Of a DNA stretch of 64,000 nt, positions 1 to 64,000 are shown piece by piece. Positions within the stretch are counted from its first letter, which is position 1; every line of letters begins with the position of its first letter. The notes under the pieces are model-generated. The model worked only from the letters and a program-made list of their open reading frames with translations, had not been told where the DNA came from and made no database searches. Source of the stretch: Chloroflexota bacterium (GTDB lineage Bacteria > Chloroflexota > Limnocylindria > Limnocylindrales > CSP1-4); the NCBI GenBank assembly GCA_021785175.1, contig JAJYGH010000081.1, positions 40,245 to 104,244 on the forward strand, in the 5' to 3' direction. The position numbers and the translations under genes were made by a program.

Positions 1-2
1 CC

Positions 3-1367
3 GGTGACTACACCTTTCCCGGGATGCTGCACCTCAAGATGGTCCGCAGCCCCGTCCACCACGCGATGATCCGCGGGGTCGACCTGTCGGGGGCGGAGCG
101 CGTTCCGGGCTTCGTCCGGGCGCTGACCTGGCGCGACGTCCCGCACAACGTCTACACGATCCTCGGCCTGATCGGCGTGGAGCCGGAGGAGGAGTTCGTC
201 CTCTCGCAGGACCGGGTCCGCTACAAGGGCGAGCCCATCGTCGCGATCGTCGCCGAGACGGAGGCGGCGGCGCTCGAGGCGGTCTCGGAGGTGCGCCTCG
301 ACCTCGAGGAACTGCCCGCCGTCTTCGACGTCGAGGAGGCGCTCCAGGCGGGCGCGCCGATCGTGACGCACTGGGGCAGCAACGCGTTCATGTTCGAGGG
401 GCATCCGAGCCGGCGCGTCCGGTTCGGGGACGTGGAGGCCGGCTTCGCGCAGGCCGACCACATCGTCGAGGCGACGTACAACTCGAGCCCCATCGAGCAG
501 GCACCGACGGAGACGACCGGGTGCGTGGCGGTCCCCGAGGCCGGGGGCCGCTTCACGGTCTACACCAACACCCAGGCGCTGTACTTCAGCCTCGACAACA
601 CCGCGATCATCCTCCAGGTCCCCGGGAAGCAGCTCCACTTCGTGGGAGGAACGGTCGGCGGCGGCTTCGGCGGCAAGGTCGACGTGATCGTCGAGCCGAT
701 CGCGACGCTCGCGGCCATGAAGACGGGCCGTCCGGTGCGGTACGTCTTCAGCCGCTCGGAGGAGATGCAGGTGTCGTCGACGCGAAGCGCCTGGCGCATC
801 CGCGTCCGCGACGGCGTCATGCGGGACGGTCGCATCGTCGCGCGGCAGGTGACGAGCTACGCGGATTCGGGGGCGTACAGCCGGCAGACACCCTACGCGC
901 TGACGAAGCACGCCGCGAACGCGGCCGGCCCGTACGCGATCCCGAACGTCTCGATCGACGCGTACTGCGTGTTCACGAACCGTACCCCGTCGAGCGCCAT
1001 GCGTGGGTTCGGCGTGACGATGGCGTCGTACGCGGTCGAGGTCCAGATGGACCGCATCGCGGAACGGGTCGGGGTCGATCCCTGGACGATCCGCTTCATC
1101 AACGCGTACCGGAACGGCGACATCAGGCCGCACCGCAAGCCCGCCGAGGACGCGACGCTCATCGAGACGATGCAGGCGGCCGCCGCGCTGGTGGGCCACG
1201 AGCTGACCGACGACCAGCGGACGCTGACCTCCGGGCCCAGGGCGTCCGAGCCGGCGGGCTCGCCGGGAGGGGAGGCGGCTCCGGCGGGTTCCCCCGCCGC
1301 CGGTGCCGCTGGTTCCGCCGGCACCCCGGCGGTCGTTGCGGGCTCGACCGCGGAAGGAGTCCGCTAG
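3..1367 (+). CDS. Xanthine dehydrogenase-family molybdopterin-binding subunit, N-terminal half of a split large subunit (5'-truncated by window edge)
   Basis: Frame open from window start (GDYTFPGMLHLK...). Motifs VRYKGEPIVAIVAET, GGTVGGGFGGK, SSAMRGFG. Ends before the C-terminal Mo-binding half. Confidence 0.9.
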   Translation, partial: GDYTFPGMLHLKMVRSPVHHAMIRGVDLSGAERVPGFVRALTWRDVPHNVYTILGLIGVEPEEEFVLSQDRVRYKGEPIVAIVAETEAAALEAVSEVRLDLEELPAVFDVEEALQAGAPIVTHWGSNAFMFEGHPSRRVRFGDVEAGFAQADHIVEATYNSSPIEQAPTETTGCVAVPEAGGRFTVYTNTQALYFSLDNTAIILQVPGKQLHFVGGTVGGGFGGKVDVIVEPIATLAAMKTGRPVRYVFSRSEEMQVSSTRSAWRIRVRDGVMRDGRIVARQVTSYADSGAYSRQTPYALTKHAANAAGPYAIPNVSIDAYCVFTNRTPSSAMRGFGVTMASYAVEVQMDRIAERVGVDPWTIRFINAYRNGDIRPHRKPAEDATLIETMQAAAALVGHELTDDQRTLTSGPRASEPAGSPGGEAAPAGSPAAGAAGSAGTPAVVAGSTAEGVR

Positions 1368-1369
1368 CC

Positions 1370-2479
1370 ATGGCGAAGCTTCGCGGGACGGGGATCGCCG
1401 CGGTCAACTATCCCACGGGCATGAACCTGGGCGGCGACCCCTCCCAGGCTCTCATCCACGCCACGACGAGCGGCTCGTTCGTGGTCACGCTCTCGAGCAG
1501 CGACCTCGGGCAGGGGCTCCGGACCGTCATCGGCCAGATCGCCGCGGAGACGCTGGGCGTCGCGGCCGACGAGATCGTCATCGACACCGCGGACACCGAC
1601 ACGGGCCCGCACTGCATGGGCACGTTCGCGAGCCGGGCCACGCACCGTGTCGGCAACGCGGTCAAGGCCGCTGCGCTGGAGACGCGTGGCGCGCTGCTCG
1701 AGGTGGCGGCGCTGGAGCTCGGCGCGCCGGTCGACCGTCTCGAGCTCGACGGCTTCGGGAACGTCCTGGTCGCCGGCGAACCGGCCCGCTGCGCGCGCGT
1801 CGCGGACGTCGCGTCGAAGGCGCAGTTCCAGTACGGGCGCACGATCTCGGGCCGGGGCGCGTACATGAAGCCGAAGAGCCCGGTCGACCCGGAGACGGGC
1901 GCGATGGACCCGGACTCGACGGAGGCGCACGCCTGCACCGTCGCGGAGGTCGAGGTCGATACGGAGACCGGACAGGTCGCGGTGCTCAGCATCAGGAGCG
2001 CCTACGAGGTCGGCCGGCAGGTCAACCCTGCGCTCGTCCGGGGCCAGATCGTCGGCGGGGCCTTCATGGGCATGTCGCACGCGCTGTACGAGACGACCGA
2101 GCCGTACTACCCGAACCCCGACCACAAGCCGAAGGACTTCAGTGAGTACGTGATGCCGGGGCCGGCGGAGCTGCCGGAGATCGACTGCGTCGTGCTCGAG
2201 GTGCCGTCGTCGACGGGCCCGTACGGCGTGAAGGGCGTGGGCGAGATGACGGCGAACTCGCCGATCCCGGCGATCGTGAACGCGATCTACCACGCGTGCG
2301 GGGTGCGGTTCGACGACCTGCCGGTGACGGCCGAGAAGATCCTGCGGGGGCTCGAGTCGAAGCGGTCGGCTGAGGGTGCCGGGCCGGGAGTGACCGGATC
2401 GGGCTCCAACCGCCCGGACGCCGCTTCGAACGCCGGCTCGGACGCGTCGGGCACAGCCGACGCCGCGGGAGGCCGCTGA
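1370..2479 (+). CDS. Xanthine dehydrogenase-family molybdopterin-binding subunit, C-terminal half (NdhM-like medium subunit)
   Basis: ATG at 1370, 2 nt after the upstream stop. Motifs SDLGQGLRT, GTFASR, VEVDTETGQV, GQIVGG, GPYGVKGVGE (catalytic Glu). Confidence 0.9.
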   Translation: MAKLRGTGIAAVNYPTGMNLGGDPSQALIHATTSGSFVVTLSSSDLGQGLRTVIGQIAAETLGVAADEIVIDTADTDTGPHCMGTFASRATHRVGNAVKAAALETRGALLEVAALELGAPVDRLELDGFGNVLVAGEPARCARVADVASKAQFQYGRTISGRGAYMKPKSPVDPETGAMDPDSTEAHACTVAEVEVDTETGQVAVLSIRSAYEVGRQVNPALVRGQIVGGAFMGMSHALYETTEPYYPNPDHKPKDFSEYVMPGPAELPEIDCVVLEVPSSTGPYGVKGVGEMTANSPIPAIVNAIYHACGVRFDDLPVTAEKILRGLESKRSAEGAGPGVTGSGSNRPDAASNAGSDASGTADAAGGR

Positions 2480-2480
2480 C

Positions 2481-2879
2481 GTGGGCCAGATCACCACGTG
2501 GGACGAGTTCCCGACGGTCGAGTACGTCCGGGGCGTGAGCCGCCAGGCGGTGTCGGGCGAGAAGGTCATGCTGACCCGGATCGTCTACCGCGACGGCGTC
2601 GTGATCCCGGAGCATCACCACCCCGCCGAGCAGATCATGCTCGTCGAGCGCGGCCGGCTCTGGGCGAAGGTCGGCGACGAGGAGGCCGAGGTCGGCCCGG
2701 GCTCTCTCCTCGTGATCCCGTCCGACTGGGTTCATGCGTTCCGCCAGCTCGGCGACGAGGAGGTCGTGTTCTACGAGTGCTTCGCGCCGATCCGGCTCGA
2801 GTACCTCGTCGGGTTCAAGGGACCGGACCCATCGCTCGCGATGATGCAGGAGGCGCTCGGCCGCGAGGCGGACGGCTGA
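2481..2879 (+). CDS. Cupin domain protein
   Basis: PEHHHPAEQ...G and IPSDWVH cupin motifs; starts 1 nt after the upstream stop. Confidence 0.85.
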   Translation: MGQITTWDEFPTVEYVRGVSRQAVSGEKVMLTRIVYRDGVVIPEHHHPAEQIMLVERGRLWAKVGDEEAEVGPGSLLVIPSDWVHAFRQLGDEEVVFYECFAPIRLEYLVGFKGPDPSLAMMQEALGREADG

Positions 2880-2892
2880 CGGGCGGCCGGGT

Positions 2893-3942
2893 TCACCAGC
2901 CGGCGCCATCGGCCAGGCGCTCCCAGACGAGATCCGCGCCGGCGCGCGCCGTGCCTGCCGCGAGCGCCGCGCGCTGCCGGTCCCACGCGGCCCGCGCCGA
3001 TCCGGCATCCTGCGCCGCGAACCTGACGCCGTATCCCGGCCGCAGCTGCCCCAGCCGCGGCCACTCCCACCGCGGCACCACGCCGATCACCGGGTAGCCG
3101 CCGATCGTCGGGCCGTCGACGAACAGGATCACGGGCCGGCCGTCGGCGGGAACCTGGATTGCGCCGGGCAGCATCGGATGCGACAGGATCTCGCGGCCCG
3201 GTGCCAGGGCCTCGACACCGTCGTGGGGCTCGAGCCGGATGCCCATCCGGTCGCACGCGTCGGCGACGCGCCAGCTCCGGGCCCGGAACGCCTCGACCGC
3301 GCGCCCGTGGAGATGCCGGAGATCCGGGCCGGGCACGAACGCGATCGGGTCCACCGACCGTGCGGGATGCGGAGCGAGCGCGGCCGGCCACGTCCTGCCG
3401 ACAGCGTCGAGGTGTCCGCGCCGGACGGGCGCGATGACATCGCCGGCGCGCAGCGGACGTCCGTCGATCCCGCCGAGAGCTGCTGCGACACAGGTCGACG
3501 CGGAGCCGAGGACGAGGCGGGCGTCGATCCCGCCGGGCAGCCCGAGGTACGCGCGCATCCCCGTGCCGCCCGCGAACCCGATCTCCGCGCCCGCCGCCAC
3601 GCGGTGGACGCGGCCCGGCGCGAGGCGGGTGCCGTCGTCGAGTTCCGCGCCCAGGTCTCCGCCTGACAGCGCGACGGCGCACGTCTCGATGGCTCGCAGG
3701 CGGGTCCCGCCGAGCGTGACCTCGAGCGCGACGGGGCCGGACCCGTTGACGGGACGCACTGCGGAAACGGCCGCGCTCGAGGCGTCGCCGGCGCCGTCCG
3801 GCCTTCCGTCCGCCAGCAGGATCGCGACCTCGTACGACCAGGGATCGGCAGGCCCGGACGGGGGTACCCCGAGGTGCGCGAGGCCGGGCCTGCCGCGGTC
3901 CTGCAGGGTGAGAAGAGCGCCGGGCGAGACGACCTCGAGCAC
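2893..3942 (-). CDS. pxpC: 5-oxoprolinase subunit C (allophanate hydrolase subunit 2-like)
   Basis: LTLQDRGRPG..GVPPSGPAD, DRMGIRL, PGAIQVPADGRPVILFVDGPTIGGYP. Confidence 0.9.
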   Translation of the reverse strand: MLEVVSPGALLTLQDRGRPGLAHLGVPPSGPADPWSYEVAILLADGRPDGAGDASSAAVSAVRPVNGSGPVALEVTLGGTRLRAIETCAVALSGGDLGAELDDGTRLAPGRVHRVAAGAEIGFAGGTGMRAYLGLPGGIDARLVLGSASTCVAAALGGIDGRPLRAGDVIAPVRRGHLDAVGRTWPAALAPHPARSVDPIAFVPGPDLRHLHGRAVEAFRARSWRVADACDRMGIRLEPHDGVEALAPGREILSHPMLPGAIQVPADGRPVILFVDGPTIGGYPVIGVVPRWEWPRLGQLRPGYGVRFAAQDAGSARAAWDRQRAALAAGTARAGADLVWERLADGAGW

Positions 3943-3948
3943 GTCAAT

Positions 3949-4686
3949 TCATGGGTGAGGACGACGAGGGGGAATCGGCACGAACCGGACGCGGTCGCCG
4001 GGCGCGAGGAGCGCGGGCGGATCGCGTCCGGGGTCCCAGAGCGCGGCGTCGGTACGCCCGATGAGGTGCCAGCCGCCGGGCGTCTCGAACGGGTAGATGC
4101 CGGCCTGGCGGCCCGCGATCGCGACGCTGCCGGCGGGCACGCGGACGCGCGGCGTCGCGCGGCGCGGGAGATCGAGGGCGGCGGGCAGGAAGCCGAGGTA
4201 TGGGAACCCGGGCATGAACCCGACCACGAGCACGCGGTACTCGACCGACGCGTGGAGCGCGATGACCTGCTTCTCCGACAGCCCCGTGCGCCCGGCGACC
4301 TCCGCGAGATCCGGGCCATCCGACCCGCCGTACGACACCGGGATCTCGTGCCGCACGCCGCCGTCGAAGGGCAGCGGGATCTCGCTCCTGGTGACGCGGC
4401 CGCGCTGCGCGCGCTGCCGCGTCCCGGCGAGCGCTGCCAGGAGCAGGTTCCTCAGCTCGTTCTCGGACATGCGATCGGGCTCGAACGACACGAGGACGCT
4501 GGCGTGGCCCGGCACGGGGGCGCCGAGGCCGGGCATCTCCGCCCGCCGGCGCTCGAGCCAGGCCGCTGCCCGAAGCGCCCAGCCGCTCGTCTCGATATCG
4601 AGGTCGTCGCCGAGGGACGCGATCAGGGCCGCGTCGCCGGCCTGGTCGATGCGGGGCGCCGGCGGCTCGCTGCGACCCTCAGGCAC
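3949..4686 (-). CDS. pxpB: 5-oxoprolinase subunit B (KipI-like)
   Basis: [53 protein letters not shown] start chosen because it overlaps the pxpA stop. Confidence 0.9.
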
Positions 4687-5443
4687 CGGGCGCGCGCACC
4701 TCGACGCCGGCCGCTTCGAGCGCTCGGCGGACCGCTGCAGCGATCGCGGGCGCGCCGGGCGTGTCGCCGTGCAGGCAGATCGTGTCGGCCGGGACCGCGA
4801 CCCGGGAGCCATCGACGGATCTCACCCGCCCGTCACAGGCGATCGCAACGGCCTGCGCCGCGGCCACCTCCGGATCCTCATTGAGCGCTCCCGGCAGGTC
4901 GCGCGACCGGAGCCGGCCCGACGGCTCGTACGCGCGGTCGGCGAACCCCTCCGCGAGCGGCCGCAGGCCGAGATCGACGGCGGCCGCGAGCAGCAGCGAG
5001 CCGGGTGGGCCGACGATGGCGAGGCGGGAATCCAGCCGAGCGACCGCCCGGACGAACGCCATCGCGGCGGCCCCGTCGCCGGCGACGTGGTGGTACAGGG
5101 CGCCGTGCGCCTTGACGTGGACGAGGCGGCCGCCCTCCGCGCGGGCTATCCCGGCAAGGGCGGCGACCTGGTACAGCACCGCAGCTTCGAGTTCCTCCGG
5201 GGCGATCGACATCGCCCGACGCCCGAACCCCACGAGATCCGGAAAGCCCGGGTGCGCGCCGACCGCCACCCCGGCATCGACGGCCAGGCGAACCGTTCGC
5301 CGAATCGTGAGGGGATCACCTGCGTGGAACCCGCACGCGACGTTGGCCGAGGTGAGGAACGGCATGAGGGCGGCGTCTGCGCCCATCTGCCACGCCCCGA
5401 GGCTCTCGCCGACGTCGGCGTTGAGATCGATGTGGCCGGCCAT
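4679..5443 (-). CDS. pxpA: 5-oxoprolinase subunit A (LamB/YcsF family)
   Basis: [53 protein letters not shown]. Confidence 0.95.
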
Positions 5444-5604
5444 CCTGCGCTCTCTGGACCCGCGGCGAGACCGCGTCGCCGTCGCGCTCGATCCTACGCG
5501 CCGCCCGCGAATTCGCTCGAGCGATCCACGAATTCAGGACGGTTTCAGGGACGCGCATCACCATGATCCGCGTCTCCTCCCTCCTCCTCGGAGACGACGC
5601 GAGC

Positions 5605-5634
5605 AGAGCCCCGGCACTCCCCCGCCGGGGCTCT
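5605..5634. other. Perfect 11-bp GC-rich hairpin in the divergent pxpA/cpaF intergenic region
   Basis: agagccccggc-(actccccc)-gccggggctct; no clear U-tract, role unknown. Confidence 0.5.
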
Positions 5635-5855
5635 CGATTCCCGGGCCGGGCGCCAGGGCCGAGACGATCCCGCCTCTCGTTCCTCGCCACTCCTTCCCCC
5701 ACCCGTTCGGCGGCAGGCAGGACCCCATGGTCCCATTGCCCGGTTGTCCGAACGCACCGGGGCGGTACTCTTCTGCGGTGGCGAGGCGACTGCCCCGCCG
5801 AGGCTCGGCTCGCGGCCGCCTCGGGTCGTGGCCGGTCAGGGAGGCCGGGGGAACG

Positions 5856-7730
5856 ATGTCTCTGCTCCGCCGGGAAGCGCAGGCACAGCAGCGTGTCGAC
5901 ACGGACGGGCCCTCCACGCCGCCCGTCCCGAGCGCCCAGGCCTCCCGCCTGGCGCCCGTCGCGTCCGGCCGCGAGGAACTCCTCCGCGACCTGAGCCTGC
6001 GTCTCCAGGGTGAGGTCATCGGCGAGTTCGACTCGCTCATCCAGATCTCCGAGCAGGCGGATGTCCGCGCCAAGGTCGAGGAGCTGATCGAGCGGATCAT
6101 CCGCCAGCGCCAGTTCACCGTGACCCGCGACGAGCGCCTGCGGCTCGTGCAGGGCATGGTCGACGAGATCATGGGACTCGGACCGCTCGAGCCGCTGCTC
6201 GCCGACGACACGATCACCGAGGTGATGGTCAACGGCCCGAAGCAGATCTACATCGAGCGGGGGGGCAAGATCCAGCGCGTCGACACCGCATTCATGAGCG
6301 AGGAGCACGTGATGCGCATCGTCGACCGGATCATTGCACCGCTTGGGCGTCGACTCGACGAATCGAGCCCGCGCGTCGACGCGCGCCTGCCCGACGGCTC
6401 GCGCGTGAACGTCATCATCGCCCCGCTCTCGCTCGTCGGTCCCGTCATCACCATCCGCAAGTTCGCAGCCAGGCCGTTCACGGTCGAGGACCTCATCGGC
6501 TTCGGCACGTCGACCGCCGAGATGTTCGACTTCCTGCGCGCGTGCGTCGAGGCGCGCCTCAACATCTTCGTCTCGGGCGGCACCGGGTCCGGCAAGACGA
6601 CGTTCCTGAACGTCCTCTCGTCGTTCATCCCGAACGACGAGAGGATCATCACCGTCGAGGACGCCGCCGAGCTGCAGCTGCGCCAGGACCACGTGGTGAC
6701 GCTCGAGGCGCGGCCGCCGAACCTCGAGGGCACCGGCGAGATCACGATCCGTGACCTCATGCGCAACGCGCTCCACATGCGGCCCGACCGGATCATCGTC
6801 GGCGAGTGCCGCGCGGGCGAGGCGCTCGACATGCTCCAGGCGATGAACTCGGGCCAGGAGGGGTCGCTCTCGACCGGCCACGCGAACACGCCGCCGGACA
6901 TGCTGCGCCGCCTCGAGACGATGGTGCTGATGACCGGCTACGAGTTGCCGCTGCGAGCCATCCGCGAGCAGATCGCGTCGGCGGTCGACCTGATCGTCCA
7001 CACCGCGCGCCTCAAGGATGGGTCGCGCAAGGTCGTGAACATCACGGAGGTCTTCGGGCTCGAGGACGACGACATCCTGACCCAGGACATCTTCGCGTTC
7101 GAGCAGACCGGCGTCGTGGACGGGCGGATCCAGGGGCGCCTGTCGGCGACGGGCGTCCGCCCCACCTTCATGCCGCGCTTCAGGGCGAGCGGTATCGTCC
7201 TCCCGCCGGGCGAGTACGGCATCCCGCCCGAGGATCCGACGAAGCCGACGAGGCCGGGCAAGGGTCGCTGGGCCCTCGTGGACGCGGCCCAGGGGCTCGA
7301 CCCGTCGCGACCCGTGGTCGGCTCCGGGCGGGTCGTCGTCGCCGGCGGCATGGTGTACGTCTCGTCGATCGGACCGGTGGACCCGGCGACCGGGCAGGTG
7401 GCAGGGACGACGATCAGGACGCAGGCGCGCCAGTGCCTCGTGAACCTGAAGTCGAAGCTGGAGGACGCGGGCAGCTCGCTGGACCGGGTGGTGTGGGCGA
7501 ACTGGTCGCTGCGGGATCCGGGCGAGTTCGACGAGTTCAACGAGGAGTGGGCGCGCTGGTTCCCGGCCGACGCGCCGATCGGGCAGGGCACGCTCATGCC
7601 GCCGCTGCTCCGGCGGGCCGGGTTCCGCGTCTCGATCGGCGTGATCGCGCAGGCAGGTGACGGCGAGCCTCCGGAGGCCAGCCATTCCGGGGCCGGGTCC
7701 GTGCTCCGGCCGGCGCTCCCCGGCGTCTGA
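5856..7730 (+). CDS. cpaF: CpaF/TadA-family (Flp pilus) secretion ATPase with C-terminal RidA/YjgF-like domain
   Basis: GLGPLEPLL, EVMVNGP, VDARLPDGSR, Walker A GGTGSGKT, TVEDAAEL, LHMRPDRIIVGE, STGHAN, then an in-frame Rid-like region (VVVAGGMVYVS...DPATG...QARQCLVNLKSKLEDAGSSLDRVV). Alternative in-frame GTG start at 5778. Confidence 0.9.
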   Translation: MSLLRREAQAQQRVDTDGPSTPPVPSAQASRLAPVASGREELLRDLSLRLQGEVIGEFDSLIQISEQADVRAKVEELIERIIRQRQFTVTRDERLRLVQGMVDEIMGLGPLEPLLADDTITEVMVNGPKQIYIERGGKIQRVDTAFMSEEHVMRIVDRIIAPLGRRLDESSPRVDARLPDGSRVNVIIAPLSLVGPVITIRKFAARPFTVEDLIGFGTSTAEMFDFLRACVEARLNIFVSGGTGSGKTTFLNVLSSFIPNDERIITVEDAAELQLRQDHVVTLEARPPNLEGTGEITIRDLMRNALHMRPDRIIVGECRAGEALDMLQAMNSGQEGSLSTGHANTPPDMLRRLETMVLMTGYELPLRAIREQIASAVDLIVHTARLKDGSRKVVNITEVFGLEDDDILTQDIFAFEQTGVVDGRIQGRLSATGVRPTFMPRFRASGIVLPPGEYGIPPEDPTKPTRPGKGRWALVDAAQGLDPSRPVVGSGRVVVAGGMVYVSSIGPVDPATGQVAGTTIRTQARQCLVNLKSKLEDAGSSLDRVVWANWSLRDPGEFDEFNEEWARWFPADAPIGQGTLMPPLLRRAGFRVSIGVIAQAGDGEPPEASHSGAGSVLRPALPGV

Positions 7731-7859
7731 TCCCGGGCGCGTGCATTCCCTGCGCGCCCCCTCCCGACGGGTGGCTGGTCCTCGCCGTGCGAAGGCTGGG
7801 ATTGCCGCCGTGACGCGACGCGGGTGCGCGCGTCGGCGCTCGAGTCGGGCCGCGAGCGG

Positions 7860-8213
7860 GACGCGGTGCGGGTGATGGCCGCCGCCCCGGCGCACGTCGG
7901 CGACCTGGCCGAGTGCCGCGACCGGGTCCGCTGGTTCCCGGCGCTCGTCGGCAACCACGTCGTCGACCTCGTGAACCGCTACCGGGGCGACGACCTGCCG
8001 GCCGGCCTGACGACGTACGTCCGGACGCGCACCGGGTACGACTACCTGCACCATGCCGAGGTGGGCTCGTCGAACGCCGAATTCGTGACCGACGAGATCG
8101 TCGATCGGTTCTGCCTGGTCGGTCCGGTCGAGGCGCACGTCGCGAAGCTCCGGGAACTCGTCGCGGCGGGCGTCGACCAGTTCAACGTGTACCTGATGAA
8201 CGGCGACGAGGAC
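7860..8213 (+). pseudogene. C-terminal fragment of an LLM-class (F420-dependent, TIGR03842-like) oxidoreductase
   Basis: AAPAHVGD..RDRVRWFPALVGNHVVD...GYDYLHH...FVTDEIVDRFCLVGPVEAHVAKLRELVAAGVDQFNVYL. Only about 120 aa, with no N-terminal two-thirds and no convincing start. Confidence 0.7.
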
Positions 8214-8337
8214 GCCCGCAGTTCAGCGGCCGACTCGCCACCGGCGCGTGCCTGGCCCCTGCGGCTCGGCACTGGACGCCGGTCGGTCGATCCCGAGCGT
8301 CTTCGCGATCAGCTCGGCTCGTGTGATGCCGGGCGCG

Positions 8338-9960
8338 TCAGCTGCAGCGCGTGCCGGACTTCGGGACCGTCAGCGAGATCAGGTACGCATCGACCGCGCT
8401 GTCGATGCAGGCGCTCTGGCCGTACGCCGTGTGCCCCTGTCCGACCCGCGTGAGGAGCACGCCCGACCGGAGCTCGCCCGCGAGTTTGACGGCCCACGAG
8501 TACGGCGTCGCGGGGTCGCCTGTCGTCCCGATCACGACGATCGGGGGCGCGCCCGCGGCGCGCGGCGCGACGGGGTCGTGGGCCGGGTGGAACGGCCAGA
8601 AGGCGCACTCCAGGCCGCTGTACGCCTCGTTTGCCCCGAACCACGGCGCCTTCTGCTCGAGCGTCGTCGCGAGCTGCTCGTAGAACGACACGCTCGTCGG
8701 CACGACGGTGTCTGCGCACGTCACCGCGGTGTTCGCCGCCGCGATGTTGCTGTACGTCCCGTTCGGGTTGCGCTGGTCGTAGGAGTCGGCGAGCCGCAGC
8801 AGGATCGAGCCATCGCCCGCCTGCGCGAGCGCGAGTCCCTGCCCCAGCGCTGGCCACGCGGACACGTCGTACAGCGCCGCCGTGACGCCGGTCAGTGCGA
8901 CGCCCAGCGTCACCGGGCGGGGATCGCCGGATTCGAGGGCGGGCAGGGGCGACTGGTTGATGCGGGCCATGAGGGCGTCGAACGCGGCCTTCGGCTGGCC
9001 GCCGTTCGAGAACGCGCAGTTCTGGCTCGCGGCGCACGCCGTGAAGAAGGCGTTGAGGTTCGCGGAGAAGCTCTCCGCCTGCTGGATGAGGGAGTCGACG
9101 AACGGCAGCGTCGGATCGACCGCGCCGTCCAGCACGAACGCACGGACGCGCGCCGGGTAGAGGTTGGCGTACGTCGAGCCCAGGAACGTGCCGTACGAAA
9201 AGCCGAGGTAGGTGAGCTTCGGATCCCCAAGGGCCGCCCGGATCGCGTCCATGTCCCTTGCCGCGTCGACCGTGCTCATGTACGGCAGCAGCGCCCCGCT
9301 GTGCGCCTCGCAGCCTGCGTCGAACGTCTTCGCGGCGTTGACGATCGCCTGCCGCTCGGCCGCGGTGGTCGGAATGGGATCGAGCGCGATCATGCGGTCC
9401 ATCGTCGGCCCGCTCACACACTCGATCGCGGGCTGGCTCGCCCCGACGCCGCGCGGATCGAAGCCGATGATGTCGAAGTGGGCGCGGAGGTTCGCCGAGA
9501 AGAGCGACTGCCCCGCCTCCCGCACGAACGTCACGCCGGAGTCGCCGGGCCCCCCGGGATCGGTCAGCAGGTCGCCGATCTTCGGTCCCGGGCCCATCGC
9601 GGGCAGCCGGATCAGCGCGAGGCGCATCGAACCGTTCGCAGGGTGGGCGTAGTCGACCGGAACGGTCACCGTCCCGCACTCGAACGGCGCACCGCAGGCC
9701 GTCCACGCGATCGTCCCGGACGGAGACGACGAGGGCAGCCCGGACGACGACGACGGAGCGGACGACGGAGGCACCGCCGACGATGCGGTCGACGCCGATG
9801 CAGACGGCGATCCGAAGGCGGACGCCTGCGCCGACACCGCTGCCGACGGGCTGAGCGGAGGCATGGTGCCGCTGGGATGGGTCGCGGTGCAGGCTGAGAC
9901 GACGAGGCTCGCGAGCAGGATCAGGCCTCGGCGCGCGGCGGTCACGCGCGCGCGGTTCAC
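8338..9960 (-). CDS. Secreted/lipoprotein alpha/beta hydrolase (TAP-like tripeptidyl aminopeptidase family)
   Basis: Lipobox LVVSAC, Ser/Pro linker, DPGGPGDSG, GFDPRGVG, GFSYGT nucleophile, DPATP, GHTAY. Start could be 10041. Confidence 0.9.
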   Translation of the reverse strand: MNRARVTAARRGLILLASLVVSACTATHPSGTMPPLSPSAAVSAQASAFGSPSASASTASSAVPPSSAPSSSSGLPSSSPSGTIAWTACGAPFECGTVTVPVDYAHPANGSMRLALIRLPAMGPGPKIGDLLTDPGGPGDSGVTFVREAGQSLFSANLRAHFDIIGFDPRGVGASQPAIECVSGPTMDRMIALDPIPTTAAERQAIVNAAKTFDAGCEAHSGALLPYMSTVDAARDMDAIRAALGDPKLTYLGFSYGTFLGSTYANLYPARVRAFVLDGAVDPTLPFVDSLIQQAESFSANLNAFFTACAASQNCAFSNGGQPKAAFDALMARINQSPLPALESGDPRPVTLGVALTGVTAALYDVSAWPALGQGLALAQAGDGSILLRLADSYDQRNPNGTYSNIAAANTAVTCADTVVPTSVSFYEQLATTLEQKAPWFGANEAYSGLECAFWPFHPAHDPVAPRAAGAPPIVVIGTTGDPATPYSWAVKLAGELRSGVLLTRVGQGHTAYGQSACIDSAVDAYLISLTVPKSGTRCS

Positions 9961-10097
9961 TGGGGTCGGCTCACGGGCGGTTTCCCTGTCTGACGCGACA
10001 CGAGTCGGTCGCTGACGGCCATCGTACGGCTCGTTCGTCATTCCCCGCCGGCCGCAGGCAGTCGGCCCGGAGCGCCCCGGTCGGCTACCCTTGCCGC

Positions 10098-10952
10098 ATG
10101 TCTCTCGCCCCGTCGGACCTCTTCTGTCCATCGTGCGGCGGGTACGTCCACCCGTTCCTCGACGCCTGCCCCGCGTGTCGTGGCCGGTCCCATGGCCGAT
10201 ATTCCGAGGCCGCACGGGGCGAGGACCTCGGGCTCGCGCGGCTCCTCCGCCACCCCGTCGTGCTCGAGCGAGTCTCTGCGCTCACCCGGACGTTCGCGCT
10301 CCAGACGGCGCGCGGAGTCGGTGCGCTGTCGGGCGTGCTGGGAACGGAGGAAGAGGAGGAAGCCGATCTGGTCGGCCTCCTCAACTACTTCGCGATCCGC
10401 GCCCGGTACCGCGCGTGGCTGGACCAGGCGTCCCCACAGGACGACCTCCGGCTGCACCTCGAACCCGACCGTCTCGTGCTGCACCGCGCGCGGCCCGCGG
10501 ACACGGTCCTCGACATCGAGCTGCACACCCTTCGCTCGATCGGCCGGCCCGTCGCGAGCGGCGCGCCTGCGCCGGGAGTCCTCATCCACGGGGTGGAGCT
10601 GACAGGCACGCACGCGCGCCAGGGGAGGCCGGTCACGATCCATCTCGGGAACCCGGGCGGCCTGTTCAGCACCAGGGCGCGGCCGGATCATTTCCAGGTG
10701 CTCGGCTGGGCCATCGGCATCCTGGCGGGCATGGCGGCGGAGCGGCGCTGGCGGGACGTCGGTGTTGCGGAGCACGCGCGCGAGATCGGAGAGGCCGGCG
10801 CCGGCGCCGACCCCGGCACCCGCCCCGGCGTCGACGGAGCATTCTCGGTCCCGAGCCTGCCGGACGGGACGCGCGGGCCTTTGGCCGGTGACGCGGCAAC
10901 TGCGGCCGAGGGCGACGGGCGACCGGAAGGGGAGGTGCCGGCGGCCGGCTGA
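10098..10952 (+). CDS. Hypothetical protein with N-terminal zinc ribbon (CPSC-x10-CPAC)
   Basis: Coding-like codon usage; TACCCT box 6 nt upstream of the ATG. Confidence 0.7.
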   Translation: MSLAPSDLFCPSCGGYVHPFLDACPACRGRSHGRYSEAARGEDLGLARLLRHPVVLERVSALTRTFALQTARGVGALSGVLGTEEEEEADLVGLLNYFAIRARYRAWLDQASPQDDLRLHLEPDRLVLHRARPADTVLDIELHTLRSIGRPVASGAPAPGVLIHGVELTGTHARQGRPVTIHLGNPGGLFSTRARPDHFQVLGWAIGILAGMAAERRWRDVGVAEHAREIGEAGAGADPGTRPGVDGAFSVPSLPDGTRGPLAGDAATAAEGDGRPEGEVPAAG

Positions 10953-11041
10953 CCGCGGCACGCCCGAAGCCAGCGGGCGCGCGTCGGGCGTCGGTTGCCG
11001 GTCCTGCCTGCGGTTCGCGTCAGCCCGGGTTCGAGGCGCGT

Positions 11042-11287
11042 TCAGTCCTGCGTGTCCGCCCAGCGACCCGCGAGGTACGTCGCGGCCGCGCGTTCGAGCA
11101 CCCACGCCTGGCACTCGACCTCGACGCACTGATCCGTCCCGGTGCCGCACGAGAACTCACAGTGCCGCGCGATGCGGTCGAGCAGCGCGACGGCTGCGTC
11201 GACGCCGGGCGGCGTCCACGTGCCCGTCACCGACAGCACGGCGGCGGGATCGGGCAGGTCGGGCGGCAGGGACGATCGAGTCGACAT
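11042..11287 (-). CDS. Small (81 aa) Cys-rich hypothetical protein
   Basis: GGAGG RBS before ATG at 11287; HCEFSCGTGTDQCVEVEC motif. Confidence 0.65.
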   Translation of the reverse strand: MSTRSSLPPDLPDPAAVLSVTGTWTPPGVDAAVALLDRIARHCEFSCGTGTDQCVEVECQAWVLERAAATYLAGRWADTQD

Positions 11288-11427
11288 CGAGGACCTCCAG
11301 CGGGAGATCCCGACGTTACGGCCTCGGCCGGACGGCCGGCGAGGGTCGTTCGGCCCGTCCGCGCCCGCTGGAGCGGGCGGGCAGGCTGCGGCCGGTGGCC
11401 GATCGGCGGTGGCCGATCGGCGGCGGA

Positions 11428-12204
11428 TCAAGGAGCAATCCGGTGGATCAGGCTGCTGACCGCGAAGCCGACCGCGGCAGCGCCAAGCCCGATCACGAGC
11501 ATCTGGAGCCCGTTCCTGCGCCAGTCTCCGACGAGCGTGACCGACGAGTAGACGCCGACCCCGAACAGCACGATCGCGCTCAGGACGATCGCGGTGACGA
11601 GAGCCGGCGTGCGCGCCAGGATCACGAACGGCGCCAGCGGGATCAGGTGCCCGATGAGGGTTGCGATCGTGATGACGACGGAGCTGCGGACGATGTCGCC
11701 GTTTCTGACAGGCTGCAGGTGCAATTCCTCATCCATCATCGTCTGCAGCCAGCGATCGCGGTTCGCCGTGATCGTGTCGACGACCTGCTCCAGCAGCTCC
11801 CCGCGGAAACCCTTCGCGGCGTAGATCTCGCGGATCTCCTGGCGCTCGACGTCCGGCACCGTGTCGATCTCGCCGGACTCTCGCTCGCGTTCGGCCAGGT
11901 AGTAGTCACGCTCGGACACTGTCGACGTGTAGCCGACGGCCCCCATCGAGATCGACTCGGTGATCGCGGCCGCGAGCCCGGTGGCGACGAGGATCGGTGT
12001 CGATCCTCCGGCTGCGATGACGCCCAGGATGATCCCGAGGATGTTCACGAGGCCATCCTGGCCCCCCAGGATCACGTCCCGGAGCCAGTTCGTCTCGCGG
12101 TGCATCTCGCGGTGCTCCGGGACTCCGGCTGCGGCGTCGCCACTGGGCTGTACCGCCCGGCCCAGCCTGCTGGCCGGGGCGCGGGCATTCGAGTCGGCTG
12201 CCAC
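11428..12204 (-). CDS. VIT1/CCC1 family iron/manganese transporter
   Basis: LRDVILGGQDGLV, SMGAVGYTS, EIREIYAAKGF, MMDEEL, TM segments; GAGGGAG RBS before GTG 12204. Confidence 0.92.
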   Translation of the reverse strand: MAADSNARAPASRLGRAVQPSGDAAAGVPEHREMHRETNWLRDVILGGQDGLVNILGIILGVIAAGGSTPILVATGLAAAITESISMGAVGYTSTVSERDYYLAERERESGEIDTVPDVERQEIREIYAAKGFRGELLEQVVDTITANRDRWLQTMMDEELHLQPVRNGDIVRSSVVITIATLIGHLIPLAPFVILARTPALVTAIVLSAIVLFGVGVYSSVTLVGDWRRNGLQMLVIGLGAAAVGFAVSSLIHRIAP

Positions 12205-12455
12205 GTGCTCCCTCTGCTGTCGTCGAGTCGAAGGTGCCCTCGCGGGGGCCGCGGGAGCGATGGCATGAGCGCCATCCGCCTTGCATGCGCGGACCACCGG
12301 GGCCGGGCCTGCCCTGGCGGGGTCAGCGGCCCGGCGTCGTTACGTGGCCGCAGCACGTCCCCTGCTGCGTCGCGGTGCCGTTCGCAAGGCCCGGCGCGCC
12401 ACGCTTCGCGCATCCAACCGCGCGAACGTGCTCCCGGCGGCCGGGAGGAGGCAGC

Positions 12456-13319
12456 ATGCACCTGATCACCACGGTCTACGCGCCGGTCCTTGCGCTCTCG
12501 GGACTCGTGCTTCTCCTGGGCGTGATCGCCTGGGCGCGCGACGCCAGGGCCGGAGACCCGGTCGTGGACCACGCGCGCCGCGTATCGCGTGTGCGACAGT
12601 TCGCCGCCGCGGGCCGGCGCGCCGAGGTGCTGGCGGCGTCCGGTGTCGTGGCGCGCGTCCGGAGGCGGCCGCAGCGGCGGATCGTGGGGTGGGTGACCGT
12701 CCGCGCGAGCCTCCGCGCGATCGCACATCGCGTCGATGGCGCGGTCGGGTCGGCCGCGGCGGGAGCCCGGGCGGCCGGTCGCCGATCGCAGGCGCGCATG
12801 TCGCAGGCCCGCAGCCGGGGGGCGGCGAGTTCGTACGGACGGTCGCCGGGCACGACGTGGGCCTCGGGAACCGCCGCGGTGGCGCGCGGGTCGCGCATCG
12901 CCTGGCGCCGGCTGTCGGACGCAGCGGTCCGTGCGGACGCCGCGGCGGTTGCGGCCCAGCGGAAGCTGGTCGGGTCCGTGGAGGAGTGGGCCGCGAGCGT
13001 TCGCGCACGAGCGCGCGACGGCGCACGAACCGACGGGGCACGAACCGACGGCGCACGAACCGACGGCGAACGAACCGACGGGGCACGAAGGCCCGCGCCC
13101 CGCGGGATCCACCTTCCCACGACGGCCGAGATCGAGGCGGCCATCCGCGATGCCGAGGCTGCGGTTCGCGACCGCGTCGTCGCGCCGCACGTCTCCGAGA
13201 CGTCCAACACGCGGATTGCGGTCGACGAGGCCGTCGTGGCCGGTCCGCGCGGCACGCGCGCCGGGACGATCCCCGCCGACGTACTCTCCGCCGAAGGCGA
13301 TCGCCCCAACTCCCGCTGA
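12456..13319 (+). CDS. Hypothetical membrane-anchored Ala/Arg-rich protein
   Basis: GGGAGGAGG RBS; N-terminal TM helix; internal DGART repeats. Confidence 0.55.
   Translation: MHLITTVYAPVLALSGLVLLLGVIAWARDARAGDPVVDHARRVSRVRQFAAAGRRAEVLAASGVVARVRRRPQRRIVGWVTVRASLRAIAHRVDGAVGSAAAGARAAGRRSQARMSQARSRGAASSYGRSPGTTWASGTAAVARGSRIAWRRLSDAAVRADAAAVAAQRKLVGSVEEWAASVRARARDGARTDGARTDGARTDGERTDGARRPAPRGIHLPTTAEIEAAIRDAEAAVRDRVVAPHVSETSNTRIAVDEAVVAGPRGTRAGTIPADVLSAEGDRPNSR
13017..13091 (+). repeat. 15-bp tandem repeat x5 (encodes DGART)
   Basis: gacgg(c/g)g(c/a)acgaacc repeated five times. Confidence 0.9.
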
Positions 13320-13559
13320 CGCCGATCGGCCCATTCCGCGGCGGGCGCCGCTGACCCCTGCGCGTCCCGTGGGTTCACGCAGCGGCGGACGCCGACGGCG
13401 AGACCCCCGCTCAGGCCGGCGCCGCTTGCGGCGATTCGCTCGCGCCGTCGCACGCGGTCGGACGATCCTTGACATAATCCTGCCGGCGGCTGTTCCAGTT
13501 TCACGTCCGCCGCCTCCTCACCCACAGCTCGGGGCGCAGATGACGGACCTTCCTGCACG

Positions 13560-14864
13560 GTGACGACCGAGGAGACCACCACGACGCGGGGCGCGACCCC
13601 GGCGGAAGCGCCGTCCCCGACCAGGCTCGGCCGCCGCAACGAGCGGCTGATGATGATCGGGGTCGTGGGCTACAGCATCCTCGTCGTCCTCCTGATGTTC
13701 TTCCGCGGCGTCGAGATCACGCCCGACGTCATGGCGGTGGCGTTCGGTCTGGGCGCAGTGATCCTCGGTCGCGGCCGGCTCTTCCTGCGCGACTGGCTCC
13801 CGTTCGTCGTCCTGTTCCTGGCGTACGAGCTCATGCGCGGCCTGGCGGACAACGTCGGGCTGCCGGTCCACATCACCGACATGGTGACCGCCGAGCGGCT
13901 CGTCGCGCTCGGGCACATCCCGTCGCAGATCCTGCAGGATGCCTTCCACCCGGCGCACGGCGTCGACATCGTCGCCGAGTTCGCGACCGTGGTGTACATG
14001 CTCCACTTCGCGCTGCCGCTCGTGACCGGCTTCATCCTGTGGGTCTGGCGCCGTAGCCACTACTACGACTTCGTGGCGGCGCTGATCCTGCTGAGCCTGG
14101 TGGGCTTCGTGACGTTCGTGCTGATCCCCACCGCACCGCCCTGGTACGCGGCCCAGGTCGGGGCCCTCAACGGCCCGAACGGCCACCCCGTCATCTCGTA
14201 TCTCAAGCCGGGCGCGTTCGACACGCTGGCGAACTTCTTCGGGTTCAAGTCCGACTACATCTACACCTACGTGTTCTACGACGTGAACCCGAACGGGTTT
14301 GCGGCGTGGCCGTCGCTCCACGTCGGCTATCCGTTCCTGTCGTTCCTCGTGCTGCGGCGCGCGTTCGGCAAGATCGGCTGGATCGGCTTCATCTACACGC
14401 TGCTCGTCGCGTTCTCCGTGATGTACACCGGCGACCACTGGCTCATCGACGCGATCGGCGGCGTCTCGTACGCCTACGTCTCCTACTACGCGATCACGCG
14501 CGCCTCCGTCGTCCAGCGCCGCCTCGCGGCACTGCGAGACGACACCCTCTCGACCGGCGGCATGGGAAGCTTCCGGGGGTGGGTGACGTCCCTGCCGTCG
14601 TCGGTCTCCTGGCCGATGCTCCTGCTCGGCATCGGCGTCGCACTCGCCGGCGTGAGCGGCGTCCAGGCCATGGAGCACTCGGGCGAGACGGCCACCTGGC
14701 TCTACCTCGTGCCGTGGGCGATCGTCCTCGCGGGCGTGTGGCTCATCGCGGTTGCCGTGCTCAGGCATCGCGCTCCCGCGCCCCGGACCGGGGCCGCCGT
14801 TGCGGTGCCGGCCGACGATCCCCCCGATCGCACCGATGCCCCGCCCCCGGAGGCGGCCGGGTGA
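13560..14864 (+). CDS. PAP2-superfamily membrane protein (Aur1/inositol-phosphoceramide synthase-like, PAP2_3)
   Basis: Multiple TMs; PTAPPW, NPNGFAAWPSLHVG, GDHWLID motifs. Confidence 0.85.
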   Translation: MTTEETTTTRGATPAEAPSPTRLGRRNERLMMIGVVGYSILVVLLMFFRGVEITPDVMAVAFGLGAVILGRGRLFLRDWLPFVVLFLAYELMRGLADNVGLPVHITDMVTAERLVALGHIPSQILQDAFHPAHGVDIVAEFATVVYMLHFALPLVTGFILWVWRRSHYYDFVAALILLSLVGFVTFVLIPTAPPWYAAQVGALNGPNGHPVISYLKPGAFDTLANFFGFKSDYIYTYVFYDVNPNGFAAWPSLHVGYPFLSFLVLRRAFGKIGWIGFIYTLLVAFSVMYTGDHWLIDAIGGVSYAYVSYYAITRASVVQRRLAALRDDTLSTGGMGSFRGWVTSLPSSVSWPMLLLGIGVALAGVSGVQAMEHSGETATWLYLVPWAIVLAGVWLIAVAVLRHRAPAPRTGAAVAVPADDPPDRTDAPPPEAAG

Positions 14865-15871
14865 GCACGATGGACGACCGCGGTTGCGTCATGCGATACG
14901 ACGCGGCCCGGACGCGCGCCGGGAACGAGCGGCGGCGGCAGGGGCTGCCCGCGCCGGCCGAGGCGTCGCTTGGCGTCATCGGCGGCTCGGGCCTGTACGA
15001 GATCGAGGGGCTGGGTGACGTCGTCGAGGTCCGGCCCGAGACGCCCTACGGTCCGCCGTCCGATGCGCTCGTCGTGGGGACGCTCGGCAACACGCGCGTC
15101 GCGTTCCTTCCGCGCCACGGCCGGGGGCACCGCCTGACACCCTCCGAGGTCCCGTACCGCGCCAACGTGTACGCGCTCAAGCTGCTGGGCGTGGGCGAGG
15201 TCGTCGCGGTGTCGGCGTGCGGGTCCCTGAAGGAGGAGATCCGGCCGCGCGACGTCGTGGTCCCCGACCAGTTCATCGACCGCACGAAGAACCGGCCGGC
15301 GACGCTGTACGGGGGCGGGGTCGTCGTGCACGTCGCGTTCGCCGATCCCTTCTGCCCGACGCTCTCGGCCCGGCTCGCCGTCCTCGCCGAGGCCGTCTTC
15401 GAGCAGTCGGACCGCGAGGCCGGCGTGGCGGGCACGGACGTGGCGCGGCGAGTGCATCGCGGCGGCACGTATGTCGCGATGGAGGGGCCGCAGTTCTCGA
15501 CCCGCGCGGAGTCGAACCTCTACCGCAGCTGGGGAGCGAGCGTCATCGGGATGACGGGTCTCCCCGAGGCGAAGCTGGCTCGCGAGGCCGAGCTGTGCTA
15601 CGGGATGCTCGCCTACGCGACGGACTACGACTGCTGGCACGAAGGCGAGGAGGCGGTGACCGTCGCCCAGGTCGTCGGGAACCTCGGCGCGAACGTCGCG
15701 TCCGCACGTTCGATCCTCACTCGGCTCGCGTCCGACGGACTGCCGACGCGCGACGCCTGCGGATGCGCCGCGGCCCTCGAGAACGCGATCCAGACCGACC
15801 CCGCCTCGCTCGACCGGGCGCGGGTGCGCGAGCTTTCGTTGCTCCTTGGCGGCCAGCTTCCGACCGACTGA
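14861..15871 (+). CDS. mtnP: S-methyl-5'-thioadenosine phosphorylase
   Basis: GVIGGSGLY, FLPRHGRGH, SACGSL, PDQFIDRT, EGPQFSTRAES, GMTGLPEAKLAREAE, TDYDCW. Start may be 14870 or 14891. Confidence 0.95.
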   Translation: MSTMDDRGCVMRYDAARTRAGNERRRQGLPAPAEASLGVIGGSGLYEIEGLGDVVEVRPETPYGPPSDALVVGTLGNTRVAFLPRHGRGHRLTPSEVPYRANVYALKLLGVGEVVAVSACGSLKEEIRPRDVVVPDQFIDRTKNRPATLYGGGVVVHVAFADPFCPTLSARLAVLAEAVFEQSDREAGVAGTDVARRVHRGGTYVAMEGPQFSTRAESNLYRSWGASVIGMTGLPEAKLAREAELCYGMLAYATDYDCWHEGEEAVTVAQVVGNLGANVASARSILTRLASDGLPTRDACGCAAALENAIQTDPASLDRARVRELSLLLGGQLPTD

Positions 15872-16730
15872 CGGGGGCGGAAGGCCGCCCCCGCCGCTGA
15901 TCGACACCGCCGGCCTCCGGGCGCTGCTCGGCGACCCGGCGACCCGGATCGTCGACGCGCGCTGGTACCTCGGACGCCCCGGCGAAGGGCGCGCGGCGTA
16001 CGAGCGCGGGCACGTCCCGGGGGCCATCCACCTCGATCTCGACGACGACCTCAGCGTGCCCGGCGGACCCGGCCGGCATCCGCTCCCCGATCCCGCGGCG
16101 TTCGCCCGGCGAATGGGCGGGGCGGGGATCGGGGTGGAGCACCGGGTGGTGGCGTACGACGACGCCGGCGGGTGGGTCGGTGCCCGGCTGTGGTGGATGC
16201 TCGAGCGGCTGGGGCACCCGTGGGTCCGCGTGCTCGACGGTGGGATCGGCGCGTGGATGGCGGCGGGGGGCCCGCTCGTGACGGAGGTGCCGGCGTGGCC
16301 CGAGGCCAGCTTCGAGCCACGGTCCGGCTGGTCCGGCACGATCGATCGTGACGAGCTCCGCCGCCGGCTCGGGACGGTGGTGCTGCTCGACGCGCGGGCG
16401 GCCGCGCGATACCGGGGCGAGGTCGAGCCGATCGACCCGGCGGCGGGCCACATCCCGACGGCGTTGAGCGCGCCCTACGAGCAGAACCTCGGGCCGGACG
16501 GCCGCTTCCTGCCCGTCGAGGCCCTCGCGGCACGGTTCCAGGACCTCGGCGCGGACGGCACGACCGAGGTCGTGACGTACTGCGGGAGCGGCACGTCAGC
16601 GCTCCACCATGCGCTCGCGATGCGGCTGCTCGGGCTCCCCGATCCCACGCTGTACGTCGGCTCGTGGAGCGACTGGAGCACGGCGGGGTATCCCGTCGCG
16701 ACGGGGCCCGAGCCGGGCGAGCCGGGATGA
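15846..16730 (+). CDS. sseA: Tandem-domain sulfurtransferase (rhodanese / 3-mercaptopyruvate sulfurtransferase)
   Basis: GHVPGA, GRHPLP, GHIPTA, active loop YCGSGTSA, LYVGSWSDW. Start uncertain. Confidence 0.9.
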   Translation: MAASFRPTDGGGRPPPPLIDTAGLRALLGDPATRIVDARWYLGRPGEGRAAYERGHVPGAIHLDLDDDLSVPGGPGRHPLPDPAAFARRMGGAGIGVEHRVVAYDDAGGWVGARLWWMLERLGHPWVRVLDGGIGAWMAAGGPLVTEVPAWPEASFEPRSGWSGTIDRDELRRRLGTVVLLDARAAARYRGEVEPIDPAAGHIPTALSAPYEQNLGPDGRFLPVEALAARFQDLGADGTTEVVTYCGSGTSALHHALAMRLLGLPDPTLYVGSWSDWSTAGYPVATGPEPGEPG

Positions 16731-17076
16731 TGGGCCGGGCGCGTCGGGGCCGAGTCCGCGTCCCGCTCCCGATCGCCGTGCCCGCGCACGCCGCCGCCAC
16801 CCTGCTCCGGCCCGGCGACACCGTCGCCGTCCACCGGCCTGGTCATCCCGACCGGCGCCGCCGGATCGCCGGTCCCGTCACCGTCCTGGCGGCCAGGCCG
16901 GCCTCGCGACGACCCTCCCGCCCGCGGCAGCTCCGCTCGTGGCCGCGTGCTCGTCGGGACGGTGCACGGCGTCGTCGAAGTGTCCGTCGGCTGACGGTCC
17001 CCGGTTCCTCCAGGGGCCGCCTGTCGCGCCGCCTCCGATCACGCCGGGTGGGTTGACGCCGGCTCGCGCCCGCGCT

Positions 17077-17352
17077 TCAGCGCGCGCTCGACCCGCCGGC
17101 GACAGCGGGCAGGACGTGCACGACGCCGTGCGCCGGGACGGGCGTGGACAGGTCGGCCGGATGCGTGTCGACGAACACGTTGATGTACTCGCGGAGGGCC
17201 GGACCGGGCACGCAGAGCCGGTCACGCATCCCCGGCCACCGCGCGTCGAGCGCGTCGATCACCTCCGCGACCGTCGACCCGTCGACGGACACCCGGCGGT
17301 CCGCGCCCGGGAACAGCGCGACCAGTGAGCGCGGCAGGACCACGGTCACCAT
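17077..17352 (-). CDS. MoaD/ThiS family ubiquitin-like sulfur carrier with C-terminal extension (AVAGG-SSAR)
   Basis: TVAEVIDALDARWPGM..., INVFVD, VHVLPAVAGG; 91 aa. Confidence 0.88.
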   Translation of the reverse strand: MVTVVLPRSLVALFPGADRRVSVDGSTVAEVIDALDARWPGMRDRLCVPGPALREYINVFVDTHPADLSTPVPAHGVVHVLPAVAGGSSAR

Positions 17353-17371
17353 CTCGTGGTCGTCCCCGCCA

Positions 17372-18451
17372 TCAGGCGGGCACGACGGCCGTCTCGACCG
17401 AGTAGATCGGCGGCAGGAGATCCGCGATCCGGCTCCAGTGGGCGCCCTCGTCGCGGCTCGCGAACACCTGTCCCGTGTTCGTGCCGAAGTAGATGCCGAA
17501 GGGATCGAGCGTGTCGACGGCCATCCCCTCGCGGAGCACGCCGAGGTACGCGCCATCCTGCGGGAGCCCGTCCCGCAGGTCGCGCCACGTCCGCCCCGCG
17601 TCCGACGTCGTCCACACCGCCATCCGCCCGTCGGGCACGAACCGGCCCTGCTCCGCACCGTTGAGCGGGATGCTGAAGACGGTCTCGGGATCGCGAGGAT
17701 GCGCGACCATCGGGAACCCGAAGGTCGACGGGAGGCCGTCGTCGAGGCACAGCCACGACTTCCCGGCGTCGTCGCTGCGGTACGTCCCGCAGTGGTTCTG
17801 CTGGTAGAGGCGATCCGGCATCCCCGGTGCGAGCGCCATCTTGTGGACGCACTGGCCGGTCTCGGGGTATTTCTCGGGCATGTAGTCCGCCCGCACCCCG
17901 CGGTTGCGCGCCTCCCACGTGGCGCCCCCGTCCTCCGTCGCGAAACAGCCCACGGAGGAGATCCCGACCCACATCCGATCGGGGTGCTCCGGATGCGCGA
18001 GCACCGTGTGGCAGATCAGGCCACCGTTGCCCGGTTGCCAGCCCGGCCGCGTGGGGTGATCGCGCAGGCCCGAGACGTGTGACCAGGTCGCGCCGCCGTC
18101 GCCAGACCGGAACAGCCCAGCCGGCTCGACGCCCGCGTACAGCGCACCGTGGGCCGGCGTGATGTGCCAGACCGAGCGCAACGGAGCTTCGTCGGGCCCG
18201 TAGTTGAGCCCCGCGCTCGAGTGCGTCCAGGTCTCGCCGAGGTCGTCGCTGCGCCACACGGCGGCGCCGAACCACGGGTTGCCACCGCCCGCGTACACCG
18301 CCCCCGTCGCCGGATCGTGACAGATGTGGTTGATCGGCCAGCCCTCGCACAGCGGCCCGCGGACCTGCCACGCGTCCGACGTGCCCGCGCCTTCCTCGAG
18401 GATGAAGGCGCCCTTCTTCGTCCCGACCAACAGGAGCACACGCTCGTCCAC
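17372..18451 (-). CDS. BNR/Asp-box repeat beta-propeller (sialidase-like/WD40-YVTN) protein
   Basis: LLVGTKKGAF start; repeated SxDxGxTW boxes (RSDDLGETW, RSGDGGATW, TEDGGATW, RSDDAGKSW, TSDAGRTW, SRDEGAHW). Confidence 0.9.
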   Translation of the reverse strand: MDERVLLLVGTKKGAFILEEGAGTSDAWQVRGPLCEGWPINHICHDPATGAVYAGGGNPWFGAAVWRSDDLGETWTHSSAGLNYGPDEAPLRSVWHITPAHGALYAGVEPAGLFRSGDGGATWSHVSGLRDHPTRPGWQPGNGGLICHTVLAHPEHPDRMWVGISSVGCFATEDGGATWEARNRGVRADYMPEKYPETGQCVHKMALAPGMPDRLYQQNHCGTYRSDDAGKSWLCLDDGLPSTFGFPMVAHPRDPETVFSIPLNGAEQGRFVPDGRMAVWTTSDAGRTWRDLRDGLPQDGAYLGVLREGMAVDTLDPFGIYFGTNTGQVFASRDEGAHWSRIADLLPPIYSVETAVVPA

Positions 18452-18598
18452 TGACGCCCCCCTGACGTGCCGTCGCCGCCGGTTCGCCGCGCAGAAGCGC
18501 GGAGCGGCCGACGATAGCACGCGTCGCCCGGATCGGCGGGGGCAGCGCAACCCGGCGCCGGCCGCGGGCCCGTTCCGGCACGAGGCCGGCGGGCGCCC

Positions 18599-19579
18599 TC
18601 AGCTCGCGATCGAGACCGGCAGCGGGGCGTCCACGTCGGGCGCCGCCAGGTCGAGCTCGTCGAGCGCGCGCAGGCCACCGCGGGGCCTCCCCGCGCTCGT
18701 GGCGCCGGTCATCGCGTCGCCGAGGGTGTAGTAGCGCCGGTAGTCGGCCGGGGACATCGAGCTGTACCGGTAGAACACCTTGTAGAACTGGTGGATGTTC
18801 GTGTAGCCGACGATCCGCGCGATGTCGCAGACGTTGACGTCGGTTCCGAGGAGGAGCCGCCGGGCCTCCGCGAGCCGGACGTTCGTCAGGTATTCCTTGA
18901 AGCCGACGTTCGTCACCTCCTTGAAGAGGTGCCGGACGCGCGACGGGCTGACGTGCACGAACGCGGACACGTCCTCGAGCGTCACGTTCTCCCGGAAGTG
19001 GTCCTCGACGTAGCACAGGACGGGGCGGACCTGCTCGAGCCGGTCCGCATCCCCGAGGCCCTGGCCGATCGCGGCCGGCCGCCAGTCGCTGACGAGGAGG
19101 CCGAGCACGCGGCGGAGGTTCGCGTCGAGGAGATGGCGATCCGCTCGTTCGCGGCGCTCCCACGTGACCCGCAGATCCTCGAATGTGTCCGCGAGTTTCG
19201 CGGCGAGGGGCGTTCCGTGCCGGATCGGGTTCGACAGCGCGCTCTGCCTCGTGAACGGGGCCAGGTACTCGGCATCGAACGGCCGGGACCCGGGCGGCGC
19301 GATGAGCTCGGGCAGGAACAGCAGGAGCTGGAGCCGCAGCGGGTCCGGCCCGTCGGTGACCGCGACGTGTGGCTCGGAGTAGTCGACCACGACGACGTCG
19401 CCGGGCTCGACCGGGACCGGGCGTCGCCCGAACAGGAACCGTCCCGTCCCCTCCAGGCACAGCGCGATCTCCATGTAGTCGTGCCAGTGCAGCCGCGCCT
19501 CTTCCTCGGACGTCTGGTAATCGAGAATCGATAGAGGAAAGTCGCGGTCGAGCGGGTAGTGCCAGACGTAGACGGCCAC
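18599..19579 (-). CDS. AraC family transcriptional regulator (cupin sensor + HTH)
   Basis: HWHDYMEI cupin; RLAEARRLL...IARIVGYTNIHQFYKVF...SPADYR. Confidence 0.93.
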   Translation of the reverse strand: MAVYVWHYPLDRDFPLSILDYQTSEEEARLHWHDYMEIALCLEGTGRFLFGRRPVPVEPGDVVVVDYSEPHVAVTDGPDPLRLQLLLFLPELIAPPGSRPFDAEYLAPFTRQSALSNPIRHGTPLAAKLADTFEDLRVTWERRERADRHLLDANLRRVLGLLVSDWRPAAIGQGLGDADRLEQVRPVLCYVEDHFRENVTLEDVSAFVHVSPSRVRHLFKEVTNVGFKEYLTNVRLAEARRLLLGTDVNVCDIARIVGYTNIHQFYKVFYRYSSMSPADYRRYYTLGDAMTGATSAGRPRGGLRALDELDLAAPDVDAPLPVSIAS

Positions 19580-19853
19580 GTGGAGGACGCTCCTCGGTCA
19601 CGATGCCCCGCGGGACCAGCGGGGCCACGGTCGCGACCGATCATCGGGCCTTTCGGCGGACAGCAGGAGGGCCGTTCGGCCCGAATCGCCCACGCGAAGG
19701 TGGGGTGCCGGGCTGCGGCAGCCGGTCCTGCCAGTTTCTCGGCCAGATGTGACATTGCCGCCTCGTTCGGCGAGCCGCAGATTGGGGTGAGGGGATCGAG
19801 TGATCGCTCGCCGCGCTGCCCCGATTCGCGCGCGGCGACGGATGGGAGAGACG

Positions 19854-22076
19854 ATGGCCGTGCCGTTCCCGCACCTGTTCAGTCCGATCCAGCTCGGGAA
19901 CATCGAGCTGCCGAACCGCGTCGTGCACGTTCCGACGGACATCAGCTCGTCACACGCGGATGGCGAGGTCAGCGAGCGGGACATCCACCATCACGCCGAC
20001 ATCGCGCGCGGCGGCGCCGGCTTCATCATCGTCGGCGCGACCACGCCCGACGCGAAGACCGGTCGCCCGACGGTGACCTGCCTGGTCGCGGACGGCGACA
20101 ACTACATCCCCGGGCTCGCGCGCCTGGCCGAGAGCATGCACCGCTACGGCTCGAAGTGCGCCGTGCAGCTCCAGCACCCGGGCCGGCAGTGCGCGATCCC
20201 GCGCTACAACACCCTCGGGGCGAACGACCGCGTCATCAAGATCCCGTGGTCGGCCGGGCACGAGATCGTCTACGAGAACGCGGAGGAGAAGGGGAAGCAG
20301 ATCCGCGAGGCGTCGATCACCGAGATTCTCGACCTGGTGGACATGTTCTCCGAGGCCGCGTGGCGCGTGAAGCAGGCGGGTTTCGACGCGGTGGAGCTCC
20401 ACGCCGCGCACGGCTACCTGCTCTCCGAGTTCATGAGCCCGGTCCTGAACCGCCGGACGGACCGGTTCGGGGGAACGCTCGAGAACCGGATGCGGTTCAC
20501 GCTCGCGGTCGTCGACCAGATCCGGAAGAAGTGTGGGAAGTCGTTCCCGGTGCTCGTGCGGTACTCGTTCGAGGAGTTCGTGCCGGGCGGGCGCACGCTC
20601 GAGGAGGGTGTCGAGATCGCGCGGATGCTCGAGCAGGCCGGCTGCGCGGGAGTCGACATCAGCCAGGGGATCCAGGAGAGCGCGGGCGCGGGCTTCGACC
20701 CGATGCAGTACCCGCAGGGCTGGGCGACGTACGCCGCCGAGGCCGTCAAGAAAGCGGTCCGCATCCCGGTCATCACGAGCCACTCGCTGCGCGACCCCGA
20801 GTACTGCGAGCGGATCCTGGCCGAGGGCAGGACCGACCTCGTGGGCCTGTCGCGCCAGCTGCTCGCCGATCCATACTGGCCTGTGAAGGCACAGCTGGGA
20901 CGCCTCAAGTCGATCCGGAAGTGCATCTCCTGCCTTGGCGGATGCTGGCAGGAATCGCTGATGGCGAAGCACGAGATCCAGTGCTCGATCAACGCGGCCT
21001 GCGGAAACCCCGAGTTCGCGGAGATGCGCCGGACCGGCAAGCCCGTCCGGGTCGCGGTCGTCGGCGGGGGCCCGGCCGGCATGGAGGCGGCGCGCATCGC
21101 GACCGAGCGCGGGCACCAGGTCACGCTGTTCGAGCAGGCCGGCGAGCTCGGCGGCGGGATGCTGTACGTGTGCCTGGTGCCGGGCAAGGAGAAGATGCGC
21201 TGGTACCTGGACTGGATCCGGGACCAGCTGCTCGACCTGCAGGTCGACATCCGCCTCAACCATGCCCCGACCGTCGACGAGCTGCGCGAGTACGACGTCG
21301 TCCTGAATGCGACGGGCGCCGAGTCGTACGTGCCGGAGGTGCACGGCCGTGCGGACCTCGTCGTGCCGTTCGAGGACGCCATGGCGTGCCCGAAGGTCGC
21401 CTGCGAGTGCCACCCCGGCGGCCGCCGGCTGACGAAGCTGGGGCAGCGCGTGCTGCTGTGGGGCGACCACTACGCGGCCACCGACACGGCGGCGTTCCTC
21501 GGCGCGCACGGCAAGGAGGTGACGATCGTCACCGAGAACCGCGAGTTCGCGGCCGAGACAGAAGTCATCCACATGTACGTGCTGCGCAAGCGGTTCGCGC
21601 AGGGCGACGCCGAGGTGCTCGCGTCGCGGCCGTACAAGCACGCGGTGACGGTGCTGACCGGGACGCGCGTCCTGGAGATCCGCGACGGCGGCGAGGTCGT
21701 GCTGGAGGACCGGGACTTCAACCAGGCGACGGTCGAGGTCGACACGGTCGTGAACTGCCACACGCGCTCCAAGGTGGGCCTGTTCCAGGAGCTGCGGGCG
21801 GCGGGCATCCACGTCCTCAACGCGGGCGACGCGGTCCGGCCGCGGAACCTGTACCACGCGGTGCACGAGGGCAGTGCGTTCGGGCTCGCGGTCGACGAGC
21901 ACATGCTGTTCAACCCGAACCACGCCATGATCAACAACCTGCCGATCGACGTTCTGAGCCAGCTGACGCGACCGGAAGGGCCGGCGTATTCGCGGGTCCT
22001 GATGGAGGAGCAGCTCCGACAACTGACGCCGACGGTCGCCGCAGGGTCCAGGGGGCACTCGAACGGCGAGCGTTGA
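19854..22076 (+). CDS. NADH:flavin oxidoreductase (OYE / 2,4-dienoyl-CoA reductase-like, FMN + 4Fe-4S + FAD)
   Basis: LFSPIQLGNIELPNRVV, ELHAAHGYLL, NRRTDRFGG, CISCLGGC-x12-C, VVGGGPAGMEAA; GGGAGAG RBS. Confidence 0.92.
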   Translation: MAVPFPHLFSPIQLGNIELPNRVVHVPTDISSSHADGEVSERDIHHHADIARGGAGFIIVGATTPDAKTGRPTVTCLVADGDNYIPGLARLAESMHRYGSKCAVQLQHPGRQCAIPRYNTLGANDRVIKIPWSAGHEIVYENAEEKGKQIREASITEILDLVDMFSEAAWRVKQAGFDAVELHAAHGYLLSEFMSPVLNRRTDRFGGTLENRMRFTLAVVDQIRKKCGKSFPVLVRYSFEEFVPGGRTLEEGVEIARMLEQAGCAGVDISQGIQESAGAGFDPMQYPQGWATYAAEAVKKAVRIPVITSHSLRDPEYCERILAEGRTDLVGLSRQLLADPYWPVKAQLGRLKSIRKCISCLGGCWQESLMAKHEIQCSINAACGNPEFAEMRRTGKPVRVAVVGGGPAGMEAARIATERGHQVTLFEQAGELGGGMLYVCLVPGKEKMRWYLDWIRDQLLDLQVDIRLNHAPTVDELREYDVVLNATGAESYVPEVHGRADLVVPFEDAMACPKVACECHPGGRRLTKLGQRVLLWGDHYAATDTAAFLGAHGKEVTIVTENREFAAETEVIHMYVLRKRFAQGDAEVLASRPYKHAVTVLTGTRVLEIRDGGEVVLEDRDFNQATVEVDTVVNCHTRSKVGLFQELRAAGIHVLNAGDAVRPRNLYHAVHEGSAFGLAVDEHMLFNPNHAMINNLPIDVLSQLTRPEGPAYSRVLMEEQLRQLTPTVAAGSRGHSNGER

Positions 22077-22298
22077 CCGCTCGCCGGGCAGATCTCGGAC
22101 GCGGGACGAGGGCCGGCCTTCCCCACGCCGGCCCCGTTCCGGTCCTTGTCACCGGAGCCCGCGGTTCGGCCCGTTCCCGGATCGGGCGCCGCCGTCTGCG
22201 GTCGTGCCGGCGATGGCGCCCGGCCCCGGACGCCCCGGCCACGACGGTGCCGCCGGGCCACGAAGGTGCCGTCGGGTCCGGCGCCGTAACCTGAGCCC

Positions 22299-23096
22299 GT
22301 GGCCATCCTCGCCCTCAAGCTGGTCCTCACGCCGCTGCTGATCGGCGGCGCGAGCCTGGGTGCACGCCGCTGGGGCCCGCTGATCGGCGGGTGGCTCGTC
22401 TCGCTGCCGCTGACCTCCGGTCCGGTCGCGCTGTTTCTCGCCCTCGACCGCGGGCCGGCGTTCGCCGCCCAGGCCGCGGAAGCCTCGGTGGCGGGCAACA
22501 TCGCGATCGTCGCGTTCTGTCTCGCATACGCCGGTGTCGCGCACCGGGCCGGATGGCCGGTGGCGATCGCGGCCGCGGGCGCGGGCTGGCTCGCGGCCGC
22601 ACTCGCGCTCCAGCCGGCTCTCGCGCTGCCGGTGGGCCTGGTGTTCGCGCTGTCCGTGGCGGTCCTGGCGCTCGGCCTGCGATTCATGCCGGCTGGCAGG
22701 CGCTCCGCGATGCCTGCGGCGCCGCCTTCGTGGGACCTCCCGCTGCGCGTCGCCGTGGGCACGGGCGTCGTTGTCGCGCTCACGGCCGCGGCGCCGGCGC
22801 TCGGATCGTCGGCGAGCGGCCTGCTCGCGATGCTCCCCGTCATCGCCACAGTCATCGCGACGTTCACACACCGGCGCAACGGGCCCGACGAGGCGATCGG
22901 CGTGCTCCGCGGGGTCGTCACCGGCCTCTTCGGGACCGCGGCGTTCCTGGCGGTTGTGAGCGCGTCGATCGTGCCGCTCGGCGTCGTGGCCTCGTTCGCG
23001 GCGGCGATCGCGACGGTGGCGCTCGTGCAGTCCTTTGCGCTGTCCTCGCTCCGGCGGCAGGGTGCCGGGACCGCCGTGCGAGAGGTCGGAGCCTAG
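22299..23096 (+). CDS. Multi-pass membrane hypothetical protein
   Basis: About 8 hydrophobic segments, ARRWGPLIGGWLVSLPLTSGP; TAACCT box 6 nt before GTG. Confidence 0.8.
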   Translation: MAILALKLVLTPLLIGGASLGARRWGPLIGGWLVSLPLTSGPVALFLALDRGPAFAAQAAEASVAGNIAIVAFCLAYAGVAHRAGWPVAIAAAGAGWLAAALALQPALALPVGLVFALSVAVLALGLRFMPAGRRSAMPAAPPSWDLPLRVAVGTGVVVALTAAAPALGSSASGLLAMLPVIATVIATFTHRRNGPDEAIGVLRGVVTGLFGTAAFLAVVSASIVPLGVVASFAAAIATVALVQSFALSSLRRQGAGTAVREVGA

Positions 23097-23137
23097 GAAG
23101 AGCGGCGGGGCCGAGACGGTCGCGTCCGCTCGCGCGC

Positions 23138-23986
23138 TCAGGACTCCAGGTCGATTCGCTCCGGGTGCGCGTACACGTTGAAGCCGTCGCCCCGCAGGAA
23201 CCCGATGAGCGTCATGCCGAGGCGATCCGCGGCCTCGACCGCGAGGTCGGTCGGCGCCGAGACGGCGCACGTCACGGGAATTCCGGCCATCGCCGCCTTC
23301 TGCACGATCTCGAAGCTGACGCGCCCGGAGACGAGCAGCAGCGACGCGTGCAGCGGGAGCCGCCGGCCGATCGCCATCGACCCGACCAGCTTGTCGAGCG
23401 CGTTGTGCCGCCCGACGTCCTCGCGGACGCCCTGGGGCCGGCCATCGGCGTCGAACAGCCCTGCGGCGTGGAGGCCTCCCGTCGCGTCGAAGGCCGCCTG
23501 CGCCGCGCGCAGGACCGGCGGCAGCGCGAGCACGGTCGTCCGGGTGACGGCCGGCCCCGGTGGCAGGAGATCGCAGCGGGTCTCGACGTCGTCGAGCGAC
23601 GCCTTCCCGCAGATCCCGCAGCTCGCGGTCACGGCGAAGTGGCGGCTGGCGGTCCGCGAGGCATCGAACGCGCGGGCGAGGCGGACGGTCACGACGTTGT
23701 CGGGGCGGGCGACGACGGCGGGGTCGGCGAGATCGAACCCGACGATCTCGTCGGGAGCGACGAGCCCCTCCGTGACGAGGAACCCCGCCGCGAGTTCCTC
23801 GTCGTGGCCCGGCGTCCGCATCGTCACCGCGACGTCGACAGGCTCCTGCCCGGGGCCTGCGGCACGGATCTCCATCGGCTCCTCGCCCGCGAGCGCGTCC
23901 GGGCGGTTCTGCACGATGGGGCCGCGGACCGCGAGCGTCCGGATTCCGATGATGTCGCGACCGGGTGAGGAGAGCCCTGGATGCAC
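23138..23986 (-). CDS. fdhD: Formate dehydrogenase accessory sulfurtransferase
   Basis: EEPMEI, TMRTPGHD, SCGICGK, TGGLHAA, EDVGRHNALDK, SGRVSFE, SAPT. GTG start at 23986 inferred from a GAGG RBS. Confidence 0.95.
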   Translation of the reverse strand: MHPGLSSPGRDIIGIRTLAVRGPIVQNRPDALAGEEPMEIRAAGPGQEPVDVAVTMRTPGHDEELAAGFLVTEGLVAPDEIVGFDLADPAVVARPDNVVTVRLARAFDASRTASRHFAVTASCGICGKASLDDVETRCDLLPPGPAVTRTTVLALPPVLRAAQAAFDATGGLHAAGLFDADGRPQGVREDVGRHNALDKLVGSMAIGRRLPLHASLLLVSGRVSFEIVQKAAMAGIPVTCAVSAPTDLAVEAADRLGMTLIGFLRGDGFNVYAHPERIDLES

Positions 23987-24122
23987 GGCGTGCCTCGGGA
24001 TGCGTGGCCGGAGCGGGCCAGGCGCGTCACCGGTCGCGCGGCTGCCGCGACCGACCCCGGGACTATAGCGCTCCGTCGCCGCCGGTCCACCCAGGGGGCC
24101 GGTCCTCCTAGACTTGGCCGCG

Positions 24123-24269
24123 ATGCCGCGCCTCGTGACCGCCATGCGCCGCGTCGCCCCGCTCCGCGAGGGCGGCTCGCGCCCCGCGATCGTCGAGGCT
24201 GACGATGACGGGCTCTACGTCGTGAAGTTCCGCCTGGCCGCGGCTCCGTCGAGCTCCGCGGGCTCGTGA
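24123..24269 (+). pseudogene. Truncated N-terminus of a HipA-like kinase (48 aa)
   Basis: MPRLVTAMRRVAPLREGGSRPAIVEADDDGLYVVKFR matches the recognisable PLREGGSxPxxVEADDxGxYVxKF start of this family, then diverges and stops. Not in the ORF track. Confidence 0.7.
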
Positions 24270-24901
24270 ACCCCGCGGCCCGCTCCCCGATCTCTGCCGT
24301 CGTCTTCGACCTCGGGGGCGTCCTGATCGACTGGGATCCCCGCCACCTGTACAGGCGGCTGTTCGCCGGCGACGAGCAGGCGATGGAGGCGTTCCTCGCG
24401 ACCGTCTGCACGCCCGAGTGGAACGCCCGCCAGGACGCCGGCCGGCCCTGGGCCGAGGCCGTCCGCGAACTCGTCGGGCTCCACCCGGACCGGCGGGCGC
24501 TCATCGTCGCGTACCACGAGCGCTGGGAAGAGATGCTGGGGGGCGCGATCGAGGGCACGGTGGCCGTCCTCGGGGACCTGCGCGAGGCCGGGGTCGCCTG
24601 CTACGCGCTCAGCAACTGGTCCGCCGAGACGTTCCCCATCGCTCGGGAGCGCTTCGGGTTCCTCTCCTGGTTCGAGGACATCGTGATCTCGGGCGATCTC
24701 CGGACGATCAAGCCCGACCCCGCGATGTTCCGCGTGCTGCTCGAGCGCCACGCACTCCGGCCCGACCGCACGGCGTACGTCGACGACACGCCGGCCAACG
24801 TCGAGGCCGCGGAGCGGATCGGGCTCATCGCCTTCCGCTTCCGCGATCCGTCCGCGCTGCGGCGCGAGCTCGTGGCAATGGGGCTGCCGATCTGCTCCTG
24901 A
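24266..24901 (+). CDS. HAD family phosphatase/hydrolase
   Basis: VVFDLGGVLIDW, LSNWS, KPDPAMF, YVDD. Confidence 0.93.
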   Translation: MNPAARSPISAVVFDLGGVLIDWDPRHLYRRLFAGDEQAMEAFLATVCTPEWNARQDAGRPWAEAVRELVGLHPDRRALIVAYHERWEEMLGGAIEGTVAVLGDLREAGVACYALSNWSAETFPIARERFGFLSWFEDIVISGDLRTIKPDPAMFRVLLERHALRPDRTAYVDDTPANVEAAERIGLIAFRFRDPSALRRELVAMGLPICS

Positions 24902-25117
24902 CCGTCCTGTCGCGCGCCGCGGTGCGTGAGCGGGGTGCCGCGGTGGGTTGCGCGGTCCTATGATCGGCCGAGGGAAGCTGGAGGGGGCCGGAGCCGGGCC
25001 CCGCACCGACCGGCGCGGACGTTCGATCGACCAGACAGGAGCGGAATGCGTGGGAATGAACGCGCTCCCCGCGCCGGGGCCGCGTGCCGCCGTGCCGGGC
25101 CTGGCGGAGCAGACGTT

Positions 25118-26170
25118 GTGAGCGGGCAAACTGCCGGCGGTGAGGCCGGTGCACTGGGCGGACGGATCCGCGTCGGCGTCGCCGGGAGCGGGTTCATCGG
25201 AGAGACGCATCTCGCGGCGTGGACGGCCGAGGGCGTGCCGGCGGTCGTGTACGACGTGGACGCGGGCCGGGCGGCCGATCTCGCCGGGCAGTTCGGCGCG
25301 GCCACGGCCGCCTCGCTCGAGGCGCTGTTCGCGGCGGTGGACGTCGTCGACGTGTGCACGCCGACCCACCTCCACGCCGGGATCGCGATCCAGGCGGCGA
25401 AGGCCCACCGCCACGTCATCTGCGAGAAGCCGATGGCGCGCACGCTGGCGGACGCCGAGGCCATGATCCTGGCTGCACGCGAGAACGGAGTCCGCCTGCT
25501 GGTCGGCCACGTCGTGCGGTTCTTCCCGGAGTACGTCGCGGCGCGCGACGCCGTGCTCACCGGGCAGATCGGCGATCCGGCCGTCCTTCGCCTGACGCGC
25601 GCCAGCTTCCGGCCGCGGCAGCCGGCGGGCCACTGGTTCTTCGACCACGCGAAGTCCGGCGGGATCGTCCTCGACCTGATGATCCACGACCTCGACTACG
25701 CGCGCTGGGTGGCGGGCGAGGTCGTCGCGGTCGAGTGCCGCTCGGCGATCGTCGAGCGCCCCGAGGCCGGCGTGGACCACGCCGTCGCGATCCTCACCCA
25801 CGCGTCCGGCGCCATCAGTCACATCTCGGCGTCCTGGGCGTACGCGCCGCCCACGTTCCGCACGGCGTTCGAGATCGCCGGGTCCCGCGGTCTGATCGAC
25901 CACGACTCCGCGCTCACGGCGCCCATCACGCCGTCGCTGCTGGCGGGTGCGGACGGCGCCGCAACCACCGCCCTGGCCGACACGTCGCTCAACGGCGACC
26001 CGTTCCGCCGCGAACTCGCGGAGTTCGCGCGGGCGATCGTCGACCGGACGACGACCCGCACGAGCGCGGAGGAGGCGCTCGCGACGCTCCGGCTCGCGCT
26101 CGCCGCCGACGCGTCGGCGCACGAGGGCGGCAGGGTGGTCCGGCTCCAGACAGCGGAGGCGGCGCGATGA
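25118..26170 (+). CDS. Gfo/Idh/MocA family oxidoreductase
   Basis: GVAGSGFIG, CEKPMA, DLMIHDLD. Confidence 0.92.
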   Translation: MSGQTAGGEAGALGGRIRVGVAGSGFIGETHLAAWTAEGVPAVVYDVDAGRAADLAGQFGAATAASLEALFAAVDVVDVCTPTHLHAGIAIQAAKAHRHVICEKPMARTLADAEAMILAARENGVRLLVGHVVRFFPEYVAARDAVLTGQIGDPAVLRLTRASFRPRQPAGHWFFDHAKSGGIVLDLMIHDLDYARWVAGEVVAVECRSAIVERPEAGVDHAVAILTHASGAISHISASWAYAPPTFRTAFEIAGSRGLIDHDSALTAPITPSLLAGADGAATTALADTSLNGDPFRRELAEFARAIVDRTTTRTSAEEALATLRLALAADASAHEGGRVVRLQTAEAAR

Positions 26171-27240
26171 CCGCGCAGGAATCGACCGACGCGCGTGGCA
26201 GGGTCCGCATGGGCGTCCTCTCGATGGAGCACGTGCACGCGGGCTCCTACGTCCCGCTGCTCGCGGAGATCCCTGGTGCCAGCCTCGTCGGCATCTGGGA
26301 TGCTGACCGCGCGCACGCCGAATCGGCCGCGTCGCCGGTCGGGGCGCGTGCCTTCGCGTCGGTCGCGGAGCTGCTCGGACAGGTCGACGCCGTCGTCGTG
26401 ACCGCGCCCAACGCCGAGCACCGTGAGCTCGTCGAGCAGGCGGCGGCCGCAGGCGTCGACGTCCTGTGCGAGAAGCCGCTCGCCACCAGCGTCGCGGACG
26501 CGCGTGCGATCGTCGAGGCGTGCAACGGCGCCGGCGTGCGCCTCATGACTGCGTTCCCGTCCCGCTGGAACCCGGCGCTGCGCTCGCTCCGGACGACGAT
26601 CGTCGCCGGAGGCCTCGGCGAGGTGGTGGCGCTGGAGGGCGTGAACACCGGTGCCATGCCCGACATCCACGCCGGCTGGTTCGTCGACCCCGCGCGCTCG
26701 GGCGGGGGAGCCATCACCGACCACGTCGTGCACCTGGCCGACCTGTACCGCTGGATGCTCGGCTCCGAGGTGGTCGAGGTCTACGCGGTGGCGAACCGCA
26801 TCCTCCAGGAGCGATTCGAACGCGTCGAGACCGGTGGCCTCGTCTCGCTGCGGTTCGCGAACGGCGCGTTCGCGACGATCGACTGCAGCTGGAGCAGGCC
26901 GCGCTCGTACCCGACCTGGGGCGGCCTCTCCATCGCGGCGATCGGGACCGGCGGCGCGATCACCGTCGACGCCTTCAGCCAGCGCCTCCACCTGTACGGC
27001 ACGCGGGAGGCGGGGGTCTCGTGGCCGGACTGGGGCCCGAACTCCGATCGGGCGATGCTCGAGGCGTTCGTCGACGCGGTGCGCGAGCGCCGCGAGCCGG
27101 CCGTGACGGGCATCGACGGGCTGCGCGCGGTCGAGATCGTCGACGCGGCGTACCGGTCGATCGAGGCGGGCGAGCCGGTGCGGGTGGAGGTGACGGGGAT
27201 CGTCTCGGGCAGTGCGGAGACGCTCGCGGAGCTCCGGTAG
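26167..27240 (+). CDS. Gfo/Idh/MocA family oxidoreductase
   Basis: ATGA overlap with the upstream gene; LCEKPLA, GGGAITDHVVH. Confidence 0.92.
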   Translation: MTAQESTDARGRVRMGVLSMEHVHAGSYVPLLAEIPGASLVGIWDADRAHAESAASPVGARAFASVAELLGQVDAVVVTAPNAEHRELVEQAAAAGVDVLCEKPLATSVADARAIVEACNGAGVRLMTAFPSRWNPALRSLRTTIVAGGLGEVVALEGVNTGAMPDIHAGWFVDPARSGGGAITDHVVHLADLYRWMLGSEVVEVYAVANRILQERFERVETGGLVSLRFANGAFATIDCSWSRPRSYPTWGGLSIAAIGTGGAITVDAFSQRLHLYGTREAGVSWPDWGPNSDRAMLEAFVDAVRERREPAVTGIDGLRAVEIVDAAYRSIEAGEPVRVEVTGIVSGSAETLAELR

Positions 27241-27256
27241 CCGGCACCTGCCTGCG

Positions 27257-30955
<3,699 letters not shown>

Positions 30956-31033
30956 CCCGTGGAACGTGCAGCGAACGGCGCACGCGGGCTGGATCCCGAC
31001 CTGGTTCTCGGCGTCCGGTGCGGCCGCGCGGCC

Positions 31034-31570
31034 TCAGTTCGCGGGCTGCCGGGGCTCCGGGAGCGCGTCGGCGATGCGGCGCAGCAGCCAGACGGCCGTG
31101 CGGCGCGCCGCGATGTTGAGCAGCGCGCGGTCCACCGCGACGCCCAGATCCCCGCCCGGCGGCGCGTACTCGCCGTCGAGTACCAGCGAGTCGGCGGTGC
31201 GCGTGAGCGTGCCGGCGAAGACGGGGAACAGCGGCGCGAGGGTCGCGGCCTGCCAGCCGATCTGGACGTGCCACCCGTTGCGCGTGACCTGCACCGCGCC
31301 GAGGTCCACGTACGCGGCCTTGCGGAACACCGCGCGGTCCCTGTTTCCTCCCGCCGCCATACCCAGGTCGACCTGGAAGCGCCGCCCGGTCGCGGCCAGA
31401 TCGGGCGTCCCGTCCGGCATGCGCTCGGCGGAGACCCGCTCGCCCAGCCACGGCAGCTCCTCGCCGGCCATCGTCCGCGCCTCAGACGGCGCGGCTGGGT
31501 CGACCGGCTGCACGAGCCGGAGGTGGACGGTCGCCGGCTGCGCCAGAGCGATGGGCTGAACGCTGATCAT
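31034..31570 (-). CDS. Conserved hypothetical protein (possible SRPBCC/START-like fold)
   Basis: PLFPVFAGTL...LDGEYAPPGG.LG.AVDRALL...A pattern; coding-like usage. Confidence 0.7.
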   Translation of the reverse strand: MISVQPIALAQPATVHLRLVQPVDPAAPSEARTMAGEELPWLGERVSAERMPDGTPDLAATGRRFQVDLGMAAGGNRDRAVFRKAAYVDLGAVQVTRNGWHVQIGWQAATLAPLFPVFAGTLTRTADSLVLDGEYAPPGGDLGVAVDRALLNIAARRTAVWLLRRIADALPEPRQPAN

Positions 31571-31697
31571 GGGTGAATGCTCGCGCCTCGCGCGCGCGGC
31601 GGCAGCGGCCGGGTGGCCGGCTTTTGGCGGTAGCCCGAACCGGGACGGCTCTACCCTGTCGGGTAGGGGCGCGGTGCCGTAGGGGTGGCCGCGGCGC

Positions 31698-32903
31698 TCA
31701 GTGCGCCAGCACCGCGGACAGCGCCGTGACGACGCGTCCGAGGTTGTCCCGCGTGAAGCCAGCGACGTTCACGCGTCCGGCTCCGACCACGTAGACACCG
31801 AACTCCCTCCGGAGCCTCGCGACCTGCTCCTGGTCGAGGCCCAGCAGGGCGAACATGCCTCGCTGTCCGCGGAGTGGCTCCCAGTCGCCGGGGAGGGCGG
31901 ACGCCTCGAGCGCATCGACGAACGCCGCACGATTGCCCCGGATCCGCGCGCGCATTCCCGCCACCTCGAGCTCCCAGTCGTCGCGGAGCGCCGGGTCGCA
32001 GAGGATCGTCTCGACGATCTGGGCGCCGTGGGCCGGCGGGTTCGAGTAGTTCGCCCGGATCGCGATGCGGACGTGGGTCAGCGCCGCCTCCGCTCGCTCG
32101 GCATCGCGCGCGACGATCGTCAGCGCGCCGACGCGCTCGGCGTACAGGGCGAAGTTCTTCGAGAAGCTCGAGCAGACCAGGAATTCGAGGCCGGCCTCGG
32201 CGAGGATCGCGATCGAGGCCGCGTCCTCGCGGATGCCGTCGCCGAACCCCTGGTAGGCGAAGTCGACGATCGGCAGCAGGTCCCGTTCGACGGCCACGTT
32301 CCCGATCGCACGCCACGTCGCGGCGTCCGGGTCGATGCCGGTGGGGTTGTGGCATGCAGCGTGGAACAGCACGACGTCGCCAGGCTCGGCGGTCCGGAGC
32401 GTCGCGAGCATCGCGTCCGCGTCGAGCCGCCGTCCCGTCGCGTCGAGGTACGGGTAGGTCCGCACGTCCATCCCGGCGAGCCGGAAGAGCTGCGGGTGGT
32501 TCGGCCACGTCGGCTGGCTCAGCCAGATCGTGCGGGGATTGCCGGTCTGCAGGAGGAAGTCCGCGGCGACCCGGAGCGCGCCCGTCCCGCCGGGCGTCTG
32601 CGCGGTGACCGCGCGACCCGCGGTCGTGACCTCGTGCCCGATCGGGAAGAGGAGGGACCGCACCGCCGCGCCGTACGCGGCGCGCCCCTCGATCGGCAGG
32701 TATGTCCGCGACCCGGCTGCCTCGAGGATGCGCCGCTCGGCCGCAAGCACCGACGGCAGCACGGGCGTTCGCCCGGTCTCGTCCACGTAGACGCCAACGG
32801 CCAGGTTCACCCTGGACTCGCGGGGGTCGGACCGAAACGCCTCCGTCAGGCCCAGGATGGGGTCGGGCGCGGCGGGATCGAGGGCGCGTGATGGCAGCGG
32901 CAT
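31698..32903 (-). CDS. aspC: Aspartate/aromatic amino acid aminotransferase (AspC/TyrB type)
   Basis: DPILGL, QTPGGTGAL, PTWPNH, CHNPTGID, DFAYQGF, SFSKNFALYAERVG. Confidence 0.92.
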   Translation of the reverse strand: MPLPSRALDPAAPDPILGLTEAFRSDPRESRVNLAVGVYVDETGRTPVLPSVLAAERRILEAAGSRTYLPIEGRAAYGAAVRSLLFPIGHEVTTAGRAVTAQTPGGTGALRVAADFLLQTGNPRTIWLSQPTWPNHPQLFRLAGMDVRTYPYLDATGRRLDADAMLATLRTAEPGDVVLFHAACHNPTGIDPDAATWRAIGNVAVERDLLPIVDFAYQGFGDGIREDAASIAILAEAGLEFLVCSSFSKNFALYAERVGALTIVARDAERAEAALTHVRIAIRANYSNPPAHGAQIVETILCDPALRDDWELEVAGMRARIRGNRAAFVDALEASALPGDWEPLRGQRGMFALLGLDQEQVARLRREFGVYVVGAGRVNVAGFTRDNLGRVVTALSAVLAH

Positions 32904-33025
32904 GAGCGTGTCTCCGGGTGTCGTCTGGACGTGTGGAGACTGTACCGCCCGCGGACGGTCGCGTCCGGGTCGGGGGACGGACCGCGGGAGAGCAGCGGCG
33001 GGTGGTCTCGTCGCGGACGGACTTC

Positions 33026-33076
33026 TGTCAGGGGACGGCCGTTGTCAGGGGATGGCCGTTGTCAGGTGACGGCCGT
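33026..33076. repeat. 17-bp tandem repeat x3
   Basis: tgtcaggggacggccgt / tgtcaggggatggccgt / tgtcaggtgacggccgt; the third copy contains the stop of the adjacent minus-strand ORF. Confidence 0.85.
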
Positions 33077-33553
33077 CCACCGTGCGGAGCGCACGGTCCG
33101 AGCGGGCGTGTCTTCCGGCTCGACTGCTTCTGTCTCGGCGGCTTCCGCCTCGGCCGCTCCATCTGCCTCGGCTGCCTTGGCCGCTTCCCGCCTGTGCCCC
33201 GTGGGTTCCGCATGCGCCGGCGCCCGTGTCGCGGCCTCACCCGGTCGTTCGGCCGGGCCCCGCGTCACGCGCTCCGAGAGCACGATTGCGCCCAGGCTGG
33301 CGAGGCGACGCCGTACCGCCGCCAGCTCTTCCGGGAAGACCTCGACGAGCAGCACGCCCCCGGCCGGCGAGACCACGATCCGCTCGTCGTCACGCGAGAT
33401 ACCAAGCAGCTCGACCAGCGCCTCGCGGGCGGCGCGTCCGAGCAGCGGATCCTGGAAGGTGACGACGAATTGATGCATACGAACCCGGCGCCTGGATGCT
33501 CTCGCGTCCGCACGCCGGCTCCTGCCTTCGAGGGGCGACCACGTGCCGGACAT
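33062..33553 (-). CDS. Hypothetical protein
   Basis: GGGGAG RBS before ATG 33553 (alternative 33478); compact beta-alpha-like core plus acidic tail. Confidence 0.5.
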   Translation of the reverse strand: MSGTWSPLEGRSRRADARASRRRVRMHQFVVTFQDPLLGRAAREALVELLGISRDDERIVVSPAGGVLLVEVFPEELAAVRRRLASLGAIVLSERVTRGPAERPGEAATRAPAHAEPTGHRREAAKAAEADGAAEAEAAETEAVEPEDTPARTVRSARWTAVT

Positions 33554-33765
33554 TGTCGACTCCCCGGTTCGGCGCGTCGTCACCCGGTCTGCGTACCCGG
33601 AGTTGAGGAGACACGACAACGGCGGACGCGGTGTTACACCGGCGTGACGCGGCACCCTGGGCGGCGTCGGCAAGGCGGTTCGCAAGGCGCGCTGGCCCGA
33701 AGTGGCAGGCGCGCCAGTACCTTCGGTGCAGTGTCGCGAGCGCTCGCAGACGGTACGGTCGGGCC

Positions 33766-35304
33766 ATGTCGCGGCTCCGCGCGGTGGCCCCGCTGCTCCC
33801 GGCCGCCGTCCTCGCCATTCTCGCCCTCGCAGTCGCCGTTGCCGGATCTGCCCCGGGGGCCGCTGCCGTCCTCGCATTCGCGACGGTCGGATCGCTCGTC
33901 GGCACGGCCGCGACCGCCGTGTCCGCCCGTGCCGACGCGGTCGCCCTGCGCCGGCGCCTCGCTGCGCTCGCCGACGGGTCGGCGACGCCGGAGCTCGCCA
34001 GTCCGTGGTACGGGCCGCTCGCCCCGGTCGCGCGCGGCCTCGTCGACGCGGCCGCCGCGTTCCACGCCGCGCAGGAGGCCGCAACGGTGGACCGCCTCAC
34101 GCACGTGCTCAACCGGCCGGCGATGATCGAGCGCTTGTTCGAGGAGGTCGATCGGGCCACTCGCTACGGGCGGCCGCTTTCGCTGGCCTTCGTGGATCTG
34201 GATCACTTCAAGACGGTCAATGACACGCACGGCCACGCCGTGGGCGACGTGGTCCTCCGGGGCGTGGCCGCGGTGTTCCTCGAGAACCTGCGCGACATCG
34301 ACGTCGTCGGGAGGTACGGCGGCGAGGAGTTCGTGATCGTGCTGCCGGAGACGCCGATCGGCGAGGCGATGGCGGTCGTCGAGAAGCTCCGGCTGCTGAT
34401 GCTCAAGCAGCGGTTCCGCGCGGGGGATGGGACGGAGCTCACGGTCTCGATCTCGATCGGGCTCGCGGGCGGCCATGGCACGCGGCTGCGGGCCGAGGAC
34501 CTGATCCGTGACGCGGACGCCGCGATGTACTCGGCGAAGGCTCTCGGCCGCAACCAGGTCTACGTGTTCAGCGAGCCCGATGACGACGCGCGGATCCCTC
34601 GCGCCCCGATCTCCCCGGCGGGACGGGCCAAGGCGGCCGAGGTCGGGATCACGGCGCGCCAGGCGGCGGAAGCCGCGCTGTCCGCGGCGGTCTCGCCGCT
34701 GCCGCACTACCGCGGCAAACCGTCGTCGCTGATCGCGGCGATCGCGGTGCGTCTGGCCCGTGAGCTCGGCCTTCCCGAGCAGGAGGTCGAGCGTGTCCGC
34801 GTCGCCTCGCTCCTGCACGACATCGGGAAGGTCGCAGTGCCGGAGCAGATCCTGGAGAAGCCGGGGCCGCTGACCACGGACGAGTGGCAGAGCGTGGTGC
34901 AGCATCCGCGGATCGGTCAGGCGATCATCGACCAGGTCGGCGCCGTCCGCGACGCCGGCGCGATCATCCTCCACCACCACGAGCGCTTCTCGGGCCACGG
35001 CTACCCCTACGGTCTCCGAGGTTCGGACATCCCGCTCGGTGCCCGGATCGTCGCGATCGCCGACGCGTACGACGCGATGATCAACGACCGTCCGTACCGG
35101 CGCGGCGTCGGCCACGAATCGGCGGTCGCCGAGCTGCGGCGCCATGCGGAGATCCAGTTCGACCCGAAGCTCGTCGACCTGTTCTGCGATATCTACGGCA
35201 GGGAGGCGCCCGTGCCCGACCCGTCGCTGCTGATCGCCCCGTCGCCCCAGGGGCGTGGCGCGGCGCAGATCTCGCGGGCATCCCGCCGCGCGGCGTCGGC
35301 GTAG
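33766..35304 (+). CDS. Membrane-anchored diguanylate cyclase / HD-GYP domain protein
   Basis: 2 TMs; DLDHFKTVND, RDID I-site, RYGGEEF; LLHDIGK, HHHERFSGHGYP, ADAYDAM..RPYR. Confidence 0.93.
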   Translation: MSRLRAVAPLLPAAVLAILALAVAVAGSAPGAAAVLAFATVGSLVGTAATAVSARADAVALRRRLAALADGSATPELASPWYGPLAPVARGLVDAAAAFHAAQEAATVDRLTHVLNRPAMIERLFEEVDRATRYGRPLSLAFVDLDHFKTVNDTHGHAVGDVVLRGVAAVFLENLRDIDVVGRYGGEEFVIVLPETPIGEAMAVVEKLRLLMLKQRFRAGDGTELTVSISIGLAGGHGTRLRAEDLIRDADAAMYSAKALGRNQVYVFSEPDDDARIPRAPISPAGRAKAAEVGITARQAAEAALSAAVSPLPHYRGKPSSLIAAIAVRLARELGLPEQEVERVRVASLLHDIGKVAVPEQILEKPGPLTTDEWQSVVQHPRIGQAIIDQVGAVRDAGAIILHHHERFSGHGYPYGLRGSDIPLGARIVAIADAYDAMINDRPYRRGVGHESAVAELRRHAEIQFDPKLVDLFCDIYGREAPVPDPSLLIAPSPQGRGAAQISRASRRAASA

Positions 35305-35364
35305 GAGCGGCAAGGTGAGCGACGGGATGCGCCGGATGAGCCGAGGCGGCTCGGGAGCGGCCGC

Positions 35365-36132
35365 GTGAGCGCGCGCAACATGGCGCCGGTGTGCCCGGAG
35401 GCCGGGGCGACGACGAACCCGGCTGTGCCGGGTTCTCCGGTGGGGGAGAGCGCCGGTCGGGATCGAACGCGCCTCTGGCAGCGACTGCGGCGCGCGCTCG
35501 GCATCGGCGTGGACGCGGCCGCGAGCCCAGCCGGCGAGCTGCTTCCACCACCACCGCCCGGGCCGGAGATCGAGTTCGTCGGATACGCCGAGGATTGCCG
35601 CGTGTTCGGACACCTGGTGCTGGACGGCGATCGGTTGACCGACGTGCTCAACGAGCGCGAGGAGTACGAGCTGTCGGACGTGCTGGCCGTGGCGCTCGCC
35701 GACGGGCGCGGGATCGAGGTCGGGTCGATGACCGTCCGGCGCGACGAGCTGCTGGCGGTTCGGGCGTCTGGGCCGCGGGGCAATGCCGGCCGGCGTTCGC
35801 GCATGCGTCCGTTCCCTGTCACGCTGCAGACCGGGCCGTACACGGTGCACGGCTACGTCCACGCGCTGCCCGGCACCGATCCGCTGCTCCACGTGCGCCG
35901 CCGCAAGCCGATGGTGCCGTTGACCGAGGCGTGGATCGAGTACGCCGCCGGGAGTGAAAGCCAGCGCGCGCGGCTGGGAGCGCTGATCGTCAATCGCGAG
36001 CTCCTCGACTGGATCGCACTGTCGGACGACGAGGAGGTCCGGCTGCCCGACCTGCCGGCGGAACACAAGCCGGGTCCGCTCGTGAAGGACTTCACGGGAT
36101 ACATCCGGCTCGGCAGCGATTTCGGGCTCTGA
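35365..36132 (+). CDS. Hypothetical protein with two tandem copies of a DUF6812-like domain
   Basis: Internal duplication (V.GHL...RLTDVLN...V.RDELLAV and V.GYVH...PLTEA.I...LIVNRELLDWI). Start uncertain. Confidence 0.7.
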   Translation: MSARNMAPVCPEAGATTNPAVPGSPVGESAGRDRTRLWQRLRRALGIGVDAAASPAGELLPPPPPGPEIEFVGYAEDCRVFGHLVLDGDRLTDVLNEREEYELSDVLAVALADGRGIEVGSMTVRRDELLAVRASGPRGNAGRRSRMRPFPVTLQTGPYTVHGYVHALPGTDPLLHVRRRKPMVPLTEAWIEYAAGSESQRARLGALIVNRELLDWIALSDDEEVRLPDLPAEHKPGPLVKDFTGYIRLGSDFGL

Positions 36133-36248
36133 ACGGACCAGGGGACTGACCGGACGCGTTCGGCACTGGTGATGGCCCAGGCCCACGGTGCCCCGATGGC
36201 CACGCTGAGGGCGCGACCGGCCGGGTCATGCTGGCGGCCCGCGACCGA

Positions 36249-36578
36249 TCAGGCCAGGCCGAGGGCGCGCGCGACCGCGACCAGCACGACACCGATGAGG
36301 AGGCCGGCGAACAGGTTGCGCCGCCAGGCGACGAGCGCGACCGAGACGGCGACAGCTACCCACTCGATCCCCACATGAAACGCGGGCCGGCCCCCGGCCG
36401 TCGCGATCATGACGTTCGCGGCCGCGAGCGCGGACAGCACCGCGGGCCCGACCAGCCTGAGGTAGAGCCGCACCACGCCGGGAAGTCGCTCGACCCCGGG
36501 CGACAGGAGTGGGATCGAGCGGGACGGGTACGTGGCGACGGCCATGAGCACGGCGAGCCCGACGAGCGACAGGCTCAC
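36249..36578 (-). CDS. azlD: AzlD family branched-chain amino acid exporter small subunit
   Basis: ATYPSRSIP, VGPAVLSAL; GTGA overlap with azlC. Confidence 0.85.
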   Translation of the reverse strand: MSLSLVGLAVLMAVATYPSRSIPLLSPGVERLPGVVRLYLRLVGPAVLSALAAANVMIATAGGRPAFHVGIEWVAVAVSVALVAWRRNLFAGLLIGVVLVAVARALGLA

Positions 36579-37408
36579 GGGAGGCCGGCCTCGTCGGGAG
36601 GCACGGCGGCCTCCCGTGCGTCGCGGAGCAGGTCGTCGGGCGAGGCCGCAGCGCGCGATTCCGGCTCGCCGCGCGGCAGGAACAGCGCGATCGCAATGAC
36701 CGGGCCGATCAGGCCGCCGGCGACGACCGCGACGGCGGTCCCCAGCGCCAGGCCCAGGGCGACGGCGACGCACGCCCCGGCGACGGCGGCGACCAGCTCC
36801 CGCCGGCCGACGAGGAGCCCGACGGCGAGTCCGGCCATCGCGGCCGGGAAGACGGCATCAAGCCCGAAGCGCGTGGGGTCGGCGATCTGTCCGCCCACGA
36901 TCGCTCCGACGGCCGTCATGACGTTCCACGGAATCCACGTCGACGCGAGGGCGCCGATCCAGTACCCGCGTTCGTCTGTGGACCCGATCCGCTGGAAGTG
37001 CGCGATCCCGAGAGCGAACGACTCGTCGGTCAGGACGTAGGCGGCGGCAGCGCGGCGACCGCGCGGGAGGTCGCGGAACCAGGGCGCGAGCGCGGCCGAG
37101 TAGATGAGGTGGCGGGCGTTCAGCAGGGCCGTGAGCAGCATGATCGCGGGCCACGCGAGGCCGCCCGCCGCGAGGCCGACCGCGGCGAATTGCGACGCCC
37201 CCGCGAAGACAAGGACACTCATCGCGATCGCTTCGGCCGGGCTGAACCCGGCGTGCCGTGCCGCGAGCCCGTACACCAGCCCGAACCCGCCGGACGAGAG
37301 CGCGATTCCCGCCGACTCGGCGAGCAGGCGCCGCCTCGAGACACGGAGATCGTCGTGCCCGTCCACCGGGTCCCGCCCCGCGCCTCCCGTGCCGCCGTCG
37401 CGCTCCAT
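36575..37408 (-). CDS. azlC: AzlC family branched-chain amino acid exporter
   Basis: MSVLVFAGASQF, LNARHLIYS, LTDESFA, FGLDAVFPA. Confidence 0.92.
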   Translation of the reverse strand: MERDGGTGGAGRDPVDGHDDLRVSRRRLLAESAGIALSSGGFGLVYGLAARHAGFSPAEAIAMSVLVFAGASQFAAVGLAAGGLAWPAIMLLTALLNARHLIYSAALAPWFRDLPRGRRAAAAYVLTDESFALGIAHFQRIGSTDERGYWIGALASTWIPWNVMTAVGAIVGGQIADPTRFGLDAVFPAAMAGLAVGLLVGRRELVAAVAGACVAVALGLALGTAVAVVAGGLIGPVIAIALFLPRGEPESRAAASPDDLLRDAREAAVPPDEAGLP

Positions 37409-37629
37409 CCCCGGCGAACTGTATCCGGCTCCGCCGGCCTGCATGCGGACGCCGCCGGGGTGCGTTCAGGGCGAGGCAGGACGATCGGACGGGCTCGACG
37501 TGCCGGGCGACTCTGGACCACGCGCGACACCGGCAGGAGGATCGTCGGGATCGCGAGCAAGTGCGGCCCGGCGGGCCCGCTGCGCGATCGCGGAGGCGCG
37601 GGATGGTGCTGCATCGGCGCGGGGCGGCC

Positions 37630-38217
37630 GTGGAGGCGGCCCTCGAGGACCCGACGGCGCTTCGAGTGGACGACTTCCAGGTCCTGCTGCGGCTGGCGCG
37701 CGATGCCGTCGAGGCATCCGTGCGCGGTCACCGTCCGCTCCGGCCGGATCCCGACCAGCTGCCAGCTGCGGTCCTGCGTCCTGCGGCGGCGTTCGTCACG
37801 CTCCACGAACGCGGGGAACTGCGCGGCTGCATGGGGCATCTCGACTGGGAACGAGCGGCGTGGGAGAACGTGATCGCGGCCGGCACGGTCGTGCCGCGAG
37901 AGGACCCGCGTTTCATGCCGGTCGCACCGGCGGAGCTGTCGGAGATCCGGCTCGAGGTTTCGGTGCTCGCGCCGCCGGTCGAGCTCCCGTCACCCTCCGA
38001 GTTCGACGCGGGAAGTGCCGGGATCATCGTCGAGCGCGGCGGGCGGCGTGCGCTGCTGCTGCCGCAGGTTGCGGAGGAGTTCGGCTGGGACTCGGCGACG
38101 ACGCTCGAAGCCGTCTGCGAGAAGGCCGGGCTTCCGGGGGGCGCGTGGCACTGGCCGGGAACGCGGCTGCACGCGTTCCGCGCGGTGCGCGCGTCGGAGC
38201 CGGGGTTCGAAGGCTGA
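37630..38217 (+). CDS. amrA: AMMECR1-domain protein (AmmeMemoRadiSam protein A)
   Basis: AAFVTL..GELRGCMG, EDPRF, EVSVL, LLLPQV, CEKAGL. Confidence 0.9.
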   Translation: MEAALEDPTALRVDDFQVLLRLARDAVEASVRGHRPLRPDPDQLPAAVLRPAAAFVTLHERGELRGCMGHLDWERAAWENVIAAGTVVPREDPRFMPVAPAELSEIRLEVSVLAPPVELPSPSEFDAGSAGIIVERGGRRALLLPQVAEEFGWDSATTLEAVCEKAGLPGGAWHWPGTRLHAFRAVRASEPGFEG

Positions 38218-38528
38218 CGCGCCGCGCAGCTGGCCGGGTCGCGTGTGGGGGTCGAGGCGGCCGCGGCGCGACGGGTGCCCCGTCGGCACGGACTCGATGC
38301 GGCGCGTACCGGAACGCGCGGCGACCACGATCTCGTGGACGAACTCCGCCGGGCGGACGTGCGACCGGGGGCGTCGGCCTGAGGCGCAGCGGGCCGGGAC
38401 GAAGACGCGCCGCCGCAGCAGGCCCCCGCGATGAAAGGCGGTCGATAACGGCACCTGCACGTGCACCGGCCGCCGCCGCAGGCCTCCGCGCCGATGCTCC
38501 GGACGACGCACGAACGAAGGAGAACCTC

Positions 38529-38831
38529 ATGGCCGAATGCGACCCGAAGGCGGCGCACAACGACCCGAACCAGGAGCACGCCGGCCATGACGCCGCGGGC
38601 CGGCTCGTGAAGCAGACGCCTGGGCTCGACCCGGAGGTGACCCGCGCGACGGCCGGTCCCGACTGGCCTCCGCACATCCGGGGCGACTTCAGCGACGACG
38701 ACGTCGAGCGTGACGCGTTTGCCCCGCTTCGGCCGGCTTACCGGGACAGGTCCGGCATCAGTCCCACGTACCGGATCCCCTCGCGCGGGTCCGCCATCCA
38801 CGGCGCGACCCTGTCGCGCCACGTCAGGTAG
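38529..38831 (+). CDS. Small hypothetical protein
   Basis: Strong AAGGAG RBS before the ATG, but the 3' end overlaps the convergent gene by about 94 nt. Confidence 0.4.
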   Translation: MAECDPKAAHNDPNQEHAGHDAAGRLVKQTPGLDPEVTRATAGPDWPPHIRGDFSDDDVERDAFAPLRPAYRDRSGISPTYRIPSRGSAIHGATLSRHVR

Positions 38832-39040
38832 TGCGGCGTTTCCCGGTGCGCTCTGGCCGCATCGGCGTCCACGTACGCCTCGTAGAACACGAAGCGCGTC
38901 GGGTCGTCCGCCGACTGCAGGATGTCGAAGCGCAGGTTCCCGGTCTCGCGGACCGACGCCTCGTGGTTCGCGCGCGTCGCAGCGATGAACTCGTCGAGGT
39001 GCTCGGCGCGGACGTGAACGTAGACGAGCGTGACGTGCAT
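38738..39040 (-). CDS. Antibiotic biosynthesis monooxygenase family protein (LsrG-like)
   Basis: EASVRETGNLRFDILQ..DPTRFVFYEAY...AHRETPHYLTWR; AGGAGG RBS. Confidence 0.9.
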   Translation of the reverse strand: MHVTLVYVHVRAEHLDEFIAATRANHEASVRETGNLRFDILQSADDPTRFVFYEAYVDADAARAHRETPHYLTWRDRVAPWMADPREGIRYVGLMPDLSR

Positions 39041-39113
39041 CGTGTTCCTCCTTTCGGCTCGTCGCGTGTCCGGCAGCGAGCCGCGGCGCGTGCCGGCATG
39101 CCTCCGCCGATGT

Positions 39114-39476
39114 CTACTCCGCGGGCAGGTCGCGCTCCTCGAGCGGGACGTCCCAGTGCGCGTCGATCAGCTCGAATCGCCGCCGCTCCTCCGCGCGGAA
39201 CGTCTCCTGGTCCGGGTAGAGGCGCTGCGCGATCGACGTCTCGGAGTGCTCCTCCATCGCCGTCCAGTCGCGGTACGTGATCGTCACCATCAGGTCCCAG
39301 TCGGCACGGCCGTCGCCATGAAACCGCGGCTGGTACATCCGCACGTCGAGCAGACGGCCGCTCCTGACCTGCTCCCGAAGGATCGGCCAGTGGTTCCGCA
39401 GGAACAGTTCGACCCACTCGTCATGGTGGCCCCACCGCACCCGATAGAAGTAGGCGGCCGTGATCCCCTGTGCCAT
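39114..39476 (-). CDS. Hypothetical protein (NIPSNAP/dimeric alpha-beta barrel-like)
   Basis: YRVRWGHHDEW.ELF.RNHWP, WDLMVTITY, AHWDVP; coding-like. Confidence 0.75.
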   Translation of the reverse strand: MAQGITAAYFYRVRWGHHDEWVELFLRNHWPILREQVRSGRLLDVRMYQPRFHGDGRADWDLMVTITYRDWTAMEEHSETSIAQRLYPDQETFRAEERRRFELIDAHWDVPLEERDLPAE

Positions 39477-39626
39477 GCGCTGACCCCCGTCATCCTGCTG
39501 CTCACACGGCCGGTCGATCCGGACGCGGCCTGGACCGCTGAACGACCCGTTCGCGGCCCGCCGAACCTACCACGGTTCGGATCCGCGGCAGCCGGGCCCG
39601 GGCTCCAGTGGCGCGTGAGTTCTGCG

Positions 39627-40598
39627 CTACTGCGACCACTCCATCGGCCTGCGGTCCCAGCGGTGTCCCCGCAGGCGTTGGATCAGGTCCGGCGACAGCG
39701 GCCCGCGCTCGGCTGCCATGGCGTTCCGGGCGACCCGCTCCGGGCTCCGCATCCCCGGGATGACCGTCGACACGTCCTCGTTCGACAGGATGAAGCGGAG
39801 CGCCATCTCGGCCATGGACATCCCGGCCGGCACCAGCGGGCGCAGCGCCTCGGCGTGCTCGACGCTCTCGCGCAGGTTCTCGGGCACGAAGTACGTGTTC
39901 CGCCAGTCGCCCTCGGGCCAGTGGGAATCGAGCGTCAGCGCCCCGGTGAGCGTGCCCTCGTCGAACGGCACGCGTGCGATCACCGCGACGTCGAGCTCGC
40001 GGCACGTCCGGAACAGCTCGTCCTCGGGCGCCTGGTCGAAGACGTTGTAGATGACCTGGACGGCGTCGATGAGCCCGGTCCGGAGGGTGCGCAGTCCGTT
40101 CCACGGCTCCCAGCGGTTCATGCTGATCCCGAGCGCGTGCACCAGTCCCTCGTGCCGCAGGTCGTCGACCGCCCGCTGCCATCGCTCGTCGGCCGCCCAG
40201 TCGTCCTCCCAGACGTGGAACTGCAGCAGGTCGATCGTCTCGACGCCGAGGTTCGCCAGGCTTCGCTCGGCATACTCGCGGATGTACTCCGGCGGGAACG
40301 CGTCCTCGAGCGGTTCGCCGCGACGAGACGGCCACTGCCGGTTCTTCGGCGGCACCTTCGTGGCCGCATACAGTCGCCGATCCTGGTTCGCGCGCAGGAG
40401 CTCGCCGAGGAGGCGCTCGCTGTGCCCGTCGCCGTACGCCCATGCCGTGTCGAAGAAGTTGACGCCGCGATCGACGGCGGTCTGGAGAGATGCCCGCGAC
40501 CGGTCGTCGTCCGAGCCGGTCCACCCGCCCATGCCCCACATGCCGTAGCCGAGCTCGCCGACTTCCCAGCCGACCCGACCGAACCGACGCTCGCGCAT
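39627..40598 (-). CDS. Aldo/keto reductase
   Basis: GVNFFDTAWAYG, ATKVPP, IDLLQFH, VIPGMR. Confidence 0.94.
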   Translation of the reverse strand: MRERRFGRVGWEVGELGYGMWGMGGWTGSDDDRSRASLQTAVDRGVNFFDTAWAYGDGHSERLLGELLRANQDRRLYAATKVPPKNRQWPSRRGEPLEDAFPPEYIREYAERSLANLGVETIDLLQFHVWEDDWAADERWQRAVDDLRHEGLVHALGISMNRWEPWNGLRTLRTGLIDAVQVIYNVFDQAPEDELFRTCRELDVAVIARVPFDEGTLTGALTLDSHWPEGDWRNTYFVPENLRESVEHAEALRPLVPAGMSMAEMALRFILSNEDVSTVIPGMRSPERVARNAMAAERGPLSPDLIQRLRGHRWDRRPMEWSQ

Positions 40599-40693
40599 TC
40601 CGCTCCCTCCCCGCGCCTCGGGCGCCTCGCGCCCTCCCGATGGTCGGAGTGTGCGCCCGATCAGGACCCGCGTTCACGGCACTGCCCGAGCGG

Positions 40694-42691
40694 TCAGCCT
40701 TTCACGGATCGGATCGCCTCCACCGCCGGAGGGTTTTCGAGGGCGGACAGGTCGCCGGGGTCGGTGCCAAGGTACGCCGCCCGCGCGACCCGTCGCATGA
40801 TCTTGCCGCTGCGCGTCCGCGGCAACTCGGGGACCGCGATGACGGCGGCAGGCCGCAGCGGCCTTCCGAGCTCGGACACGACCCGCTCGGAGATCTCGCG
40901 CGTCACGTTCGCGTCGCCAGCCGCGTCCGGACGGAGCACCACCAGGACCACCACCGACTCGCCCTTCAGCTCGTCGGGCACCCCGATCGCCGCCGCCTCG
41001 ACCACCGCCGGGTGCGCGCAGGCCGCCGTCTCGACCTCGGCCGGCCCCACCCGCTTGCCGGCCACCTTGAGCGTGTCGTCCGATCGACCGAGCAGGTACC
41101 AGTAGCCGTCCCGGTCGATCAGCGCCCAGTCGCCGTGAACCCACGTGCCGGGCAGCCGGCGCCAGTACGTGTCGAGGTAGCGCTCCCCGTCGTCGCCCCA
41201 GAAGCCGCGCGTCATCCCAGGCCACGGCGCGCGCAGCACGAGCTCGCCGACCGACCCACGCACGGGCGCGCCCGAGGCGTCGACGACGTCCGCCGCCATC
41301 CCGATGCAGGGGCCGTTGAACGACGCGGGCCGGATCGGGCGCAGCAGCGTGCAGCCCAGGATCCCGCCGCTGATCTCCGTGCCGCCGGAGTAGTTGACGA
41401 TGGGCAGGCGGCCCCGGCCGACGACGCGGAAGTACCACCACCACGGCTCCGGGTTCCACGGTTCCCCGGTCGAACCCAGCACCCGCAGGCTCGACAGGTC
41501 GTGGGCGCGCACCGGCTCCTCGCCGTGGACGAGCAGCGCGCGGATGAGCGTGGGGCTGACGCCGAGGTGGGTCACGCGATGCCGTCCGGTCAGCGCCCAG
41601 AGCCGGTCCGGGCCGGGCCAGTCGGGCGCCCCCTCGTACAGCACGAGCCTGGCACCGAGCAGCAGGGCCCCGCTGATCGCCCAGGGGCCCATCATCCAGC
41701 CCAGGTCGGTGAACCAGAAGAGCGCATCGCCCGCCCGCAGGTCGAACGTGTGCGCGAGGTCCTCGGCGGCCTTGATCGGGAAGCCCCCGTGCACGTGGAC
41801 GGTCCCCTTCGGGACCCCGGTCGTCCCCGAGGTGTAGATGACCATGTAGGCTGTCTCGGGATCCGTCGCCGGGGTGTCGCGCAGCGGCTCGAGCCCCTCG
41901 GCGGCCAGCTCCTCGTCCCACCACGCGTCGCGTGGCGCATGCCACGGTATCGCGCCCCGCCTCCCGACGAGCCGCCGCACGACCAGCACGCGCTCGACGG
42001 TCGGTGCGGCGTCCAGGGCGGCCTCGGCGACCTCCTTGAGCGGCACGACCTGCCCGCGGCGCAGGAAGCCGTCGGCCACGATCAGGTGCGTGGCGCGGAA
42101 CGCGTCGAGCCGGGTGGCCACCGCCGGCGCGGCGTAGCCGGAGAAGATCGGCGTGAAGACCGCGCGCAGCTTCCCGAGCGCCAGGACCGCGACGACGGTC
42201 TCGGGAAGCATCGGCAGGAGGATCGCCACGCGGGTCCCCTCGCCGACGCCGTTGCGCGCGAGCATCGCCGCCGCACGGTCGACCTCGTCGCGCAGCTCCC
42301 GGCGCGTGAGGCGGCGTACCGCGCCGTCCTCGCCCTCCCAGGCGAGCGCCTCGCCGTCCGGGTCCGTTTCGGCCCACGGATCGACCGACGCCCGGGCGTG
42401 GTTGAACGCGCCCCCGACCCACCAGCGTGCCCACTCGATGCCGTCGCGGACATCGACGGTGTGGCGTGGCCTCCGCTGCCACGCGAGGTCGAGGTCGTCG
42501 ACCGCCGCGTCCCAGAACCAGCCGGGATCGGCGACCGCACGGGCCTGGAGGCGTTCGAGGTCGGGCACGTCGAGCTCGCGCAGGAGGCGCGCGGCGCGGC
42601 TTTCGCGAAGCTGCTCGGGCGAGGGCCGCCAAGCGGCGTCGGGCACGTCGCGACCGAACATCGGGGCGGGGGAGGACGCGGGGCTGGCCAT
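40694..42691 (-). CDS. acs: Acetate--CoA ligase / acyl-CoA synthetase
   Basis: YTSGTTGVPKG, GSTGEPWN, GGTEISG, HGDWA, GRSDD, TRSGKIMRR. Confidence 0.88.
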   Translation of the reverse strand: MASPASSPAPMFGRDVPDAAWRPSPEQLRESRAARLLRELDVPDLERLQARAVADPGWFWDAAVDDLDLAWQRRPRHTVDVRDGIEWARWWVGGAFNHARASVDPWAETDPDGEALAWEGEDGAVRRLTRRELRDEVDRAAAMLARNGVGEGTRVAILLPMLPETVVAVLALGKLRAVFTPIFSGYAAPAVATRLDAFRATHLIVADGFLRRGQVVPLKEVAEAALDAAPTVERVLVVRRLVGRRGAIPWHAPRDAWWDEELAAEGLEPLRDTPATDPETAYMVIYTSGTTGVPKGTVHVHGGFPIKAAEDLAHTFDLRAGDALFWFTDLGWMMGPWAISGALLLGARLVLYEGAPDWPGPDRLWALTGRHRVTHLGVSPTLIRALLVHGEEPVRAHDLSSLRVLGSTGEPWNPEPWWWYFRVVGRGRLPIVNYSGGTEISGGILGCTLLRPIRPASFNGPCIGMAADVVDASGAPVRGSVGELVLRAPWPGMTRGFWGDDGERYLDTYWRRLPGTWVHGDWALIDRDGYWYLLGRSDDTLKVAGKRVGPAEVETAACAHPAVVEAAAIGVPDELKGESVVVLVVLRPDAAGDANVTREISERVVSELGRPLRPAAVIAVPELPRTRSGKIMRRVARAAYLGTDPGDLSALENPPAVEAIRSVKG

Positions 42692-42842
42692 CGATCACCT
42701 CCAGCCGCTGGCTGCCGCGGGTCGCCCGGGCCCGCCGTCTGCGCGTGCACCGCCGTCTGCGTGGGCACCCGAGCCCCGTCGCGGACCGACACTCTAGCGC
42801 CGCCGCGTTGCAGCCGCGACGGACGGCCGTCGTGCCCGGCGA

Positions 42843-43835
42843 TCAGCTCGCGGCCGGGAGCGTCTCCCGCTCGTCGGGCAGGCCGGCGAACGTGGACGCG
42901 CCCCGCGACGTGCCCGCCGCGACCCGCCGTCGCTGCGCATCCACCACGTACCGCGGGTCGCGCGCCGACTGCCGCCCCGCCTCGAAGACCGCGAGCCGCT
43001 CGAGGAGCGCGCCGGCGAGCAGCAGAGAGCCTGCCGCGGTGGCACCGATCCGGCGGCGGCCGGCGAGGGCCATCACCGCTGCGCCCGCGCCCGCCGTGAC
43101 GCGGGACAGCCGGGTGAGGCGGCCCGCGCGTCCCTGGCTGTACGGCTCCCCGAGGAGCCCGAGGCGGTGCTCCATGACGAAGCCGGCCGCGAGCTCGACG
43201 AGCGCGCCGGCGATCGCGAACCGACGCGCGGCGCCGGCGTCCGACGGCGGCGTGATGATCGCGGCGGCGCCTCCGGCCGCCGATGCCGCCCCGCCGATGA
43301 ACACGAACGGGAGCTCGCGCCGCGCCTCGTGCCACGCCGGGATGGCCGTATCGGCGACGAGGGCAGCGGTGTACGTCGCGAACGGGAGCCCGAAGAGCCC
43401 GGATCCCGTCGTGGCGAGGTCGCGGAGGCGCGGCAGGATCCCGAGCAGCTCACAGCCAGCGGCGACGCTGAGCCCGCCGCCCGTTGCATTCAGCAGCCAC
43501 GTGCCGACGTTCATCGGCGAGGTCACCTTGATCACCCGCAGCATCGCCGCGAAGCGCGCCGGCTTGCCGAGGTCGCGGATGAGGAGCGGCGGGCTGGCGA
43601 CGACACCGACCATCCCGGCGAACGTCGCGTTGCGTGCGAGGCGCGCGTTGCCGGTGAGCCGCGCGCCCAGGGCGAGCGCAGCCGACGCGCCCGCGAGCCC
43701 ACCGAAGAAGAAGTAGATGGGGATACCGAGCTCCCAGACGGGCTCCTTGACGATCGGGTGACCGTAATAGGAGTCGGGCGCCGGGTTCGATCCGCGGGAC
43801 CGGCGGTCACGGCCGATCGAGTCGAAGTGGGTCAT
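42843..43835 (-). CDS. NrfD/PsrC family membrane anchor of formate dehydrogenase
   Basis: YYGHPIVKEPVW, YFFFGGLAG, DLGKPARF, TSPMNVG; ATGA-coupled to the Fe-S subunit. Confidence 0.9.
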   Translation of the reverse strand: MTHFDSIGRDRRSRGSNPAPDSYYGHPIVKEPVWELGIPIYFFFGGLAGASAALALGARLTGNARLARNATFAGMVGVVASPPLLIRDLGKPARFAAMLRVIKVTSPMNVGTWLLNATGGGLSVAAGCELLGILPRLRDLATTGSGLFGLPFATYTAALVADTAIPAWHEARRELPFVFIGGAASAAGGAAAIITPPSDAGAARRFAIAGALVELAAGFVMEHRLGLLGEPYSQGRAGRLTRLSRVTAGAGAAVMALAGRRRIGATAAGSLLLAGALLERLAVFEAGRQSARDPRYVVDAQRRRVAAGTSRGASTFAGLPDERETLPAAS

Positions 43836-44830
43836 CGGCGGCCGCCCAGGAACGACAGGCCGACGAGCGCGCCGAGGGTCCCGGCCGCGAGCGCCATCCA
43901 CCCGTAGATCGACGGGAGGTCGCGCGTCGTCGCCACCGGGTCGGGCGGCAGGCCGTAGACCTCGGGCTCGTCGAGCAGCAGGAAGAACGCGCCGAACCCG
44001 CCGACGCCGTCGTCCGGGTTCGCGCCGTACAGGCGCGCGCCATCGAACCCTCGCGCGACGACCTGCTCGAGCCGTCGCGACGCCCGCTCGCGAAGCTCGT
44101 CCAGCTTGCCGAACTGGATCGATTCGGTCGGGCAGGCCTTCGCGCAGGCCGGCTCGAGGCCGTCCTTCGTCCGGTCGTAGCAGAGCGTGCACTTCTGGGC
44201 CATCCCGACGCCCTTCGACCCGGCGATCTCGCGCCGCCCGATCACGCCGAACGGGCACGCCACCACGCAGTAGCCGCAGCCGTTGCACACGTCCTGCTGG
44301 ACGACGACGGTCCCGAACTCGGTCCGGAACAGCGCCCCGGTCGGGCACACGTCGAGGCAGGCCGCGTCCGTGCAGTGCTTGCACACGTCCGACGACATGA
44401 GCCAGCGCATGCCCTCGCCACCGTCGCCGCGTGGGGCGTCGGGCGGCGGGTACCCGTCGCCGCGCGGCGCACCGCCGGACGGCCGGTCGCGAAGGGGAGC
44501 CGCGTCGGGTCCCGCCGCGCCGTCGCGCATCTCGGCCTCGCGCAGGCGTGCCTTCGACGGCGCGACGTGGAGCGGCCGGTCCTGCTCGATGAACGCCACG
44601 TGCCGCCACGTGTTCGCGCTCAGGCCGCCGGTGTTGTCGTACGAATTGCCCGTCCACACGTAGCCGTCGGCCGGGACGTCGTTCCACTCCTTGCACGCGA
44701 CCTCGCACGCCTTGCACCCGATACAGAGCGTGGTGTCGGTGAAGAAGCCGAGGCGCGGTCTCGCCTCGTCGCCGTAGCTGGCAGGCCAGGCGTCGGGCCG
44801 TTCGACGACGGGCAGTGGACGTCGCATCAT
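43832..44830 (-). CDS. fdnH: Formate dehydrogenase iron-sulfur (beta) subunit
   Basis: CIGCKACEVAC, CKHC..C..CP, CNGCGYCVVACP, KCTLCYDR..PACAKACP; C-terminal TM. Confidence 0.93.
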   Translation of the reverse strand: MMRRPLPVVERPDAWPASYGDEARPRLGFFTDTTLCIGCKACEVACKEWNDVPADGYVWTGNSYDNTGGLSANTWRHVAFIEQDRPLHVAPSKARLREAEMRDGAAGPDAAPLRDRPSGGAPRGDGYPPPDAPRGDGGEGMRWLMSSDVCKHCTDAACLDVCPTGALFRTEFGTVVVQQDVCNGCGYCVVACPFGVIGRREIAGSKGVGMAQKCTLCYDRTKDGLEPACAKACPTESIQFGKLDELRERASRRLEQVVARGFDGARLYGANPDDGVGGFGAFFLLLDEPEVYGLPPDPVATTRDLPSIYGWMALAAGTLGALVGLSFLGGRR

Positions 44831-47800
44831 CGGCCCTCCGACCGTGTTCCGGGCGCATGCTCCTGCGGCGCCTGCGTGACGTCTCCGTCGCGCGTGATCC
44901 GCGGGTAGCTCTCGACGAGCCGGCGGAGTGCCGGTCCGCGCGGCCTCCTTCCCGGCCGAATGTCGCAGCTCGCGGCCTTGACCTCCTCGATGTGGACGTT
45001 CGGGTCGAGTGCCAGCGGAACCACGTCGTTTGCCGAGTCGCCGGTCACGATCCCGTTGCGTCCCCAGTGATACGGCAGGCCGACCTGGTGGACGGTCTTC
45101 CCCTGCACGTCGAGCGGCCGGATGCGCTCCGTGACGAGGACTCGCGCCTCGATCGCACTCCGCGACGTCACGATCGTCGCCCACCCGCCGTGCTCGAGGG
45201 CGCGGAGCGCGGCGAGTTCCGGGCTGACCTCGCAGAACATCTCGGGCTGCAGCTCGGACAGGTGCGGCACGAACCGGCTCATGCCGCCCGCCGTGTGGTG
45301 TTCCGTGAGGCGGTACGTCGTCATGACGAAGGGGTATGCGTCGGCTCCCGGGCTGTCGCCGCTCGGGTTGTACGGGTTCGCGGGACGGAAGAACCGCTGG
45401 CGTGGCGGGTTCGCGCGCTGCGGGTACAGCAGGTTCGCGAACGGCGATTCCTCGGGCTCGAAGTGTGTGGGGAGCGGGCCGTCGACGACGCCGCGCGGCG
45501 CGAAGATCCAGGCGCGGCCGTCGGGGTGGGCGATGAACGGGCGCCGGCCGTCGATCGCCGCCAACGCTCGTGCTCCATCGGGTGGCCGGTAGTCCGGCCC
45601 GTGATCGGGGGCGAAGTCGATCTCGTCGTCACCGACCCACCGCTGCGACGCCTCGTCCCACCACATGAGCTTCTTGCGCTCCGACCACGGTTTCCCCTGC
45701 GGGTCCGCCGAGGCGCGGTTGTACAGGATGCGGCGGTTCTGCGGCCACGCCCAGCCCCACTCGCGGCCTTCGAGCCCCTGCTCCCAGTGCGGTTTCCGCC
45801 GCGCGGTCCGGTTCACGCCATCGGCGTAGCAGCCGCAGTAGATCCAGCAACCGCACGTCGTCGACCCGTCTGCCTTCAGCTGCGCCGACGCCGACAGCAG
45901 CGTGCCGTCCGCCTGCCGGCCGTTGATCTCTCGCAGCACGGCCTCGCCGTCGGGCTCCTCGGTCGCGCCCGTCAGCGGGTACTCCCAGGCGAGTTCGAGC
46001 AGCCCGCGGTCGCGCGGGTCGGTCGAGTTCGCCAGCTTCTCGCGGATGATCCGGCCGAGGTGGTACATGAACCACAGTTCGCTGCGGGCGTCGCCCTTCG
46101 GCTCGACCGCCTGGTCGCGCCACTGGAGCAGCCGCTGCGTGTTCGTGAACGAACCCGCCTTCTCGACGTGCGACGCTGCGGGCATGAAGAACACCTCGGT
46201 CGGGATGTCCCCGGTCCGCAGTTCGCCCGTCTCGATCTCGGGGGCATCGCGCCAGAACGTCGCGCTCTCGATCTCGACGAGGTCGCGCACGACGAGCCAG
46301 TCGAGGTGGGCGAGCGCGAGGCGGTGCAGCCGCGAGTGGGCGGAGCCGACGGCCGGGTTCTCGCCGAGCAGGAAGTACCCCTTCACCGAGCCGTCCATCA
46401 TCCCGAGCGTCGCCTGGTACGCCGAGTGATCGCCGCTGATGCGCGGCAGGTAGTCGAAGCAGAAGTCGTTCTCGGCGGTCGCCCGGTCGCCCCAGTACGC
46501 CTTCAGCAGGCTCACGATGTAGGCGTCGACCGTTCCCCAGATCCCGCCCGGAGCCGTCTGCGACTCGATATACGTCCGCAGGTCATGTCGGGCCTGCGCC
46601 GCGGGCATCGGCAGGTAGCCCGGCAGGATGTCGAACAGGGTCGGAATGTCGGTCGAGCCCTGGATCGATGCGTGGCCGCGGAGCGCCATGATCCCACCGC
46701 CCGGCCGGCCGATGTTGCCGAGGAGCAGCTGGATGATCGCCGCGGTCCGGATGTACTGGACGCCGACCGTGTGCTGCGTCCAGCCGACCGAGTAGACGAA
46801 CGACGCCGTTCGCTCGCGACCGGAGTTGTCGCACAGGGCCCTGGCGACGAACCGGAGGTCGTCCGGAGAGCAGCCGCAGATCTCGGCGACGCGCTCGGGC
46901 GTGTAGCGGCTGAAGTGCCGCTTGAGGATCTGGAAGACGCAGCGCGGGTCCTCGAGCGTCGGGTCCATGTGCGGCGGGTCGCAGCACGGCGCCCCGGCGC
47001 TGTGCCCGCCGAAGCCTGTCGCCTGGTCGGTGGGCGCGCCCATCTCGCGGTGGCCGTGCATCGGGCTCGGGTCGGCGCCGTCGTATCGCCACGTCTCGTT
47101 GCCGTACGACCGGCTCGCCTCGTCCCAGCCCGAGAAGAACCCGCCGAGGTCCTCGGTGTCGCGGTACTCGTCGGTGATGATCGCGGGCGCGTTGGTGTAC
47201 TCGACGACGTACTCGCGGAACTCGCGCCCGTTCTCGAGGATGTAGTTGACGATTCCGCCGAGGAACGCGATGTCGGTCCCGGCGCGGATCTGGACCCACT
47301 TCGTCGCGGTCGCGCTCGTCCGCGTGAACCGCGGGTCGACGTGGATGACCTGCGCGCCCCGCTCCCTGGCCTCCATCACCCACTGGTACGCGACCGGGTG
47401 GTTCTCCGCCATGTTGGAGCCCATGATGAGGATGCAGTCCGAGTTGACGAGGTCACCCGGATACGTCGTGGCCCCGCCCCGTCCGACCGAGGTCCCCAGA
47501 CCGGGGACCGTTGCGCTGTGTCAGAGACGGGCCTGGTTCTCGACGGAGACGACCCCCAGCGCCGTGAAGAGCTTCTTGATCAGGTAATTCTCTTCGTTGT
47601 CGAGGGTCGCGCCGCCGAGCGAGCCGATGCCGAGGGTCCGGTTGACGCGAACCCGTCCGTCCTGGGTGTCGATCTCGTCCTGCCATGTCTCGCGCCGGGT
47701 GGCGATCACGCGGTCCGCGATCATGTCCATCGCGGTGTCCAGCGCAAGCTCCTCCCACTCCGTGCCGTACGGCCGCCGGTATTTCACCCTGTACTGGCGG

Positions 47801-48099
47801 AGCGGGCTCGTCACGAGCTGGCGTGACGCGGACCCCTTCGGGCAGAGCCGGCCACGGTTCAGCGGGCTGGCGGGATCTCCCTCGATCTGCGTGACCTCGC
47901 CGTCCTTGACATACACGAGCTGCGCGCAGCCGACGGCACAGTAGGGGCAGACCGAGTGATAGACGGCATCCGCGGTCTTCGTGCGGGGCTCGAGCGCCGC
48001 GGAGCCCTCCGACTGTGCGGCGCGGCCGAGACCGAGGAGATCGTGGTCGCGGACCTGGCGGACGATGGGCAACGAGCGGAGGCGCTGCAACGGTTCCAC
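44827..48099 (-). CDS. fdnG: Selenocysteine-containing formate dehydrogenase alpha subunit (about 1090 aa; UGA at 47521-47523 = Sec193)
   Basis: Two track ORFs are in one frame, joined by ENQARL-TGA-HSATVPGLG (FdnG ARV-U-H motif). CPYCAVGC...C Fe-S motif; SECIS follows; sel genes adjacent. Confidence 0.95.
47488..47520 (-). promoter_or_regulatory. Bacterial SECIS element
   Basis: 11 nt after UGA: GGUCCCC-GGUCU-GGGGACC hairpin (stem and loop at 47491-47509) with a G-containing apical loop. Confidence 0.9.
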
Positions 48100-48249
48100 C
48101 GAGGCTTCCCTTCCAGCCTGACCGCGGCTGCCGCCGCATGACCGCGCCCGCGCTGCGCGGTTGCATGACCCTCGCACCTTCGCCGCCTCGCGGGAATACC
48201 AGCCGCGGCGGGCAGCGTCACGAAAGCGCATACGCGCGGCCGCGCCACA

Positions 48250-48296
48250 CCCGACCTGGGCTCCGGTCCCGACCCGGGCTCCGGTCCCGACCCGGG
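48250..48296. repeat. 18-bp tandem repeat (about 2.6 copies) between selB and fdnG
   Basis: cccgacc(t/c)gggctccggt x2 + cccgacccggg. Confidence 0.8.
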
Positions 48297-48300
48297 CGCG

Positions 48301-50334
48301 TCAGGCCCGGCCTGCTCGTGGCCCCGCCACGTGCCCCGCCGGCGTCCGCGCAAGCACTCCGCGTCGGTCGAGCTCCTCGATGATCGCGACCACGTACCGG
48401 CGGCTCGTGCCGGTCGCGTCGCGGAGCGCTGCCGGCGTGAGCGGCCCCTGCCGGGCGAGGCGGACGGCGACCGACTCGATCGCGGCAAACGCGGAGGCGG
48501 CATATGCCAGGTCGTCCTCGAGTCGCACCAGCCGGCCGCTCTCCTCGAGCCGGCGGAGAGTGGCGGGCGTGCACCCGGACGCCACGACCGCCGCGCGGAG
48601 ACTCGGCGGGGCGGGCACTGCGAGCGCCGCGAGCAGGCGATCCCCTGCCTCGTCCTCCGCGCTCCGGGCGTTCCCCGCGACACCCGGTGCCGCGGCACGG
48701 TTGCCATCGCGGACGATCCGGCCCGACGCGACCAGCCGATCGATCGCGCGGGCTGCGGCGTGCAACGCCTCGCGCTCCGGCAGCGAGCTCCGCCGCCGGA
48801 TCTCGGCCGCCCCGGCCGCACGCAGCGTCGCGAGGTCCAGTGTCCCGGCCCCCGCCTCCGAACCGTCCAGCGCCCCGAGGACACCCTGCTCGCATGCACG
48901 CTCGACGTCCGGCGCGAGAACGGGTTCGGCGCCGTCGGGACGGTCGGGGAGGGCCGGTACCCGTCGAAGCGCGCCGTGGAGGTCGACGAGGGCCGGCAAC
49001 GAATCGCGCCCGAACTCGAGCGCCTCCGCCAGCGCGGTGAGCCGCGGCCGATCCACCCGGTGGCGGGCCGCTCCGCGTGGCGGGCTCACCTCGAGCACGA
49101 CGCCGCCGGCCACGGCCTCGGCCGGGCTCGGCCGTCGGAGCACGAACCGGTCCCCGCGGGCGGCAGCGACCGGCCGCGACAGTCGGAGCAGGCACGTCAT
49201 CCGTCCGTCGGCGAGCCCCGCCGCCTCGCGTCGCCCGCGCCCCACGACCGCATCGACCTGGTCGGTGCCGGTGTGGAGGCGGAGGATCTCGCCGGACCGG
49301 GAGGGCCGGATCGGACGCAGCGCGACCAGGAGACGCGCCGTCTCGACCACGCTCGTCCCATCGGACAGCACGGAGCCGCGCCGCACCTGCTCCGGATCGA
49401 TCCCCACGAGGTTGAGCGCCACGCGTCCCCCGGCCGCCGCGCGCGGCACGGGCTGGCCATGCACCTGAACCTCGCGGACACGGACCGGGCGGCCCCCGGG
49501 GTCCAGACGGAGAACGTCGCCGGGCGCGATCGAACCGCCGCGGAGGCTTCCCGTGACCACCAGGCCGCGCCCCCGCACGACGAACGACCGGTCGACCCCC
49601 AGCCGCACGGGCCCCATCCCGAACCTGGCTCGCGCGCGCACGCGCCGATCGAGCCCCTCGAGCGCCTCTCGCAGCTCGCCCATCCCCTCGCCGCGGACGG
49701 CCGACACGCAGACGATCGGGGCGCCGGCGAGCGTCGTTCGCGCGATCATCTCCTCGGCCTCCTGGGGCACGAGCACGGCGCGCGGATCGTCGGCGTCGTC
49801 GAGCAGGTCGAGCCGTGTGACGGCCACGACGCCGTCCGCGATGCCGAGCGCGTCGAGCAGCTCGAGGTGCTCGAGAGTCTGCGCCCGAGCGCCATCGTCC
49901 GCCGCCACCACGAGCAGCGCCGCGTCGATCTCGCCCGCCCCGACGAGCATGTTCCCGACGAGCCGATCGTGCCCCGGCACGTCGACGAAGTCGAGCCCCG
50001 CGCCGTCCGGCAGTGTCATGTACGCGTACCCGACGTCGATGGTCATGCCGCGCCGGTGCTCCTCCGGCAGCCGGTCCGCGTCGATCCCGGTGAGGGCGCG
50101 GAGGAGCGTGGTCTTGCCGTGGTCGATGTGACCGGCGGTGCCGACCACGACGCTTCCCACGGTGAGGTCCGAGACGGCGTCCCTCGATCGCGACCGCGCC
50201 GTGGCCGCGGTTTCCGCCACCGCGCGCCCCGTGCCGGCCGCCATCCGAGCGCTTGTCCTCGCGTCGCCTGCCGCCGCCGCCGATCCTGTTGGCCGGACCA
50301 CGCCGGTCATCGCCTGGCCTCCCGCGCGGCTCAT
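48301..50334 (-). CDS. selB: Selenocysteine-specific elongation factor
   Basis: [32 protein letters not shown]-terminal winged helix TSRRY..IIEELDR; ATG overlaps the selA stop. Confidence 0.95.
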
Positions 50335-51854
50335 CGGGGCTCTCTGACGGTTGCCATCTCACCCACCGCCGCCCGCAGCGCCGCTGCGAGGTCATCATCG
50401 CCGGCGGGATCGACGGTCCGCAGGTCGAGCAGGACCCGCCCGGACTCGACACGGCCGACCACGGGCGGCCGCCCCGTGCGCAGTGCGCGAAGCAGCCGGT
50501 CCGCCGACGGACTCACGATGGCCAGTCCGAACGAGAAAAGCAGCTCTCCGGGCAGCGAGCCGCCTCCGACCGTCGACTCGACCTCGACGACCTCTCCGAC
50601 GCCGGCCGCATCCCGGATCGCCTCTGCCCGCCGCCGCAGCTCCTCGGGCGTCCGGCCGATCATCTGCCACACCGGTATCTCGCGCTCCGCCAGGCCTCGG
50701 CGGTAGAGGTCGAGGGTGGCCGCGAGGGCCGCGAGCGTGACCTTGTCGGCGCGGACGGCGCGCGCGAGCGGGTCGCGCCGGAGCCGCGTGACGAGGTCGG
50801 CTCGCCCGACGATCAACCCCGCCTGCGGCCCGCCCAGCAGCTTGTCGCCGCTGAACGTCACGACGTCCGAACCCGCCCGCAGTCGCTCGCCGGGCATGGG
50901 CTCGTGTGCGAGCCCGAAGCGCGCGGTATCGAGCAGGGCGCCGCTGCCGAGGTCGTCGACGACGATCGCGCCGTGTGCGCGGGCGAGGGCGGCCAGCTCC
51001 GGCGCGTCCGGCGATTCGACGAATCCCTCCTGGCGGAAGTTCGACGGGTGCACGCGCAGGACGACCTGCACCCGCCCGCTGGCGAGCGGCTCGCGGAAGT
51101 CCTCCACCCGTGTCCGGTTCGTGGTGCCGACCTCGACCAACCGTGCACCGGCTCTTCGCACGATGTCAGGGATCCGCACGCCCCCGCCGATCTCCACCAA
51201 CTCTCCACGGCTCACTGCCACGCCGGCCCCGCGGCCAGCCAGCCCGATCGCGAGGGCGACCGCCGCCGCGTTGTTGTTGACGACGAGCGCGTCCCCGGCG
51301 CCGGTCAACGCGACGAGGAGATCCTCGGCGGCGCGGAAGCGCCGGCCACGGCGTCCCGTGGTGGCGTCGAACTCGAGGAACAGGGGGCGGCGGGCTGCCA
51401 TCGCCGCAGCCTCGATGGCGACCGCGGGCCACGGCGCCCGTCCGAGGTTCGTATGGACGATGACGCCGGTCGCATTGACGATGGGATCCGGCCGCCCCTC
51501 GGCTGTCGACAGCCGCTCGACGACCTCGGCCGCGAGCGCCCCGGGCGAGCGGGCCGCCAGCGTGTCGGTCGCGCAAGCCGTCTGCTCCCCGCCCTGCCGG
51601 GTTCGCGTGTTCCCACCCGCCAGACGGGCTCTCTCGCGTTCCACCGCCGCGCGGCTCTCCGCCAGCACCGCCTCGCGGGCATGGCCGTCCGGGGCGATCG
51701 ACCGAACGGCTTCGAGGACGCGCTCGACGCTGGGCGGCCGGGATGGCAGCGGCCGGGACGCCGCCGGCCGGGCCGCCGCCGGGCGGGACGCCGCCGGCCG
51801 GGACGCGGATGCGTGCGCCGACGGCTGAGGCGCGGACGGGGGAGACGGCGACAC
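50331..51854 (-). CDS. selA: L-seryl-tRNA(Sec) selenium transferase
   Basis: NATGVIVHTNLGRA, VNNNAAA, SRGELVEIGG, EVGTTNRT, HPSNF, FSGDKLLGGPQAG; GGAGG RBS before GTG. Confidence 0.96.
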   Translation of the reverse strand: MSPSPPSAPQPSAHASASRPAASRPAAARPAASRPLPSRPPSVERVLEAVRSIAPDGHAREAVLAESRAAVERERARLAGGNTRTRQGGEQTACATDTLAARSPGALAAEVVERLSTAEGRPDPIVNATGVIVHTNLGRAPWPAVAIEAAAMAARRPLFLEFDATTGRRGRRFRAAEDLLVALTGAGDALVVNNNAAAVALAIGLAGRGAGVAVSRGELVEIGGGVRIPDIVRRAGARLVEVGTTNRTRVEDFREPLASGRVQVVLRVHPSNFRQEGFVESPDAPELAALARAHGAIVVDDLGSGALLDTARFGLAHEPMPGERLRAGSDVVTFSGDKLLGGPQAGLIVGRADLVTRLRRDPLARAVRADKVTLAALAATLDLYRRGLAEREIPVWQMIGRTPEELRRRAEAIRDAAGVGEVVEVESTVGGGSLPGELLFSFGLAIVSPSADRLLRALRTGRPPVVGRVESGRVLLDLRTVDPAGDDDLAAALRAAVGEMATVREPR

Positions 51855-51869
51855 GCTTCCTCCGATGTC

Positions 51870-51966
51870 TGGCGGGAGCGAATGGGAGTCGAACCCACCG
51901 CGCAGCGCTGGGCGCCGCGCCACAGGTTTTGAAGACCAGGGGGCCCACCGGGACCCACGCGCTCCC
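51870..51966 (-). tRNA. selC: tRNA-Sec (anticodon UCA)
   Basis: 97 nt; 6-bp D stem with 4-nt loop, anticodon loop CU-UCA-AA, long variable arm, GUUCGACUC T-arm, G73 and encoded CCA. Confidence 0.96.
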
Positions 51967-51989
51967 AGCGGGATGGTACCCCGGCCCCG

Positions 51990-52028
51990 CGAAGGCGCGA
52001 CTGCAGTGACACGAAGGCGCCACTGCAG
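51990..52028. repeat. 17-bp direct repeat (22-bp period) in the selC/selD divergent promoter region
   Basis: cgaaggcgcgactgcag ... cgaaggcgccactgcag. Confidence 0.7.
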
Positions 52029-52155
52029 GGGCCCGGTGGCCGCGGACGGAGGTCGGGCCCCACCGGGCCCGCGTCCGACTGTCGCGAACGAGACCGCGCC
52101 GTGGCGACCCGCCGATCCCACGGCCTCCCGCCCGGCGGCCCCTATGATTCCCCGC

Positions 52156-53238
52156 GTGAAATCCACCACGCCCTCGCCCCTTGAGAGATCCACGGCAGCC
52201 CCGGCTCCGCTCCGCCTGACCGAGTTCACCGACTGCGGCGGCTGCGCATCCAAGCTCGGTGCGGACGTCCTCGCCGAGGTGCTGGCCGGGCTCAGCCGCG
52301 CCGCGCCCGCGAAACCCGGCCCGGACCTGATCGCCGGCCTCGACCCGCCCGACGACGCCGTCGTCTACCGGATCTCACCGGACGCCGCGATCGTCGGCAC
52401 GGTCGACTTCTTCCCGCCGCTCGTCGACGACCCGCGGACCTACGGCGAGATCGCCGCGGCCAACGCGCTCTCGGACGTCTTCGCCATGGGCGGGCACGTC
52501 CTGTTCGCGCTCTCGATCGCGGCGTTCCCCGCCGAGTTCCCGCATCATGTGCTGGCCGCGATCTTCGACGGCGCCGCCTCGATCGTGCGGGAGGCCGGCG
52601 GCGTGCTGGCGGGCGGCCACACGATCCGCGATCCCGAGCCCAAGTACGGCCTCGCGGCGGTGGGCCTGGTGGATCCCGGTCACCTCCTGCGGAAGGGTGG
52701 GGCGCGGCCCGGCGACCGGCTCGTGCTCACGAAGCGGCTCGGGACGGGAATGATCGTCAGCGGCCGACGCCAGGGGGTGGTCGGAGACGCCGACCTCGCG
52801 GCAGCCGTCGCCCAGATGCGGACGCTGAACGGCCCCGCGGCGCGGGCGCTCGTGTCACAGGACGTGGTGGCGGCGACGGACGTCACGGGGTTCGGACTGC
52901 TCGGGCACGGCCTCGAGATGGCACGCGCGTCCGGGGCGCGGCTCGTGTTCGAGGCGGCGGCGCTGCCCGTGCTGCCCGGCGTGCTGGCACTCGCCGAGGC
53001 CGGCGTCGAGACGGACGGCGCCGGCCACAACCGGCGGTTCGTCGCTCCGGCGCTCGCCAGCGACGGGGTGGGCCCCGCCCTGGTCGCGATCGCCCACGAC
53101 CCGCAGACGTCCGGCGGCATGCTCGCCGCCATCCCGCCCGGGCGCGTGGCGGACCTCGAGCGCGCGTTCGACGCGGCCGGCATCGAGCGCTGGTGGGTCG
53201 GTCGCGTGGAGGAGGGGGAGGGCGTCGCCCTCGTGTAG
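52156..53238 (+). CDS. selD: Selenide, water dikinase (Cys form)
   Basis: RLTEFTDCGGCASK, DDAVVY, TVDFFPP, NALSDVFAMGG, TDVTGFGLLGH, DPQTSGG. Confidence 0.96.
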   Translation: MKSTTPSPLERSTAAPAPLRLTEFTDCGGCASKLGADVLAEVLAGLSRAAPAKPGPDLIAGLDPPDDAVVYRISPDAAIVGTVDFFPPLVDDPRTYGEIAAANALSDVFAMGGHVLFALSIAAFPAEFPHHVLAAIFDGAASIVREAGGVLAGGHTIRDPEPKYGLAAVGLVDPGHLLRKGGARPGDRLVLTKRLGTGMIVSGRRQGVVGDADLAAAVAQMRTLNGPAARALVSQDVVAATDVTGFGLLGHGLEMARASGARLVFEAAALPVLPGVLALAEAGVETDGAGHNRRFVAPALASDGVGPALVAIAHDPQTSGGMLAAIPPGRVADLERAFDAAGIERWWVGRVEEGEGVALV

Positions 53239-53271
53239 CCCGGCGGCCTCAGGCGGCTGGCGCCCCGGGCC

Positions 53272-54768
53272 TCACCGCCTCAGGCCCTCGCCGGCCGGGG
53301 GACCTCCCGCGATCTCGTCGAGGATCATCCGCCGGAGCACCCGGCCCACCACGTGGCGCCGGTACTCCGCGGTCGACCGGACGTCGTCGATCGGCGTGAT
53401 CTCCGTGACGACGAGCCGCGCCGCCTCCCCGGCAAGTGTCGCCGACGGCCGCGCTCCCTCGAGCAGCCCCTCCGTCCGCGGCGCCCGGATGACGCGCTCC
53501 GCCACCGCCCCGAGCGCCACCCGCACGTCCCGCCACGCGCCGTCCTCGCCGGCACGCCACGACAGCGCGACCGATGCCTTCGCGATCGACTGCGCCCGGC
53601 GCGTCCCGACCTTGCGGTACCGCGTGGGCCGGCCGGCCGGCAGCGGCACGCGGATCCGTGTCACGAGCTCGTCCTTCGCGAGCGCCGTGCGGCGGTAGCC
53701 GGTCCAGAACCCGGAGGCGCGGATCGGCCGCGTGCCCCGGACGCTCGCCGCCACGATCACCGCGTCGGTGGCGAGCAGGAGCGGCAGCGTGTCGCCGGCG
53801 GGCGAGGCGTTCACGACGTTGCCCCCGATCGTGCCCCTGTTCTGGATCTGCGCGGCGCCGACCGTGGCGGCCATCGCCCCGAACGCGGGCAGGTGCTCCT
53901 GGACGATCGGCGACGACCGGAGATCGGCGTACGTGGTGAGCGCGCCGATCTCGAGGTACGGGGTCCCGGAGGCGTCCTCCGCCGCCACGACCGCGATCCC
54001 GCGCAGCTCGTCGAGCGACCACAGGTCGAGCAGCGGCACGCTCGAGTCCGCCACCCCGGCCTCGAGGGCGACCATGAGGTCGGTGCCCCCGGCCAGCGGC
54101 CGGTGCGCGTCCCGGGCCAGCGCCTCGAGTGCCTCGTCCAGCGTCCGCGGCCGAACGACGTTCGGGCGTGCCGGATCGACGGCCGGCGGGATGGGTGCCC
54201 GCTGTGGAGCGAGGCCGGGCATGGCCTGCACGACGGCGCGGGATCCGGCGACGTCCGGCGCCGGCGCGGCGGCGACGGACACGTCGAGGGCCTCGCCGTC
54301 CTCCGCCGCCACCCGGATCGCCTCGACGATCTTCGTGTACCCCGTGCAGCGGCAGATGTTGCCGGCGATCGCCTCGCGGACGTTCTCGTCCGAGGGCTTC
54401 CGGCCCGACCCAAGGAACGCGGCCGCCGACGCGAGCATCCCCGGCGTGCAGAAACCGCACTGCACCGCGCCAGAGCGGAGGAATGCGTCTCGGAGCAGGC
54501 CCAGCCGTGCGTCCTCGGAGAGGGCCTCGACCGTCCGGACGTCGCATCCCTCGACCTGGTCGATCGGTACCAGGCAGCTGTTCACGACGCGACCGTCGAG
54601 CAGCACCGAGCACGCCCCGCACTCGCCCTCTCCGCAGCCCTCCTTGGTGCCGGTCAGGCCCAGGTCGTCGCGCAGGACGTCGAGCAGCCGGCGGCTGCCT
54701 GGGCCCTCCGCCCCGACCGGGATGCCGTTGACGGCGAAGCGCACGCGGGTGCCGATCGAGAGCGTCAT
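53272..54768 (-). CDS. Fused [2Fe-2S] + FAD-binding subunit of a xanthine dehydrogenase-family enzyme (CoxS-CoxM fusion)
   Basis: GTKEGCGEGECGAC, QCGFCTPG, CRCTGY, then AGGTDL, QIQNRGTIGGN, PIDDVRSTAEYR. Confidence 0.92.
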   Translation of the reverse strand: MTLSIGTRVRFAVNGIPVGAEGPGSRRLLDVLRDDLGLTGTKEGCGEGECGACSVLLDGRVVNSCLVPIDQVEGCDVRTVEALSEDARLGLLRDAFLRSGAVQCGFCTPGMLASAAAFLGSGRKPSDENVREAIAGNICRCTGYTKIVEAIRVAAEDGEALDVSVAAAPAPDVAGSRAVVQAMPGLAPQRAPIPPAVDPARPNVVRPRTLDEALEALARDAHRPLAGGTDLMVALEAGVADSSVPLLDLWSLDELRGIAVVAAEDASGTPYLEIGALTTYADLRSSPIVQEHLPAFGAMAATVGAAQIQNRGTIGGNVVNASPAGDTLPLLLATDAVIVAASVRGTRPIRASGFWTGYRRTALAKDELVTRIRVPLPAGRPTRYRKVGTRRAQSIAKASVALSWRAGEDGAWRDVRVALGAVAERVIRAPRTEGLLEGARPSATLAGEAARLVVTEITPIDDVRSTAEYRRHVVGRVLRRMILDEIAGGPPAGEGLRR

Positions 54769-57173
54769 CGCACCGCCTCCTCGGTGGCCTCGGGATCGGC
54801 CGCCGTCCGCTCGCTCACCTCGTGCTCCTTCGATTGCAGGGCGCCCAGGATCCGCTCGGGGGACGCCGGCAGGTCGTGGATCCACGCACCGGTCGCGTCG
54901 TGGATCGCGGCGACGACCGCCGCCGCTGGCACGTCCATTGGTATCTCGCCGAGCCCCTTCGCACGATGCGGCGCCCCCGCGAACGGCTCCTCGACCAGGA
55001 TCGCGTCGATCCGCGGCGCGTCGAGCGCGGTCGGGACGATGTACGTGGCGAGCCGGTCGTTCAGCAGACGGCCGCCCTCGACCCGCGCCTCCTCGATCGT
55101 CGCGTACCCGACGCCCTGGAGCGTGCCCCCCTCGATCTGGCCGGTCGCGAGCAGGGGGTTGACGGTCCGGCCCACGTCGTCGACCGACACGATGCGCCGC
55201 ACCGCCACCTCGCCCGTGTCGAGGTCGACGTCGACCTCCGCGACCGCGGCGGCCCAGCCGTACGCCGGGTACGCGTCCCCGAGATGCGTCGCGTCGTCCC
55301 ACTCGACGCCGGGGTAGCCGGCGAACCGCTCGACGATCCTCGTCGGGCCGTTGGCGTGCGCGTCCTCCGCGTACGACGCCGCGAACGGCCGCTCGGTGCG
55401 CTCCTCGACCTCGGCCCGCAGGCGCCGCGCCGCGGTCACGAGCAGGCCGCCGACCACCATCGTCGTCCGGCTCGCCACCGTCGGGCCGCTGTTCGGCACG
55501 ATCGAGGTGTCCGTCTCCGCGACCTCGACGAGCTCGAACCCGACCCCGAGCTCCTCCGCCACCAGCTGCGCGAGCACCGTCCGTGCGCCCTGCCCGATCT
55601 CGGTCGAGTCGGTCGCCAGCACGATCCGGCCATCCGCGGTGACCTCGACCCGCACGACGCTCGCGAGGTGCTCCTCGCCCGAGCCCGTGAACCCCGCCCC
55701 GTGCCAGGCCATCGCGACCCCGATCCCGTGGGCCGGATGCTCACGCTCCGCCTCGTCACGCCCCCGGGGGTGGTCCGCGCGCCCCCCGTCCCCCACGGCG
55801 CGGTCGTCCGCGGCCCGCCGCGCCCGCGCCTGCGCCGTGGCCGCGCGTGCCTCCTCGAACCCGCTCGCCTCCACGGCGCGCTCGAGCACGCTCCGTGCCG
55901 CCACGCTCTCGCGCAGCACCTGCCCCGTCGCGGTCACGTCTCCGATGCCGTATGCCCAGCGCCGGCGCAGCTCGGCAGGGGACAGCCCGAGGGCCTCGGC
56001 CGCCCGGTTCGCCTGCATCTCCGCGGCGAACTCCGTCTGCGGTGCCCCAAAGCCGCGGAACGCGCCGCTCGGGGGCGTGTGGGTCATGACCGCCCGCGTG
56101 CGGATCCGTACGTTGGGGCACGCGTACGGGCCGCCGGCGTGGATCGTGCCGCGGGACAGCACGACGCCGGACAGCGTCGCGTACGCCCCGCCGTCCATGA
56201 CGACGTCGATGTCCTGCGCGACCAGCCGCCCGTCGCGCGTCACGCCCCAGCGGTGCCGCAGGACGGCGGGGTGCCGTTTCGTCGTCGCGACCAGGTCCTC
56301 GTGCCGGCCGAAGATCATCCGGACGGGGTGGCCCGACTTGATCGCGAGCAGGGCGGCCTGGATCGCGAGGCCCGACGGGAACTCCTCCTTGCCGCCGAAC
56401 CCGCCGCCGGTCTCTGACTGGATCACCGACAGGCGCGCGTCATCCAGCGCGAGCGCGCGCCGCATCGCCGCGTGGACGTAGTACGGGCACTGCAGCGATC
56501 CGTGGACGGTGACGCCGCCATCCTCGCGCGGGACCGCGAGCATGCCCTGCGTCTCGAGGTACAGCTGCTCCTGCCGCCCCACGGTGTAGGTGCCCTCGAT
56601 GACCAGGTCGGCCGCCGCGAACCCCGCCTCGAGGTCGCCCTTCGCGATCTCGTACCGGGCGAACGCGACGTCGGACGCGAGCGGGTCGAGGACCGGCGGG
56701 AGCGGCTCGGTGCGGAGACGGACCCGGTCGCGCGCCGCCTCCGCGGTCGGCAGGTCGGGCGCCGCGATCAGCGCGACGGGCTCGCCGACGTGCCGGATCT
56801 CGTCGATCGCCAGCACGGGCTGGTCGTCGACCGCGAACTGGACGACGTTGTCGCCGGGAACGTCGTTCGCGGTCAGGACCACCACCTGCGACCAGTCGAA
56901 CGCCGGGTCGAGGTCGATGCCCAGCAGCCGGGCGTGCGGCTCGGTCGCGCGCACGATGACCCCGTGCCACGCGCCAGGGAGGTCGAGATCGGCCACGTAC
57001 CGCGCGCGCCCGGTGAGCTTCGCGAGCGCGTCGCGTCGCGGCACGGAGCGCCCGACGATCGCGCCGGCGAGGGGGGAACGGGGCTCGTCCGGGGCCTGCA
57101 CGGTCCGGAGCGAGGCTTCAGCGGGGCGCTCGACCGCTGCGCGTGGCGACACGCGCTCTCCGATGGTAGGCAT
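54765..57173 (-). CDS. Xanthine dehydrogenase-family molybdopterin-binding subunit
   Basis: KLTGRARYVADL, GGGFGGK, FRGFGAPQ, EIGQG, TVASR, GQIEGG, KGLGE. Confidence 0.93.
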   Translation of the reverse strand: MPTIGERVSPRAAVERPAEASLRTVQAPDEPRSPLAGAIVGRSVPRRDALAKLTGRARYVADLDLPGAWHGVIVRATEPHARLLGIDLDPAFDWSQVVVLTANDVPGDNVVQFAVDDQPVLAIDEIRHVGEPVALIAAPDLPTAEAARDRVRLRTEPLPPVLDPLASDVAFARYEIAKGDLEAGFAAADLVIEGTYTVGRQEQLYLETQGMLAVPREDGGVTVHGSLQCPYYVHAAMRRALALDDARLSVIQSETGGGFGGKEEFPSGLAIQAALLAIKSGHPVRMIFGRHEDLVATTKRHPAVLRHRWGVTRDGRLVAQDIDVVMDGGAYATLSGVVLSRGTIHAGGPYACPNVRIRTRAVMTHTPPSGAFRGFGAPQTEFAAEMQANRAAEALGLSPAELRRRWAYGIGDVTATGQVLRESVAARSVLERAVEASGFEEARAATAQARARRAADDRAVGDGGRADHPRGRDEAEREHPAHGIGVAMAWHGAGFTGSGEEHLASVVRVEVTADGRIVLATDSTEIGQGARTVLAQLVAEELGVGFELVEVAETDTSIVPNSGPTVASRTTMVVGGLLVTAARRLRAEVEERTERPFAASYAEDAHANGPTRIVERFAGYPGVEWDDATHLGDAYPAYGWAAAVAEVDVDLDTGEVAVRRIVSVDDVGRTVNPLLATGQIEGGTLQGVGYATIEEARVEGGRLLNDRLATYIVPTALDAPRIDAILVEEPFAGAPHRAKGLGEIPMDVPAAAVVAAIHDATGAWIHDLPASPERILGALQSKEHEVSERTAADPEATEEAVR

Positions 57174-57476
57174 GGCGGGACGATGCCGCGGCGCGCGGAT
57201 GCGGGTCAGGGCCGGTTGGCATCGTGTCGGCGGGACGCATCGCCCGTCGCGCCCCGCTCCATCGAGCGATGCGGCGTGCTCGGCGAGCGCAGCCGGCGCC
57301 GCTGTCTGCCAGATTCCCGTCCCGCGTCGACTACGCATGCCCGGGCCGCAGAGCGGCGCCTTCGACCAGGCGACCTGCCACCGGTTCGTGCGGAAGCGGG
57401 CGGAAGCGGGCGGACGCGACGGCGACACACCGCGTCCGACGGCTCCCTCCAGGTCGTCCGGGAGCCCGGGAGCGTG

Positions 57477-57588
57477 CGTAACCGACACCCGGCGGGAATC
57501 TGGCACACCCGCACCCCACCCGAGCTCGTGGCAGGACGTGGGTGGGTGCGACGTGGCTCGTAACCGACATGCGGCGGGAATCTGGCAC
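57477..57588. repeat. 30-bp direct repeat x2 (82-bp period), with an inverted partial copy at 57307-57319
   Basis: cgtaaccgaca(ccc/tgc)ggcgggaatctggcac at 57477-57506 and 57559-57588; tgccagattcccg upstream. Confidence 0.85.
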
Positions 57589-57735
57589 GAATGGGGCGCC
57601 GGGACGTGGAGGCGCGGTGACGGCTGCGCAGTACGCAGGCGCCGCGCGCGGATGCCCACGAGATGCGCCGGCGGCCGGCCGGAATGGAGGCCCGGAATGG
57701 AGGCCCGCGGCCAGTCGGTGCTACCGTGCGGAGCG

Positions 57736-58890
57736 GTGGACCTCGAACTGCCCCAGGAGCACCGGCTCCTGCAGGAGACGATCCGCGAGTTCTGCGACCG
57801 GGAGGTCGAGCCGGTCGTGGCCGACCACGAGCGCGCGCGCCGGTTCCCTGCAGATCTCGTGCGCCGGATCGGCGAGATGGGCTGGCTCGGCATCCCGTAC
57901 CCCGAGTCCGAGGGCGGCGCCGGGATGGACACGCTCGCGTACGCCGTGGCCGTCGAGGAGATCGCGCGCACGTGGGGCTCGCTCGCCCTGATCGTCGCCG
58001 CGCACACGAGCCTCGGTTCGGCGCCGATCCACCTGTTCGGCACGCCCGAGCAGAAGGCGCGGTTCCTCGTGCCGCTCGCCTCGGGCCGCGTGATCGGCGC
58101 GTACGGCCTGACCGAGCCCGATGCCGGGAGCGACGCGGGCGCCACGCGGACGACGGCGCGGCGCGCGGGCGGCGAGTGGGTCATCGACGGCGGCAAGCGC
58201 TTCATCACGAACGCGGGGCAGGCGGGCACGTATGTGGTCGCGGCACGCACCGGCATGCGATCGGACGGTTCGGCGGAGGTGAGCGCGTTCATCGTCCCCG
58301 CCGACGCGCCCGGATTCTCCGTCGGGCGGCTCGAGGAGAAGATGGGGCTCCACGCCTCGGCGACGGGGGAGCTGCAGTTCGAGGGTTGCCGGATCCCGGC
58401 GGAGAACCTGCTCGGCGAAGAAGGGCAGGGGTTCCCGATCTTCCTGAAGACCCTCGACGGCGGCCGGATCTCCATCGCCGCGATGGCGCTGGGGCTCGCC
58501 CAGGCCGCGCTCGACGCCTCGATCGCGTACTCGCGCGAGCGCAAGCAGTTCGGGCGCCCCATCGGGTCGTTCGAGGGCGTCGCGTTCATGGTGGCCGACA
58601 TGGCGACGGAGGTCGCCGCCGCGCGCGCGTTGGTGCACCGGGCGGCGTGGCTCAAGGATCGCGGCCGCTCGTACCGGCTCGAGGCGGCGCAGGCGAAGCT
58701 CTACGCGTCCGAGGTCGCGTCCCGGGCGGCGAACGCCGCCGTCCAGATCCACGGCGGGTACGGGTACGTCGAGGAGTACCGCGTCGAGCGCTACCTGCGG
58801 GACGCGAAGCTCACGGAGATCGGCGAGGGCACCAGCCAGATCCAGCGGCTGGTCATCGGCAGGGAGATCCTGGGCCTGCGTGTCCGGTAG
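57736..58890 (+). CDS. Acyl-CoA dehydrogenase (short/branched-chain; isovaleryl-CoA-like by context)
   Basis: GLTEPDAGSDA, GGKRFITN, KMGLHAS, RKQFG, HGGYGY, EIGEGTSQIQR. Confidence 0.94.
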   Translation: MDLELPQEHRLLQETIREFCDREVEPVVADHERARRFPADLVRRIGEMGWLGIPYPESEGGAGMDTLAYAVAVEEIARTWGSLALIVAAHTSLGSAPIHLFGTPEQKARFLVPLASGRVIGAYGLTEPDAGSDAGATRTTARRAGGEWVIDGGKRFITNAGQAGTYVVAARTGMRSDGSAEVSAFIVPADAPGFSVGRLEEKMGLHASATGELQFEGCRIPAENLLGEEGQGFPIFLKTLDGGRISIAAMALGLAQAALDASIAYSRERKQFGRPIGSFEGVAFMVADMATEVAAARALVHRAAWLKDRGRSYRLEAAQAKLYASEVASRAANAAVQIHGGYGYVEEYRVERYLRDAKLTEIGEGTSQIQRLVIGREILGLRVR

Positions 58891-58922
58891 CCCCGCGCAC
58901 CCGCAACGACTACGATTCGGGC

Positions 58923-59360
58923 GTGGATCGCCTCGGCCGCCATGTCACGCTGCGCGACGTCCCGCTCTGGCTGGCCGTCGTCGGCCTCGCGTTCCTCGCG
59001 CTCAGCGGAGTCGTGTCGTCCCTCCACGACCCGAGCCTGGCGCCCATCGTCGCGATCGTCGTCGCCGTCTCGATCGTCCTCACGTTCGGCGGTCGCGTGG
59101 TTGTCCGCCGTCTCCGGTACAACCGGATCACGCGGGTCGTCGTGGCGATGTTCGCGTTCGCGGCGGTCGTCATCCTCCTGCCGCTGACATGGGTGCTGCT
59201 GCCCGCCTCGCTCACGCTGCTCGCGATCGAGATGATGGCCCCGCCGCCGATCGGAGCGCGGCCGGCGGGGGCGGCCGCACCCGCCGCCGATCGGAGCGCC
59301 GCAGGGCCGCGCCCGGACACCGATGGCTTCGACTGGCCGGAGGAGCCGAAGGCGACGTAG
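58923..59360 (+). CDS. Small membrane hypothetical protein (about 4 TM)
   Basis: Hydrophobic segments; TACGAT box 6 nt before GTG. Confidence 0.7.
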   Translation: MDRLGRHVTLRDVPLWLAVVGLAFLALSGVVSSLHDPSLAPIVAIVVAVSIVLTFGGRVVVRRLRYNRITRVVVAMFAFAAVVILLPLTWVLLPASLTLLAIEMMAPPPIGARPAGAAAPAADRSAAGPRPDTDGFDWPEEPKAT

Positions 59361-59391
59361 TCGTCGCACCGTGCTCGTGCCTCGTTCGCGC

Positions 59392-59460
59392 CCACGAGCG
59401 GCATGCCACCGGCCCGACCCGCGGCCGCCACGAGCGGCATGCCACCGGCCCGACCCGCGG
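59392..59460. repeat. 33-bp perfect direct repeat x2 between convergent genes
   Basis: ccacgagcggcatgccaccggcccgacccgcgg at 59392 and 59428. Confidence 0.9.
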
Positions 59461-59473
59461 GCCCCCCGCCGGC

Positions 59474-60526
59474 CTAGCCAGTCGCGCGGCCCGTCTCGGG
59501 GTCCCAGCCGCCCGCCTGCCCCACTTTGGACGAGAGCGGCCGCCCGAGCCGCTCGCCGATGAAGCGCGCCGCCGCGAGCACGCCGCGCAGGTCGACGCCG
59601 TGCTGCATGCCGAGGCCGTCGAGCAGGTAGACCAGGTCCTCGGTGGCGAGGTTCCCCGCCGCTCCCGGCGCGTAGGGGCAGCCGCCCGTCCCGCCCGTGG
59701 ACGCATCGAAGCAGCGGACTCCGGCTTCGAGCCCGGCGACGACGTTCGCGAGCGCCGTGCCGCGCGTGTCGTGCAAGTGCAGCGCGAGCCGCTGGACCGG
59801 TATCCCGGACTCGAACGCCCGAGCGAGGAGGTCGCGCACCCCGGACGGCACCGCGACGCCGATCGTGTCGCCGAAGCAGACCTCGTCGACGCCGAGGTCG
59901 AGCAGCCGAAGGCCGACGCGGACGGCGCGCTCGGGCACGACCGCGCCGGTGTACGGGCATCCGAACGCGGTCGAGACGTACCCGCGGCGCCACCAGCCGA
60001 GGGTGGCTGCCCTCTGGAGCACTGGCGCGAACGCTTCGAGTGACTCGTCCACGGTCATGCCGATGTTGTGCCGGGTGAACTCGTCCGTGGCGGCCGTGAA
60101 CACGGCGATGCCGTCCACGCCTGCGGCCTCCGCGCGCTCGAGCCCCCGCACGTTCGGGACGAGGACGGGATACCGGACGCCCGGACGGCGCGGCAGCGAG
60201 GAGAGGAGCTCATCGGCGTCGGAGAGCTGCGGTACGGCGCGCGGCGACACGAAGCTCGTCGCCTCGATCTCGCGCAGCCCCGCGTCCACGAGCAGCTCGA
60301 TGAACCGGCGCTTGTCGTCGGTGGCGATCGGGCGTGCCTCGTTCTGGAGGCCGTCACGCGGCCCGACCTCGTAGATCCGGACGTGCTCACCCGCCACCAC
60401 CCCGCCCGTCGTGCTGCCGGCCTCGGCACCCGCCGCGCCCCCCCGACGGCCCGCCCCGGTCGGACGAGCGACCCTGCTCGGCTTGCCCGGTCGCCCGCCC
60501 GCCTCCGTCTGCGCGTCGTCGGTCAT
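59474..60526 (-). CDS. hmgL: Hydroxymethylglutaryl-CoA lyase
   Basis: EVGPRDGLQNE, SFVSPRAVPQ, GDTIG, HLHDTRG, GGCPYAPGAAGNLATED. Confidence 0.95.
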   Translation of the reverse strand: MTDDAQTEAGGRPGKPSRVARPTGAGRRGGAAGAEAGSTTGGVVAGEHVRIYEVGPRDGLQNEARPIATDDKRRFIELLVDAGLREIEATSFVSPRAVPQLSDADELLSSLPRRPGVRYPVLVPNVRGLERAEAAGVDGIAVFTAATDEFTRHNIGMTVDESLEAFAPVLQRAATLGWWRRGYVSTAFGCPYTGAVVPERAVRVGLRLLDLGVDEVCFGDTIGVAVPSGVRDLLARAFESGIPVQRLALHLHDTRGTALANVVAGLEAGVRCFDASTGGTGGCPYAPGAAGNLATEDLVYLLDGLGMQHGVDLRGVLAAARFIGERLGRPLSSKVGQAGGWDPETGRATG

Positions 60527-60551
60527 GCGGGCATCCTCGCCGCTGCGGCGT

Positions 60552-62432
60552 TCACCCCGGTTGTCCCTCGGTGGCCTCGCCATCGCGGCCGCCGATCACC
60601 GCGAGTACCTGCCCGGCGCCGACCTGCTCGTCGACGCGGACGAGGACCGCGTCCACGACGCCGCCGCGCGGCGCGGAAACGGCGTGCTCCATCTTCATCG
60701 CCTCGAGTGTCACCACGGGGTCTCCGGCGGCGACGGCGGCGCCGGGGCTGGCATGGACCGCGAGCACGCGGCCGGGCATCGGCGCGCGGACCTGCGCCGA
60801 CACCCCCGAGTGGCCGGCGGCCTCGCGCGCCGCGCGGTCCACGTCGGGAGCGGGCGCCAGGCGGAACGGCGTGCTCCGTCCCTCCACGTCGACATGGACC
60901 GTGTCGCCGTCGACGACCGCCATGAGGACGCCCGCCTCCGGATCCTCGACCCGCAGCGGGAGCCGGACGGTCCGCTGCTCGTCGCCGGTCTGCAGCCGCG
61001 CCGTGGCCAGGCCGTCGACGCGCCACCCCCCGCGCCATGGATCGGTGGCTGGCGTGGCGATGAGTTCCCTCGCCGCGCGTCGCCACGCAGCCTCCGGAAC
61101 GGAAGGCAGCTCCCAGCCGCCGGGCGGTGGCCAGTGCCCGTCGATCGTGTTCGTCCCCGCGCGGCCCTCGCGGACGACCGGCGCGCGCACGAGCCAGCGC
61201 AGGAAGCGCAGGTTCGTCGTGAGCCCGAGCACGACGGTCTCGTCGAGCGCATCGGCCAGCAGCTCGAGCGCGGCATCGCGCGTCGGCGCGCACGCCGCGA
61301 CCTTCGCCAGCATCGGGTCGAACCGTCCCGTGACCTCGTCGCCCGGCGCGATCCCGGTCTCCACGCGCACGCACGGCGCCTCGGGCCATCGAGCCGCCAC
61401 GACATGCCCGGTCGCCGGCAGGAAACCAGCGGCCGGATCCTCGGCGTAGAGCCGGACCTCGATCGCGTGTCCGTCGAACCGGACGTCCGCCTGCTCGAAG
61501 CCGAGCGGGTCGCCGGCCGCGACCCGGAGCTGGTCCGCGACGAGGTCCCGGCCGGTGACGAGCTCGGTGACCGGGTGCTCGACCTGAAGCCGCGTGTTCA
61601 TCTCCAGGAACCACCACCCGTCGTCCCCGACGAGGAACTCGCACGTGCCCGCCGAGACGTACCCGACCGATCCGGCGAGCCGCAGCGCGGCCGCCGCGAG
61701 CGCCTCGCGAACGGCGGGATCGAGGTTCGGCGCGGGCGTCTCCTCGAGCACCTTCTGATAGCGCCGCTGGAGCGAGCAGTCGCGCTCGCCGAGGTGGACC
61801 CCGTGCCCGAGCGCGTCGAACAGCACCTGCACCTCGACATGCCTGCCCGCGGTCACGTGCCGTTCGAGCAGCAGCCGGTCGTCCCCGAACGCGGCTCCCG
61901 CCTCCCGTCTCGCGGCGGTGATCGCGTGCGAGAGCGTCCCGGCGTCGACCGCGACCCGCATGCCCTTGCCGCCGCCCCCGCCGGCGGGCTTGACGAGCAC
62001 CGGATAGCCGATCGCGCCCGCGGCCGCCAGCAGCGTTTCGTCCGACTGGTCGTCGCCGTCGTACCCGGGCAGCACGGGGATCGCGAGCGAGGCGGCGAGG
62101 CGGCGCGCGGATGCCTTGTCGCCCATGCGTCGCATCGCGCCGGGCGGCGGCCCGACCCAGCGGAGACCGGCGTCGAGCACGGCCTCGGCGAACGACGCCT
62201 GCTCCGAGAGGAACCCGTAGCCGGGGTGCACGGCGTCGGCGCCCACGCGGACCGCGGCGGCGACGACCGCGGGCCGGTCCAGCAGGTCGAGGTCGGGATC
62301 GAGGTCGCGGTGCGGGATCACCACGGCGATGCCGAGTCGCCGGCACGTCCGCTCGATGCGCACAGCGATCTCGCCGCGGTTGGCGACGAAGAGGACGCGG
62401 ATCGGACCCGGGCCGGCCCGGAGGCTCGTCAC
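60552..62432 (-). CDS. Biotin carboxylase/BCCP alpha subunit of methylcrotonyl-CoA (acyl-CoA) carboxylase
   Basis: ANRGEIA, HPGYGFLSE, GGGGKGMR, RDCSLQRR, EMNTRLQVEH, EAMKM. Confidence 0.93.
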   Translation of the reverse strand: MTSLRAGPGPIRVLFVANRGEIAVRIERTCRRLGIAVVIPHRDLDPDLDLLDRPAVVAAAVRVGADAVHPGYGFLSEQASFAEAVLDAGLRWVGPPPGAMRRMGDKASARRLAASLAIPVLPGYDGDDQSDETLLAAAGAIGYPVLVKPAGGGGGKGMRVAVDAGTLSHAITAARREAGAAFGDDRLLLERHVTAGRHVEVQVLFDALGHGVHLGERDCSLQRRYQKVLEETPAPNLDPAVREALAAAALRLAGSVGYVSAGTCEFLVGDDGWWFLEMNTRLQVEHPVTELVTGRDLVADQLRVAAGDPLGFEQADVRFDGHAIEVRLYAEDPAAGFLPATGHVVAARWPEAPCVRVETGIAPGDEVTGRFDPMLAKVAACAPTRDAALELLADALDETVVLGLTTNLRFLRWLVRAPVVREGRAGTNTIDGHWPPPGGWELPSVPEAAWRRAARELIATPATDPWRGGWRVDGLATARLQTGDEQRTVRLPLRVEDPEAGVLMAVVDGDTVHVDVEGRSTPFRLAPAPDVDRAAREAAGHSGVSAQVRAPMPGRVLAVHASPGAAVAAGDPVVTLEAMKMEHAVSAPRGGVVDAVLVRVDEQVGAGQVLAVIGGRDGEATEGQPG

Positions 62433-62496
62433 GCCCGCATCCTAGTCCCGGGCCCCGATCGCTGCGTCCGGATGCGAGGGGCCGTACCCTGCCGCG

Positions 62497-63378
62497 ATGA
62501 TCCTCGGCATCGACCACCTCGTCATCGCGGTCGCCGATCTCGAGGCGGCCTCCGAGGAACTCTCCGCCGGTCTCGGGCTCGAGGTCGTCGAGGGCGGCCG
62601 CCACCTCACGCTCGGGACCCGGAACGCGCTGTGCTGGCTCGGCGATTCGTACCTCGAGTTGCTCGCAGTGACGGACCCCGCGCTCGCCGCGCGGTCGTGG
62701 ATCGGCGCGCCTGCGCTCGCGACGCTGGCCCTCGGCGGCGGCCTCGCCACGTACGCGCTCGCGTCCGACGACCTCGGCGGCGACATCCGGCGGCTCCGGT
62801 CGGCCGGCTCGAACGTCATCGGGCCGCTGCCCGGCGAGCGGCTCCGGCCCGATGGCCAGGCGGAGCGATGGCTGCTGGCGCTCCTGCCGGAGCTGGCGCC
62901 AGATCGCCCGCCGTTCCTCATCGAGCACCTCCCCGGAAGCCCCGAGTGGCGCCCGGACGCGCGCCGCCATCGGGAGGAGGGCGGCCATCGTGGCGGCCGC
63001 GTGCGCCTCCGGCGGCTCGAGATCCCGGTCGCCGATCCCGAGGCGGTCGCGGAGGCGTATCGGAGGGAGCTGGCGCTGCAGCCCGAACCGCGCGGGCTGC
63101 CCTCACCCGGCATGGCGGCGCCTTCTCGCCCGGAACCGTCCTCGCCACCCCCGCCCTCGCCGGGGACGCCTGCGCAGCCGTCGCAGGTCCGGGGCTTCAG
63201 TGCCGGCCGCCAGTCGGTCGTGCTGACATCCCCGATCGGCCAAGGTGGCGTGGACCCGTGGCCGGCCCACCTGCGCCGGCCGCCGGCGACCGTCGTGCTC
63301 TCGTCCGACGCCGGAACGGACCGCGAGCTCGAGCTGCTCGGCTGCCGGTTCGTCGTCGAGCGCGCGGAGATCGGCTGA
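62497..63378 (+). CDS. VOC / glyoxalase-like family protein
   Basis: GIDHLVIAVADL, GGRH..GTRN, YLELL, PFLIE. Confidence 0.85.
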   Translation: MILGIDHLVIAVADLEAASEELSAGLGLEVVEGGRHLTLGTRNALCWLGDSYLELLAVTDPALAARSWIGAPALATLALGGGLATYALASDDLGGDIRRLRSAGSNVIGPLPGERLRPDGQAERWLLALLPELAPDRPPFLIEHLPGSPEWRPDARRHREEGGHRGGRVRLRRLEIPVADPEAVAEAYRRELALQPEPRGLPSPGMAAPSRPEPSSPPPPSPGTPAQPSQVRGFSAGRQSVVLTSPIGQGGVDPWPAHLRRPPATVVLSSDAGTDRELELLGCRFVVERAEIG

Positions 63379-63403
63379 GCCGGGCCGCCGACGCCCCCCG
63401 CGC

Positions 63404-64000
63404 CTACATCCGGAAGACGCCGAACCGCGTTTCCGGGATCGCCGCGTGCAGCGATGCCTCGATCCCCATCGCGAGCACGCGGCGCGTGTCGAGGGGGTCG
63501 ATGACCCCGTCGTCCCACAACCGCGCCGTCGCATACCAGGGCGAGCCCTCGCGCTCGTAGGCCTCGAGGATCGGCGCCTCGAACGCATCGCGCTCCGCGT
63601 CCGACGCCCATCGCCCGCCCGGCAGCGACGCCTCGCGCACCGTCGACAGCACGCGTGCCGCCTGCTGTCCGCCCATCACGCTGATCCGGCTGTTCGGCCA
63701 CGACCACAGGAACCGCGGCTGGTACGCGCGCCCGGCCATCGCGTAGTTGCCGGCTCCAAAGCTGCCCCCGATGAGCACCGTGAACTTCGGCACCTCCGCG
63801 CACGCGACAGCGGTCACGAGCTTCGCGCCGTGCTTCGCGATCCCGCCCGCCTCGTACTCGCGCCCGACCATGAACCCGGCGATGTTCTGGAGGAACACGA
63901 GCGGGATACGGCGCTGCGCGGCGAGCTCGATGAAGTGGGCGCCCTTGACCGCCGACTCGGAGAACAGGATCCCGTCGTTCGCGAGGATCGCGACGGGATA
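63404..64000 (-). CDS. Methylcrotonyl-CoA carboxylase carboxyltransferase (beta) subunit, 5'-truncated by window edge
   Basis: [45 protein letters not shown]. Confidence 0.93.

Follow-up and report, generated by a model that had tools for sequence, protein, structure and literature searches.

CpaF/TadA is a hexamer that docks on the TadB/TadC platform. RidA-type imine deaminases are homotrimers with clefts between their subunits, and their Arg105, which binds the carboxylate of the substrate, is essential for activity. How one CpaF drives both extension and retraction of the Tad pilus is an active question. At present it is proposed that the hexamer inverts on its platform, with AlphaFold models, point mutants and an artificially tagged C-terminus as the evidence. 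In its accessible text, a preprint (10.64898/2026.02.24.707734) describes CpaF's C-terminal face as the one used for retraction, an R387A substitution that gives non-retracting pili, and a C-terminal CpaF-mCherry in C. crescentus with which pili extend and retraction is not seen; the same text has PilB and PilT predicted on opposite faces. As described in the accessible parts of two further papers (PMC12019362, PMC11300603), R347 of CpaF is a trans arginine finger conserved across type IV filament ATPases that touches the γ-phosphate of the adjoining subunit and ranks with the best-conserved positions of the superfamily, and mutation of its PilT equivalent abolishes twitching. The Rid4-Rid7 subfamilies, whose function is unknown, are described in the available portion of PMC4433059 as lacking the Arg105 used for imine hydrolysis, with the glutamate kept and Trp or a variable residue at the Arg site.

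The window analyzed here, the whole stretch of 64 kb of DNA, encodes a protein in which a CpaF-type ATPase is followed by a Rid-fold domain. This protein is a genuine, conserved accessory paralogue of the Tad motor ATPase CpaF/TadA.

A conserved in-frame fusion restricted to one family

The open reading frame lies at 5856..7730 on the + strand, as do all features given below, and encodes 624 residues followed by a TGA stop. A Shine-Dalgarno-like GGGAGG, read from the sequence, is found at 5839..5844, 11 nt before the ATG at 5856, and the resulting start agrees with the consensus N-terminus of the relatives. A preliminary description of this DNA had claimed an in-frame fusion with normal codon bias, and this is borne out both by the single reading frame and by the third-position GC content, which stays at 0.93-0.98 in a single phase from 5941 to 7650 and is unbroken across the ATPase/Rid junction. 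Read support over the junction and the presence of the fusion in related genomes, for which that description had called, were both found: contigs of four runs span the junction, with 6900-8212 free of indels, and the Walker A motif and the Rid domain share one frame at 77 of 80 GTDB loci, the remaining three being cut by contig ends, so that the fusion is intact at all 77 evaluable loci of other species. Fused reading frames are present in 13 of 24 family relatives, and PF00437 and PF01042 occur together in at least 120 matches (120/120 among the matches listed). The fusion is genuine, in frame and conserved.

The 3' end of the window copy is odd. DNA homology with the relatives ends at 7654/7655, the site of their stop codon; the relatives terminate after ...VIAEA, and 64 of 71 fused proteins end two residues past the VIA motif. 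The window copy runs on through a 24-residue C-terminal extension (7656..7727) that is unique to the source genome, and a truncated monooxygenase gene comes after it. The frame as first delimited is thus shared with relatives up to 7654/7655, and its last 24 residues are a genome-specific addition. Such a 3' end would suit a chimeric assembly, or neutral read-through that recently joined two adjacent genes, but either is practically ruled out by the contigs of four runs that bridge the junction, by the 77 intact loci and by the purifying selection on the Rid part discussed below. Moreover, five standalone Rid relatives were examined and all lack a CpaF-like match within 8 kb, which counts against read-through and led us to reject an origin by the joining of adjacent genes.

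Searches of the upstream region were negative, with only a sub-threshold Rfam match to ar14 in 5300-6000 (30.3 bits against a cut-off of 58.8) and neither promoter nor terminator found in a scan of 5380-5900. A role as a defense gene was rejected, PADLOC giving no match for the ATPase part and, at domain level, only a weak match between PD-T4-2_B and the Rid part (E 1.2e-8). The ESM Atlas holds neither the fused protein nor a stored homologue.

Within the sampled genomes, the fusion is limited to one family of Candidatus Limnocylindria-type Chloroflexota, where 50 of 72 genomes carry it. Fused-length matches are absent from three other families (0/10, 0/38 and 0/79 genomes), and in a 400-genome sample of the phylum the fusion is found in 17 of the 23 genomes of the same family and in no other family. 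In quick trees, built without bootstrap, the fused sequences form a clade (SH-aLRT 100) nested in the canonical-type cpaF group of the class (support 99), a group that is internally unresolved, and the ATPase part of the fusions is placed as a single clade inside it. Across one set of five genomes, the fused cores are on average 84.4% identical and the canonical cores 96.0%; the fused paralogue evolves about 3.9 times (about four) faster than canonical CpaF. In the literature searched, no relevant work joins CpaF with RidA, or L-PSP with CpaF, TadA or T2SSE, and the CpaF-Rid architecture is absent from print within that scope.

The Rid-fold domain and its linker

The Rid-fold domain comprises residues 487-600 (7314..7655). 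Residues 493-574 match Pfam Ribonuc_L-PSP (PF01042; E 7.3e-14, 52.3 bits against a cut-off of 27.3, profile positions 14-97 of 121), and of the Rid chains in the PDB, 43 reach E ≤ 0.001, the best at E 1.5e-13, while the NCBIfam model TIGR00004 scores below its cut-off (48.6 against 106.25 bits). The C-terminal region therefore belongs with the Rid family, as first proposed. The proposed alteration of the catalytic residues is also confirmed: BLASTP against the genome's own RidA (33% identity) places SSI (residues 503-505) over SGQ, PIGQ over PARS and VSIG over VEIE, and HMMER likewise aligns PIGQ to the PARS of PDB 3l7q. The loss of Arg105 is conserved, this position (Gly576) being Gly in 89/89 fused rows of an alignment that includes seven duplicate rows. 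The Glu120 position (Ser593) is Ser in all 89 as well, and SGQ, which is SSI in the window copy, is SS followed by I, V, M or L across the fused family. Tyr17, first described as apparently absent, is better described as variable, with Tyr kept in 12 of the 89 rows.

These replacements sit among residues that are themselves constrained. A P-V/I-G-Q-G-T motif is conserved, with G576, Q577 and T579 each found in 89/89 rows; G489 and G491 are present in 88-89 of 89, R586 in 76/82 and R587 in 80/82. In a sample from which 33 of 65 sequences were dropped by an anchor motif, the ATPase has a dN/dS of about 0.19, the linker of 0.41 and the Rid domain of 0.24, a value that indicates purifying selection on the latter. 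Having lost the Rid catalytic residues, the domain is probably a pseudo-enzyme; it would be a clear example of Rid retention in this form, with relevance to those Rid subfamilies, still unexplained, in which Arg105 is missing.

A remodeled cleft that has stayed invariant, and has not decayed, is what one would typically see where something is still bound, and the clefts of Rid proteins are known ligand sites in what is available of PMC4433059. It is therefore conceivable, though we regard it as doubtful, that the fused protein is a ligand-gated motor in which a small molecule in the Rid clefts alters the ATPase or its choice of face and so ties the pilus to metabolic state, as the preliminary description had proposed. 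Such gating is compatible with a role of the domain as a cap. The invariance of the segments that line the cleft is also indirect support for a putative Rid homotrimer, of which the preliminary description had proposed two per hexamer. The carboxylate-binding Arg105 is gone, however, which makes the usual 2-oxo-acid, amino-acid and imine ligands unlikely, and there is no metabolic gene among the conserved neighbors, the most widespread cluster of which (Ham1, with RNase PH next to Ham1) is found at only 9 of 80 loci.

The last segment common to the fusions and unfused CpaF is LPPGEYG (7200..7220), and canonical CpaF tails end four to seven residues later. The linker that follows (residues 456-486, 7221..7313) is Pro/Gly/Ala-rich and about 30 residues in length, and carries a conserved IPPEDP motif and Lys469; the motif is kept in 11-12 of 12 relatives that were found without motif patterns. 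The linker is long and probably flexible, and the Rid cap may for this reason not be obligatory.

The ATPase body and the tad locus elsewhere in the genome

A low-complexity N-terminal region (residues 1-70, 5856..6065) precedes the CpaF/TadA ATPase body (residues 71-447, 6066..7196), which corresponds to residues 111-489 of C. crescentus (Cc) CpaF. The phmmer alignment to PDB 9e24 (chain A, E 3.2e-118) begins at residue 71 and is ungapped up to residue 421. Pfam T2SSE (PF00437) matches residues 107-385 (E 1.5e-59, 201.9 bits against a cut-off of 24.9), and the best NCBIfam model, TIGR03819 (TadA family conjugal transfer-associated), falls below its cut-off (334 against 373.15 bits). The Walker A motif GGTGSGKT (residues 241-248, 6576..6599), the Walker B motif DRIIVGE (6786..6806), the Asp box and the His box are all present, and K247, T248, E272, E317 and H342 from these motifs are found in 82/82 fused sequences. 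The cis arginine fingers R177 and R183 are found in 80/82 and R319 is invariant too, such that the catalytic residues as a set are kept in 80-82 of 82.

The surfaces facing the platform are similarly preserved. The equivalent of loop 8 (6336..6371; Cc S201-P212) retains its platform contacts G164, R165, R166 and D168, and that of the extended pore loop (6708..6746; Cc T325-T337) retains E291 and G294, the residue ranges in Cc CpaF being those given in the accessible part of PMC12019362. The loop 8 residues (G, R, R, D) and Cc E331 and G334 of the pore loop are kept in the fused and unfused groups alike; in the pore loop, the fused clade differs by the fixed residues E295 and T297. Both the residues that touch TadB/TadC on the N-terminal (extension) face and the motifs for ATP binding and hydrolysis are thus, at the level of alignment, retained.

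The preliminary description had spoken of a complete CpaF, which holds for the nucleotide motifs but not for the trans finger or for the constraint on R387. The trans arginine finger, Cc R347, is replaced by His307 (codon CAC, 6774..6776). This position is His in 82/82 fused sequences and Arg in 63/63 unfused ones, the latter comprising 18 canonical sequences, 15 other paralogues and 30 phylum homologues; the 15 paralogues come from 20 loci, five of which had no Walker-A reading frame by the search pattern and were left out. Arg173 (6372..6374; Cc position 213), which adjoins the cis arginine fingers, is specific to the fused clade: Arg is found here in 80/82 fused sequences, Met in 18/18 canonical sequences, and Arg in 0/30 further homologues (0/48 unfused). 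Pro346-Pro347 (6891..6896) is the equivalent of Cc P386-R387, the pair tied to retraction. At position 347 the 82 fused sequences have Pro (26), Arg (16), Ala (13), Lys (8) and others, whereas Cc387 is Arg in 18/18 canonical sequences and 30/30 phylum homologues (48/48), and this retraction-critical position is unconstrained in the fused clade. An Arg has been gained at Cc391, one helical turn past 387, in 79/82 fused sequences, and it may stand in for R387 and not signal a lost retraction face.

Loss of the trans finger raises a further possibility. Given the γ-phosphate contact and superfamily-wide conservation of R347, and the need for its PilT equivalent in twitching (in the accessible parts of PMC12019362 and PMC11300603), the fused protein could bind ATP and hardly hydrolyze it, and then act as a brake or dominant-negative pseudo-motor, either as an inert hexamer on the platform or by poisoning mixed hexamers with CpaF, to give static pili. 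The fixation of His in 82/82 fused sequences and the about 3.9-fold faster evolution of the paralogue are in line with this. The remaining catalytic residues, however, are invariant in 80-82 of 82 fused sequences, which disfavors a pure ATP-binding scaffold since such a scaffold would not need all of them, and the fixed Arg at Cc213, adjoining the nucleotide pocket, looks compensatory. We consider a brake of this kind unlikely.

The absence of flanking tadB, tadC, flp and cpaB genes, as first described, was confirmed: tblastn with TadB, TadC, CpaB and Flp found nothing in the 64-kb window, and the flanks of 88 loci were equally negative (0/88). A tad locus with a canonical cpaF had been suspected elsewhere in the genome, and it was found on contig C47. 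In the source genome T2SSE and T2SSF each match twice in total, and all of these but the T2SSE match of the fusion fall on C47, in a canonical tad locus of flp-like, cpaB, REC-cpaE, cpaF, tadB and tadC genes. A second CpaF or TadB/TadC is seen in all 50 fusion-bearing genomes that are at least 85% complete, although this co-occurrence is weak evidence because 71 of 72 family genomes have CpaF anyway.

The fusion gene itself sits in variable neighborhoods, at times beside transposase or integrase genes. LytR-type genes are found near the fusion at 9 of 80 loci and cyclase-AAA ATPases at 8; these and the Ham1/RNase PH cluster were rejected as partners and are read as local synteny, each at no more than 9 of 80 loci.

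The constant orphan state of the gene in such neighborhoods could point to a non-Tad machine, in which the ATPase, recruited by the Rid domain, serves other partners (in secretion or DNA transfer, for instance) or acts alone. The identity of the best NCBIfam model, TIGR03819, albeit below its cut-off, and three incomplete genomes (84, 61 and 73% complete) that carry the fusion with no detectable T2SSF match agree with this. We nevertheless judge a non-Tad role improbable. The ATPase nests in the canonical cpaF group of the class and keeps the TadB/TadC-contact residues of loop 8 and the pore loop, the 92%-complete source genome shows no second platform and no further T2SSE-family ATPase, and the 50 more complete fusion-bearing genomes all show a second CpaF or TadB/TadC.

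A proposed accessory motor and its comparison with known systems

The reading that we tentatively prefer, while granting that it may well be wrong, is that of an accessory motor that works in one orientation, for extension or holding, competes with canonical CpaF and bears a non-catalytic Rid cap. The fused ATPase would dock on the genome's sole TadB/TadC platform via its N-terminal face only, and the Rid domain, probably a trimer, would fill the C-terminal face that CpaF needs for retraction, much as the mCherry tag does; a motor with this face blocked would be confined to one orientation. Its ATP cycle would be altered and probably slower, and by vying with the bidirectional CpaF it could shift pili to an extended, adhesive state. 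The Rid pseudo-enzyme would serve as a steric and oligomerizing cap, and its remodeled, invariant cleft may also bind a ligand. The altered catalysis and the blocked face are suggested by the loss of the trans finger, the relaxation at R387 and the published effect of a C-terminal tag, with which a plain spare motor carrying a sensor does not fit as well. Against the cap model, His at the finger position could abolish hydrolysis and leave a brake, not a motor.

A fuller version of the accessory-motor reading, in which a dead Rid trimer caps the retraction face, the arginine fingers are rewired, and the two CpaF paralogues divide labor as PilB and PilT do in a hold/retract switch that is possibly ligand-controlled (metabolite- or nucleotide-gated), is more speculative and we hold it with considerable reserve. 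If true, its one-face arrangement would confirm the ATPase-inversion model independently, through evolution. A natural counterpart to the engineered proteins exists in hundreds of uncultured soil species: beside an ordinary CpaF they have one whose C-terminus is occupied, whose R387 position is unconstrained and whose trans finger is missing. Both the inversion model and what the finger does can therefore be tested with sequences made by selection. Should the fused protein prove merely redundant as a motor, its tail passive, the result is a modest annotation note for Limnocylindria genomes.

Of the described systems, the bifunctional Tad motor CpaF/TadA of C. crescentus (PDB 9E24-9E29, 8RJF, 8RKD) is matched over residues 71-447 (E 3e-118), and the fusion shares with it both Walker motifs, the Asp and His boxes, the two cis fingers (R217 and R223), residue R359, loop 8 and the pore-loop contacts. 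Unlike Cc CpaF, the fusion has His at R347, Arg at Cc213 and Cc391, an unconstrained R387 position and about 170 additional C-terminal residues (linker, Rid domain and tail), and its gene lies outside a tad locus. It resembles the engineered CpaF-mCherry in carrying a folded domain on the C-terminus of CpaF, but the Rid addition is natural, conserved and probably oligomeric, is attached by a linker of about 30 residues, and is accompanied by changes in the active site. PilB and PilT, which extend and retract type IVa pili, are likewise paralogous hexameric ATPases that use one common platform, and we infer a similar division of labor between the two CpaF paralogues; here, however, both paralogues are of the CpaF type, the canonical one has the features of both faces, and no AIRNLIRE-type motif is involved.

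The Rid domain shares a fold-level match with RidA/YjgF/UK114 (PF01042) and differs in the replacement of Arg105, Glu120 and SGQ, in the variable Tyr17 position and in being fused and not free. Its closest standalone relatives are 42-52% identical and keep the Arg in PPARQG. Like Rid4-Rid7, as these are described in the available portion of PMC4433059, the fused Rid domain is without the Arg; unlike them, it has Ser in place of the Glu and an invariant Gly at the Arg site. The 3x-RidA tandem fusions in the same portion of that paper are a precedent for covalent Rid fusions, and triple-Rid proteins are among our matches, but those join Rid to Rid, whereas here one Rid domain is carried on a hexameric motor ATPase.

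An in-frame CpaF-Rid fusion

The fused gene (window 5856-7730, + strand) is a single open reading frame of 624 codons with a TGA stop, a GGGAGG 11 nt 5′ of its ATG and first residues that agree with the consensus of its relatives. The encoded protein matches Pfam T2SSE at aa 107-385 (E 1.5e-59) and Ribonuc_L-PSP at aa 493-574 (52.3 bits, cut-off 27.3). Its ATPase part, aa 71-447, aligns with the solved C. crescentus CpaF at E 3e-118, and because the alignment is gap-free up to aa 421, C. crescentus numbering (Cc) equals window-protein numbering plus 40. Unfused CpaFs of the same family end 4-7 residues past a common LPPGxFG, so the Rid part is joined at the very C-terminus of CpaF, where a Pro/Gly/Ala-rich linker (aa 456-486) leads directly into the Rid fold (aa 487-600). 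G+C makes up 73% of the window; at third codon positions it holds at 0.93-0.98 in a single phase between ~5940 and 7650, junction included, in keeping with the preliminary description of an ORF that runs with normal codon bias through a Pro-rich linker into a Rid fold.

In one study, four runs, two of them possibly the source of this assembly, yield Logan contigs that cover the stretch and cross the junction with no insertions or deletions (pieces span 6900-7852, 7077-7852, 7086-7564 and 7548-8212). When 40 relatives were searched with the whole protein, this fused frame turned up in 13 of 24 other family genomes, and contig-end fragments in two more; apparent internal stops in these frames proved to be the relatives' natural stop after ...VIAEA. 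Scanning GTDB species representatives for motifs yielded 303 confirmed stretches; of the 80 retained, 77 hold Walker A and the Rid domain in one open frame and the other three are cut by contig ends. Motif conservation among the 80 is partly by construction, since the scan demanded one of two motifs, and the linker motif is also kept in the 12 relatives found without patterns. At E ≤ 1e-5 the C-terminal part has 1442 matches in a large protein collection, 343-1092 aa long and automatically named CpaF or RidA, and PF00437 and PF01042 occur together in all of at least 120 proteins among the matches listed. The fusion is thus no assembly artefact: it is present in related genomes, and its two-domain architecture recurs in public databases.

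Nei-Gojobori dN/dS on 32 sequences (the anchor motif left out 33 of 65) has medians of 0.19 for the ATPase, 0.41 for the CpaF tail plus linker and 0.24 for the Rid domain. A second set of 89 rows, including seven duplicates, gave median dN and dS of 0.108 and 0.542 for the ATPase, 0.387 and 0.902 for tail plus linker, and 0.173 and 0.644 for the Rid domain. By these ratios purifying selection acts on the Rid domain and the ATPase alike.

DNA similarity to relatives stops at 7654/7655, precisely at their stop codon, and the window ORF continues for 24 codons past it, from 7656 onward. Downstream, the gene at 7824-8453 covers no more than positions 206-314 of the luciferase-like monooxygenase profile, which has 314 positions; a small deletion probably took the stop codon of the fused gene together with the 5′ part of its neighbor. 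The same arrangement is found in contigs of run X4, which is not flagged as a possible assembly source. The 412-nt upstream region carries (5563-5642) a CU-rich run and then a perfect 11-bp GC-rich hairpin (5605-5634), with a fold z-score of -2.05. Its sole Rfam match, to ar14, is sub-threshold (30.3 bits against 58.8), and the region is not conserved in relatives, where DNA similarity begins only inside the coding region.

Distribution, context and origin

Carriers are Chloroflexota, mostly labeled Candidatus Limnocylindrales or Limnocylindria. In a class-level sample of 200 genomes at least 85% complete, fused-length matches were counted in 50 of 72 genomes of one family (f1) and in none of 10, 38 and 79 genomes of families f2, f3 and f4, the f3 and f4 tallies including seven unpublished genomes. 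A profile of the CpaF tail plus Rid is matched end to end only in f1 (17/23) in a phylum-level sample of 400 genomes, and outside f1 it finds standalone Rid genes only. Among the genomes sampled the fusion is confined to a single family of uncultured soil Chloroflexota, inside whose genera it is patchy. Two intact copies lie on different contigs in some genomes (loci L081/L084, L074/L086 and L109/L112; G186:C9 and G186:C2). Genomes G006 and G008 carry, besides intact copies with transposase and integrase genes nearby, second, broken copies (G006:C15:36389-38247, G008:C16:85708-87550) whose pieces lie in different frames and which look like pseudogenes or sequencing errors.

TadB, TadC, CpaB and Flp are absent from the window and from the stored flanks of all 88 related loci, as expected of the orphan gene first described, and no recurrent neighbor family was found in more than 9 of 80 loci. 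The window copy lies between the truncated monooxygenase gene and a divergent operon (2893-5443, - strand) with LamB/YcsF, CT_C_D and CT_A_B domains, which we take to be the domain set of 5-oxoprolinase PxpABC. The source genome (92% complete) has exactly two T2SSE and two T2SSF matches, and a search for a second, canonical cpaF and a tad locus located both on another contig (C47), in a secretin-less locus with flp-like, cpaB, REC-cpaE, cpaF, tadB and tadC genes. A second CpaF is present in 48 of the 50 fused-bearing genomes of the class-level sample, and in the remaining two, tadB and tadC are found right at the beginning of a contig. Three genomes of lower completeness (84, 61 and 73%) contain the fusion with no T2SSF match. 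A role of the fused protein independent of Tad appears very unlikely.

Elsewhere in the window, a GGDEF plus HD-GYP-type (HD_5) protein (33607-35304), which unites domains for making and degrading c-di-GMP in a single chain, could bear on pilus regulation and is not linked to the fused gene. A 1258-aa protein (27257-31033), a fused 2-oxoglutarate dehydrogenase resembling the actinobacterial OdhA/Kgd type, joins the catalytic domain of a 2-oxoacid dehydrogenase acyltransferase (E2) to E1, transketolase and OxoGdeHyase_C domains. A selenocysteine cluster (44827-53238) comprises tRNA-Sec (51870-51966, -), a SelB-type elongation factor (48301-50358, -), a SelD-like AIRS protein (51829-53238, +) and a molybdopterin formate-dehydrogenase-type gene made up of two neighboring ORFs (47521-48300 and 44827-47520, -) that connect through an in-frame TGA (47521-47523, context ARL-U-HSATV); FdhD is encoded at 23138-24214.

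In quick maximum-likelihood trees with SH-aLRT support only, all fused ATPases fall on one side of a branch (support 100), and this clade lies inside the class's canonical tad-locus CpaF group (support 99, distant paralogues as outgroups), within which the trees do not settle relations. In the same five genomes mean ATPase-core identity is 84.4% for fused and 96.0% for canonical copies, hence a ~3.9-fold larger p-distance for the fused ones. No cpaF lies near the standalone Rid relatives in any of five examined.

A Rid domain stripped of its catalytic residues

HMMER pairs PIGQ of the Rid domain with PARS of PDB 3l7q, and, against the standalone RidA of the same genome (contig C41, 33% identical, with the full catalytic set), BLASTP places SSI opposite SGQ, PIGQ opposite PARS and VSIG opposite VEIE. 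In all 89 fused rows the Arg105 position is Gly, the residue after it Gln and the Glu120 position Ser, while the Tyr17 position varies, with Tyr in 12. The losses of Arg105 and Glu120 first read from the window copy hold for all of these rows, and Tyr17, which appeared absent there, is missing from most. Arg105 is essential for imine hydrolysis according to Niehaus et al. (2015, PMC4433059), whose Rid4-7 groups lack Arg105 and keep the glutamate; judged by that description, the fused domain matches none of Rid4-7. Its closest standalone relatives, proteins of 126-155 aa from several Chloroflexota families (42-52% identical), retain [YF]SQ, SGQ-type motifs and PPARQG, with Ser in place of the Glu, so it is the fused form alone that has lost Arg, Tyr and SGQ. 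Gating of the motor by a ligand of this domain, near to the metabolite-sensing module first guessed at, strikes us as rather unlikely; it would be compatible with the one-face motor proposed below.

Relatives of the Rid part include many ~400-aa proteins with three tandem Rid domains (P0032, P0035, P0047 and others), the 3x-RidA arrangement of PMC4433059, where such triple-Rid fusions are described. The Rid part (P0001, aa 493-573) also matches the PADLOC model PD-T4-2_B weakly (E 1.2e-8), and PF27713.1 is named in precomputed domain lists of fused homologues.

Rewired arginines and a possible one-face motor

We compared 82 distinct fused sequences with three unfused sets: 18 canonical CpaFs (f1, f4), 15 other paralogues (f3, f5) and 30 further phylum homologues, two of them from genomes already represented. 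Fused and canonical proteins show fixed differences at only seven positions. The Cc R347 position is His in 82/82 fused sequences and Arg in 18/18, 15/15 and 30/30 of the unfused sets. As set out in PMC12019362 and PMC11300603, R347 is an arginine finger from the neighboring subunit that contacts the γ-phosphate and is conserved across type IV filament ATPases, and mutation of its PilT equivalent abolishes twitching. The other catalytic residues are all conserved, fused and unfused alike; to that extent the preliminary description of a complete CpaF holds, the finger having been missed. Cc213, two residues before the D215 that holds R347, is Arg in 80/82 fused sequences and in 0/48 canonical-type homologues. 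The His finger would alter the catalytic cycle, with Arg at Cc213 possibly compensating. It might instead turn the fused protein into a brake, not a motor, an alternative that we judge unlikely.

Cc R387 is Arg in 48/48 canonical-type homologues; in the fused clade the position is occupied by Pro (26 of 82, including the window protein), Arg (16), Ala (13), Lys (8) and others, and by this spread is unconstrained. Cc391 is Arg in 79/82 fused sequences and Ser, Ala or Gly elsewhere. Both groups keep the extension-face platform contacts named in PMC12019362 (loop 8 G204, R205, R206 and D208; pore loop E331 and G334). In the model put forward by Whitfield et al. (preprint 10.64898/2026.02.24.707734), CpaF switches the direction of pilus movement by turning over on its platform, with extension driven by the N-terminal face and retraction by the C-terminal one. 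The authors report non-retracting pili for R387A and loss of observed retraction with a C-terminal mCherry tag made to block the C-terminal face. Canonical GMEGDVIVMQD is G[IL]EDDEILTQD in the fused clade, and we suspect that this stretch is the preprint's β13-β14 turn.

The natural C-terminal fusion, the relaxed R387, the kept extension-face contacts and the single platform together lead us to infer an accessory one-face motor, a reading held tentatively, at somewhat less than an even chance. The fused protein would engage TadB/TadC by its N-terminal face only and compete with the bidirectional canonical CpaF, favoring extended, non-retracting pili. Its Rid domain would serve as a cap without catalytic function, probably a trimer like Rid proteins in general. 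This reading is weakened by the long linker, which may allow the Rid domain to swing off the face, by the Arg gained at Cc391, which may substitute for R387, and by the brake that the His finger might make of the protein.

Both halves of the protein belong to well-known families and the architecture is present in public databases under automatic names; no description of it was found in the literature searched. What is new is the joining of CpaF to Rid, a Rid domain reduced to a pseudo-enzyme, and the rewiring of the arginines. Set against the engineered CpaF-mCherry, the fused protein is a natural C-terminal fusion in which the constraint on R387 has been lost and the extension-face contacts have been retained.
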